DNA from: Eledone cirrhosa
Taxonomy: Eukaryota
DNA length: 64,000 bases
Reading direction: 5' to 3'
Assembly (NCBI GenBank): GCA_964016885.1
Contig: OZ024741.1
Span: 396,924,001-396,988,000, forward strand
Positions 1-64,000 of this stretch are shown here, piece by piece (within the stretch, counting starts at the first letter, position 1; each line of letters starts with the position of its first letter). The position numbers and the translations under genes were made by a program. The notes beneath the pieces are model-generated. The model was given only the letters and a program-made list of their open reading frames with translations. It did not search any database and was not told the origin of the DNA.

Positions 1-40
1 TACTAGTGTTGTTGTTGCTGCTGCTTTTGATTTTAGCTAC

Positions 41-184
41 GAGGGACGTCTGAGTGTTCAAATCCCGCCGAGGTTAACTTTGCCTTTCATCCTTACGGGG
101 TCGTCGATAAAATAAAGTACCAGTAATGTACTGGGTAATTGATGGCCTTGTGCCAAAAGTAGAAACAATTATTATTATTATATT
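41..184 (+). mobile_element. tRNA-derived SINE family 1, internally deleted copy
   Basis: B-box GTTCAAATCC, central GCCTTTCATCCTTACGGGGTCG...ATAAAATAAAGTACCAGT, tail GGCCTTGTGCCAAAAGTAGAAACA-(ATT)n shared with >12 copies in the window. Confidence 0.85.
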
Positions 185-192
185 ATATTAAA

Positions 193-394
193 GGGCGGTG
201 GATTGGCAGTATCGGTAGAGGGTCGGACGCCATGCTTTGCAGCAAAGATTTACGGCCCTTTATGATCTGAGTTCAAATCCAGCCGAGGTTAACTTCGCCT
301 TTCATCCTAACGAGGTCGATAAAATAAAGTACCAGTAATGCACTGGGATGATTGCTGGCCTTGTGCCAAAAGTAGAAAGAATTATTATTATTAT
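193..394 (+). mobile_element. tRNA-derived SINE family 1, full-length
   Basis: A-box TGGCAGTATCGG, B-box GTTCAAATCC, conserved central domain, (ATT)n tail. Confidence 0.9.
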
Positions 395-570
395 TTGACA
401 TCGTTTAAACCACAGGTTCTCAACCCATTTAGGCCAACCCATTTTTGTCCCTCAAAATCACGAAACGCCCCCTACCCTATTTTTCCATTTTTCAATATAC
501 TTTTGATATCAGTCGATTACTAAAAATAAAAAAAAATAAAAATAAATAAATAAAAATAAAAAATAAAAAA

Positions 571-613
<43 letters not shown>

Positions 614-705
614 AAAAAAAATAAAAAAAAATTGTTTGTTTGCTTCGTAACAATAGCATATCCAAGTTTTTGGATAAATCAAATTACTTTAACTTTGACC
701 TCATT

Positions 706-1720
706 TCAATGGAACCCTTGAGCTTCATGGAGTCTAGCTAACTCTTTGACGTGAGGCTGAATTTTCGTAAGATGTAGCCAGAGATCTCCATATGTAATTA
801 CATTGTAGCGGTTGCGAGACTTACTGTGCAGTCTGGAAACAGCACCAAACCTCTTCTCGACTAAGTATGAGCTTGGACAAGACAGAGCAAATCTCTTAGC
901 CTCTGCATGTAGATGTGGAAATCGACGCTGAATTTCCTCTTGCATCCAAAAAAGGGGTTCACCTATTTTAGGAAATCTAATTTTGATCATGTCATCTGTT
1001 TGAAGTTCAATGAATTCTTCCTGAAATTTAACGTCCAAATTGTCGACAGTAGCTATGAAGGAATCTGCTATCCACATTGGGATGTCCATCGGCTAAAGGT
1101 CAACAAACCGTTCTCTTGTAGCGAAGATAGGTGAGTATTATAAATTTGGAGTTGGTCATCGCTTACAATGTTTTGAACATTGGCGACACTCGCAAAATTA
1201 TAGAATTCCCGTCAACAAAGATCCTTTCGATGACATTCAATTTGGCCAGGAATGTTTTCACAGCACTACTTGCTTTAAGCAAGGTGATCTTCTTCCCCTA
1301 CAAAGCCATAATGACGCTATTGCATTTGTCGAAGATGTCGGCGAGGTAGGCACAGTCTTACCTAACATCAAGGGTTTTCTTGTACAGTTCTCTGTTGCGT
1401 CCTCGAAGAAATTCAATGATAGAGTCGAACAGTTCAAAGAAGTGAGTAAGGCACTTGCTCTTTAAAAGCCACCTCACTTCAGTATGAAGGAGCAGCTTGA
1501 CGAATTCTTTGTCATTATCATGGCACAGTTGCCGGAAAATTTGTTCATTGAGGGATGGCGTTTGATAAAATTGATGACATCAATGGCCACCTGCAAGGAC
1601 TTGCTCAGCGGCTCGCTGAGTTTCTTCGCAGCCAAGTGTTGTCAATCAATTACACAATGAGAACAAATATAGATAGATTTTCTCTCTTCGTTGGCGGACT
1701 ATTGTTCTTGCGTCGTTCGT
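706..1720 (-). pseudogene. hAT transposase C-terminal remnant (disrupted)
   Basis: ORF 706-1089 has a hATC dimerisation-like motif (CPSSYLVEKRFGAV...DLWLHLT); upstream minus-strand frame reads HCVID*QHLAAKKLS near 1620-1660; stops and frameshifts. Confidence 0.8.
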
Positions 1721-1736
1721 AGCACATGATACAATG

Positions 1737-2141
1737 TGTGTTGTATGTGGTCCTAGATGTATGTATTACTTGCCTGTGTGTTGTATGTAGTCCTAGGTGT
1801 ATGTACTACCTGATTATGTATTGCATGTGGTCCTAGCTGTATGTATTACCTGCTTGCGTGTTGTATGTGCTCCTAGATGTGTGTATTACCTCCTTATGCG
1901 TTGTATGTGGTTCTAGATGTATGTATTACCTGATTATGTGTTGTATGTGGTCCTAGACGTTTGTATTACCTGATTATGTGTTGTATGTGGTTCTAGATGT
2001 GTGTGCTACCTGATTATGTATTGCATGTGGTCCTAGCTGTATGTATTACCTACCTGTGTGTTGTATGTGGTCCTAGATGTGTGTATTACCTGCTTATGTG
2101 TTGTATGTGGTCCTAGATGTGTGTGCTACCCGCTTCTGTGT
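1737..2141. repeat. 40-bp minisatellite, ~10 copies, inside the hAT element
   Basis: Unit ~TGTGTTGTATGTGGTCCTAGATGTATGTATTACCTGATTA recurring every 40 nt. Confidence 0.9.
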
Positions 2142-2589
2142 TTTTTTCTTTTCTTTTTTCTTTAATTGTAATATTATTTATACAATAGGGAATAAAATAG
2201 ATCTACATAGTGTTAATTCGTTACGGTTGAGTCAATAATTTCAGACATGAAATACATTGTTATCGGTGAAGGAAAGACAAGATTCTAACTGGCTGCACTC
2301 AAAGTGTCCTTGACCCAGCTGACTGTGGGTTTTTCCAATTTTAAGATCTCAATTACCAGTTAATGTCTAGAAACGCCTGCTCACAGCTGCGGTCAGACCA
2401 TAGTTATGCTGTCTGCATGCTCATTCAAATGCATTCACACTGGCTGTCTTAGAGATATACAAATATGGCTTATAAAGCTTGCCAAAGTAAAGAGCCTTCC
2501 AGCGCCCCTCTAATGCCCCCTAGAGTTCTGAAACGCCCCCTGGGGGTGCATATGCCCCCCGTTGAGAACCTTTGGTTTAAACTAAACAT

Positions 2590-3110
2590 TTTGAGAGAGT
2601 TTAGAGATACAACGACAATAATTATTATGGTGTTGTTGTTACTGTTTGACCGGGTCACTAAATCAGTCTATTTATATCTTTTGGTGATTTCCTCGCTTCT
2701 AGTCATGTGTAGTGATACTACTACCATCCCTCTCTTAACAGGGGGTAGTGGGGGAATAGTGGTGGTAGTGATGATGCAGTGATGACGGTGGTGATGGGTT
2801 AGTAGTACTGTAGTGATGGTGTTGTTGCTGTTGTTAGTTTGTATCTAGCTAAATTTTTTTGTGGTAGTGATGGTAGTTGCGGCGGCGGTGGTGGTGTTGG
2901 TGTTGAAATTATTTGGCTGTTGTTTTCTTCCATTTGTGACCATTTGTAACCATTTTCTTTTTTGACTATAACATTTCTGATAGAAAATTAAATATTAAAT
3001 ATTTGAGCCCTATGCCATAGTGTTATGTGTTGTCACTTTCTGAGAGTTAAGACTGGTGTCTTATGTTCCATTTGTAATAAAAATTATTCTATTACAATTG
3101 TTTTAAATAT
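2590..3110. repeat. Unclassified dispersed repeat (copy 1; inverted copy at ~29860-30600)
   Basis: TTTGACCGGGTCACTAAATCAGTCTATTTATATCTTTTG and GAGAGTTAAGACTGGTGTCTTATGTTCCATTTGTA match the reverse complement of segments near 30480-30515 and 29905-29940. Confidence 0.6.
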
Positions 3111-3119
3111 GTAATTATC

Positions 3120-3680
3120 CGGCTCTCTATGTTCTTAGTTTAAAACCAGTTAAGCTCAACTTTAACTTTCATCCTTCCGAGGTCGATAAAATAAAGGACC
3201 AGTAATGCACTGGGGTCTATTTAATCGACTTGCCACTCCCCCAAAATCAAAAACCATTATTATTTTGGCAGTAGCGGTAGAGTGTTGGACACCTTGCTTT
3301 GTGGCATAGAGTTACTGTTCTTTACGTTCTGAGTTCAAATCCCACCGAGGTTTGCTTTGCCTTTCATCCTTACGGGGTCGATAAAATAAAGTACCAATAT
3401 TGTACTGGGGTCGATTTAATCGACTTTCCCCTCCACAAATTGCTGGCCTTGTGCCTAAATCAGAAATCATTATTATTATTTCTCTATTAGGCGGTGGATT
3501 GGCAGTATCGGTAGAGGGTCGGACGTCATGCTTTGCAGCATAGAGTTACATCCCTTTACGATCTGAGTTCAAATCCTGCCTAGGTTAACTTCGCCTTTCA
3601 TCCTTATGGGGTCGATAAAATAAAGTACCAGTAATGTACTGGGATAGTTGCTGGCCTTGTGCCAAAAGTAGAAACATTTC
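3120..3680 (+). mobile_element. Three tandem SINE family 1 copies (~3120-3265, 3266-3480, 3489-3680)
   Basis: Repeated central domain GTCGATAAAATAAAG(G/T)ACCA, A/B boxes in copies 2 and 3, ATT-rich junctions. Confidence 0.85.
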
Positions 3681-3929
3681 TTTATTTTGTCGTCACTGCA
3701 ATACCGAACATAACCCTGTGTGCCTTGGATACATGCAGTGTGGCTTTTGGTGGTGTTGTTTCTATTGTATTGAGAGTATTCTTCGTAATATGTTGTATAT
3801 ATATGTATGTCATGGGGTTTTGGTTATATATTCGTCCATGTGATGTATTATCATTCCCAGTGCACCTATTATTATAGGGATTGTTTCTGTCTTCATCATC
3901 CACATTCGGGTTATTTCTATCTCTAGATC

Positions 3930-4810
3930 GAAACCATTAAATGTGGGAATCGAACTCTGCCAAGGGTGAGTACTGTCACCTCACCTGTTCATTATTTACA
4001 CGAATAGGGCGGTGAAATGGCAGTATCTGTAGAGGGTCGGACATGCTTTCCAGCATAGTTACGCCCCATTACGGTCTGAGTTCAAATCCCGCCGAGGTCA
4101 ACGTTGCTTTTCATCCTACGGGGTCGATAAAATAAAGTACCAGTAATGTACTGGGTAATTGCTGGCCTTGTGCCAAAAGAAGAAACAATTATTTACACGA
4201 ACAGAATTGACATGCGCAGCCGGGTTGGAAGTGGTATCATGACTGACGGGTGTAAAATCAGTTGGCTGGAATTTGCAGACGACTTGGTGTTACTTAATTC
4301 GGCAGAAGGTGATCTCCGACTTGCACTTGATAGGTTTGATGCCGATTGCAGCATGGTTGGAATGAAAATCAGTGCTGCGAAAACTGCGACACATGCCCTC
4401 TCAAGGAAGCCTGCGCAGTGCACTCTACATGTGAATGGAGTTCCACTGAAGCAGGTAGAGAAGTTCAAGTATCTCGAGCCTGTGTTCATGAGTGATGTAA
4501 GGCAGGAGGGTTAATTAAGTGCAAGAATTGCAGGAGCTGGTGCAGGAAAGCGCCATCTTTGGCATTCAGTAATCAGAAGAAGGAAGGTAAGTGTAAAAGC
4601 CAAAACTCGCTGTCTTCAATTCGATATTCTTGCCCACCCTTACCTATTGTCATGAATCTTAGGTAAGGACCAAAAGAATACGATCGCGAATACGAGTGGA
4701 AATTAGTGTAATACCAGGTAGAGCCACTACTTGTCTCAATATAGAATCGCCTGACAGATTCTACGGGCAAAACCAACCAGCAGGTGACCCAGAGGTAGAC
4801 CCCGAGCAAC
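3930..4810 (+). pseudogene. RTE-clade LINE reverse transcriptase fragment, interrupted by a SINE
   Basis: VGIELCQG*VLSPHLFIIY (QG motif) before the SINE, then LEFADDLVLL and KQVEKFKYL in ORF 4146-4514. Confidence 0.75.
4007..4190 (+). mobile_element. SINE family 1 with 14-bp TSD
   Basis: A/B boxes and tail; ATTATTTACACGAA duplicated at 3991-4004 and 4188-4201. Confidence 0.9.
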
Positions 4811-5479
4811 TCCACAGAAAGTTCAATTGCAAACGCTAATAGCACCCAGAAATAAACACAGCACTAGCGCTTACGCACAAACGAACACAACTCCACACAA
4901 ACCCCACCAGCAGACCCCACTATCACCCAGAAATGCACACAGAGCGAGCTCTTATTGAAGCACTTGAGCTGACTGTGTCACACCAAAACACACATACCAT
5001 CATTTGACAAAACACAATTAATATCACATGAAACCAGTACATAAGCAGCTCATCTTGCACCTACCCAAGCTACACATCCAACCCTTCACTTACATACACT
5101 CTTATATAGGTATGTACCACAATATTTCTTTACGCTAGAGGTATAAAAATGACAACAGCAATCCTAGCACTCCATTACAGAAATATCAATACCTAATTGC
5201 ACGCGGACAGTCTCCACGACCCCCATGACCACCCTTGGAACATACATACGTACCCAAGACAAAAATAGGCCCTTACATTGCATAATAAATAGTAATCACC
5301 CACTCCACCTATTGTACTATAAATACATGAAATATAGTCACCACCACTAATACCATAGTACCACGAAATATGGATATTTGAAGCAAATCAAATCTATACA
5401 CGTAACGGTAATTTAAGTGATGGCTTAGTAACTAATAAATAAACTTGAACCAAAAAATCCACTAGACTTTACTTTAATA

Positions 5480-5712
5480 GTGTGTGTGTATGTGTCGACA
5501 GCTCCCACCTATGCAGGTTTAGCTGGCCTCCTCCAAGGTATATCTCGTTAGAGGCGTCTTGGGTGATTTAATGATAGGGACCCCAGCTGAGTAAACTGGA
5601 GCAACGTGAAATAAAGAGTCTTGCTCAAGGAAACAACACATCACCCGGTCCGAGGATTGAACTCACAACCTTTCGATTGCAGGCTCAATACTCTAACCAC
5701 TAAGCCATGAAC
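5480..5712 (-). mobile_element. tRNA-derived SINE family 2 (CORE-like central domain)
   Basis: Minus strand TGGCTTAGTGG A-box, GAGTTCAATCC B-box, CCTTGAGCAAGAC core, CA-rich tail; sister copy at 61085-61345. Confidence 0.75.
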
Positions 5713-5921
5713 CTTTACTTTAATAGTAGCAGCTAGTTGTTCATTGTTTCAGATAACTACCAAATAAGTCAGCTCTTCACTGATAGATATATTTAATTTG
5801 CCAAACGGTGAATTTGGACAATTCTTTGATTAGGGCGATCGGCTGCTGAGTCTGACGTCAGTTCTATAGACCTGTTGTCTGAAGGTTGGGATAACCAGGC
5901 CTAGGGGCAAACATACGAAGA

Positions 5922-5923
<2 letters not shown>

Positions 5924-6004
<81 letters not shown>

Positions 6005-9000
6005 ACATGTACGCACGCACGTACATACTTACACACAGACACACACATACACATACACTCAGTAAGACACACACATACACATACACTCAGTAAGACACAC
6101 ACATACACATACACACTCAGTAACACACACACATACACATACACACTCAGGAAGACACACACATACACATACATACTCAGTAAGACATACACATACACAT
6201 ACACACTAAGTAAGACATACACACTCAGTAAGACACACACATACACATACACACTAAGTAAGACACACATATACACATACACACTCAGGAAGACACACAC
6301 ATACACATACACACTCAGGAAGACACACACATACACATACACACTCAGGAAGACACACACATACACATACACACTCATTTAGACACACACATACACATAC
6401 ACACTCAGTAAGACACACACATACACATACACACTCAGGAAGACACACACATACACATACACACTCAGTAAGACACACATATACACATACACACTCAGTA
6501 AGACACACATACACATACACACTCACTAAGACACACACATACACATACACACTCAGTAAGACACACACATACACATACACACTCAGTAATACACACACGT
6601 ACACACATACACTCAGTAAGACACACACATACACATACACACTCAGTAAGACATACACATACACACTCAGTAAGATACACATACACATACACACTCAGTA
6701 AGACACACACATACATATACACACTCAGTAAGACACACACGTACACACATACACTCAGTAAGACACACACATACACATACACACTCAGTAAGACATACAC
6801 ATACACACTCAGTAAGATACACATACACATACACACTCAGTAAGACACACACATACATATACACACTCAGTAAGACACACACGTACACACATACACTCAG
6901 TAAGACACACACATACACATACACACTCAGTAAGACATACACATACACACTCAGTAAGATACACATACACATACACACTCAGTAAGACACACACATATAT
7001 ATACACACTCAGTAAGACACACACGTACACATACACACTCAGTAAGACACACACATACACATACACAGTAAGACACATACCTACACACACATACATATAC
7101 ACACTAAGACACATATCTACACACACACATACATATACACACTAAGACACATATCTACACACACATACATATACACAGTAAGACACATATCTACACACAC
7201 ACATATACACACTAAGACACATGTCTACACACACACATACATATACATACTAAGACACATATCTACACTCACATACATATACACAGTAAGAGACATATCT
7301 ACACACACATACATATACACACTAAGACACATATCTACACACATACATATACACACTAAGACACATGTCTACACACACACATACATATACACAATAAGAC
7401 ACATATCTACACACACATACATATACGCAGTAAGACACATATCTACACACACATACATATACACACTAAGACACATATCTACACACACACATACATATAC
7501 ACAGTAAGAGACATATCTACACACATACGTATACACACTAAGACACATATCTACACACACATACATATACACAGTAAGACACATATCTACACACACATAC
7601 ATATACACTAAGACACATATCTACACACACATACATATACACACTAAGACACATATCTACACACACATACGTATACACACTAAAACATATCTACACACAC
7701 ATACATACACACACTAAGACACATATCTACACACACACATATACACACTAAGACACATATCTACACACATACATATACACACTAAGACACATATCTACAC
7801 ACACACATACATATACACACTAAGACACATATTCTACACACACACATACATATACACAGTAAGACACATATCTACACCCACACATACATATACACAGTAA
7901 GACACATATCTACACACACATACATATACACAGTAAGAAACATATCTACACACATACATATACACACTAAGACACATATCTACACACACATACATATACA
8001 CAGTAAGACACATATCTACACACACACAAACATACACACTAAGACACATATCTACACACACATACATATACACACTAAGACACATATCTACACATACATA
8101 CATATACACAGTAAGACACATATCTACACACACATACATATACACACTAAGACACATATTTACACGTACATATACACAGTAAGACACATGTCTACACACA
8201 CATACATATACACACTAAGACACATATCTACACACACATACATATACACACTAAGACACATATCTACACATACATACATATACACAGTAAGACACATATC
8301 TACACACACATACATATACACACTAAGACACATATTTAGACATACATATATACAGTAAGACACATATTCTACACACACATACATATACACACTAAGACAC
8401 ATATCTACACACATACATACATATACACACTAAGACACATATCTACACATACTTACATATACACACTAAGACACATATCTACACACACATACATATACAC
8501 ACTAAGACACATATCTACACACACATACATATACACACTAAGAAACATATCTACACACACTTACATATACACAGTAAGACACATATCTACACACACATAC
8601 ATATACACAGTAAGAAACATATCTACGCACACATACATATACACACTAAGACACATATTTACACATACATATACACAGCAAGACACATATTCTACACACA
8701 CATACATATACACACTAAGACACATATCTACTCACACACATACATATACACAGTAAGACACATATCTACCCACATACATATACACACTAAGACACATATC
8801 TACACACACTTACATATACACAGTAAGAAACATATCTACACACACATACATATACACACTAAGACACATATTTACACATACATATACACAGTAAGACACA
8901 TATTCTACACACACATACATATACACACTAAGACACATATCTACTCACACACATACATATACACACTAAGACACATATCTACCCACATACATACATATAC

Positions 9001-12000
9001 ACACTAAGACACATATCTACCCACATACATACATATACACAGTAAGACACATATCTACACACACATACATATACACAGTAAGATACATATCTACCCACAT
9101 ATATACATATACACAGTAAGACACATATCTACACATACATACATATACACACTAAGACACATATCTACACACACATACATATACACAGTAAGACTCATAT
9201 CTACACACACATACATATACATACTAAGAAACATATCTACACACATACATATACACACTAAGACACATATCTACACCCACACATACATATAAACACTAAG
9301 ACACATATCTACACATACTTACATATACACACTAAGACACATATTCTACACACATACATATACACACTAAGACACATATTCTACACACACATACATATAC
9401 ACACTAAGACACATATTCTACTCACACATACATATACACACTAAGACACATATTCTACACACACATACATATACACAGTAAGACACATATCTACACACAC
9501 ACATACATATACACACTAAGACACATATTCTACACACATACATACACACACTAAGACACATATCTACACACACATACATATACACACTAAGACACATATC
9601 TACACACACATACATATACACACTAAGACACATATCTACACACACATACATATACACACTAAGACACATATTCTACTCACACATACATATACACACTAAG
9701 ACACATATTCTACACACACATACATATACACACTAAGACACATATCTACACACACACACACATACACACTAAGACACATATCTACACACACATACATATA
9801 CACACTAAGACACATATTCTACACACACATACATATACACACTAAGACACATATTCTACTCACACATACATATACACACTAAGACACATATTCTACTCAC
9901 ACATACATATACACACTAAGACACATATCTACACACACATACATATACACACTAAGACACATATCTACACATACACACTAAGACACATATCTACACCCAC
10001 ACATACATATACACACTAAGACACATATCTACACACACACACACATACACACTAAGACACATATCTACACACACATACATATACACACTAAGACACATAT
10101 CTACACACACATACATATACACACTAAGAGACATATCTACACACACATACATATACACAGTAAGACACATATCTACACATACATACATATACACACTAAG
10201 AAACATATCTACACACATACATATACACACTAAGACACATATCTACACATACACATACATACACACACTAAGACACATATCTACACATACATATACGCTG
10301 TAAGACACATATCTACACACACATACATATACATACTAAGACACATATCTACCCACACACATACATATACACACTAAGACACATATCTACACACACATAC
10401 ATATACACAGTAAGACACATATCTACACACACTTACATATACACAGTAAGAAACATATCTACACCCACACATACATACACACACTAAGACACATATCTAC
10501 ACACATACATATACACACTAAGACATATCTACACCCACACATACATATAAACACTAAGACACATATCTACACATACTTACATATACACACTGAGACACAT
10601 ATTCTACACACATACATACGTATACACAGTAAGACACATATTCTACACACACACATACATATACACACTAAGACACATATTCCACACACACATACATATA
10701 CACACTAAGACACATATTCTACTCACACATACATATACACACTAAGACACATATTCTACACACACATACATATACACAGTAAGACACATATCTACACACA
10801 CACATACATATACACACTAAGACACATATCTACACCCACACATACATACACACACTAAGACACATATTCTACTCACACATACATATACACACTAAGACAC
10901 ATATCTACACACACATACATATACACACTAAGACACATATCTACACACACATACATATACACACTAAGACACATATCTACACACACATACATATACACAC
11001 TAAGACACATATCTACACACACACACACACATACACACTAAGACACATATCTACACACACACACACACATACACACTAAGACACATATCTACACACACAT
11101 ACATATACACACGAAGACACATATCTAGATACATACATATACACACTGAGACACATATCTACACACACATACATATACACACTAAGACACATATCTACAC
11201 ACACATACATATACACACTAAGACACATATTCTACACACACATACATATACACAGTAAGACACATATCTACACACACATACATATACACAGTAAGACACA
11301 TGTCTACACACACATACATATACACACTAAAACACATATCTATACACACATACATATACACACTAAGACACATATCTACACACATACATATACACACTAA
11401 GACACATATCTACACATACATACATATACACACTAAGACATATCTACACACATACATATACACAATAAGACACATATCTACAACAACATACATATACACA
11501 CTAAGAAACATATCTACACACATACATATACACAATAAGACACATATCTACAACAACATACATATACACACTAAGAAACATATCTACACACATACATATA
11601 CACACTAAGACACATATCTACACCCACACATACATATACACACTAAGACACACATCTACACATACACACATATACACAGTAAGACACATATCTACACACA
11701 CATACATATACACACTAAGACACATATCTACACCCACACATACATATACACACTAAGACACATATCTACACACATACATATACACACTAAGACATATCTA
11801 CACACACATACATATACACAGTAAGACATATCTACACAGACATACATATACATAGTAAGACACATGTCTACACATACATACATATACACACTATGACACA
11901 TATCTACCCACACACATACATATACACAGTAAGACACATATCTACCCACACATACATATACACACTAAGACACATATTCTACACACACATACATATACAC

Positions 12001-12313
12001 ACTAAGACACATATCTACACATACATAGATTTACATAGTAAGACACATATCTACACACGCACATACATATACACACTAAGACACACATTCTACACACACA
12101 TACATATACACACTAAGATACATATCTACACACACACATACATATACACACTAAGACACATGTCTACACACATATACATATACACACTAAGATACATGTC
12201 TACACACACATACATATACACACTAAGATACATATCTACACACACATACATATACACACTAAGTCACATATCTACACATACATATACACACTAAGACACA
12301 TATCTACACACAT
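5924..12313. repeat. CA-derived satellite array, ~6.4 kb
   Basis: (CA)n 5924-5996; ~30-bp unit ACACACACATACACATACACACTCAGTAAG to ~7070; ~34-38-bp unit ACACATATCTACACACACATACATATACACACTAAG to 12313. Confidence 0.95.
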
Positions 12314-12322
12314 AATATACTG

Positions 12323-12999
12323 AGTTTACAAACAAACAAACCGAGCATTATAATAAATGTTCGGTAAACCGATACGTGCATATATATATGTGTGCATGTA
12401 TGTATATATATACATAGTCCTGTACGTCTGTATACATATATGTATGTACGTCTGTATACATATATGTATGTACGTATATATACATACATACTTACATTTT
12501 AGTAAGTGCTGTACTAAGAGTGAGAAATGAAATTTCGTTTCATTCTATTCCATTTATCGTTTTCGGTGCGCCCGGCCGACTGAACTCACTCGATATGCAA
12601 ATTAGGCTGCTCAGCCGTTAATATGCATAAGGAAAGTATATACTTTCAGACGTTCAACCATCTGGCAGGAAGGTATACGATGCTGACGATAGCTAATAAG
12701 CTTGAAACTAGTACATCGTTCCTGTGTCAGTGTTGAACAAAAAGGTGACGTGGTTGATTAAAACACTGTACGGCGTAATTCGGGCTGTTTGTTAGTTTAC
12801 AAACAAACAAACCGAGCATTATAATAAATGTTCGGTAAACCGATATGTGCATATATATATGTGTGCATGTATGTATATATATACATAGTACTGTACGTCT
12901 GTATACATGTATATATGTACGTATACATACATGCATACTTACATTTAAGTAAGTGCCGTATTAAGAGTGAGAAATGGAATTTCGTTTCATTCTATTCCA
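12323..12999 (+). mobile_element. Small non-coding hammerhead-containing partial-tandem element (retrozyme-like or Penelope pLTR-like)
   Basis: Direct repeats 12323-12552 and 12794-12999 (period 471 nt) enclosing a hammerhead motif; ends at (TA)n. Confidence 0.65.
12677..12719 (+). ncRNA. Type I minimal hammerhead ribozyme
   Basis: ACGATG-CTGACGA-TAGCT aata AGCTT-GAAA-CTAG-TA-CATCGT: 6-bp stem I, intact core, palindromic CTAG in stem III. Confidence 0.85.
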
Positions 13000-13053
13000 C
13001 TATATATATATAAATTGGATTCTGTCGATAGATTGGTTATTGATTAGGCGATA

Positions 13054-13163
13054 CCCGTTGATGAAGCCGCATAAGCCGATTGTGCATTGTTGCATAATAT
13101 ATGCAGACGGATGGTGCAGTGCACCTTACTGCTGCATTCGTGCGGCAGAAACTCGAGTCCGGG
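13054..13163 (+). ncRNA. Type I hammerhead-like motif with 69-nt insertion in stem II
   Basis: CCCG-TTGATGA-AGCCGCA-[69 nt]-TGCGGCA-GAAA-CTCGAG-TC-CGGG; C3 replaced by U. Confidence 0.65.
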
Positions 13164-13549
13164 AACCATATAGGCACCCGTTTTACGTGTGTTGTGTTGA
13201 GGCAAATAACTATGTGTATACTCTGGTAATGTATCTTACATTGCCCATTGAGTGCGCTGAGATACAACCGGTACTGGCATTGATAAATATGCTGGGTCTG
13301 TCAACCCTTATTATTATATATACATATTTCGTTTCTGAATTTGTTTAGCAAGATTCTTTATCTGAAATCGTGTGTTCAAACCGATATTGTTATACTTTGG
13401 GAGGGTCATGTTGCCAATAAGAAACACACGCACCAGTTGCTTTCACTTCAATTTATTATATATTTATAAATTTATAAATTTACAAATCTACAAACTTATA
13501 AATTTCTGGTTGGTTGGTTGGTTCCACAACCAGATAGTTGTTTATATAT

Positions 13550-13594
13550 AGTCATAGTCCTTTCGTCACACACTCTGTGACCTCTTCAGTGACT
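13550..13594 (-). ncRNA. Minimal hammerhead ribozyme in inverted arm of PLE 1
   Basis: Reverse complement of the 17601-17645 motif. Confidence 0.75.
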
Positions 13595-13734
13595 GGGGAT
13601 TCCTTTCTTTGTTTCTGTGCCTTTCCTTTCTTCTATCCTACGCCATTTTGTTTCTGTGTGTGTGTTGTGTGCTCAGTTTGCGCATGCGCCACATCCGGGT
13701 GTCTGTGTGTGTTTGTGTTCATTTATCTATTTGT

Positions 13735-13765
<31 letters not shown>

Positions 13766-13836
13766 TTGTTGGTTGGTTGTTTGTTCTATGTGTGTGTGTG
13801 TTTTCATTTTGTCCTGTGTGTGTTTTCATTTTGTCC

Positions 13837-14652
13837 TTAATTGTAAGTTGTGATGTTGCTGTTCCACTCATATTTTCTATTTAATTTTGGTTGTAATTCT
13901 TTTATGCTTACTGCCTCTGTAATTTGCCTAAACATTGCATCTTTTCTGTGTGTGGATTCTATTTTTATTTCTATGTTCTCTAATCTACCCCTGTGTTCTA
14001 TCTTAGCATGTTGGTAGAGCACAGATGATTCTTTATTATCTTGAAGGTCTCGCCAGTGTTCATTTATTCGTTCCCCTATACTACGAGCTGTCTCACCTAT
14101 GTACACTATATTTTTGTTTCTACATTGTCCTTCAGTACATCTTATGCTATACACTACATTTCTAGTTTTACAGTTAATATGGGGGCTTATTTTACAGGTT
14201 ATACATTTCTTATCTATACATGAGGGTCTTTGGAACGGGTATGTCTTGCTAATAAGTGTTTTTACGGAGGTACCTGGTCTTTCTACTATCTTAATATTGA
14301 GTTTATGTTTATTTAGGGCCCTTCTAAATTTGTAGGCTAGTTCGCCTCTAGGGGTTGTATTGATGAACATTACACTCTGGTATTTATTGCTATCATACCA
14401 TGAGTTTATTCTATTGGCCTTGTTCCTAGTTCTTTCTATTCTATTCCAAAATTTGCTCCTATACAAGGGGCAGGTCCCATTTATGTCATTATTTCCCATT
14501 TTTTCCCATTTGGTTCTGGCTCCTTTATACACTCTGATTCTATCTCTCTGATTGTAGCCAGAGAACTGCATACGGTGGATGAAGTGTTGTATGTGTCTCT
14601 CTAGTTCTTCGGGGTTGCACATGCGGGACACATTTCTCATCAGCCGTACCAA
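13837..14652 (-). CDS. PLE 1 inverted arm: C-terminal part with GIY-YIG endonuclease
   Basis: 271-aa ORF nearly identical to the C-terminus of 14812-17358 (NVVYSIRC...VYIGETARSIGERINEH...EAVSI...LN). Confidence 0.7.
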   Translation of the reverse strand: MVRLMRNVSRMCNPEELERHIQHFIHRMQFSGYNQRDRIRVYKGARTKWEKMGNNDINGTCPLYRSKFWNRIERTRNKANRINSWYDSNKYQSVMFINTTPRGELAYKFRRALNKHKLNIKIVERPGTSVKTLISKTYPFQRPSCIDKKCITCKISPHINCKTRNVVYSIRCTEGQCRNKNIVYIGETARSIGERINEHWRDLQDNKESSVLYQHAKIEHRGRLENIEIKIESTHRKDAMFRQITEAVSIKELQPKLNRKYEWNSNITTYN

Positions 14653-14811
14653 ATCCGCAATCAGTATGTTGATTTTGGTATGGCCCTAAATGGCCGAGTT
14701 TCGGTGGATCAGATGTTTGGAAGTCATGGGTTTGGCATAATGGGAATGGAGGATTTGTTTTTGGTTGTTAATGGTATCTAACCAGAGCTCTGTGTCTAGT
14801 ACAGGTAATCG

Positions 14812-17358
14812 ATGGTTGGGGTGTCTACTTGGGTAGTCTATAGTAACTCTAATGCTCTGGTGGATGGAGTTTGCTATTTGCTGGATGCTTTCCATGAGGC
14901 TATTGGTGGAAATAGAAATAGAAACAACACAACTAACAATAACAATAACACTAGTACACATAAAGCAGCAGCCTGGAACTCTCCGTTTTATAATCCCTTC
15001 GATAAATCATTCGACCTGCGACGAGTCCACGCCACGACTTTGCCATTTAACAAACGCACGCAGTTGCCGACGCAGGTCGATGAACAAACAGAAGCACAAT
15101 TTAGTATAGCTAAATCCGAACTTAGAAATATTATAGAACAGTATAGCAAGAAGCATAATAGAATAGAGGCCCAGCAACTGGGAGAAAAATCTGCAAATGG
15201 CTTGCGTAAGCTCATGCAGCGCTCGCGTAATGGAGAGATAGCATGTTTTCCAACAGACAAGTCTGGCAGAATGTCTGTTGACAGCCTGCCAAACTACATC
15301 CAGGCAATGCAACCCCACATCACTAACACAAGAGAGGTAACACCACAGGAGCATGAGGATAGAGAAAAAGCCCTCAATGCCCATATGGTGATGTGGACGA
15401 ATATAATGCAGCCCAACAAAAGGACTGCCAACAACTTCCAGGCCTGGAACAATGACGTGCCGGCGTTGTATGGGCTTCGAAAAGACCATAAAACGGGCTG
15501 GGACCCTGTCGCGGGACCACCAACACGGCCAGTCTGTGTGGCTAACATTGCTAGTAACTACAGACTGTCCTACTTCCTCTCCCTGATCATACGCCCCATC
15601 ATTGAGATGTCCCCAGATGTATGTGACAGCACGGAGGACCTCCTCAGCAGAATCGGCGCGGGTAACCGATCTGGGGACCTAACAAACTGCATAATAGGCA
15701 GTATGGATGTTGTGTCCCTGTATCCATCTATTGACGTGGATTTTGCTGTGGAGAAATGCGTAGAAATGATCAGCGAGAGCAAGGTTGAGTTCCGTGGGAT
15801 TGATACCAGTGAGCTGGGACTTCTACTTAAGCTTACCCATAGTAATAGTTACCTAGACACTTATGACCTTAGCAACCTGTGCCCTACAAGACCAGCAAGA
15901 GGCAGACCACCTACCATTACCTCAATGGCCAAAAAAACCCACACAGATAGATGGAACGGGTGGACCAGAGCCATACGGACACCCGAAAACCACGATGAAC
16001 TGAAGAAAATGATTGCACATGCGGTAGGGGCCAGCATAAAATTAACCCTTAAGGAACATATGTTCAAATTTAATGGTAAAACATATGCCCAAGAGGAAGG
16101 AGCAGCCATTGGTGTTAGCATTACAGGCGACATAGCTAACTTATTCATGGTATGGTGGGACTGTAGACTTAAACAAAAACTTAAAGAACAATTAGAAGAC
16201 AGCTTAACCCTGATAATGTACTCCCGCCACGTAGATGATATAAACATCGTAGTTAAGACACCCCCACTAAAGAACAGTCAGGAACTAGAGAAAAACACAA
16301 TGGAAAGCATCCAGCAAATAGCAAACTCCATCCACCAGAGCATTAGAGTTACTATAGACTACCCAAGTAGACACCCCAACCATCGATTACCTGTACTAGA
16401 CACAGAGCTCTGGTTAGATACCATTAACAACCAAAAACAAATCCTCCATTCCAATTATGCCAAACCCATGACTTCCAAACATCTGATCCACCGAAACTCG
16501 GCCATTTCGGACCATACCAAAATCAACATACTGATTGCGGATTTGGTACGGCTGATGAGAAATGTGCCCCGCATGTGCAACCCCGAAGAACTAGAGAGAC
16601 ACATACAACACTTCATCCACCGTATGCAGTTCTCTGGCTACAATCAGAGAGATAGAATCAGAGTGTATAAAGGAGCCAGAACCAAATGGGAAAAAATGGG
16701 AAATAATGACATAAATGGGACCTGCCCCTTGTATAGGAGCAAATTTTGGAATAGAATAGAAAGAACTAGGAACAAGGCCAATAGAATAAACTCATGGTAT
16801 GATAGCAATAAATACCAGAGTGTAATGTTCATCAATACAACCCCTAGAGGCGAACTAGCCTACAAATTTAGAAGGGCCCTAAATAAACATAAACTCAATA
16901 TTAAGATAGTAGAAAGACCAGGTACCTCCGTAAAAACACTTATTAGCAAGACATACCCGTTCCAAAGACCCTCATGTATAGATAAGAAATGTATAACCTG
17001 TAAAATAAGCCCCCATATTAACTGTAAAACTAGAAATGTAGTGTATAGCATAAGATGTACTGAAGGACAATGTAGAAACAAAAATATAGTGTACATAGGT
17101 GAGACAGCTCGTAGTATAGGGGAACGAATAAATGAACACTGGCGAGACCTTCAAGATAATAAAGAATCATCTGTGCTCTACCAACATGCTAAGATAGAAC
17201 ACAGGGGTAGATTAGAGAACATAGAAATAAAAATAGAATCCACACACAGAAAAGATGCAATGTTTAGGCAAATTACAGAGGCAGTAAGCATAAAAGAATT
17301 ACAACCAAAATTAAATAGAAAATATGAGTGGAACAGCAACATCACAACTTACAATTAA
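14812..17358 (+). CDS. Penelope-like reverse transcriptase with C-terminal GIY-YIG endonuclease (5' truncated; first ~28 codons come from the inverted arm)
   Basis: PTDKSG, LYGLRKDHK, GSMDVVSLYPSI, GAAIG, YSRHVDD (YVDD variant), LPVLDTEL, Cys-rich linker CIDKKCITC, VVY...YIGET.R...R.NEH. Confidence 0.9.
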   Translation: MVGVSTWVVYSNSNALVDGVCYLLDAFHEAIGGNRNRNNTTNNNNNTSTHKAAAWNSPFYNPFDKSFDLRRVHATTLPFNKRTQLPTQVDEQTEAQFSIAKSELRNIIEQYSKKHNRIEAQQLGEKSANGLRKLMQRSRNGEIACFPTDKSGRMSVDSLPNYIQAMQPHITNTREVTPQEHEDREKALNAHMVMWTNIMQPNKRTANNFQAWNNDVPALYGLRKDHKTGWDPVAGPPTRPVCVANIASNYRLSYFLSLIIRPIIEMSPDVCDSTEDLLSRIGAGNRSGDLTNCIIGSMDVVSLYPSIDVDFAVEKCVEMISESKVEFRGIDTSELGLLLKLTHSNSYLDTYDLSNLCPTRPARGRPPTITSMAKKTHTDRWNGWTRAIRTPENHDELKKMIAHAVGASIKLTLKEHMFKFNGKTYAQEEGAAIGVSITGDIANLFMVWWDCRLKQKLKEQLEDSLTLIMYSRHVDDINIVVKTPPLKNSQELEKNTMESIQQIANSIHQSIRVTIDYPSRHPNHRLPVLDTELWLDTINNQKQILHSNYAKPMTSKHLIHRNSAISDHTKINILIADLVRLMRNVPRMCNPEELERHIQHFIHRMQFSGYNQRDRIRVYKGARTKWEKMGNNDINGTCPLYRSKFWNRIERTRNKANRINSWYDSNKYQSVMFINTTPRGELAYKFRRALNKHKLNIKIVERPGTSVKTLISKTYPFQRPSCIDKKCITCKISPHINCKTRNVVYSIRCTEGQCRNKNIVYIGETARSIGERINEHWRDLQDNKESSVLYQHAKIEHRGRLENIEIKIESTHRKDAMFRQITEAVSIKELQPKLNRKYEWNSNITTYN

Positions 17359-17429
17359 GGACAAAATGAAAACACACACAGGACAAAATGAAAACACACA
17401 CACACATAGAACAAACAACCAACCAACAA

Positions 17430-17460
<31 letters not shown>

Positions 17461-17600
17461 ACAAATAGATAAATGAACACAAACACACACAGACACCCGG
17501 ATGTGGCGCATGCGCAAACTGAGCACACAACACACACACAGAAACAAAATGGCGTAGGATAGAAGAAAGGAAAGGCACAGAAACAAAGAAAGGAATCCCC

Positions 17601-17645
17601 AGTCACTGAAGAGGTCACAGAGTGTGTGACGAAAGGACTATGACT
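17601..17645 (+). ncRNA. Minimal type I hammerhead ribozyme in PLE 1 3' region
   Basis: AGTCA-CTGAAGA-G-GTCACA gagtg TGTGAC-GAAA-GGAC-TA-TGACT. Confidence 0.8.
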
Positions 17646-17807
17646 ATATATAAACAACTATCTGGTTGTGGAACCAACCAACCAACCAGAAATTTATAAG
17701 TTTGTAGATTTGTAAATTTATAAATTTATAAATATATAATAAATTGAAGTGAAAGCAACTGGTGCGTGTGTTTCTTATTGGCAACATGACCCTCCCAAAG
17801 TATAACA

Positions 17808-17862
<55 letters not shown>

Positions 17863-18107
17863 TTTTGCGAGGTTTTTTATATGAAATCGTGTGTCGAAAC
17901 AAATATTGTTATACTTGGGGAGGGTCATATTTGTGTAATATTACCAGAATTAATAACAGAACACACTCACTGTTTGGTTGGTTTTCGCTTTTCGCTTCTG
18001 TGTCTTTTATATCGGTAATCTAATTTATTCGGTCCTCAATGTTGCCATTGACTGACCAACGGTCAAAAATACAGATACAATATAGACACAAACACTTATA
18101 TATAGTT

Positions 18108-18150
18108 TATCAAAGTTCTTTCGTTGCACATCTGCAACATCGTCAGTGGT
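18108..18150 (-). ncRNA. Minimal hammerhead ribozyme, PLE 2 left arm
   Basis: Minus strand CACCA-CTGACGA-T-GTTGCA gatg TGCAAC-GAAA-GAAC-TT-TGATA; weak stem I. Confidence 0.65.
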
Positions 18151-18420
18151 GCTATTGTTTTACTCCCGTTGCATTGTATTTTCTACACCATTTTTATTTA
18201 GTCTGTTTATATATTTATTTATTTGTTTATTTTATTTTGTCTTCTTTGCGCATGCGTTTTCGTGTGTGTATAGTGTTTTGTTTGATGTGTGTTCGTGATT
18301 GGGTGACTGTGTATTGGTTAATGTATTCTATCTTTACTAGTGTGTGTTTATATGTGTTTGTTGTTATTGTGCTTGTGTATGTATTTATTTATGTATTTAT
18401 TTATCTATTTATTTATTTAT

Positions 18421-19497
18421 TTATACTTCTCTTAGGTCAGTGTTGTTTGTTTGGGTGTTGTTATTCCATTCATTTTTTCTGTTTAGCCTTGGCTTTCTAA
18501 GTTCTATTTCACTGGCCTCTCTGATTTGCCTATCTGCTGGGTCATTTCTATGTTTAGATATTATTCTAATTTCTATGTTGTCTATGTTACCGTCGTGTTG
18601 TTGTCTGGCATGTTTGTATAGTACTGAACCGTTTTTTCGTCCTTTTAGTTCCCCCCAGTGTTGGTCTATCCTTTCACCTATGCTACGAGCTGTCTCGCCT
18701 ATGTATGTTGTTGTCATGTTTCGGCAAGTACCCTCTGTACATCTTATGCTATAGACTACGTTTCTAGTTTTACAGTTTATCCGGGGGTTTACCTTACATA
18801 TGATACATTTCCTATTAGTACAGTGGGTTTTCTTAAAAGGGTAGGTTTTGCTGATCAGGGATTTTATGGTGGTTCCTGGCTTTTCTACCACCTTAACCTT
18901 TAAGTGGGTCTTTCTCAGGGTCTTTCTACACTGGTTAGCTAATTTCCCTCCAGGGGTAGCGTCCACAAACATGACACTCTGGTATCTCTGGTTGTCGAAC
19001 CATGAGGTGGCTTTCCCTATCTTATGTCTAGCCCTATCTAAGCTATTCCATGATTTGATCCTGTATAATGAGCAAATTCCTTTCATGTCCAGTTCTATGA
19101 GGGTCTTATACTTCTCCGTGGCTCCTTCGTATACTCTGATTCTGTCTCTTTGGTTGTAGCCAGAGAACTGCATGCGGTTGATGAAGTGTTGGATGTGTCT
19201 TTTCATTTCTGATGCGTCGCACATGCGGGACACGTTCTTCATCACTCGTACCAAGTCTGCGATCAGAATATTAAACTTAGCACTACTGGACATTGCTGAG
19301 TTTTTGAGTATCAGGTATTTGGAGGCCATGGGTTTAGCATAGTGTGAGTGGAGAATTTGGGCTCTCTCGTCTATAGTGTTAATCCAGAGTTCCGTGTCTA
19401 ATACAGGTAGTCTATTGTTAGGGTGTTTGGAAGGGTAGTCGATAGTTACAGTTATACTCTGGTGTATGGAATTAGCTATCTGCTGGATGCTTTCCAT
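18421..19497 (-). CDS. PLE 2 thumb + GIY-YIG endonuclease ORF (358 aa, no RT palm)
   Basis: MESIQQIANS...LPVLDTEL...CTNRKCIIC...NVVYSIRC...YIGETARSIGERIDQH; homologous to the PLE 1 C-terminus. Confidence 0.75.
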   Translation of the reverse strand: MESIQQIANSIHQSITVTIDYPSKHPNNRLPVLDTELWINTIDERAQILHSHYAKPMASKYLILKNSAMSSSAKFNILIADLVRVMKNVSRMCDASEMKRHIQHFINRMQFSGYNQRDRIRVYEGATEKYKTLIELDMKGICSLYRIKSWNSLDRARHKIGKATSWFDNQRYQSVMFVDATPGGKLANQCRKTLRKTHLKVKVVEKPGTTIKSLISKTYPFKKTHCTNRKCIICKVNPRINCKTRNVVYSIRCTEGTCRNMTTTYIGETARSIGERIDQHWGELKGRKNGSVLYKHARQQHDGNIDNIEIRIISKHRNDPADRQIREASEIELRKPRLNRKNEWNNNTQTNNTDLREV

Positions 19498-19592
19498 TGT
19501 GCTACATTCTAAATCAAACTTGTTAGTGCTCTCTTGTGGGGGAGAGCACTAACAAGTTTGAGCACTAACAAGTTTGATTTAGAACGTAGCAC

Positions 19593-20670
19593 AATGGAAA
19601 GCATCCAGCAGATAGCTAATTCCATACACCAGAGTATAATTGTAACTATCGACTACCCTTCCAAACACCCTAACAATAGACTACCTGTATTAGACACGGA
19701 ACTCTGGATTAACACTATAGACGAGAGAGCCCAAATTCTCCACTCACACTATGCTAAACCCATGGCCTCCAAATAGCTGATACTCAAAAGCTCAGCAATG
19801 TCCAGTAGTGCTAAGTTTAATATTCTGATCACAGACTTCGTACGAGTGATGAAGAACGTGTCCCGCATGTGCGACCCAAAATAAATGGAAACACACATCC
19901 AACACTTCATCAATCGCATGCAGTTCTCTGGCTACAACCAAAGAGACAGAATCAGAGTAGACGAAGGAGCCACGGAGAAGTATAAGACCCTCATAGAACT
20001 GGACATGAAAGGAATTTGCTCATTATACAGGAGCAAATCATGGAATAGCTTAGATAGGGCTAGATATAAGATAGGGAAAGCCACCTCATGGTACGACAAC
20101 AAGAGATACCAGAGTATCATGTTTGTGGACGCTACCCCTGGAGGGAAATTAGCTAACCAGTGTAGAAAGGCCCTGAGAAAGACCCACTTAAAGATTAAGG
20201 TGGTAGAAAAGCCAGGAACCACCATAAAATCCCTGATCAGCAAAACCTACCCTTTTAAGAAAACCCACTGTACTAATAGGAAATGTATCATATGTAAGGT
20301 AAACGCCCGGATAAACTGTAAAACTAGAAACGTAGTCTATAGCATAAGATGTACAGAGGGTACTTGCCGAAACATGACAACAACATACATAGGCGAGACA
20401 GCTCGTAGCATAGGTGAAAGGATAGACCAACACTGGGGGGAACTAAAAGGACGAAAAAACGGTTCAGTACTATACAAACATGCCAGACAACAACACGACG
20501 GTAACATAGACAACATAGAAATTAGAATAATATCTAAACATAGAAATGACCCAGCAGATAGGCAAATCAGAGAGGCCAGTGAAATAGAACTTAGAAGGCC
20601 AAGGCTAAACAGAAAAAATGAATGGAATAACAACACCCAAACAAACAACACTGACCTAAGAGAAGTATAA
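19593..20670 (+). pseudogene. PLE 2 right arm GIY-YIG ORF with two premature stops
   Basis: Mirror of 18421-19497 with TAG at ~19774 and TAA at ~19882. Confidence 0.8.
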
Positions 20671-20934
20671 ATAAATAAATAGATAAATAAATACATAAAT
20701 AAATACATACACAAGCACAATAACAACAAACACATATAAACACACACTAGTAAAGATAGAATACATTAACCAATACACAGTCACCCAATCACGAACACAC
20801 ATCAAACAAAACACTATACACACACGCAAACACATGCGCAAAGAAGACAAAATAAAATAAACAAATAAATAAATATATAAACAGACTAAATAAAGATGGC
20901 GTAGAAAATACAATGCAACGGGAGGAAACAATAG

Positions 20935-20977
20935 TACCACTGACGATGTTGCAGATGTGCAACGAAAGAACTTTGAT
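20935..20977 (+). ncRNA. Minimal hammerhead ribozyme, PLE 2 right arm
   Basis: TACCA-CTGACGA-T-GTTGCA gatg TGCAAC-GAAA-GAAC-TT-TGATA. Confidence 0.7.
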
Positions 20978-21323
20978 AAACTATATATATGTGTTTGTGT
21001 CTATATTGTATCTGTATTTTTGACCGTTGGTCAGTCAATGGCAACATTGAGGACCGAATAAATTAGATTACCGATATAAAAGACACAGAAGCGAAAAGCG
21101 AAAACCAACCAAACAGTGAGTGTGTTCTGTTATTAATTCTGGTAATATTACACAAATATGACCCTCCCCAAGTATAACAATATATATATATTGTAAAAAG
21201 TTGGTACCCGACGGTATATATGTATATATATATATATATATATACGTTATTCCGGGTTGAATCGGAGGTAACCACAGTAAGGTACTCAATACATTGCAGA
21301 GTATAAAAGTTTTAATATAGATG

Positions 21324-21418
21324 AGATTCTACAGGACTAGAACTGTTTCATTCTTTAGAAATCATCAGGAATCCTGATGATTTCTAAAGAATGAAACAGT
21401 TCTAGTCCTGTAGAATCT
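21324..21418. repeat. Perfect palindrome (47-bp arms, 1-nt centre), each arm holding a hammerhead core
   Basis: AGATTCTACAGGACTAGAACTGTTTCATTCTTTAGAAATCATCAGGA-A-reverse complement; arm reads CTGATGA-TTTCTAAAGAAT-GAAA-CAGT-TC. Confidence 0.9.
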
Positions 21419-21420
21419 AA

Positions 21421-21484
<64 letters not shown>

Positions 21485-22068
21485 AAATAGTCAGTACCCG
21501 ACGGTATATATATATATATATATATATATAACATACATATATATATATACATACATATACACACATATACATATACATATATTGGTTAGTTTCAGAAGAT
21601 TCCGTTAAGGGTGAAAGCAGCGATTCTTTGCTTAAACTTTAATCTGTTATTTTAATAAATATATATGTATATATATATATATATATGATACTCTCATGGA
21701 AAGAAACAATGCAGTTATTAATAAGAAGAGTTGAAATTAATGCATGCAAGATATCACAGCAGTAGCATCACTCCTTCTTAAGCAGCCTATGGACTTTTCA
21801 ACCGACCCTCGTACACCTACATACACACACACCCACATTTTCAAAGGGGACAGCCACCTAAAATCTCTGAGAAAAACTATATGTACTTTTGTATCCAATT
21901 CCTATAAAAAATGATTTCCTAATGATAACACATGTGTCGTTTGATGTGTGAACCTGTAGTCATATAAATGAAAATGATATCGATTAGACAAAAATATCGA
22001 TTTTGGGCGTAAACTAAATATGGTACTTGTCTGAAATCGCGGAATTGCTGTTACGAGCTGGTTTATTT

Positions 22069-22123
<55 letters not shown>

Positions 22124-22532
22124 TCTATTTATCTATTTATTTATTTAATTATCTATTTATTACTATTTAGCCCAAACATGTCCTCATCCAGAAAATGTTT
22201 TCATTCTTTTTTTTTTTACTTTTTCCTAGTTTCAGTGATTAGAGAATAACTCTACTGGAACACGGCCTGCCATGTTATTCAATCAAATGATTATATCAAC
22301 ATCAAACATTTCTCTGTTACTTATCTACCCTTTGTTAACTCTTCAGGACTTTACCTTTCACATTTCAAGAAGGCTTTTTCCCGTTTTTATTATTTTCTTA
22401 TTCCTGCCTATTTTCTTATTCCTGCCTATTTTTCTATGTCTACATCTCTCTCCCAAACATATACTCTTCTCTCTCTTTCTTTCTTTCTCTCTCTCCCAAG
22501 CATTTACTATTCTCTCCCTCCCAAATATCCAC

Positions 22533-22592
<60 letters not shown>

Positions 22593-22844
22593 CTCTTTCT
22601 CTTTCTCTCTCTCTCTCTCTCTCGCTCTCTCACTCTCTCTCGCTCTCCCAAACATTCACTATTCTCTCTCCCATTCACTCTTCTCCTTACCCCTCTCTCA
22701 TTTCGCTCTCTAGCCCCCCCCTCTCTCGATGAAACATTAGCGCCCGAAACGTTGAAACGATCTTCCTACTCTACCAAGGGTTAAACTAATATATCGTAGT
22801 TGTATTGTATTGTCCACCTGCCTCATTTATCCTTGCTCCATTCT

Positions 22845-23090
22845 CGGCGACGTGTTGTGTCCTTGAGCAAGACACTTTATTTCACTCAACTGGCAAAAAT
22901 GAGTTTTATCTGTAATTCGAAGGGTCAGCCTTGTCACATTCTGTACCACGCTGAATCTCCCTGAGAACTATGTTAAGGGTACACGTGTCTATGGAATGCT
23001 GATCAACTTACACGTTAATTTTACGAACAGGCTGTTCCGTTGATCGTATCAACTAGAAGACATATCGTTGTAACCGACGGAGTCCCAGTT
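22845..23090 (+). mobile_element. SINE family 2-related copy, head truncated, different 3' part
   Basis: TGTTGTGTCCTTGAGCAAGACACTTTATTTCAC shared with the 5480-5712 and 61085-61345 copies. Confidence 0.6.
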
Positions 23091-23361
23091 TAATATATAT
23101 ATAATAGACATCACACCACCCGGTCTGTATTCCTCTATTCTCCCTTCTTACTTTGTCTACACCCCAGTGTCATCTTTCCTTCTCTTCTGCTTTACTATTT
23201 CTCTCCTTTCTACATTTTCTCTCCTTTGGCTAAGTCCTCGCACAGTTCTCTCCCTTCTTTGTCAGTTGTCGTACTTGGGCTACTTTTTCTTCTATATTTG
23301 TGTAATTCACCTAAAGGCATAAGTTATCTCAACTTGTTTTGATATGCCCCAATGTGCACTG

Positions 23362-23448
23362 GAATGAAAAGTATCAACCTTAAATAACTGAAATCGTAGT
23401 AATTTCCAGAGGTTGACTGAGGAGATGGGACTGCCCGTCTTTCCGTTC
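23362..23448 (+). ncRNA. Decayed type III hammerhead-like motif (GAAA core missing)
   Basis: GAATGAAAAG-TA-TCAACCT...AGGTTGA-CTGAGGA-GATGGG actg CCCGTC-TTTCCGTTC: all three stems present, GAAAC absent. Confidence 0.5.
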
Positions 23449-23517
23449 TCTTTGTCCTATGTGCCCCCTATTCTGAATTCATTTCTAAAACTTAGCCATG
23501 TGAACCTTTTTTGCAAC

Positions 23518-23589
<72 letters not shown>

Positions 23590-23592
23590 GGC

Positions 23593-24799
23593 ATGACCTT
23601 AAAAAACATACCTATACCTACAAACAAGGACTATACACTCGGCATGAATCAGCGTACTAATGACTTCATCCGTCGAATCCGATGGAAGGCCTATCATTAC
23701 GATAAAGGACACGCTAATAACACAGAGGAATTTACTAGGGAAAAATACGGATTCAAATCCTGCAAAAATCCACCGAATAACCCCCAGCTTGATGCCTTCG
23801 AACTCAACCCCATGAACATGATAAGTGGAACCAAATTCAAAAAACGTACGGGTTACAACAAACTGCAAAACGACATCAATGCACTACTGAAGAAACTACG
23901 CAACACCAACAATATTATAGTAAAAGCGGACAAAACATCAAACGTATACACCATGAGCCTTAACACATACAATAACTTTATACGCCGTGAACTACACAAA
24001 AAATACAAGAAAACTACAGAATCTACACCCACCAGCATTAATAAGGAAGGACTTTAAGCTAATTGACAAACACTTCCCTAAACTACAGAAATACCATAGA
24101 ATCTTTAACAGAAAAACTATCAAACTCTCTTACTCTACTGCAGCTAACATAGAATCACACATACATAAAATCAACTACAAAAGAATCTCTAAAGAAAATA
24201 ACCTACCAACATACACCATAGCACCAAATACAAAACGCAAACACATAACAACATCACAACCACACACACATCGGGGCGCATCACAACAAAACATTAATAG
24301 GCCTAAATCTCAACCCACCCATAACAACATGCAAAACCGCAACGGAGAACCTGCACACAGGAAGGCCTCCAACTGTAACTGCCACCTACCGGAAAAGTGC
24401 CCACTACAAAATAGATACCTGGATTCAAGTATGGTGTACCTGTGTACTATAAATTCAGGCAACTTAACATGGCACTACATAGGTTCCACGGCTGGGGAGT
24501 TAAAAAAAAGATGGTATGTTCACAGACACTCCATGAAGAACTGTAGACTTGAAAACTCTACAACGCTGGCCAATAAAATCTGGCAGCTTAAGAACACAAA
24601 CCAGGAATATAGGATTAGCTGGTCAAAACTATCGAGAGCAAGGGCCTACAACAATGGAATGTCCCACTGCGGACTTTGCAATATGGAGCTATTCCATATT
24701 TTAAAGTACGATAAGATGCTGCTTAACAGCAAAATAGAAAGATCAATTTTCTTTAGGCACAAAGCAGCTACCAAGTTCACAAATTTTAAACCAGCATGA
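23593..24799 (+). pseudogene. Naiad-like Penelope element with RT domain deleted; C-terminal GIY-YIG retained
   Basis: N-terminal KNIPIP...FIRRIRWKA...VKADKT joins (frameshift near 24050) directly to LIDKHFPK...IFNRKTIKLSYS, then CNC..CPL, MVY...YIGST...KKRW..H, CGLC..E, LLN. Confidence 0.75.
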
Positions 24800-25394
24800 T
24801 TCGACCCAGTAATCCCAAAATTCGAATTGAACCACCCGGATTTTAACGTACGGAATACATACCACCACACTGTTATTAGATGTCAACTAACCGACTGGTC
24901 ACTAGATCATAAATCTCCTAACCTTTCTTTCACCCTCTCTCCCTGAAGCCACATCAACCCCATTAAGATAAAAAAATCAGCAGGCTAAATATTTACCACA
25001 CACACATATCAAAAAACCCCTTCCCCATCCATCCTTAGCCCTTATGTCTCATGCTCGTATCTTTCACTTAATTTTTAATTTATTGTTTTTTCTTTTATCT
25101 GTCATTTGTTACTACCTCTTATTCTCTACACGTTTGTATGTATGTATCTAATATTGCTTTTCAGGTTAGTACTGCCTCCACCCTACATCCTTATACGGAC
25201 ACTCACCACCACCACTATTATCAACTATCGTATTCTGTACTTATATACTTTTACTTATTTTTTATTTCTTTATTTTTTAAACTTTTTACATCTGTAACTT
25301 CTTTACCTATTTACCATTATATTTTATTATTGATGTTATTGTTTTGATTCTACGTTGTATCTCTATATATACCATTGCCATATGTGAGTTCTCT

Positions 25395-25507
25395 AGTATT
25401 CTGAGGATTTGATCAGAAGTAAACACTGTATTTGAGGTCGAGTGACGCAACTTCGAGTGCTTAGCAGCCTTTAGACTCACCTGATCAATGAAACAATAAT
25501 TAATACT
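25395..25507 (+). ncRNA. Type I hammerhead-like motif with 64-nt insertion in stem II, 3' of the Naiad-like ORF
   Basis: AGTATT-CTGAGGA-T-TTGATCAG-[64 nt]-CTGATCAA-T-GAAA-CAATAA-TT-AATACT. Confidence 0.65.
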
Positions 25508-26092
25508 TGAAATAAAGCCCCTTGCTGTACAGCCGACCATGTTATTCTTCAATCTTTCACTATATCTAGTCGAGCGCTTTTCATTCGGAATGTGGAACGG
25601 AATTGAATTCCTTTGTTCACACTTTGAATTTACCCGCCCAAAACCGGGGGTTACTTCCCTTGTTAGAAATAACACGTGACAGTGGAACACTGGGAGCTAC
25701 AAATGATAGGAGTTCAGTGTTCCAGTCCACACCGGCTTGAGGCATAGAACGAAATTTCCCGGTGACGACGTGAATCCTTGTTCGGTCATGGAATACCACA
25801 GGCTTGCATGTCACGTAAGCTGGATGGATGATATCGATTTTCATAGAAACCTATCGAACGTTTGCAAAATATCGTTCGATATGTCCAGGTCAGTTGTCTA
25901 ACCTGATTAGTTTCTTGGTTATTTTTGATATTGTGTGGCTAGGTCTGCCTGCCGCAATTTTCAATTTGTCCAGCTGTCTAAACGTATGTTATTACTCTAA
26001 GGCCAGACCTTATGGAGTGCTTTGCTGCTCATTCCTAATTGTAGGTCGTTCGCTTGGCCACAGCCAAAGCTTCGATTTTACTAAGCTTCTAC

Positions 26093-26163
<71 letters not shown>

Positions 26164-26243
26164 GTAAACAGAAATAACAACACAATCGGTACAGTATATG
26201 GAAGGGATATATTAGGTTAACGCTTGATATAGCAGGAAGGGGG

Positions 26244-26279
26244 TCTTAACGTTTCGGACGCTAGTCCTTCATCAGAAGA
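26244..26279 (-). ncRNA. Minimal type I hammerhead ribozyme in a ~180-bp TA-flanked element
   Basis: TCTT-CTGATGA-A-GGAC tagc GTCC-GAAA-CG-TT-AAGA; a degenerate homologue with the same downstream flank lies at ~22722-22800 (+). Confidence 0.75.
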
Positions 26280-26387
26280 AAGAATGAGAAATAAGATAGA
26301 TTGAGGGGACGGGCGGGATGGAATAGGGTGGGAGTGAAAAAAAAGATATATATGTATATATATGTATATATATGTATATGTATATAC

Positions 26388-26445
<58 letters not shown>

Positions 26446-26566
26446 ACGCTTACGTGGACCTCTCAAAACTCATTGGATTTTCTAATTGGATTTTCACCTC
26501 GAAACTGGATAGCAACCCGGAGTACACCTGAACTTCCACCAGGAAATCTTTCGTATCTTTGAAATT

Positions 26567-26765
<199 letters not shown>

Positions 26766-27029
26766 TATACATGCATTTCTGTGACGACTGACATAAACGC
26801 TGGGGTGAAACTATGTTTGTATGAATGTATGTCTCTGTGTTTTTATAAGTGTATATTTGTGTGATTGTATGTGTACCTGTTCGTTTATATTTATATTCTC
26901 ATACCGTTAAATTAGCAGCTAATACATTTGCATATACTTGGTTAATTTATACTGCATACAAAAATAATAATTAATATATATTTCTTTTGGATGTTGATAC
27001 TTATTTGTTTACAATATTGAAAAAAAATG

Positions 27030-27338
27030 TCTTTATTCTAAAAATTCCTCTCATACCTACAGATGTTCCATTTGAATTTAAGAGGCTTCAGTTTCCAGTC
27101 AAACTAATTTAACAAACCTCAGGGTCAATCCCTCAAGGTAATTGAACTTGATCTCTCTATTACATGTTTCTCCCACGGTCAACTCTATGTTGGTTACTCA
27201 CGAGTTGGACGCAGCAACAATTTATTCATATGGACACCAACAAAACATTATACAATGAATATTGCTTACTCTGAGGTGCTTCAAGATTGACAGATTTTCA
27301 TTTCTAAATTCAATTATCATTACAGGTCATTCAGCTAG
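27030..27338 (+). mobile_element. Helitron 3' end (Pif1 helicase C-terminal remnant plus CTAG terminus)
   Basis: Reads LIPTDVPFEFKRLQFPVK, QGQSLK, CFSHGQLYVGYSRVG, NIAYSEVL; ends CAGGTCATTCAGCTAG-T. Confidence 0.8.
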
Positions 27339-27474
27339 TCTATATATATATTCTATTTTCTGATAAAAAGGACTAGGTCCTCTACTTTTACTAATATAAC
27401 CAGAGCCTGCATCATACAATGCATTGAGAACTTCTTCGATTTGTGGTCTTCTCGTTCCCAGGATAGCAGACTAT

Positions 27475-27540
<66 letters not shown>

Positions 27541-27945
27541 AGAGTGGGGATACTCTATCTATATGTGTATATATGACTGTGTGTAGGTGTATTTCAAGAG
27601 GCGGCAAACATTGATTATAGAAGCCTGTGAAAACAGCTTGTTATACAATTATTAACCTTTTCCATTGACAGTTTAATGTAGAATGAAATATATTGCTGCT
27701 TGATGGATTTATCTTTAAAAAGTGAAAAATCTAGAAACACGGAAATGTCGCAAATTTTCTTCTTTTTGTTGCAGCTGTGTAATTAAGGAGTTCGCTAGGC
27801 AACCATGATCTTTAGCCCAAGTTTCACAATATAGACGAGATCATTCTCCAAACAACAGGTTTTATACTAAAGAAATTCTCTCCAAAATACAAACTTTAAC
27901 AATACCTCGGATACATGAGCCTTTGAAAGAAAAATTCCAGATCGA

Positions 27946-28038
<93 letters not shown>

Positions 28039-28040
<2 letters not shown>

Positions 28041-29800
28041 TTTCTTTATTGGCCACAAGGGCTGACATCAAGAAAAACATTACAGACGGTACAGGGCGGT
28101 ACGATGTGGGATTTGTGCGTGTAAATATTTTTATTATTTATATAAGAAAAGAAAAAAAAGACATAGAAACATATATATATATATATATATAAACAATAAA
28201 AATGAAAATTGAAACAATGAAAAATTCCCCAATAGGGGGGGAACTTCCGAGGGTTACTCGTGGCGAAAACCACATAAAAGACCACGGCCACCCTGACCCC
28301 CAGGGCAAGCGCCCTCTCTCAATTTTTCCATTTCACAGGCATATATTCAGAGCGGTCCCATTCACTCGGACCATTCTCGCTAGATTCACCCACCTTTCAA
28401 CAAACTTGCTAGAAGGCAGCACTTGCCTCTCCACCCTGATTTTCCTCTTCAAGTGAAACTTGAAAAAGTTAATCAGGGATTCGCCGAAGAGGAAAGTATC
28501 TGTCTTTAACCCTTTCAACCTTGTCCACCACACAATCTCTTTCGCCATGGCCACCAGGAAGATGAAAACCGCCTGCCCTTCCTCCTCGAAGGAAGACGGC
28601 GAGACCATCTGCACAATGGACTCAGTCGATAACTGGATCAGTCCTACACGCGACAGCAACTGTTCGACATAGCTCCACAAGTCAGCAATGCTCGGATACT
28701 GAACGAGTGCGTGCACGACGCTTTCGTCGCTCTGCGCGCATCTCGGACAGGCTCGGCTGACTTCCGTGCCTGTAGATCTTATCTCGAACCGGCAACGCTC
28801 CCCGGTAGCACTGCCAGGACAGGGATTTTTGGAAGTTATCCATAGGCTCTGGGCTGAAAGTTCTCCGGAAGAGAGCAAACAGCTGATCTTCTTCGACGCC
28901 CACGTCGTCGCTCTTCCCCTCCACTAGTCCTCTATATAAAGCCTAGGTGGATGTTCCACCGATACTGTTGTCCAGCTGGCAGAGGGCAGTGAGCACCTGG
29001 AGTCATTCCAGTTTAAAGCGTTATCCCTCGGTCTTTTCCTGACCCAAGACTGCAGCTCCGTCAAGGAGACGAGCTGTGGGAAAACGTGCCTGTCGAACGG
29101 CGACCACACCTGTTTACCGTCAAGGAAGCACCAGAGATGTCGCAGCCTCAGCGCATGTTTGCGCATCATCAGCCATGGCATGCCCAGTCCTCCACGCAAC
29201 AGGTGTTGACAGCAGATGGAACGTCTGACCATGGGAGCGCGTCCCTTCCACAAAAAGCGGAAGAGGAGGCGCTCCATTTTGGTGAGAGTTGGGCCGGGGC
29301 AAGGGACGACGACGCAGATGACGGATGCGATGTACGCATTCGCCACCTCCGCCCGGCTTTTCATGGACAGCTTCCTCTCGGCCCATTTCTGGGTGAGGGA
29401 GGCCACCTTGCTCGTCACCTCGCTCCAATTTTTCTCCACCGGTCCGAATTTAACCGGTCCGTCCGTCCAACGCCCCACGACGCCGTCGGACGGCATGGAC
29501 TTGCCTCTCCAAGTGCCGAGCTGCAAGCCCACCGACTTTTCCTGGTTTATCTTTGCTCCTGTCACCGCTTCTTATTCCTTGAGAGCGGTGCCGAGCATCT
29601 GGACGTGTCTGGTGCTCGACACCACCACGGTGACGTCGTCGGCATAATCTGACACGAACTTCTGCATCCTAGTTCGCGAGGTATCCCCTCATGGTCTCCA
29701 ATTTATGCGGTAATGGCTCGAGAGCCAGTACGTAAAAGAGGGATGAGAGAGGAAAACCTTGGCGGACCGAGCACATGATGCCGAACGGCTGCGACAGGTG
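28039..29800 (-). mobile_element. Tx1/L1-clade LINE, 5'-truncated, degraded (copy 0)
   Basis: ORF2 C-terminal fragments (TGAKINQEKS, GGLGMP, CPRC..ESVVHALVQ); 3' end abuts (AAT)n 27981-28038. Confidence 0.85.
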
Positions 29801-30616
29801 ATAGGGGGGAAGACGCACGTGGTGGATAGAGTGTTATGGAATCGCTCCCGTAAGTTTTTGATTTTTAACAATTGTGATATAACAATTGTGATATAACAAT
29901 TCTTAGTACAAATGGGACATAAGGCACCAGTCTTAGCTCTCTGGAAATGAAGACTCATAACACCCTGGTATATGACTCAAATATTCAATTTTGTATTGGA
30001 AATTTTATATTCAAAAAAGAAAATGGTTATAAATGGAAGAAAACCCCCTCTGTCTACACTAAATAGAACAGCCAAGTAACGACAATTTCACCACCACAAC
30101 CTAGATACACCACCTAACACCCCCCTCTGTGTACATTAAATACTACAGCCAGATAACGGCAATTTCACCACCACCAATCCCAGTATAATAATTATTATTA
30201 TTATTGTATCTTAAGTTTTCTCAAAATGTTTAATAAGGAAATATATCAACATGTATATTAAACATAGGCGACAAACCGCATAGATATACAGATCAAACGC
30301 ATACTAGCTACAGTCTATTCAACAGAATTCAGTAGCGACAACGCCATCACTATAGTACCACTATCCCATCACCGCCGCCACCACTCCATCATTGCTACCA
30401 CCACTATTCCCCTACTACCGTCTGTTAACTTAAGAAAGGGGAAGGTGGCGCTAACACTAGACAAGGGAGGGGCTAACAAAAGATATAAATAGACTGACAT
30501 ATTGACTCGGTCAAACGTTAACGGCTATGGCAAGAGAAAACAAACCAGCAACACCGGCATAGCCAACAACAGAAGCAACTTCAACAAAAAGTATATTACA
30601 TTATTAATAATAATTT

Positions 30617-30722
30617 CCGAGGTTGACTTTGTCTTTCATCCTTACGGGGTCGTTAAAATAAAGTACCAGTAATGCACTGGGTATTGCTGGCCTTGTGCCA
30701 ATAGTAGAAACAATTATTAATA
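30617..30722 (+). mobile_element. SINE family 1, 3' half
   Basis: Central domain and tail GGCCTTGTGCCAATAGTAGAAACAATTATT. Confidence 0.8.
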
Positions 30723-30799
30723 ATAATTTCTTTCTCAGCCACGAAGGGCTCACATTAAGGAACCACGCATGATAATAACAATTTAAAAAACAAAAAGAA

Positions 30800-33700
30800 A
30801 ACCGTGACCAAGAAATACCGGAAGTGGTAACACGAAATGATTACCCCTTGGCGCTAAGGATAAAACGCAACAAAATAAAGCCAATGTCAAATGATAAAAT
30901 CTTATACCGGATCGGCCGTCACCGGGGTCAAAAAGGGCCGCATCCCTCTGAGAGGAACCAGACTGGGTTCGAAAAATCAGCTAATGGTTCAAACCTTCTC
31001 ATCAATTTGGAGCTGTAGACCTCCCATAACCGGAATACTGCTACTGTTGGCCCTCCATGCTCACCACCAAGAAACCCAATGAAAAAGAGAGAAAAATGGT
31101 CAAGGGAAGATAATAAAGAAGTCCTTGAGGCTTACTACACTGCCATGTACTACCCATCAAATAGATCGAATACAGAACAGACATATATCAACTGTAAAAA
31201 GAAACATCCCGAAAACAGAGACAATATTGACAGTAACAAACTAGCCAATGTACGAAGAAATATTGTTAAGAAAAAGTTACTAACTGATATAGAAATTGAT
31301 CAGATCAAGCTATTAGCACAAAGTCAGCGAAGGGAAAATGAAACATGTGTCAGTGAAAACGAGGTAAATTGTAACACTTCGAATCCCAGGGTTGGGGCGG
31401 AATCACTGACAGCAGAACAAATTAAAGAAAGGATCGAAAAAGTGGAAGGAGTGCATGCTCAAGATGGTACTCAAAATGAAAACAATGAGACCGTCAATGA
31501 TAAAGAAATGAATGAGAATGAACTCGCCAACTTGACGAATGAAATTATGATTGAATGGATGAAAATGAAATAATCTGACAGGAGGGAACGAGACACTCTC
31601 CCTAAGATCCAGAACTCCAAACAAAACCAGAGGATTATACACAAGACTAACATAACTCTCAAAAACATTATCATCACAAATAAACTAAACATTACTGATC
31701 TAAATCATCTCTATTAACCATCGGCTAAAGTCACCACTCACTTACGTGGAGTGAAAAGGAAAAAGACAAAGGAATTCCCACAAAATCCTACTTGGCAAGA
31801 GAACATCAATCGCCAAATAAACCTTTTCCGATATAACATAGAAATTTTAGCAAACTACAAAGTAGGTGAACATGTTAAACAAACTAAACTTAGAAAATTG
31901 AAAAGAAAATACAGTATAAAATCAACAAGTGACATAGACATGCTGATAGAAATAATCAAGCTAAAAGTGTCGGCCAAAGCTCCTCCTATAAGGCGCTTTG
32001 AAAAACGATATAGATTCTATAAGGACAATAATATGTTCAAAACAACCAAAGAAAATTCTACAGAAAAATTGGCAAGTCAACAATAAGTGCTAAATCAATA
32101 CCACCCAAGGAGGAAGTGCAAGAATTCTGGGAAAAGATCTGGGCCGAAGAAAAAGTTCATAATATACATGCCCCATGGACAGACAGACAAATGAAAGATA
32201 CAGCTCACCTTGAGGAACAAATATGGGAAAATATAACAGTTGAACATCTGCGTTTAGCTCTTAGAAAATCCAACAAATAGAAATCCCCAGGGAAAGACAA
32301 AATACCAAATTTTTTGATAAATGCCTTCACAGAGTCTCATGAGCTGTTAGCCCAACTTTACAATGAAATGGTTAAGGAGCCAGAAAAGATACCATCATGG
32401 CTAGTTAACGGCATTACATTCCTACTTCCGAAGAAGATGAGACAAACAATCCCAAAAATTACAGACCGATAACTTGCTTGACCACAATGTATAAAATTTT
32501 AACATCAGTCCTAACTGAATATATGTATGACCACCTGATAACAAATGATCTATTTCCCAATGAGCAGAAAGGGTGTAAACGAGGCTCATATGGCTGTAAG
32601 GATCAACTTTTGGTTAACAAAATGATACTGGAAGATTGTCATAATAGACACAAAAATCTATCAATTGCTTGGATAGATTATAAAAAAGCATTCGATAGTT
32701 TGCCACACAGTTGGATTGAAAAGTGTTTAGAGATTTTCAAAATATCTCCCGTTGTCAGGAGGTTCCTGTCATTCAGTATGAAGACATGGAAAACAACACC
32801 CCTTTTGAATAGTGAAAAAAAATCACTAGAGGCTGGAGGAGTTAATATTAATTGTGGAATTTTTCAGGGTGACTCTTTATCACCGCTTTTATTCTGCATC
32901 ACACTTATACCATTAAGTAAAATGCTCAATGAAACAAAACATGGATATAAAGTCTATGACAAAACCATTAATCACTTGTTCTACATGGATGACCTGAAAC
33001 TATTTGTAAAAAGTAATGAGTAATTGCAAGGGCTATTATCCACTGTGAAGCAGTTCAGTGATAATATTAAAATGGAGTTTGGACTAGACAAATGCGCCAA
33101 AACCACGTTCACCAGAGGAAAGCTGCTGAAAAGTTCAGACATTAATCTTGATCGGGAGAATGTGATAAGAGAACTTGATCAAGAGGAAACTTACAAATAT
33201 CTAGGTGTTTGTGGAGGAGACGGAATCAAGCACTCGACAATGAGGGAAAGGATAAGGAAGGAATGTTACCGCAGACTAAGAGCAATCTTAAGAAAGGAAT
33301 TGAATGTAAGGAATAGGATCGATGCCATAAACATGCTTGCCATACCAGTAGTAACCTACAGTTTCAATGTCATCAACTGGTCAAGCACAGAGATCCGTAG
33401 GCTCGATACAAAAATTAGAAAATTCTTAACCATGCACAGAATGCATCACCCTAAGGCAGATACAAACAGAATATATCTCCCTAGGAAAGAAGGAGGACGT
33501 GGATTAATCCAGTTAGACATTGCTTTGAAAACTGCAACAATTGGATTATCTACATATCTAAGGGAATCACATGATTAGATGATCAAACTTGTTTTGAAAC
33601 ATGAAAGCATCAAAAGATCATATTCCATTACAAAAGATGCACATAGATACAGTAATGAACTACACATTTCAGAAGTTCCATTTACTGCTAAAATGAAAAA

Positions 33701-34655
33701 CACAGAAAAAGCAAAGCAAGTAAAAGTAACTGCAAAGAAAGAACTGCTACAGAAACTGGCTAAGAAATGGCAAGAAAAGCCTCTGTATGGAAAATATCCA
33801 GAAAGAGCTAACAATCCTGATGTTGACAAAACTTTAACCCGTCAGTGGTTGGCATCCTCTGGACTGAAATCGGAGACTGAAGGACTGATTATATCAGCAC
33901 AAGATCAGTGTCTGTCAACAAAATATTATCAAGCCAACATAATAAAAAGTGGATGCAACTCATTATGCCGTGTATGTAAAAAAACAACCAGAGACCATTG
34001 ATCATATAATTTCAAAGTGCAGTCCTATAGCTCCAACCGAATACCTAAACAGGCACGACAGAGCTGCACAATACATACATTGGATAATATGTAAGCATTT
34101 TGACCTGCCCCATCAAAAGAATTGGTGGGAGCATCAACCACCTCCCGTACTTGAAAGAGATCAGATCTGAATCTTGTGGAATTTTAGCATCCAAATAGAC
34201 CGAAAAATAGATGCAAATAGACCTGATATAATACTGAAGGACTTTAAAAAGAGGGCATTAAAAAAGAGGGTATGTATCTATAAAAACATTTGAAAAATTG
34301 AGCAAGTATAAAGACCTGGAGATAGAAATTGGAAAAATGTGGAAGTTGAGAACTAAAACGATACCAGTGGTTGTAGGCGTTCTAGGAATGATACCTAAGG
34401 GGTCTAATGATTATTTATCACAAATCCCAGAAAAGCCGCGTATAGGAGAAATACAAAAGATAGTACTAATCGAAACTGCCCATATACTAAGGAAGATTCT
34501 GTCAATATAAGTACACCACAGTCTAAACACCTAAAGATGCATGTGTGTGTATGTTTGTTCTTTCTTGAACATGGCGGACCTTGTTGTCTCTTGAGGTCAC
34601 AGGTTGTGACTTGGTGATAACTCGTATGAAGATAAAGCAAGATAAATGCATCGAT
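30800..34655 (+). mobile_element. R4/Dong-like LINE (RT + CCHC + restriction-like endonuclease), near full-length, disrupted
   Basis: N-terminal KKREKWSREDNKEVLEAYY; EQKGC, WIDYKKAFDS, GIFQGDSLSP, YMDDLKLF, GGRGL, CRVC..ETIDHIISKC, NRPDI, KYKDL, IPVVVGVLG; ends in (AAT)n; many stops and frameshifts; 5' boundary approximate. Confidence 0.9.
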
Positions 34656-34658
34656 AAT

Positions 34659-34725
<67 letters not shown>

Positions 34726-34967
34726 TTTTCTTTATTAACCACAAGGGTTCACATAAAGTAGACATTAAGGACAGTACAGGACAATACAGGACGGTACAAA
34801 TGGGCATTTCTGCGTGTAAAAAAACAGAGGTTGAAATAAAATAACAAAGAAAAATTCCCCAATAGGGGGGAGACTTCCAAGGGACATTTGTGGAGAAAGC
34901 CCATTAAAAGACCACAGTAGCCCTGACCACCAGGGCAAGTGCCCTCTCCCAGTTTTCCACCTTTAAT

Positions 34968-37900
34968 TTACAGACACATACTCAGAGAAGGCCCATTCAT
35001 TCGGGCCATACTTGCTTCTCTCACCCATCTTTCAACAAAATGCTGGGAAGAGAGCACTTCCCTCTCTACCCTGATTTTCCTTTTCAAATGAAATTTGAAA
35101 AAGTTAATCAGGGCATCACCGAAGAGGTAAGTGCTCGTCTTCAGCCCTTTCAAACGTGTCCACCATACTATCTCTTTCGCCATGGCCACCAGACAGATAA
35201 AAACTGCCTGCCCTTCCAGGCTAAAGGAAGGGGGCGGGGCAATCCTCACGATGGACTCAGCTGATAGCTGGATCCGTCCTACACGTGACAGCAGGTGTTC
35301 GACATAAACCCACAAGTCAGCAATGCTCGGACACTGGACGAGTGCGTGCAGGACGGTTTCGTCGCCCTGCGCGCATCTCGGACATGCCCGGCTGACGGCA
35401 CCTCCATGCCTGTAGAGTTTATCCCGAACTGGCAAAACTCCTCGGTAGCACTGCCAGGCCAGGGATTTCTGGAAGTTGTCCATAGGCCCCGGCCCGAAAG
35501 TCCTTCCGAAGAGATTGGCTAGTTGATTTTCGTCGACGCCTAGAGTTTCTCCAAGTACGTCGTCGCTCTTCCCCTCCACTAATCCCCTATAGAACGCCAA
35601 GGTGGAGTTTCCACCGATCACATTGCCCGATTGGTCGAGGGCTGTGAGCGCCTGAAGACATTCCAGTCTCCAAGCGCTCCCTCTCGGTCTTCGCTTGACC
35701 CAGGACTGCAGCTCCGTCAAGGAGACGAGTTGGGGAAAAACGTGTCTTGCAAACGGCGACCACACCTGATCACCGTCGAGGAAGAGGTGGAGATGTCGTA
35801 GCCTGAGCGCGTGTCTGCGCATCATCAGCCACGGCATGCCCAGCCCTCCACGTAGCGGGTGTTGACAGCAGATGGACCGCCTGACCATCGGAGCGCGTCC
35901 CTTCCACAAGAAGCGAAAGAGCAAACGCTCCAGCGCAGTCAGGCGGGGCTTAGGACAAGGTACGACCGTCAGGCGGTAGTAGATGACGGATGCGATGTAC
36001 GCATTCGCCACTTCCGCTCGACCTTTCAGGGATAGCTTCTTCTCCGCCCATTTCTGGGTGAGAGAAGCCACCCTGCTCGTCACCTCGTCCCAGTTTTTGT
36101 CCGTCTGGAGGTCTGGACCGAACCAGACCCCTAGCAATTTAACCGGTCCGTCCGTCCAGCGCCCGACGACGCTGTTGGACGGCATGGACCTGCCTCTCCA
36201 GGTGCCGAGCTGCAGGCCCACTGACTTTTCCTGGTTGATCATTGCTCCTGTCACCGCTTCGTATTCTCTTAGTGTAGTGCCGATCGCCTCGATGTGTTTG
36301 GCGTTCGACACCACTACGGTCACATCGTCCGCATATGCTGACACGGATCTTCCGCATCCTAGTTCGCGCGGGACCCCCCTCAACGTCTCCAGTTTGTGCA
36401 GTAATGGCTCGAGAGTCAATACGTACAATAGGGACGAGAGGGGACATCCTTGACGGACCGAGCGCATGATGTTGAACGGTTCCGAAAGGTGACCGTTCAC
36501 TCTCACTACAGATCAGATGTCGCTGTGCATGGCAGCGATCCGGCCTCTGAAGACGGGCCCAAAGCCAGCCGCCCTCAGGACTGCCGTTAGGTAACGATGG
36601 TCGACCCTATCGAAGGCTTTCGACTGATCTAAATTGATCAAAGACCCACCCGTGCCAGGTTCCCTAGCTACCCTCTCTACGATGTATCGCATGAGGTGGA
36701 GGTTGTCGTGGATGGATCTGTCGGGAATGGCGCATGTCTGTGCCTCTCCCACCAGACCACCAACGACAAGCGCCAACCTCTTTGCTAGCACCTTGGCCAA
36801 AATCTTGAACTCTGTGTTTAGCAGAGTTATGGGCTTAAAATTATCTATGTTATCCCCCTTGTTCGGATCCTTTCTCAGCAGCGCCACCGCTCCTCGGCTC
36901 ACAGAGCTGGGAATTCTCCCGTTCTGTTGCCAGTTGCAGTAGACGTCCGCCAAGAGGCCTCCGAACAAGTTTGGCATTTGTGCGTAAAGTTCATTGGGCA
37001 GACCATCCAAACCAGGCGATTTACCCCTTGTGCAACTAGTCATTGCATCCCGTACTTCAGCGGTTGTTATCGGCTTTTCGCAACACTCCGCCTCAGTGGC
37101 CGAAAGCCACGGCAGTCCGTCAAGGTAGACACTAAAGTCCATCCCTCGATCCGACCCGCCACTGCCCCCGAACAGTTGCGCGAAGTGTCGCTGAAAAGCT
37201 TCACACATTTGCTCGGGATCGAGTAGCATGCGCCCGTCGTGGTCCACCAAAGACCGGATCGTGGCTTTGTTGCCACGACGCGCCTCCGCCACTCGGACCC
37301 ATTGAACGGCTTTCGTCCCCTCGTGTCTGAGAGCACGCACCCTAGCTCTGACAACGCAGCCTTCGTGCTTTGCATTGAAGAATTGGTCAAGGGCCAATTT
37401 CGCCGCAAGTACGTCGGTCGCGATGCCTTTTCTAAGCGCCTCATCTAATTTTCTAACTAATTCTCCCTCTGCTCTATTTTTCTCTATTGCTAAAGTCTTA
37501 CTAAACCTAATGGACTCTATTCTAATTGCTCTTTTCAGAGCAAACCACCACTTGTTGTTGACGATGGCCCCCGTCAACGCCCGCTTAACTAGTTCGCTAA
37601 TCCGGTCTCTGTAGGCCTTGCGCGCTGGTAAGGACGCGTTTAGCTTCCAGTAGCCGGGTCCTCGTCTATGAAGCCTATCTAAGTCAAGCACACAGATCAC
37701 GAATTTGTGGTCCGTGTAGCTGACTATCTTGAATTGTGGACAGCCTATGCTAGACCTATCTATTTCCCTACAAAATACTCTATCTAGATATGATCTGGAT
37801 GACCCTATGCGATTTGTCCAAGTCCACATTGGTACATTCGGGAAATCCATTCGGTATCTGTCAGACAGTTCAAAACGTCTGAGCAGGTTGGTGAGACTCT

Positions 37901-38387
37901 TGCACCCTCCTTCCCTATCCACTAATCCCACACAATCCCAGCGTGCATATAAGATCCCGTTCCAGTCGCCCACTAACACTAAAGAGCGGGACGTTCCAAG
38001 AAAGGTCTCCAGACGCCGGAAGAAATCAGGCCCCCCTGCTCCTGTCGGGGCATAGACGGCCACTAACCTGAAAGCTTGCCCGTCTCCGCTGGTCACGTCC
38101 AGCACCACCAACTTACCTTCTGGGTCCAGGAAGATGGCCCGTATGGCAAGATCCAAACCTCTCCAAAAAAGCACAGCAACTCCTCCCCCCGATCCCGGAC
38201 GGCTGGGAGATGCGTACACATCGTAGCCGCCGAAGATCGGTGCGAAAGCCTGTGCTTCGGAGATTCTGGTCTCGCTGATGGCCACTACATCTATGTTTAG
38301 TGACCTGAGGTCGTTGAGCAGGTGGCCCTGCTTCCATGACGACCCCAAGCCACGCGCATTTATGCTGCCTATTCTGAGTGAGGTCAT
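34968..38387 (-). pseudogene. Tx1 ORF2 (APE endonuclease, RT, CCHC), one frameshift at ~36510
   Basis: SINARGL, SET, VYAP, GDWN, YLDR, TDH; KSPGLDG, LDQSKAFDRV, RQGCPLS, YADD; CPRC..ETVLHALVQC. Confidence 0.9.
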
Positions 38388-38421
38388 GTTGAAAAGGAGT
38401 GGAAAAGATGGGAAAGACCAC

Positions 38422-40404
38422 TTACCTTACTTCTCGTAGGGGAAGGACGGCTTTTCCATCCTTTTCACTGCTTGTGGCCTCCTCAGGAAGGATGTCCTTA
38501 TAAATCCTCCTGGAGAGTGCTTGTCGGAAGTCTCCGATGTCTTTGGGGAATTTTTGTTTTAGTGTCATGTACGTTTTCTGTGTAATGCGAGTGATTTGTA
38601 TGTGTGGATGTGGTGTGAATTTTGGGGTTGTTGTGTAGTCTTTTTCTGTGATGCTGGTGTTGTGTTGGATGTAGTGTAATAATTGCTTGTTGTTCAAATT
38701 TAATGCTGTGTAGTGTGTATCGTTTTGGTTGTTTTGTTTTGTTTGCGTTTGTTGTGGGTTTGTTTCTGTTTCGCATTTTGGTGACTTTTGTGGTGTAGGT
38801 GATGGTGGTGTTGGAGTTAATGATGGTGATGGTGTTGGTGTTTGGGTTGATGGGGTTGGTGATGCTGGTGTGGATGGTGGCATATCTGTCCTAACTTTTT
38901 GGTTTCTTAGTTTATTTGTTTCCCTCTGTATTTTGTTTTTGGAGGGGGAAGGAAGAGAATTTTTTCTTTTTTGGTTTCTTTTTTTTTTTCCGGATATCGT
39001 TTCCCACTCCTCGTCGTTACAATCTGTCTCCAGTTGTGATAGGCCGGGGAGTGGAAAATCCTCCACAGCCGTTAGTTTTGGTTGTGGTGTGGTGGATGGT
39101 GTAGGCGCTGGTGCTAGTTCTGAAGCGTTGGGTGGTGGTGGTGTTGGTTTTGCTGGTGCTGGTAGTGGTGTTGGTTTTGCTACTGTTGCTGGGGTTGTTG
39201 CTGTTATAGTTGCTTCTGTTGTTGCTGCTACAGTTGTTGCTGCCATCTCTGCTACTGGTGGTGTTGATGGTTGTGTCACTGGGGTGGGTAGGAGAGGTGG
39301 CCTCAACCTTTTAGCCTGAGGGCAGAAAGCCCTTAGGTGGGTTCCTTCACCACAAACGACACACCTAGGTCTTCTGCCCTCGACAATTACCGTGAGGTGG
39401 CTGCCGTCAGTGAGGTCTATTACCTCTGGGATCTCCTCAATGCTTTTTTGGTCCGCTTGGATCAGGAGCTCCATCCCAGATCCGGACCAGTTTTCCTGCT
39501 TTTCTTTTGCTATTGTTATTATTTTCGTGTTGGCCTCGATGCCGGCGATGACAGCCGCTATTAGCCAGGGAATTTCGATGGCCGGTGGAACGTGGGTTAC
39601 CCTGATCTTTACGAGTCTCTGGCCACAATAGCTTGGGACGAGTGTGAAGTCGTCACTTTTTAATGGGGCCATGGAGTGTTCTCTAGCCTCCTCTGGTGTT
39701 TCAAAGAACATCCACGGTTCCATACTTTTGCCCACGTCTGATGTGGGTTTTTCTTGCCCACACATGTCCCAAAGCTTTTGGGATTTGGGACTCGGATGCC
39801 CGTTCCACTCGGCGCGATTTTACATTTATTGTTCTATACGACACGGTGCATAGGCGCCGATGCTCCATTTTATTAGGTGGGGGGTGAGGCTGACCCTGTA
39901 CCCATCTTTCTTTACCATTTGTTTGGCATTTTCTAAATCTTCTTGAGTTACCGTGAACGCTTCGAATTGTTATGCTACGATGGCGAAACTGAGGGTCGGT
40001 TTTATAATGTCATTGTTGTTGTTGTTGCTATCGTTAATATTAATTTTATTTTCAGTTGTGGTGGTGGTGACGTCAGTCGTCTTTGGTGGGGAAGAGTCCA
40101 TTTTGCTTGATTTCATTTCGACGTCACGAGTTAATTTATTTTTTTCTTCTTTTGTTTCTGTTGTCGCGGTGGTGGTGGTGGTGGTGGTTGTCGCGGTGGT
40201 GGTGGTGGTGGAGGGTTTAACACCTGCAGTCATTGGTAATGGCGGGAAATGAATGTCTGCCTGAGACAAATTTAAAATATTGCTACTGATTATATTTTTT
40301 TTTGTGTTGGCAAACGTAGTAACATTTACAATGGTGGTGTCAGTGTGAGGTGTTATTTTGTGAGGAAGGCTTTCAGCTGCTTCGTGCAGAGGGGAATTAG
40401 CCAT
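38422..40404 (-). pseudogene. Tx1 ORF1 (gag-like, CCHC knuckle, Pro/Thr-rich), disrupted
   Basis: CVVCGEGTHLRAFC knuckle, WETISGKKKR basic patch, Thr/Asn-rich N-terminus; stop and frameshift between ~39765 and 39970. Confidence 0.8.
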
Positions 40405-40637
40405 TTTTTTTCAAAGAAATTTTTGGATAATAATAAAAGTTAAAATTTTGGGCACAAGGCCCCAATCTTTTTGGGTGTCCTTTTCAGAAAACAATGTATG
40501 TGTGCTTATAAACAGTTTACAATAAAATTTTCCATAAATGGCAATTTTTAAACAAACGGAAATAACAAACCTTTGCGGAGCTCACGATAATACGATTTCC
40601 TACGTAGGTCGCCAATAATAATAATAATAATAATAAT

Positions 40638-43600
40638 GATTTCTTTATTAACCACAAGGGTTTACATAAAGTAGACATTAAGGACAGTGCAGGACAATAC
40701 AGGACGGTACAAATGGGCATTTCTGCGTGTAAAAAACAAAAACAGAGGATATAACAAAAAAATAACAATTAAAGATTGGGAGAGACTTCGGAGGGACATT
40801 TGTGGGGAAAGCCCAGTAAAAGGCCACAGTGACCCTGACCACCAAGGCAAGTGCCCACTCCCAGTTTTCCACCTTTAATTTACAGATACGTACTCAGAGT
40901 AGGCCCATTCACTCGGGCCATTCTTGCTTCTCTCACCCATCTTTCAACAAAATGCTGGGAAGAGAGCACTTCCCTCTCTACTCTGATTTTCCTTTTCAAA
41001 TGAAATTTGAAAAAGTCAATCAGGGCATCACCGAAGAGGTAAGTGCTCGTCTTCAGCCCTTTCAAACGTGTCCACCATACTATCTCTTTCGCCATGGCCA
41101 CCAGACAGATAAAAACTGCCTGCGCTTCCCGGCTAAAGGAAGAGGGCGGGGCAATCCTCACGATGGACTCAGATGATAGCCGGATCCGTCCTACACGCGA
41201 CAGCAGGTGTTCGACATAAACTCACAAGTCAGCAATTTTCGGACACTGGACGAGTGCGTGCAGGACGATTTCGTCGCCCTGCGCGCATCTCGGACATGCC
41301 CGGCTGACGGCACCTCCATGCCTGTAGAGTTTATCCCTAACTGGCAAGGCTCCTCGGTAGCACTGCCAGGCCAGAGATTTCTGGAAGTTGTCCATAGATC
41401 CCGGCCCGAAAGTTCTTCCGAAGAGATTGGCTAGTTGATTTTTGTCGACGCCTAGAGTTTCCCCAAGTACGTTGTCGCTCTTCCCCTCCACCAATCCTCT
41501 ATAGAACGCCAAGGTGGAGTTTCCACCGATCACATTGCCCGATTGGTCGAGGGCTGTGAGCGCCTGAAGACATTCCAGTCTCCAGGCGCTCCCTCTCGGT
41601 CTTCGCTTGACCCAGGACTGCAGCTCCGTCAAGGAAACGAGCTGGGGAAATACGTGTCTAGCAAACGGCGACCACACCTGATCACCGTCGAGGAAGAGGT
41701 GGAGATGTCGTAGCCTGAGCGCGTGTCTGCGCATCATCAGCCACGGCATGCCCCCCCCCCCCCACGTAGCGGGTGTTGACAGCAGATGGACCGCCTGACC
41801 ACCGGAGCGCGTCCCTTCCACAAGAAGCGAAAGAGCAAACGCTCCAGCGCAGTCAGGCGGGGCTTAGGACAAGGTACGACGGTCAGGCGGTAGCAGATGA
41901 CAGACGCGATGTACGCGTTAGCCACCTCCGCTCGACCTTTCAGGGATAGCTTCCTCTCCGCCCATTTCTGGGTGAGAGAAGCCACCCTGCTCGTCACCTC
42001 GTCCCAGTTTTTGTCCGTCTGGAGGTCCGGACCGAACCAGACTCCTAGCAATTTAACCGGTCCGTCCGTCCAGCGCCCTACGACGCTGTTGGACGGCATG
42101 GACCTGTCTCTCCAGGTGCCGAGCTGCAGGCCCACTGACTTTTCCTGGTTGATCATTGCTCCCGTCACCGCTTCGTATTCTCTTAGTGTAGTGCCGATCG
42201 CCTCGATGTATTTGGCGTTCGACACCACTACGGTCACATCGTCCGCATATGCTGACACGGATCTTACGCATCCTAGTTCGCGCGGGACGCCCCTCAACGT
42301 CTCCAGTTTGTGCAGTAATGGCTCGAGAGTCAATACGTACAAGAGGGACGAGAGGGGACATCCTTGGCGGACCGAGCGCATGATGTTGAACGGTTCCGAA
42401 AGGTGACCGCTCACTCTCACGACAGAGCAGTGGTCGCTGTGAATGGCAGCGATCCAGCCTCTGAAGACGGGCCCAAAGCCAGCCGCCCTCAGGACTGCCG
42501 TTAGGTAACGATGGTCGACCCTATCTAAAGCTTTCGACTGATCTAAATTGATCAAGGACCCACCCATGCCAGGTTCCCTAGCTACCCTCTCTACGATGTA
42601 TCGCATGAGGTGGAAGTTGTCGTGGATGGATCTGTCGGGAATAGCGCATGTGTGCGCCTCTCCCACCAGACCACCAACGACAAGCACCAACCTCTTTGCT
42701 AGCACCTTGGCCAAAATCTTGAACTCTGTGTTTAGCAGAGTTATGGGCCTGAAATTATCAATGTTATCCCCCTTGTTCGGATCCTTTCTCAGCAGTGCCA
42801 CCGCTCCTCGGCTCACAGAGCTGGGAATTCTCCCGTTCTGTTGCCAGTTGCAGTAGACGTCCGCCAAGAGGCCTCCGAACAAGTCTGGCATCTGTACGTA
42901 AAGTTCATAAGGCAGACCATCCAAACCAGGCGATTTATCCCTTGTGCAGCCAGTCATTGCCTCCCGTACTTCAGCGGCTGTTATCGGCTTTTCGCAACAC
43001 TCCGCCTCAGTGGCCGAGAGCCGCGGCAGTCCGTCGAGGTAGACACTAAAGTCCATAACTCGACCCGGCCCACCGCTGCCCCCGAACAGCTGAGCGAAGT
43101 GTCGCTGAAAAGCTTCACACATTTGCCCGGGATCGAGTAGCATGCGCCCGTCGTGGTCCACCAAAGACCTGATCGTGGCTTTGTTGCCACGACGCGCCTC
43201 CGCCACTCGGACCCATTGAACGGCTTTCGTCCCCTCGTGTCTGAGAGCACACACCCTAGCTCTGACAACGCAGCCTTCGTGCTTTGCATTGAAGAATTGG
43301 TCAAGGGCCAATTTCGCCGCAAGTACGTCGGTCGCGATGCCTTTTCTAAGCGCCTCGTCTAATTTTCTAACTAGTTCTCCCTCTGCTCTATTTTTTTCTA
43401 TTGCTAAAGCCTTACTAAACCTAATGGATTCTATTCTAATCGCTCTTTTCAGAGCAAACCACCACTTGTTGTTGACGATGGCCTCCGTCAACGCCCGCTT
43501 AACTAGTTCGCTAATCCGGTCTCTGTAGGCCTTGCGCGCTGGTAAGGACGCGTTTAGCTTCCAGTAGCCGGGTCCTCGTCTATGAAGCCTATCTAAGTCA

Positions 43601-46600
43601 AGCACACAGATCACGAATTTGTGGTCCGTGTAGCTGACTATCTTGAATTGTGGACAGCCTATGCTAGACCTATCTATTTCCCTACAAAATACTCTATCTA
43701 GATATGATCTGGATGACCCTATGCGATTTGTCCAAGTCCCCATTGGCACATTCGGGAAATCCAATCGGTACCTGTCAGACAGTTCAAAACGCCTGAGCAG
43801 GTTGGTGAGGCTCTTGCACCCTCCAGCCCTATCCGCTAATCCCACACAGTCCCAGCGTGCATCTAAGATCCCGTTCCAGTCGCCCACTAACACTAAAGAG
43901 CGGGACGTTCCAAGAAAGTTTTCCAAACGCCGGAAGAAATCAGGCCGCCCTGCTCCTGTCTGGGCATAGACGGCCACTAGCCTGAAAGCTTGCCCGTCTC
44001 CGCTGGTCACGTCCAGCACCACCAACTTACCCTCTGGGTCCAGGAAGATGGCCCGTATGGCGAGATCCAAACCTCTCCGAAAAAGCACAGCAACTCCTCC
44101 CCCCGATCCAGGACGGCTGGGAGATGCGTACACTTCGTAGCCTCCGAAGATCGGTGCGAAAGCCCGTGCTTCGGAGATTCTGGTCTCGCTGATGGCCACT
44201 ACATCTATGTTTAGTGACCTGAAGTCGTTGAGCAGGTGACCTTGCTTCCATGACGACCCCAAACCACGCGCATTTATGCTGCCTATTCTGAGTGAGGTCA
44301 TGTTTAAAATGGAGTGGAAAAGATGGAAAGACCACTTACCGTACTTTTCGTAGAGGAAGGATGGTTTCTCCATCCCTTTTCACTTGATCGTCTGGTGAAG
44401 GGACCGTTGAATCGTCCCTTCAGCTGGTCGTCGGCTCTTCTATGAGCATGTCCGAATATACTCTCCGGTTGAGAGTCCCTCCTAGGTCTCTGAAATCACC
44501 AACTGCGTTGGGGAATTTCGTTTCAATGTTTGTGTATTGTTTCTGTGCTATTTTTACCAGTCTTATGTTCGTTGGCGTTTTGATTGGTGCTGGTATTATG
44601 TAGTCGTGCTGTGAAATGTCTGTGTGTTCAATTATGTAAGTCATTAGTTTCTTGTTGTGTGTATTTATTGCCGTGCATTTGTTTTTCTGGGGGTGGGGTG
44701 TGGTTCTGCTATTTTCTTGTCGTTGTTGCTGGGTGTGTGTGTTTTGTTGTTGTGTTTGCAATGTTGGTGCTTGTGGTAGTGGTGTTGAAGGTGTTGTTGT
44801 TGTTGGCGGTGGGGTTTTCGCCGGTGGTGATGGTGGTGCTAGTGTGGGTGGTGATGGTGTTGGTGGTGTTGCTGCTGTGAGTCTCTTTGCAGTAGCCTTT
44901 ACCCTTTTTTCATTTCTTTCCTCCCTTTTCGAAGGCGACGATGCGCTGCTTTTGCGTTTGTGCCTTCTTACGACCTTTTGCCATCTCTCTCCCACCTCAC
45001 ACTCCATGTCTGATTCTGTGAGGTCGGGGAGGGGTACCAGGTCCACTCTTTCACTTGTTGTTGTTGGTGATGTTTGCAGTGGAGTCTCTGTTGCAGCTGC
45101 ATTTGGTATTACTGTTGTTGTTGTTAATACTTCCACTGCTGCTGCTGTTCTTGATTTCCGTGGCGTGGGTATGGGTGCCACGGACATATCGTTCTTGGTT
45201 GCCGCTTGTCCTGTTGCTGGTAGCCGTGGAGCTGGTTTCGGAAGGAGGGGGGTTTCCTCCTTTCTCAGGGTTTCTCGTTGCAGAAGGCCCTGAGGTGAGT
45301 CTTCGATCCACAGCGAAAGCATTTCGGGCGTTTGCCCTCAACACTTATGGGCAGTTGAGTGCCGTTATCGAAGTCTATCACATCCGGGATAGCTTCGATG
45401 CACTCCTGGTTGGTTTGGATTAACATCTCAATGGAGATGCCGACCCAATCCTCTCTTACTTTTTTCTGTACTTGCAGTACAGTTGTTTTGTCCTCGATTC
45501 CGACGAGGACAGACGCGGCCAGCCAAGAAGGGGCCATCCCGGGGGGGGCGTGGGTCAGTTTGACCCTCACAATTTTTTGCCCGCAGTAGGAGGGCACCAA
45601 CACCATTTCCTCGCTCCTTAGGGTCACTAAGAATTGAGCCATTGCCTCCTGGGGTGTGGCAAAAAGCACGTCTACGGTGACATATTTCTTGCCTCGGGTG
45701 ATATGCGTTTTCCGCTGCCACACAGACCCTAAGGCTTTTTGTATTTGAGCCTTTGTGGCTCTTTCAACCCTACGGGATTTTGTGCTTACTGTACGGTACG
45801 TGACCGACACCTGTTGGGTTTCTAAAAATTTTTCGGCTGCTTTGCAGATTGCTCGGTAGTCCGATTTCCGTCACCATCTTCTTCGCTTCCTCTAATTCCT
45901 CATTTGTTATGAGGATGGTTTCCAGGTTCTTTGCGATACCTGCAAACGAGATTGGTTTTTCTTTGCTGCTGTTGTTGTTGTTGTTGTCGTCAGAGCTGCT
46001 GTTACTTTTGTTGTTGTTGCAGGTACTACGACTACTGCCGCCGCCGCTGTTGCTGTGGTTGTTGTTGTTGTTGCTGCTGCTGCTGTTGTTGTTGCTGTTG
46101 CTGCTAATGCTGTTGTTGTTTATGCTGCTGCTGATGCTGTTGCGGCTGCTACTGTTGTTTTCCTTGTCACTGTTGCTGCTGCTGCTGTTATTACGGCTGC
46201 TACTGCTATTATTCATGACGTCAGATGAATGAAATGGGTTTTCGTATTTACCGCACTTCTTTTTCGTCGTTGTCGTCGTCGTGGAGAAATGTTTCATGAT
46301 TTGCACGTGATTTTGTAAACTATTTTTCTTTACTGGTGTCGCTGGCGAAAGAGAAGGGAGGGAGAGAGACACATTTAGAGAAGGGAGGGAGAGAGACAAT
46401 CTTCTCTCTGCTGTAGTGACAATTGAGGAAGAAGAAGACGGAATGAGTGGGAGTGACTTGTGAAAATTCTTTTTCGTAGCCATGTTTTTTTGGGGTTTAA
46501 AATAAATATTGGGCACAAACCCCAATAAGCGGTTGTTTAACCCCGAAGGGCCAAATAACGGGCAGAAAGACCCCTCTCACGAGGAGGAGGGTGTTTTTGT

Positions 46601-46685
46601 CTACAATTTGGTTAAAGTTTTAAACAATTTACAGTCAAAATTTACAATACCTTACAGAGCCGAGCCTCCGTCAACCATGGCATTC
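40638..46685 (-). mobile_element. Tx1/L1-clade LINE copy B, full-length (~6.0 kb)
   Basis: ORF1 pieces 44420-46525 (CFRCGSKTHLRAFC), ORF2 40880-44301; (AAT)n on both sides. Confidence 0.92.
40880..44301 (-). pseudogene. Tx1 ORF2 copy B (frameshift at G-run ~41750-41763, TGG>TGA at 41222)
   Basis: Near-identical to copy A ORF2; APE and RT domains open, with YADD. Confidence 0.9.
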
Positions 46686-46712
46686 AATAATAATAATAAT
46701 AATAATAATAAT

Positions 46713-49700
46713 GGTTTCTTTATTGGCCACAAGGGCTAACATGAAGAAAAACATTAGAGACGGCACAGAACGATAGAGGACGATACAAAGTGGGTTTGGG
46801 CCGTGTAAAACGGGTTATAACAAGAAGATAGAAATATCAAAATAATTCAAAAACCACACAAAAGACCACGGCCACCCTGAACACCAGGGCAAGCGCCCTC
46901 TCTCAGTTTTCCACTCCTCAGTCTACAGGCGCATACTCAGAGTGTGCCCGTTCACTCGGACCAGACTCGCCACTTTCACCCACCTTTCAACAAACTTACT
47001 AGAACACAGCACTTGTCTCTCCACCCTGATTTTCCTCTTCAAGTGAAATTTTAAAAAGTTAATCAGGGATTCGCCGAAGAGGAAAGTGTCTGTCTTCAAT
47101 CCTTTCAACCTTGTCCACCATACAATCTCTTTCGCCATGGCCACCAGGCAGATGAAAACTGCCTGCACTTCCTCCTCCTTAAAGGAGGATTATGGGGCTA
47201 TCTGCACAATGGACTCACTCGATAACCGAATTCGTCCTACACGCCGCAGCAAATGTTCGACATAGCTCCACAAGTCAGCAATGCTGGGACACTGAACGAG
47301 TGCATGCACAGCGGTTTCGTCGCTCTGTGCGCATCTCGGATAGGTCCGGCTGACGGCACTTCCGTGCCTGTAGAGCTTAACTCGAACCGGCAACGCTCCC
47401 CAGCAGCACCGCCAGGACAGGGATTTCTGGAAATTGTCCATAGGTCCCGGTCTGAAAGTTCTCTTGAAGAGAGCGAACAGCTGATCGTCTTCGACGCCCA
47501 GGGTCTCCCCAAGAACGTCGTCACTCTTCCCCTTCACTAGTCCTCTATAGAACGCCGAGGTGGATGTTCCACCGATACTAGTGCTCAGCTGGTAGAAGGC
47601 TGTGAGTGCTTGGAGACATTTCAGCTTCCAAGCGCTATCCCTCGGTCTTTTCCTGATCCAGGACTGCAGCTCCGTTAATGAGACGTGCTGGGGAAAAACA
47701 CATCTGGCAAACGGTGACCACACCTGTTCACCATCAAGGAAGCACCAGAGATGTCGCAGCCTCAGCGCGTGTTTGCGCATCATCAGCCACGGCATGCCCA
47801 GCTCTCCACGCAACGGGTGTTGACAGCAGATAGATCGTCTGAGCATGGGAGCACGGCCCTTCCATAAAAAGCGGAAGAGAAGGCGCTCCATTTTTGTCAG
47901 AGTTGGGCCTGGGCAAGGCACAACGGTTAGGCGGAAGCAGATGACGGATGCGATGAACGCATTCGCCACTTCTGCCAGACCTTTCAGGGACAGCTTCCTC
48001 TCGGCCCATTTCTGTGTGAGAGAGGCCACCATGCTCGTCACCTCACTCCAGTTTTTCTCCATCTGAAGGTCCGGACCGAACCAGACCCCGAGCAATTTAA
48101 CCGGTCCTTCCGTCCAGCGCCCCACGACGCTGTCGGGCGGCATGGATTTGGCTCTCCAGGTTCCGAGCTGCAAGTCCACCGACTTTTCCTGGTTTAACTT
48201 TGCTCCTGTCACTGCTTCATATTCCTTTAGAGCGGTGCCGAGCATCTGGACATGTCCAGCGCTTGACACAACCACGGTGACGTCGTCGGCGTAAGCCGAT
48301 ACGGATCTCCTACATCCCAGTTCGCGTGGGACGTCTCTCATCACCTCCAATTTGTGCAGTAGCGGCTCTAGGGCCAATACGAACAAGAGTGACGAGAGAG
48401 GACAACCCTGACGGACCGAGCGCATGATGCTGAACGGCTGTGACAGATGACCGTTCACTTTCACAACTGAGCAGATGTCGCTGTGCATCGCCGCGATCCA
48501 ACCCCTGAAAATGGGCCCGAAACCAGCCGCCTCTAGGACCGCCGCCAGATACCGATGGTCGACACTATCAAATGCCTTAGATTGATCTAAGCTGATCACG
48601 GCCCCACCCGTGCCAGGTTCCTTAACCATCCTCTCTATGATGTATCGCATGAGATGGAGGTTGTCGTGGATGGATAGGTCTGGAATGGCGCATGTCTGCG
48701 CCTCTCCTACCATATTAACGAATACAAGCACCAATCTCGTTGCTAACACCTTGGCTAAAATCTTGAAATCTGTGTTTAACAAAGTTATGGGCCTGAAGTT
48801 GTCTATAACGCCCTCTTTGTTCGGGTCTTTTCTCATTAGCGCCAACGCTCCCCGACTCACAATACTAGGAACGCCCCAGTTCTGCCAGTTGCAATAGACG
48901 TCTGCCAAGAGGTCGCCGAACAAGTCTGGCACGTACGCATAAAGCTCGTAGGGCAGACCATCCAAACCAGGCGATTTATCCCTCGAGCAGTCAAACATCG
49001 CTACCCGTATTTCACCAGCTGTTATTAGCTTTTCGCAATACTGCACTGCAGTTGTCGAGAGCTGCGGCAGTCCCTTGAGGTATGCACTGAAGTCATACTC
49101 CGACCTAGCCCGCCGCCGCTCCTAAACAGTTGAGCAAAGTGCTGTTGAAAACCCTCACACATCTGCTCGGGTTGGAGTAACATGTGCCCGTTTTGGTCAG
49201 GCAAGGATTGAATTGTGGCTTTGTTGCCACGTGGCGCCTCCACCACACAGGCCCATTGGACAGCTTTTGTCCCCTCTTGTCTCAGAGCACGCGCTCTAGC
49301 CCTGACAACGCAGCCTTCGTGCTTTGCATTGAAGAATTGGCCGGGTGCTAATCTCGCCGCAAGCACGTCGGTTGCGATGCCTATCCTAAACGCCCCTTCT
49401 AGCTTTCTAACTAACTCTCCTTCTACTCTATTTTCCTCTATCTTTACTCCTTTGCTAAACTTTATTGATTCTACTCTAATTGCCCTTTTCAGGGTAAACC
49501 ACCACATGTTGTTGACGATCGCACCCTTCAACGCACGCTTAACTAGTTCGCTTATCCGGTCTCTGTAAGCTTTGCGCGCCGGGAAAGACGCGTTCAGCTT
49601 CTAGTAACCGCGTCCTTGCCTATGAAGTCTATCTAAGTCAACTTCACCTATCACAAATTTGTGGTCCGTGTAGTTGACTACTTTAAATTGTGGACAACCA

Positions 49701-52027
49701 ACGCCAGCCTTATCTGTTTCCCTACACAATACCCTATCTAGATACAATCTGGATGACCCGACGCGGTTTGCCCATGTACATATTGGCACATTCGGATAAT
49801 CCAGTCGATACCTGTCAGACAGTTAAAAAGGTCTGAGCAGGTTGTTGAGGCTTTTACATCCTCTTCCTTTATTTACTAGCCCCACATAATCCCAGCGTGC
49901 ATCTAGGATACCATTCCAGTCATCCACTAACACTAAAGAGCGGGACGTTCCAAGAAAGGTCTGAAGAAATCTGGCCGTCCTGCCTAGACGGCTACTAGCC
50001 TGAAAACATTGCCTTCGCTGCCTGTCACGTCCAGTACCACTGACTTACCTTCTGGGTCCAGGAAGATGGCCCGTATGGCGAGATCCAACCTCTCCAAAAA
50101 AGCACAGCAACTTAGCCCCCCACTCCCGGGCGGCTTGGAGATGCGTATACATCGTAGCCGCCAAGGATCGGTGCGAAGTCTCGTGCTTCAGAAATTCTGG
50201 TCTCGCTGATGGCCCCCACATCTATGTTTAGTGACCTGAGATCGTTAAGCAGGTGGCTCTGCTTCCAAGATGACCCCAGGTCACGTACATTTATACTGCC
50301 TATTCTAAGTAAGGCCATGTTGGGTGAGGAATGGAGGAAGTGAGAAAGGATCACCTACCCTGATCGTGTGGGGAAGGGACAGTTGAACCGTCCCTTTGAC
50401 TGGTCATGGGTATCTCCAAGATGATGTCGGTGTTTATCCTTTTGGCAACTGACCCTCTGAAGTCTCCAACTGCGTTGGGGAAATTTTCTTTTAAATGTTT
50501 ATAATGTTCTATTTTAATTTAAATAATGTATATATTTTTCAGGAGAGTTCTTGGTGTTGGTGGGGTGTAGTAATTTGTGTCCGTAATGTCTGTGTGCCTC
50601 TTTATATATTCTAAGAGTTATTTATTTGCCATGTTTATGGCTGTGTAATGTTTTTGGAGGGGTTTAGTTTTGATGCTGTTTTCTTGTTGTTGCTGTTGGG
50701 TATGTTTGTCTTGTGTTTGCGATGTTGATGTTTGTGGTGATGCTGGTGGTGTGGTGGTTGTTGGTGGTGGTGGTGTGGTGGTTGTTGGTGGTGATGGGGG
50801 TGGCGTTGCTGCAAGTCGCCTTGCAGCCTTTACCCCTCTTTGTTTGCCTTCCATTTTGGAGGGTGAAGCTAAAGGATGTTTTTGTTTTTTTGTGACAGAC
50901 CGTTTACCACTTCACCCCCGCCTCAGACTCCATGTCGGATTCCGTGGCGTCTCGGAGGGGTATGTGCTCCATGGCTGTTGGTGGTGGTAGTGGAGCCCTC
51001 TCCGGCAATTTTTTTGCTGGAGCAGCTACTGCAAATGTAGCTACTGGTGTTGCCGCCACTGCTGCTACTTTAGTTGTCTGTGGCCTTGGTATGGGTGCCA
51101 AGGCCTTTTGGATTTGAGCCTCCGTGCTCTCTCCACCCGATGTGATATTTTGCTTACGGTGCAGTAAGTGAACGTTCGTAACTGCTCGTCCTTGAACAAA
51201 TCGGGTGGAGATTTCAGGGAAACTCTATTGGCATTTCTTGTCACCATGGCCCTTGCGACTGCCATTTTCTCCTCCGTGACTAACACTGTTTCGATATTTC
51301 GGACCACACCTGAAAAAGAAGTGACCCCTTTTTCAGCGGCACCACTATTGCTGCCACTACTGGTTTTGCTGGTGGTGCTGAGATGGCTGTTACTTGTATT
51401 GATGTCATTGTTGCTGTTTTCGTTGGTACTGTTGTTGCTGTTGTTGTTGTTTTCGTTGATACTGTTGCTGTTGTTTTTCTTATTGTGGCTGTTGTTATTA
51501 TTGTTGTTTTTGTTGATACTGTTCCCACTCTTATTGTTGTTGTGGCTGTTGTTATTATCATTGTTATTGTCTTTCTCGACCTTATAGCTATTATTTTTGT
51601 TGTTTCTGTTGTTATTGATGGTGTTGTTGTTGGTGTTGTTTGTGTTAGAAATATTTGGTAATTTTAAATCTGTAACAATATCATTAAAAATGATATTTTC
51701 TTTTATATTTACCTTCGCGAGAACGCTGTCTTGTTGATATGTTGACAAAGTCCCCCTCTCTCTGTGTTGTTTGACAGCGCTCTCTCTCTCTCTTTCTTGT
51801 GTTATCCACGTTGAAAGAAATTTCTTTTTTTCAAATAATTTTTTACATAATACGGCACCCCATAAAGGGGTGCCGTATTATTTACCAGTGAACCCCTGTA
51901 TTAGGTGAGTCATTTCTTGTAAACTTTTATCAAGTTTAAACCTTGATTAAAGGTTAAGAACGGTTGAAAACGAGGTAAACTGTTGAAAAAAAAAACTGAA
52001 GGCGATAAGAAGCGTGGCTTCACCTTC
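46713..52027 (-). mobile_element. Tx1/L1-clade LINE copy C, divergent subfamily, degraded, ORF1 internally deleted
   Basis: ORF2 fragments 46923-50318 (RQGCPLS, YADD); Asn-rich ORF1 N-terminus joins the Pro/Thr region near 51100 without the knuckle; (AAT)n on both sides. Confidence 0.9.
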
Positions 52028-52044
52028 AATAATAATAATAATAA

Positions 52045-52225
52045 TTGTTTCTACTTTTGGCACAAGGCCAGCAATTACCCAGTGCATTACCGGTACTTTA
52101 TTTTATCGACCCCGTAAGAATGAAAGGCAAAGTTAACCTCGGCGGGATTTGAACTCAGAATGGCAAGGGCCGTAACTCTATGCATCAAAGCATGGCGTAC
52201 GACCCTCTACTGATACTGCCAATCC
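52045..52225 (-). mobile_element. SINE family 1 within the Tx1 array
   Basis: Reverse complement of the family consensus, tail running into (AAT)n. Confidence 0.9.
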
Positions 52226-52242
52226 ATAATAACAATAATAAA

Positions 52243-55200
52243 GCTTTCTTTATTAACCACAAGGGTTTACACAAAGTAGACATTAAGGACAATACAGGAC
52301 GGTACAAATGGGCATTTCTGCGTGTAAAAAAAAACAAAAACAGGATGTAACAGAAAAGAAACAATGAAAAATTCCCCAATAGGGGGAGACTTCCGAGGGA
52401 CATTCGTGGGGAAAGCCCATTAAAAAAGCCACGGTGACCCTGACCACCAGGGCAAGTGCCCTCTCCCACTTTTCCATCTTTAATTTACAGGCACATACTC
52501 AGAGTAGGCCCATTCACTTGGGCCATTCTTGTTCTCTCACCCATCTTTCAACAAAATGCTGGGAAGAGAGCACTTCGCTCTCTACCATGATTCCTTTTCA
52601 AATGAAATTTGAAAAAGTTAATCAGGGCATCACCGAAGAGGTAAGTGCTCGTCTTCAGCCCTTTCAAACGCGTCCACCATACTATCTCTTTCGCCATGGC
52701 CACCTTAACAGATAAAAACTGCCTGCACTTCTCGGCTAAAAGAAGAGGGCGGGGCAATCCTCACGATGGACTCAGTTGATAGCCGGATCCGTCCTACACG
52801 CGACTGTAGGTGTTCGACATAAACCCACAAGTCAGCAATGCTCGGACACTGGCCGAGTGGGTGCAGGACGGTTTCGTCGCCCTGCGCGCATCTCGGACAT
52901 GCCCGGCTGACGGCACTTCCATGCCTGTAGAGTTTATCCCGAACTGGCAAAGCCCCTGGGTAGCACTGCCAGGCCAGGGATTTCTGGAAGTTGTCCATAG
53001 GCCCCGTCCCGAAAGTTCTTCCGAAGAGATTGGCTAGTTGATTTTCGTCGACGCCTAGAGTTTCCCCTCCACTAATCCTCTATAGAACGCCAAGGTGGAG
53101 TTTCAACCGATCACATTGCCCGACTGGTCGAGGTCTGTGAGCGCCTGAAGACATTCCAATCTCCTAGCGCTCCCTTTCGGTCTTCGCTTGATCCAGGACT
53201 GCAGCTCCGTCAAGGAGACGAGCTGTGGAAAGACGTGTCTAGCAAACGGCGACCACACCTGATCACCGTCGAGGAAGAGGTGGAGATGTCGTAGCCTGAG
53301 CGCGGCATTCCCAGCCCTAAACGTAGCGGGTGTCGACAGCAGATGGACCGCGTCCTTTCCACATATAGCGAAAGAGCAAACGCTCCAGCGCAATCAGGCG
53401 AGGCTTAGGACAAGGCACGATGGTCAGGCGGTAGTAGATAACGGACGCGATGTACGCATTCGCCACCTCTGCTCAACTTTTCAGGGATAGCTTCCTCTCT
53501 GCCCATTTCTGGGTGAAAGAAGACACCCTGCTCGTCACCTCGTCCCAGTTTTTGTCCGCATGTCTGCGCCTCTCCCACCAGACCACCAACTACAAGTGCC
53601 AACCTGTTTGCTAGCACCTTGGCCATAATCTTGAACTGCAGAGTTGTGGGCCTGAAATGATCTATGTTATCCCCCTTGTTTGGATCCTTTTTCAGCAGCG
53701 CCACCGATTCTCGGCTCACAGAGCTGGGAATTCTCCCGTTCTGTTGCCAGTTCCAGTAGACGTCCGCCAAGAGGCCTCCAAACAAGTCTGGCATCTGTAC
53801 GTAAAGTTTATTGAGCAGACCATCCAAACTAGGCGATTTACCCCTTGAGCAGCCAGTCATTGCCTCCCGTACTTCAGCGGCTGTTATCGGCTTTTCGCAA
53901 CACTCCGCCTCAGTGGCCGCGAGCCGTGGCAGTCCGTCGAGGTAGACACTAAAGTCCATCCCTCGATCCGGCCCGCCGCTGCTCCAAAACAGCTGAGCGA
54001 AGTGTCGCTGAAAAGCTTCATACATTTGCCCGGGATCGAGTAGCATGCGCCCGTCGTGGTCCACCAAAGACCGGATCGTGGATTTGTTGCCACGACGCGC
54101 CTCCGCCACTCGGGCTCATTGAACGGCTTTCGTCCCCTCGTGTCTGAGAGCACGCACCCTAGCTCTGACAACACAACCTTCGTGCTTTGCATTGAAGAAT
54201 TGGTCAAGGGCCAATTTCGCCGCAAGTACGTCGGTCGCGATGCCTTTACTAAGCGCCTCGTCTAATTTTCTAACTAGTTCTCCCTCTGCTCTATTTTTCT
54301 CTATTGCTAAAACCTTACTAAACCTAATGGACTCTATTCTAATCGCTCTTTTCAGAGCAAACCACCATTTGTTGTTGACGATGGCCCCCGTCAACGCCCG
54401 CTTAACTAATTCGCCAATCCGGTCTCTGTAGACATTGCGCACTGTTAATGACGCGTTTAGCTTCCAGTAGCCGGGTCCCTGTCTATGAAGTCTATCTAAG
54501 TCAACCTCACAGATCACGAAAAATGTGTGGTCCGTGTAGTCGACTATTTTGAAATGTGGACAGCCTATACTAGACCTATCTATTTCCCTACAAAATACCC
54601 TATCTAGATATGATCTGGATGACCCGATACGATTTGTCCAAGTCCACATTGGCACATTCGGAAAATCCAGACGGTACCTGTCAGACAGTTGAAACAGTCT
54701 GAGCAGGTTTGCGAGGCTTTGACACCCTACTCCCCTATCCGCTAATCCCACACAGTCCCAGCGTGCATCTAAGATCCCGTTCCAGTCGCCCACTAACACT
54801 AAAGAGCGAGACGTTCCAAGAAAGTTTTCCAGACGCCGGAAGAAATCAGGCCGCCCTGCTCCTGTCTGGGCATAGACGGCCACTAGCCTGAAAGCTTGCC
54901 CATCTCCGCTGGTCACGTCCAGCACCACCAGCTTACCTTCTGGGTCCAGGAAGATGGCCCGTATGGCGAGATCCAAACTTTTCCGGAAAAGCACAGCAAC
55001 TCCTCTCCCCGATCCAGGACGGCTGAGAGATGCGGACACAACGTAGCCGCCGAAGATCGGTGCGAAGGCTCGTGCTTCGGAGATTCTGGTCTCGCTGATG
55101 GCCACTACATCTATGTTTAGTGACCTGAGGTCGTTGAGCAGGTGGCCCTGCTTCCATGATGACCCCAGGCCACGTGCATTTATGCTGCCTATTCTGAGTG

Positions 55201-57421
55201 AGGTCATGTTGAAAATGAGTGAAAAAGATGGGAAAGACCACTTACCTTACTTCTCGTAGAGGAAGGATGGTTTTTCCATCCTTCTCACTGTTTATGGCCT
55301 CCTCCGGAAGGATGTCCTTATAAATCCTCCTGGAGAGTGTTTGTCAGAAGTCTCCGATGTCCTTGGGGAATTTTAGTTTTAGTGTCGTGTACATTTTCTG
55401 TGTTATGCGACTGATTTGTATGTGTGGAGGTGGTGTGAATTTTTGGAGTGTTGTGTAGTCTTTTTCTGTGATGCTGGTGTTGTGTTGGATGTAGTGTAAT
55501 AATTGGTTGTTCAAATTTAATGCTGTGCATTGTGTATCGTTTTGGTTGTCTTGTTTTGTTTGCGTTTGTTGAGGGTTTGTTTCTGTTTCGCTTTTTGGTG
55601 ATTTTTGTGGGGTTGGTGATGGTGGTGTTGGGGTTATGATGGTGATGGTGTTGGTGTTTGTGGTGATGGGGCTGGTGATGCTGGTGTGGGTGGTGGGATA
55701 GCTGTCTTACCTTTTTTGTTTGTTTGCTTATTTTTTCCCCCTTCATTTTGTTTTTGGAGGGCGAAGGAAGACGATTTTTTCTTTTTCTTTTTTTCAGATA
55801 CAGTTTCCCACTCCTCCTCATCGTCACAATCTGTCTCCAGTTGCGATATGTCGGGGAGTGGAAAATCCTCCTCAGGCGTTGGTTTTGGTTGTGGCGTGGT
55901 GGATGGTAGAGGCGTTGGTGCTAATTCTGGCGCGGTGGGTGGTGGTGGTGTTGGTTTTGCTACTGTTGCTGCTACAGCAGTTGCTGGGGTTGTTGCTGCT
56001 ACAGTTGCTTCTGTTGTTTCTGCTACAGTTGTTGCTGCCATTTCTGCAGCTGATTTTGATGGTTCAGTCACTGGGGTGGGTAGGAGAGGTGGCCTCAACT
56101 TTTTAGCCTGAGGGCAGAAAGCCTTTAGGTGGGTTCCTTCGCCAAAAACGACACACCTAGGCCTTCTACCCTCAACGATTACGGTGAGGTGGCTGCCGTC
56201 ATTGAGGTCTATCACCTCTGGAATTTCCTTAATGTTTTTTTGGTCCGCTTGGATCAGGAGCTCCATCCCAGATCCGGACCAGTTCTCCTGCTTTTCTTTT
56301 GTTACCTCAATTATTTTCGTGTTGGCCTCGATGTCGGCGAGGACGGCAGCCATTAGCCAGGGAATTTCGATGGCCGGCGGAACGTGGGTCACCCTGATCT
56401 TCACGAGTCTCTGACCACAATAGCTTGGGACGAGTGTGAACTCGTCACTTCTTAATGGGGCGGTGGAGTGCTCTCTGGCTTCCTGTGGTGTTCCAAAGAA
56501 CACGTCCACAGTTCCATATTTCTGCCCACGTCTGATGTGAGGTTTTTTCGCCCACACATGTCCCAAAGCTTTTTCTATCTAGGACTCGGATGCCTGTTCC
56601 ACTCGGCGTGGTTTTATGTTTATCGTCCCATATGACACGGTGCATAGGCGCCTATGCTCCATTTTATTAGATGGGGGGGGGGGTTGACCCTGTACCCATC
56701 TTTTTTTACCATTCGTTTGGTTTCATTCAATTCATCCTGGCTTACCTCGATTGTTTCGCTTTTCTTGGCTGCTTTGGCAAACGACACATTTTGTTTTGCA
56801 CTGGTGTTGATGTTGTTGTTGTTATTTTCATTGTTGTTGTTGTTGCTGTTGTTGTTATTGTTATTTTTGTTATTGTTATTTTTAGTTTCAATTGTGGTGG
56901 TGGTGGTGGTGTCAGTGGTGTTCGGCGTGGAAGAGTCGATTCTGGGTGAATCCATTTCGATGTCACGAGATAATAATTTATTTTTTGTTTCTGTTGTCGC
57001 TGTGGTGATGGTGGTGGGGGTGGCGGCTTTAACACCTGCTTTTTTTGGTAATGGCGGGAAATGAATGTCTGCATGTGACAAATTTAAATTATTGCCACTG
57101 CTTATATTTTTAGTGTTGGCAACCGTAGTAATATTTACAATGGTGGTGGTGGGAGGTGTTGATTTGTTAGGAAGCTGTCAGCTTCGAGTGGTTGTGAGTC
57201 GTCCATGTTTTTTTTCAAAGAAAATTTTTGTTTGATAATTATAAAAGTTTAAATTTTGGGCTCAAGGCCCCAATATTATTGAGTGTCCTTTTCAGAAAGC
57301 AATATATGTGAATTTATAAACATTTAACAACAAACATTTTCCATAACTGGTAATTTGAAACAACTGAAAACAACAAACCTTTGTGGAGCTCACGATGATA
57401 CGATTTCCTACGTAGGTCGCC
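52243..57421 (-). mobile_element. Tx1/L1-clade LINE copy D (same subfamily as A), RT core deleted
   Basis: 5' end TTTCCTACGTAGGTCGCC identical to A; ORF2 jumps from GEAQTC to DKNWDEV near 53558, losing ~630 nt including YADD. Confidence 0.9.
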
Positions 57422-57438
57422 ATTAATAATAATAATAA

Positions 57439-57625
57439 TTGTTTCTACTTTTGGCACAAGACCGGCAATTACCCAGTGCATTACTGGTACTTTATTTTAT
57501 CGACCACGTAAGGATGAAAGGCAAAGTTAACCTCGGCGGGATTTGAACTCAGAATGGCAAGGACCGTAACTCTATGCGTCAAAGCATGGCGTCCGACCCT
57601 CTACCGATACTGCCAATCAACCGCT
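57439..57625 (-). mobile_element. SINE family 1 between (AAT)n tracts
   Basis: Reverse complement of the family consensus. Confidence 0.9.
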
Positions 57626-57670
<45 letters not shown>

Positions 57671-57671
<1 letters not shown>

Positions 57672-59281
57672 TCCTTGCCCTGGTGCCCCTAACCGTTATA
57701 TTGCGAAAAGTGAGAGCAGGATACAAGTTGGGAAAAGGAGAGCTTACCATCAATCACCTCCTCTTCATGGACGATCTTAAATTCTTTGGGAAGAGTGAGA
57801 AGGAGTTGGATGTGCTTGTTGACACTGTTCGTATTTTCAGCAATGATATATGTATGCAATTTGGTGTTAATAAGTGCGGAGTCCTAGTGATGAAGAGTCG
57901 TAAATTGAGCAGAAGCCACGGAATCCAGGTACCAACAGGTGAGATGATAAAGGAAACTGACACTGAAGAAGGATACAAATATGTAGGTGTTCTGGAGGCA
58001 GATGACATCAAGAACAAAAGAAAATGATGGAATTGATAAGATCTGAGTGCATAAGGAGAGTAAGGAGCGTATTAAAATCACATCTAAATAGTAGGAATGT
58101 CACACGTGCAGTGAATTCCCGAGCTGTGTCTATTATTAGGTACAGTGCGGGAATTCTGAAATGGAATGTTGCTGAACAAAAAGAAATGGATAGGAAGACT
58201 AGGAAGCTATTGACTATCTACAACATGTTCCACAAGAGGAGTGATGTCGATAGACTCTACTTAAATAGATCTGAAGGTGGAAGAGGTCTTATCAGCATAG
58301 AGGACTGTGTTCAGATGGAGAAAAACAACCTGCACAAATACGTGAATGACAGTAGGGAGCCAATGCTCAAAATTGTACTGAAGGAGAAGACAATAGACCA
58401 GAGGATGTCCAAGGAGGAAATAACAACAAGGAGGAAGATCAACCTTCATGAAAAATCCCTTCATAGTACATTCTTTAAGAAAACGGAATTTAGAGATCCA
58501 CAAACATGGAACTGGTTAAAAAGAGGAGACCTTAAAAAGGCTACAGAAGGAATGCTAATGGCTGCGCAAGAGCAAGCTCTCAGAACAAAGTGGGTGAAAC
58601 ACCATATTGACAAGGAGGAGGTTAGCCCACTGTGTAGGATCTGTGGAGAGAGAGAGGAGACTGTGGCTCACATTGTATCCGAGTGTAAACACCTAGCCCA
58701 GACTCACTATAAAGGCTGGAGACATGATGTGATAGGCAGGGTGATCCACTGGCACCTATGCAAGGTAAACAATTTACCACATTCTGAGAAGTGGTATGAG
58801 CATAGCCCAGAGTTGGTGATAGAAAACGATCAGGTGAAGGTGCTATGGGATTTTAGGATACAGACGGACAAGAAACTGGAACACAATAGACCTGAACTGG
58901 TGTTTTCGACAAGGAAAAAAGATCATGCCTGATTGTAGACGTAGCCTGCCCCTTTGACACGAGAGTGCAAGAAAAGGAGAGGGAGAAAATTAACCGATAC
59001 CAGGAGTTAAAGTGGGAGGTAAAAAGGATTTGGAACTGCCATGAAATCAAGGTCGTCCTGATTGTCATAGGCGCACTAGGTACTATCTCAAAGAGTTTCC
59101 AAGGATGGTTATAGAAGATTAGTCGAGCCCCGCTTTTTGGAACACTTCAAAAGGCATGCTTGCTGGGAACAGCAAGAGCCCTCCGATACGTCCTGAATAT
59201 CTGAGGCTGCAGGTAGCGGCTTGATATTCATTTCAACAAACTTTCCAGTTAAATAACATCAATGACTGAGACTCAAAGAAC
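57671..59281 (+). mobile_element. R4/Dong-like LINE, 5'-truncated, second family
   Basis: INHLLFMDDLK, YKYVG, GGRGL, CRIC..ETVAHIVSEC, RHD, WDFRIQTD..NRP, IVIGALG; (AAT)n on both sides. Confidence 0.9.
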
Positions 59282-59316
59282 AATAATAATAATAATAATA
59301 ATGATAATAATATAAT

Positions 59317-60000
59317 GGTGAGCATTATTTGTTTATTAACGACAGGATTTTTTAGAATGATTGAGGACGGTACAAAACAATAAAATGTCAGTTTCCATGA
59401 CAATATGAGGAAAATTAGAAATTAGAAAATCATAATAAAAAAAGGGGACAAAAATAACTCAAAGAAATTCCCACAAAGTTAGGGACACTTCCGAAAGTTA
59501 CTCGTGGAAAAAATCCTCTCAAACACTGGCCACCTTGATCACTAAAGCAAGGGTGTTCTTCCAGTTTCCCTCAAACAATGGACATTTCCATACTGAGAAC
59601 AGGAAAATCATATCCACAGTTCAATGTATTTAGTGGAACAACAACCCATTGTGGAATAGGAGAAGAAGAAGAAGAAGAAGAAGAAGAAGAAGAAGAAGAA
59701 GAAGAAGAAGAAGAAGAAGAAGAAGAAGAAGAAGAAGAAGAAGAAGAAGAAGAAGAAGAAGAAGAAGAAGAAGAAGAAGAAGAAGAAGAAGAAGAAGAAG
59801 AAGGCAACGCTTCCCTCTTCACCTTTAATCGTGAAAGAGGAACGTGTCTGCCTTTAACCATTTTTAATCATTTCAATCAATGTTGCTGCCCCTCACAACT
59901 TCTTTTGCCCTGGCGCTTCAGAACAATGGAAATTGTCAGCCATTTCTAGCCAAAAGGAAGGCGCCGGGGTGGTGTTCAGTGTAGACTCAGTTGATAGCTG
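59317..60000 (-). mobile_element. Highly degraded Tx1-like 3' fragment with an expanded (GAA)n tract (59661-59802)
   Basis: TTTATTAAC...GGACGGTACAAA...ACTTCCGA...GGCCACCTTGATCAC resemble the 3' UTRs of copies 0 and A-D. Confidence 0.6.
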
Positions 60001-60039
60001 CCGGACCAGTTCTAAAAGTGATATCAGCTACTCAACACA

Positions 60040-60170
60040 ATATATCACTTGAGCTGGACAGCCGCAGGTGTGAGCCCCGCGAGTTGGAGTGGCTTTTCCA
60101 GCGCGTCTCCCTTGCCGTCCTCCGGGGAAACCCCTTCCCCATTCTGTCCGCCGGGGCTAAGGGGAGACAA
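60040..60170 (+). pseudogene. 3' remnant of an RLE-type (CRE-like) LINE
   Basis: WLFQRVSLAVLRGN C-terminal motif; shorter copy at ~63372-63410. Confidence 0.55.
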
Positions 60171-60209
60171 ACCGATTATATTACGATTATGATTATTTAC
60201 AGATTTACA

Positions 60210-60400
60210 GGGAGGGGGATTGGCAGTATCGTTAGAGAGTCGGACCCCATTCTTTGTAGCATAGAGTTTCGCCCTTTTATCGTCTGAGTTCAACTCCCGC
60301 CGAGGTTCACTTTGCCTTTCATCCTTACGGGGTCGATAAAATAAGTACCAGTAATGCACTGGGATAATTGCTGGCCTTGTGCCTAAAGTAGAAGTAATTA
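60210..60400 (+). mobile_element. SINE family 1 with 19-bp TSD
   Basis: ATTATGATTATTTACAGAT at 60186-60204 and 60397-60415. Confidence 0.9.
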
Positions 60401-60616
60401 TGATTATTTACAGATGTCAGGATGTGTGTATATATCTCATTTACAAACAACAATTATATCTACTTAGTATTAACAGTCGTGAGATTGAGTACTCAATACC
60501 ATAAGACATAGTACTGTCATAAGAAAAAACACACCCAATGATGCCATTTTGTATAAAGTGGTCCAAGATACAAAGATATGTACTCATGAATTGTACTTTT
60601 AGTTTCTAGAAAATAA

Positions 60617-60792
60617 TTGTTTCTACTTTAGGCACAAGGCCAGCAATTACCCAGTGCATTAATGGTACTTTATTTTATCGACCCCGTAAGGATGAAAGGC
60701 AAAGTCAACCTCGGCGGGATTTGAACTCAGATCGTAAAGGGACGTAACTATGCTGGAAAGCATGGCGTCCGACCCTCTACCGATACTGCCAA
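60617..60792 (-). mobile_element. SINE family 1
   Basis: Reverse complement of consensus, flanked by AAAATAATT on both sides. Confidence 0.88.
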
Positions 60793-61084
60793 AATAATTT
60801 TCTTTTATAACAGCTGTAAAGGTGTGGCCATTCCAATTCATATCGAAATTGCTTTTAGTTGTCAAATTTGTCGAAGTACCTGGAGCATGTAATTATGTAA
60901 ACATCAATTTTCCGTTAAAGAGCACATTAAAGAGAACATGTTTTAATAAGGCAGTAATTAATCAATATTGTACGTTCAACTTTATTGACAAATTACATGC
61001 ATGTGTAGCATGCATCGGGTATTCTATATTGGTTTCTAACATGGGCCTAAAACCAGACATTTTTAGTAAACATGAAGTCAATTA

Positions 61085-61345
61085 ATGGTGGTGAATTGGT
61101 GAACCTTGGGCTTGCAATCGAAAAGTTGTGAGTTCAATTCTCGGACCGGGTGATGTGTTGTTTCCTTGAGCAAGACACTTTATTTCACGTTGCTCCAGTT
61201 TACTCAGCTGTAGAAATGAGATGATAGGACTGGGGTCCCTATCATTAAATCACCCAAGACACCTCCAACGAGATATACCTTAGAGGAGGCCAGCTAAACC
61301 TGCATCATAGGTGTGAGCTGTCACACATACACATAGGTGTCACAC
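61085..61345 (+). mobile_element. SINE family 2
   Basis: Homologous to the reverse complement of 5480-5712. Confidence 0.75.
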
Positions 61346-61348
61346 ACA

Positions 61349-61815
61349 ATTGGCAGAGTCGTTAGAACGTCGGATAAAATCCATTGCGGTATTCGTTCCG
61401 TCTCTCTGCTCTCTGAGTTCAAATCCTACCGATGTGAACTTTGCCTTTTATCAATTCAAGGCGAATAAAAAATGTATCAGTCAAGTACTGGGGTTGCTTC
61501 TTCCTCTATATCTCTTGCTCACTTCCATTTTCTCATCCCCTATCCTCTTCTGGAACAAATGGGCTGTATTCAGACCTGGAGAGGAGGTGGGCTCTACCAG
61601 ATTTAAAATGCCCTAGAAATACTGTATTTCACTATGGCGTCCCTACGGCTACCCCAGAGTTATGGGATAACAAAGAAGAATGTCAAAGGCAGCGAATTGG
61701 CAGAGTCGTTAGAACGTCAGATAGAATGATTTACGGTATTCTTTCCGTTTCTCTGCTCTCTGAGTTCAAATGCCGTCGAGGTCAACTTTACCTTTCATCC
61801 TTCCGAAGTCGATAA
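61349..61815 (+). mobile_element. Two diverged SINE family 1-related copies (~61349-61495, ~61687-61815)
   Basis: TTGGCAGAGTCGTTAGAACGTC A-box region, CTGAGTTCAAAT B-box, partial central domain. Confidence 0.7.
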
Positions 61816-61816
61816 T

Positions 61817-62097
61817 AAACGCATGCGCAGAGACGGAGACAAAAATAAATAAATAAATAAAAATGGCGTAAACATTACAATACAATAGGAGGGAACATGA
61901 TAATAGTAACACTGATGATGTTGCAGATGTGTAACTAAACTTTGATAGACTTGGTCAATCAATGATAAACGTTGATTGCCAAATAAATTAACTATGGAGA
62001 TATAAAAGATACAGAAGCGAAAACCAACCAAACAGTGAGTGTGTTCTGTTATTATTTCTGGCAATATTATTACAACAATATGACCCTCCCCAAGTAT

Positions 62098-62103
<6 letters not shown>
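61817..62103 (+). mobile_element. Solo 3' terminal remnant of the PLE 2 family
   Basis: Matches 20830-21183 including a decayed hammerhead (CTGATGATGTTGCAGATGTGTAAC) and the terminus GACCCTCCCCAAGTATAACAA-(TA)n. Confidence 0.85.
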
Positions 62104-62132
<29 letters not shown>

Positions 62133-62134
<2 letters not shown>

Positions 62135-63095
62135 CTGCAAAGAATTCTATGCTTATCATATCATTTCATGATACGTGATCACTTCAACCAAGTTCTGTGA
62201 TTCAAAGAAGTAACCAGCCAGTTCATGGTGGAGATGTATGCCAGAATTGAAATAGAAAGATTTAGTTTCCTGCAAAGGAAGGTGCAAGATAAATATAAGA
62301 CCAGATGTTGATAAGATCATTTCAGCAGAGTTGCCTGATAAAGATGGTTACCCAGAGCTCTTTGAAACAATCAAGTCCAAACCCATTCATTGTCCATGTG
62401 GAGTCATCAATCCAGCACCTCCCTGCATGAAAGATCAAAAATACAGCAAATATTATCCTCAAGCTTTTATTCAGAAAACTCGGACTGAGAATGATGGATA
62501 CCTTCTTTCCAGTGGACACTAAAAGAAGACCCTAGAAGAAGCAGCAGTCACTCGGGTAACCAGTCAAATAAGACCGCTGTTTGCTATTATGATCACAGCA
62601 TGTGAAATTGAGGAAACTCATCTACGCTGGCAGGAGTACAAAAACAAAATGTCAGACGACTGTCTACACCTAGCTCGAAGACATCATGACAATGTGTATA
62701 TGGAATATACTCCCAGGATTTACAATCAAGCTCTGTGCTGACCTGTCCCATTGAGTTCAGGCAATGAGTAGCACATTAGCTAACTACGGGATGCCAGAGT
62801 CAGATGAAGAAATGAAGGTAGTACAAGAAATTCTTCAGGAGACAAACTACGATATTCAAGACTTGCGTAAGTTTGTGGATGAAAATGAACCTCGATTGGT
62901 GGAAGACCAGAAATACGCCTACCACAGCATCATGAATAACATTCAAAATGACAGGGGAGGACTTTTCTTCATCGATGCTCCTGCTGATACGGGTAACACA
63001 TTCCTCATAAACGTCCTGCTTGCAGAAATTCGCCAAAAGCAACATATTGCCCTTGTCGTGGCTTTAAGAGGCATTGCAGCAACACTTCTGAAATA
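62133..63095 (+). pseudogene. Helitron Rep/Pif1 helicase fragments
   Basis: FMVEMYARIE, IISAELPD...HCPCG..NP..PCM...YPQAF, FFIDAPADTGNTFLIN...GIAATLL (decayed Walker A). Confidence 0.8.
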
Positions 63096-63109
63096 CATTA
63101 TTATATTTG

Positions 63110-63302
63110 GGGACGGTGGATTGGCAGTATCGGTAGAGGGTCGGACGCTATGCTTTGAAACATAGAGTTACGCCCCTTGCCATTCTGAGTTCGAATCTCG
63201 CCGAGGTTAACTTTTCCTTTCAACCTTACGGGGTCGATAAAATAAAGTACCAGTAATGCACTGAGTAATTGCTGGCCTTGTGCCAAAAAGTAGAAACAAT
63301 TA
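63110..63302 (+). mobile_element. SINE family 1 with ~16-bp TSD
   Basis: ATTATTATATTTGGGG at 63097-63112 and 63299-63314. Confidence 0.88.
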
Positions 63303-63430
63303 TTATATTTGGGGGCGGTCATTTTGCAATTATTGCCAATACACACGCACCATATACTTTTCACTTTATCTTTATCTTCCAGCGCGTCTCCCTTGCCGTC
63401 CGCCGGGGCTGTGTGTGTGTGGGGGTGGGT

Positions 63431-63471
<41 letters not shown>

Positions 63472-64000
63472 GAATATGATTGAGTGACTTGTCATTTTAT
63501 CAGTCAACTGTTGCTGTCGTTAGATAACTAGGTGTCTGTAGATGAATGTTGATACTCGTTTGGTTTTCTCGATCTTGCAAACACTTTATCTTTATTGTTC
63601 GTTATTCATTTGTTTAGCAAGGTTCTTTCGTCACATGATGCATTGCATAACAGTTGTAAAGGAATCATGATAAACACAGGTTGTGTACACGGAGACAAAA
63701 ATTAAAAAAAATATTTGATTCATGGGCAGCCTACGTATTGTCGGTTAGACTGACTAGGGTAAAAACAGAATATAGAAATAACAGTTTATAACTTAACTGT
63801 TGATACACAGACTTAGGTAATTGTCTAAGTGTTCGGATGAACTTTCTCTTTTTCTTCCAGATCATTTTAAACGATCTTCCCTAAACCGAAACTCACAGCG
63901 CCTTCATCTGGTAGCTGTTGTGCTTGCACAAAATAAGGAAGTTTTGTACGGTCGTAGCTTTTTACCTTCAACTGCCAGACTTTCGAACTCGACTCCTTCT

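Follow-up and report, generated by a model that had tools for sequence, protein, structure and literature searches.

Results

A tandem array of LINEs and its relatives

The window, a 64,000-nt stretch of Eledone cirrhosa contig OZ024741.1, contains four LINE copies on the minus strand. They lie head to tail in the order D-C-B-A, with ATT repeats in between. Positions are those of the window.

57440-52226, minus strand: copy D, LINE, first of the array
52230-46686, minus strand: copy C, LINE
46690-40614, minus strand: copy B, LINE of a hybrid family
34700..40630, minus strand: copy A, full-length L1-group (Tx1-like) LINE, last member of the array
38422..39765, minus strand: ORF1 of A, open frame from the first listed ATG, with its TAA stop inside the donor motif (phase 2)
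38385..38387, minus strand: ORF2 ATG of A, starting at 38387
44301, 50318 and 55207, minus strand: start positions of the ORF2 ATG of B, C and D, respectively
34731..34736, minus strand: AATAAA of A, followed by ATT repeats

ORF2 carries EN (APE endonuclease), RT and zf-RVT domains and ORF1 is separate, an organization that places the elements in the L1 group; no Pfam family matched ORF1 of A. The solved protein closest to copy B ORF2 is human L1 ORF2p (E 5e-48), and an Argonauta hians protein is 54% identical, which points to an octopod host. ATT repeats are found at the 3' ends, at the array junctions and, within the window, at three of four 5' ends, tail and target repeats being counted together.

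A genome of 3.0 Gb was searched, and all families compared come from it alone. The labels F1 to F15 were assigned by eye from two listings of ORF2 N-terminus matches, with one copy representing each family. The families form three well-supported clades in trees of this genome's families only, and four-fold (silent) sites are 44 to 57% identical between clades. Clade III copies mostly lack the AATAAA-ATT end. Family A looks very young, as all 40 scored copies are identical over 281 nt and 2230 of its junctions match exact flanks, and family F2, which includes many open ORF2 frames of 1150 amino acids, looks very young as well.

Other searches returned little. Rfam gave three subthreshold hits in 34600-57600, none of them at the modules described below. 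No relative was found in a scan of viral sequences or in a first scan of metagenomes, while a second metagenome scan gave one locus with upstream DNA that was too short. The 39%-identity family P0003-P0010 had no close match in the genome (best, 41 to 44%), and a search with the ORF1 C terminus yielded no match among 27 candidates, which had lengths of 245 to 783 only.

A 5' splice-site motif precedes ORF2

Upstream of ORF2, each copy has a module made up of a hairpin, a motif resembling a splice donor and a spacer. The slash marks the putative exon-intron boundary.

38443..38463, minus strand: hairpin H1 of A, whose purine arm can pair instead with the spacer (A, B and D only)
38420..38428, minus strand: 5' splice-site motif AAG/GTAAGT of A (first intron base would be 38425)
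38388..38419, minus strand: pyrimidine spacer of A, 5' strand of a predicted long-range helix
44302..44377, minus strand: B module with A-type hairpin, donor ACG/GTAAGT (first intron base 44339) and spacer
50319..50396, minus strand: C module with hairpin, donor AGG/GTAGGT (first intron base 50358, phase 1) and spacer
55208..55284, minus strand: D module with hairpin, donor AAG/GTAAGT (first intron base 55245) and spacer

A preliminary description of this DNA had reported G/GTAAGT (G/GTAGGT in C) and a hairpin before the ORF2 ATG. Both are present in all four copies, the hairpin with the arms quoted there and the motif ending 32 nt (A, B and D) or 34 nt (C) ahead of the ATG. Beyond the window, G/GTRRGT occurs between -62 and -15 relative to the ORF2 ATG in 74 of 80 genomic loci, compared to 71 of 5154 control windows of the same size; the 80 loci were fetched by patterns or a protein that specify nothing upstream of the ATG and, as repeat copies, are not independent. 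Two degenerate patterns for the ORF2 N terminus, likewise free of upstream constraint, gave 1774 and 903 matches, and the motif is in nearly all of the first 100 listed from each.

By another explanation, motif and hairpins would follow from the coding of ORF1 and its stop codon, as the same description had allowed for, and from common descent. A TAA or TAG does lie inside the motif in phase-2 families, the families all come from one genome, and Gly-Lys codons can make the same motif, as seen in clade I, where a second AAG/GTAAGT about 310 nt downstream is plain Gly-Lys coding in ORF2. However, the motif is found in three ORF1 phases, namely, phase 2 in A, B, D, F3 to F6, F12, F14 and F15, phase 1 in C, F8, F1, F2, F7b and F10, and phase 0 in F7, so that the ORF1 stop, which ranges among families from donor+2 to beyond the ORF2 ATG, cannot account for it. 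The divergence of silent sites (44 to 57% identity), the co-variation of the flanks and the strand asymmetry reported below also speak against this explanation, which we consider scarcely credible. For the donor it is refuted by the phases together with the 74 of 80 loci, and for the helix by the co-variation and strand tests.

The variants of the motif are those of 5' splice sites: GTAAGT, GTAGGT, GTAATT after CAG, and GTGAGT in one copy. Scored against the U1 consensus, the donor is the sole best match among the 219 to 297 GT sites of the element in 11 of 18 family representatives, and in 17 of 18 no more than two other GT sites score as high. A U1-complementary consensus is therefore kept independently of coding among the families of this genome, which is what marks a 5' splice site at the level of sequence. 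Overall, the comparison supports nucleotide-level constraint, rather than ORF1 coding, as the force acting on the donor motif.

The hairpin and spacer are less uniform than the donor. Covariation of the hairpin, as proposed earlier, is seen in clades I and II, but most clade III families have no hairpin at that place, and the 60 nt upstream give z-scores of -3.3 to +0.9 in that clade. Among 11 representatives (clades I and II and F10), in an alignment that is off-register for clade II, four of eight H1 pairs are changed on both sides and 71.6% of cells are paired. The tract said to be free of AG is 75 to 81% pyrimidine and has no AG in copies A to D, but contains one AG in 4 of 18 family representatives. 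Similarly, the longer alternative stem proposed for this region outperforms shuffles of the tract in A, B and D (0, 1 and 0 of 500 shuffles, respectively) and is borderline in F1 (19 of 500) and F8 (45 of 500), but not in C, F2, F3 and F6 (252 to 464 of 500). As a family-wide switch the long local stem was thus discarded, being specific to the A/B/D lineage.

Predicted pairing across ORF2

The main predicted partner of the spacer is not the local hairpin but the stretch of ~45 nt that begins behind the ORF2 stop, at a distance of 3.4 kb. All folding reported here is computed.

34925..34970, minus strand: ORF2 stop (TAA) of A, with a purine-rich 3' strand that is complementary to both donor and spacer
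40837..40882, minus strand: ORF2 stop (TAA) of B and 3' helix strand
46880..46925, minus strand: ORF2 stop (TAG, containing a candidate acceptor AG) of C and 3' helix strand, with a phase-1 stop in the first codon after
52442..52487, minus strand: ORF2 stop (TAA) of D and 3' helix strand

When 580 to 724 windows of the same element were compared as partners, the one behind the stop came out best in 14 of 16 families; the representatives of F5 and F4 are those that fail. With shuffles that keep the purine/pyrimidine pattern, the effect is smaller (0 to 6 of 300 shuffles in nine families and 25 to 122 in seven), which indicates that the complementarity is partly compositional. The global minimum-energy fold of the 3.6-kb segment contains the helix in both elements tried, A and F2. 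Among further copies having a 3' end, the helix prediction held in 8 of 9, the failure being one copy deleted over the stop (L169). The set for 3' ends comprised 26 copies, four of them without an ORF2 end and others left out as chimeric, misplaced or redundant (L067, L069, L071, L075, L079 and L113); 20 more copies included five without an ORF2 end, and a later set of 12 included three without a 3' end.

Several comparisons bear on whether the two strands have evolved together. Once the cost of local hairpins is included, a preference for cognate pairs is seen within clade III (exact p=5e-5) and clade II (p=0.042), and it is not significant within clade I, which holds copies A to D (p=0.16); the combined p is 2e-5. 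Net binding is weakest in A, B and D, at -12 to -16 kcal/mol. Longer spacers go with a greater distance between the stop and the anti-donor motif (rho 0.59, p=0.01, n=18). The helix is more stable on the sense strand than on the antisense strand (p=4e-4), with 95 versus 41 G-U pairs, and this advantage points to selection at the RNA level rather than to a DNA inverted repeat. Among families, the sequence that pairs with the donor changes whereas GTRRGT itself is kept, so that donor and helix appear to be separate constraints.

A purely local hairpin switch that couples ORF1 termination to reinitiation, one of two functions suggested in the preliminary description, is not supported in its stated form, as the long stem is lineage specific and the conserved partner sits after the ORF2 stop. 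In foldings of A, B and D, H1 plus the long helix is more stable than the local long stem by 13 to 16 kcal/mol, and the local stem would accordingly be a state of the nascent RNA.

As a translational alternative, the coupling idea can be combined with the distant partner: the helix would hold the start and stop of ORF2 together and partly mask the AUG, with ribosomes that end ORF1 unwinding it before they reinitiate. In most TAG families the helix indeed closes at the AUG and the stop, the unpaired probability of the AUG being 0.29 to 0.96, and the AUG context CCAACATGG is conserved. A study that also defines the TURBS core describes coupling that depends on RNA structure in SART1 and mentions looping as an idea for L1 (PMC5972666). 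That core (UGGGA) is absent within 100 nt upstream of the donor in all 18 representatives, however, and the ORF1 stop shifts from donor+2 to past the ORF2 ATG. Moreover, a mainly translational helix leaves unexplained both the constant U1 complementarity of the donor in the face of a changing partner and the junction in family B described next. We regard it as clearly unlikely to be the main function.

A hybrid family joined at the donor

44382..44383, minus strand: hybrid junction of family B, where the parental exon end (..CAAG) is joined to A-type ORF1 sequence just behind CAG
44397..44421, minus strand: parental (C/F8-type) hairpin kept in B, upstream of the hybrid junction

Copy B has two hairpins because it is a hybrid. 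A manual count of 98 B-type ORF1 ends among the matches listed shows that 39 run into their own donor and a C-type spacer, 57 pass from the exact exon end into A-type sequence behind CAG, and 2 are other deletions. Alignment to A begins at the junction, and the microhomology there is 2 nt, AG only. A TGA inside the first hairpin of B is a copy-level change, present in 3 of 98 rows among the matches listed. The simplest reading is that the junction arose by splicing between tandem neighbors and that the product was retrotransposed and amplified, which we consider likely. Family B is the one candidate DNA fossil of a joined product with exact GT-AG boundaries; the junction, a single event with a weak acceptor tract, likely records a splice.

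Candidate acceptors

The ORF2 of most families terminates within CT(G/A)TAG, as a rule with a G behind it. Joining the donor to the AG of this stop codon would bring an ORF1-frame stop within four codons in the donor's phase in 12 of 13 families, compared to 4 of 26 for other phases (label permutation p=6e-4) and 12 to 19% for other AG sites. Left out of this test were F9, whose phase is ambiguous, the Cg copy, which belongs to the family of C, and the four TAA families. The parental family of B fits the pattern in all three copies having a 3' end. The phase-matched stops reflect about 2 to 4 independent events, and few independent changes also underlie the TAA/CAG pattern described below. Both are suggestive only and could follow in part from the helix; a T in the purine-rich strand starts a stop in three of four TRR codons, and the CTGTAGG context is also explained by pairing to CCAACATGG.

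By an acceptor scoring matrix set by hand, the stop-codon AG ranks 1 to 4 in six clade III families and 15 and 18 in two. Its rank is modest in clade II (6 to 18) and poor in C and F8 (28 to 34).

34810..34835, minus strand: candidate acceptor site within the 3'UTR of A, a T-rich tract with CAG, the top-scoring AG of 261 (TAA-stop families only)

In the TAA-stop families A, B, D and F5, the top-scoring CAG lies about 160 nt downstream of the stop, though it is missing from one decayed F5 copy. At that place there is no AG in C, F8 or the parental family of B. Joining the donor to the 3'UTR CAG would give a predicted tail of 19 residues in A and B. This CAG was rejected as a universal acceptor, as it is confined to the TAA-stop families.

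Searches for spliced copies in the genome

No retrocopy with the donor joined to the 3'UTR CAG was found in the genome, and none with the donor joined to post-stop sequence was found for A/B, F1/F2 or clade III. Unspliced A-type junctions with exact flanks number 2230. Open-ended junction screens, which covered 47 places among 100 of 149 rows and then 7, 10 and 9 in three further screens, revealed nothing but point changes, small indels, deletions at microhomologies and three rearrangements of other kinds. Contigs from runs of unspecified type showed no joint at the donor among the rows listed, and they were not counted as evidence in either direction. One might expect an ORF1-only RNA that keeps its 3' tail to be copied in trans; the missing spliced copies could be accounted for by strict cis-preference, or by loss of the helix if this is a recognition signal.

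Two further junctions were ambiguous and were not counted as splices. One lies 2 nt off the donor and ends at CAG (L080), and the other joins a short exon-end fragment to RTE-like sequence (L114).

The same genomic counts bear on a much smaller intron. Removal of a 52-nt micro-intron running from the donor to an AG in ORF2 codon 5 would link the two ORFs, with the frame kept in A, B and D, and many families offer an AG in either phase within their R-[IV]-G codons. Nevertheless, intron-less copies number zero against the 2230 intact ones, even though such an RNA would encode the enzyme and be a preferred template. In addition, the first and stronger AG is out of frame in phase-1 C/F8, and an ORF1-like N-terminal extension is present in none of five homologues examined of the 10 found (two of them partial). 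The micro-intron was rejected on the genomic counts, and we consider it highly improbable.

Discussion

The best model, to which we give about an even chance of being correct, is that a helix-gated donor switches these elements between full-length and ORF1-only RNA. It builds on three observations: the presence of the motif in three ORF1 phases, the complementarity and co-variation of the flanks, and a hybrid family joined at the donor. We infer the helix in vivo, U1 binding, routine splicing, the acceptor and the purpose of the switch as follows. With U1 bound to the donor of the nascent RNA, a fraction of the transcripts would be spliced to remove the entire ORF2, giving an ORF1-only message. 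The predicted helix of 30 to 45 bp could form only after the 3'UTR is made, whereupon it would mask the donor and the remaining transcripts would stay full-length. The AG of ORF2's TAG would serve as the acceptor in most families, and the CAG about 160 nt into the 3'UTR would do so in A, B and D. H1 would be a side branch; in the A lineage its purine arm may mimic the 3' strand and compete for the spacer in nascent RNA. The purpose may be surplus ORF1 protein from an RNA unable to retrotranspose in cis. A U1-bound donor that yields ORF1-only RNA was the second function put forward in the preliminary description; it is favored by the three phases, the splice site-like variation and the B junction at the donor, while the ORF1-only RNA itself stays a prediction.

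A broader reading is credible, though less likely than not. The whole of ORF2 would be a regulated intron whose donor is gated by a co-evolving RNA clamp between the inter-ORF spacer and the 3'UTR, and splicing would leave an ORF1-only mRNA encoding an almost unchanged C terminus. Only unspliced RNA would be marked as a template, which would explain the missing spliced copies, and tandem neighbors would swap ORF1 by splicing.

Alternatively, the donor may be mostly a site of non-productive U1 docking that protects or retains full-length RNA, with the helix as a fold-back that places the poly(A) end beside the ORF1 stop and so shields the bicistronic RNA from nonsense-mediated decay (NMD), and splicing as a rare accident. 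The failure to find spliced retrocopies in the genome fits this explanation, and the helix ties the region of the ORF1 stop to a site some 200 nt away from AATAAA. In human cells, NMD is suppressed by engineered fold-backs with the same geometry (PMC2689704); premature termination is prevented by U1 bound at the EVD donor (PMC5580714), and RSV has a decoy donor (NRS) and a CU-rich stabilizer after the gag stop (PMC9143442). However, A, B, F14 and F15 lack both AATAAA and ATTAAA from the donor to the ORF2 stop, leaving little for U1 to suppress there, and neither the phase-matched stops after the stop-codon AG nor the replacement CAG in TAA families is predicted by docking and fold-back. We hold this explanation to be doubtful but credible; it and helix-gated splicing are not mutually exclusive.

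Parts of this architecture have counterparts in known elements. The Tx1-clade elements Kibi and Koshi, which target microsatellites, are alike in having two ORFs, with EN, RT and zf-RVT in ORF2, and the copies here sit in ATT repeats and stack head to tail in a similar way. The repeat of Kibi and Koshi is TC or TTC, and the passages and listings examined show no conserved inter-ORF donor or ORF2-flanking helix for them (PMC4494074). A likeness in working is seen in the subgenomic GAG mRNA of the Ty1/Copia element EVD, which has a conserved U1-type donor near the end of the structural gene, places a stop shortly after the splice junction and gives U1 a second, protective role (PMC5580714). The stop is matched here by the predicted junction in 12 of 13 AG-stop families. 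EVD differs in being an LTR element with a short intron over the protease and premature termination, all shown experimentally, whereas the elements here are LINEs in which the predicted intron is all of ORF2 (3.4 to 3.6 kb) and is gated by a predicted long-range helix. The Copia strategy is thus similar in working, but the elements described here are not members of that group.

Human L1 SpIREs are another case of a LINE whose splice sites work and whose spliced products have become fixed in the genome; their splices lie within the 5'UTR or between 5'UTR and ORF1 and are mostly dead ends (PMC5860796). Here, in contrast, the donor is conserved across lineages, and the one presumed fossil product, family B, was amplified. 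The subfamilies SVA_F1 and pt_SVA_D6 arose when an upstream exon was spliced onto a retrotransposon, as in the reading of family B given above; that exon came from a host gene (PMC6139936), while family B has the ORF1 half of another LINE family, cut at a built-in donor. In the engineered suppression of NMD, post-stop sequence is paired with sequence near the poly(A) end, as predicted here, but in an artificial construct (PMC2689704). The RSV elements NRS and RSE share a decoy donor and a CU-rich tract after the stop, but the RSE acts through PTBP1, and the excerpted text mentions no long-range pairing (PMC9143442).

The literature covered, with subscription papers and Repbase reports outside its range, held no description of an inter-ORF donor combined with an ORF2-flanking helix. 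This analysis contributes the tests within clades and between strands, the stops matched to the donor's phase, the pattern of TAA and CAG and the fold-back alternative. Families A and F2 look young enough to make RNA tests practical.

From a single bicistronic RNA, LINEs produce ORF1 protein in large excess over ORF2 protein, which is usually attributed to inefficient reinitiation. A co-evolving helix around ORF2 together with a built-in donor would be a different solution to the need for excess ORF1 and for escape from RNA decay. Splicing within tandem arrays, as family B likely records, would provide a concrete route for the exchange of ORF1 between LINE families.

A predicted acceptor at the ORF2 stop codon

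At the 3'UTR starts of clade III and of family F1 of these LINEs, we find GT directly after the stop-codon AG (copies L061, L064, L068, L073, and L119). RNA spliced as predicted would therefore again carry a donor-like sequence at the joint, and in F1 a perfect one. Recursive splice sites, in which splicing itself regenerates a donor-like junction, offer a likeness to these predicted junctions.

Junctions at or near the donor

Further junctions involve the donor, the 5' splice-site motif close to the end of ORF1. One genomic copy (L080, G000:C1:85684015) has the hairpin as its first element; 2 nt beyond the donor its sequence switches to a point just behind CAG in the RT region, a non-canonical junction. 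In a second (L114, G000:C5:103262773), a short exon-end fragment ending at the donor is joined to an RTE-like 3' sequence that begins with GT, a joint attributable to either splicing or microhomology. The B-type hybrid junction, in which the parental ORF1 exon end meets A-type sequence behind CAG, is also present on a contig placed at window position 38465; the contig comes from X5, a run of uncertain kind and purity labelled as another organism.

The 3' helix strand and the 3'UTR

The 3' strand of the predicted long helix, which follows the ORF2 stop, can form a small hairpin of its own (window 34925-34950 and homologous 3'UTRs). As judged by eye, the loop of this hairpin in copy A, ACTT, could pair with AAGT, the core of the donor, and such a loop-loop contact could nucleate the long helix. 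The 3'UTR of F10 (copy L074) contains a perfect anti-donor, a motif complementary to the donor, and the ORF1 frame of this copy continues stop-free through the pyrimidine spacer into the region of ORF2.

Genomic setting and LINE arrays

The window holds the following features:

6000-12000: a 6-kb stretch, probably simple repeats, in which the strands differ extremely in composition (GC skew between -0.6 and -0.8, AT skew near +0.4)

13837-20670, both strands: several ORFs of Penelope-like type, one of them 848 aa long, whose C-terminus resembles GIY-YIG (Pfam match just under the cut-off)

28015-29801: fifth LINE copy, C/F8-type, 5'-truncated, with a short 3' part of ORF2

34700-57440: head-to-tail LINE array within ATT repeats, four copies with three ORF1 types

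Elsewhere in the genome, at G000:C1:423365218-423418069, an array composed solely of F2 comprises at least 10 copies spaced about 5.84 kb apart. Read-through across such head-to-tail LINE arrays would allow splicing between elements.
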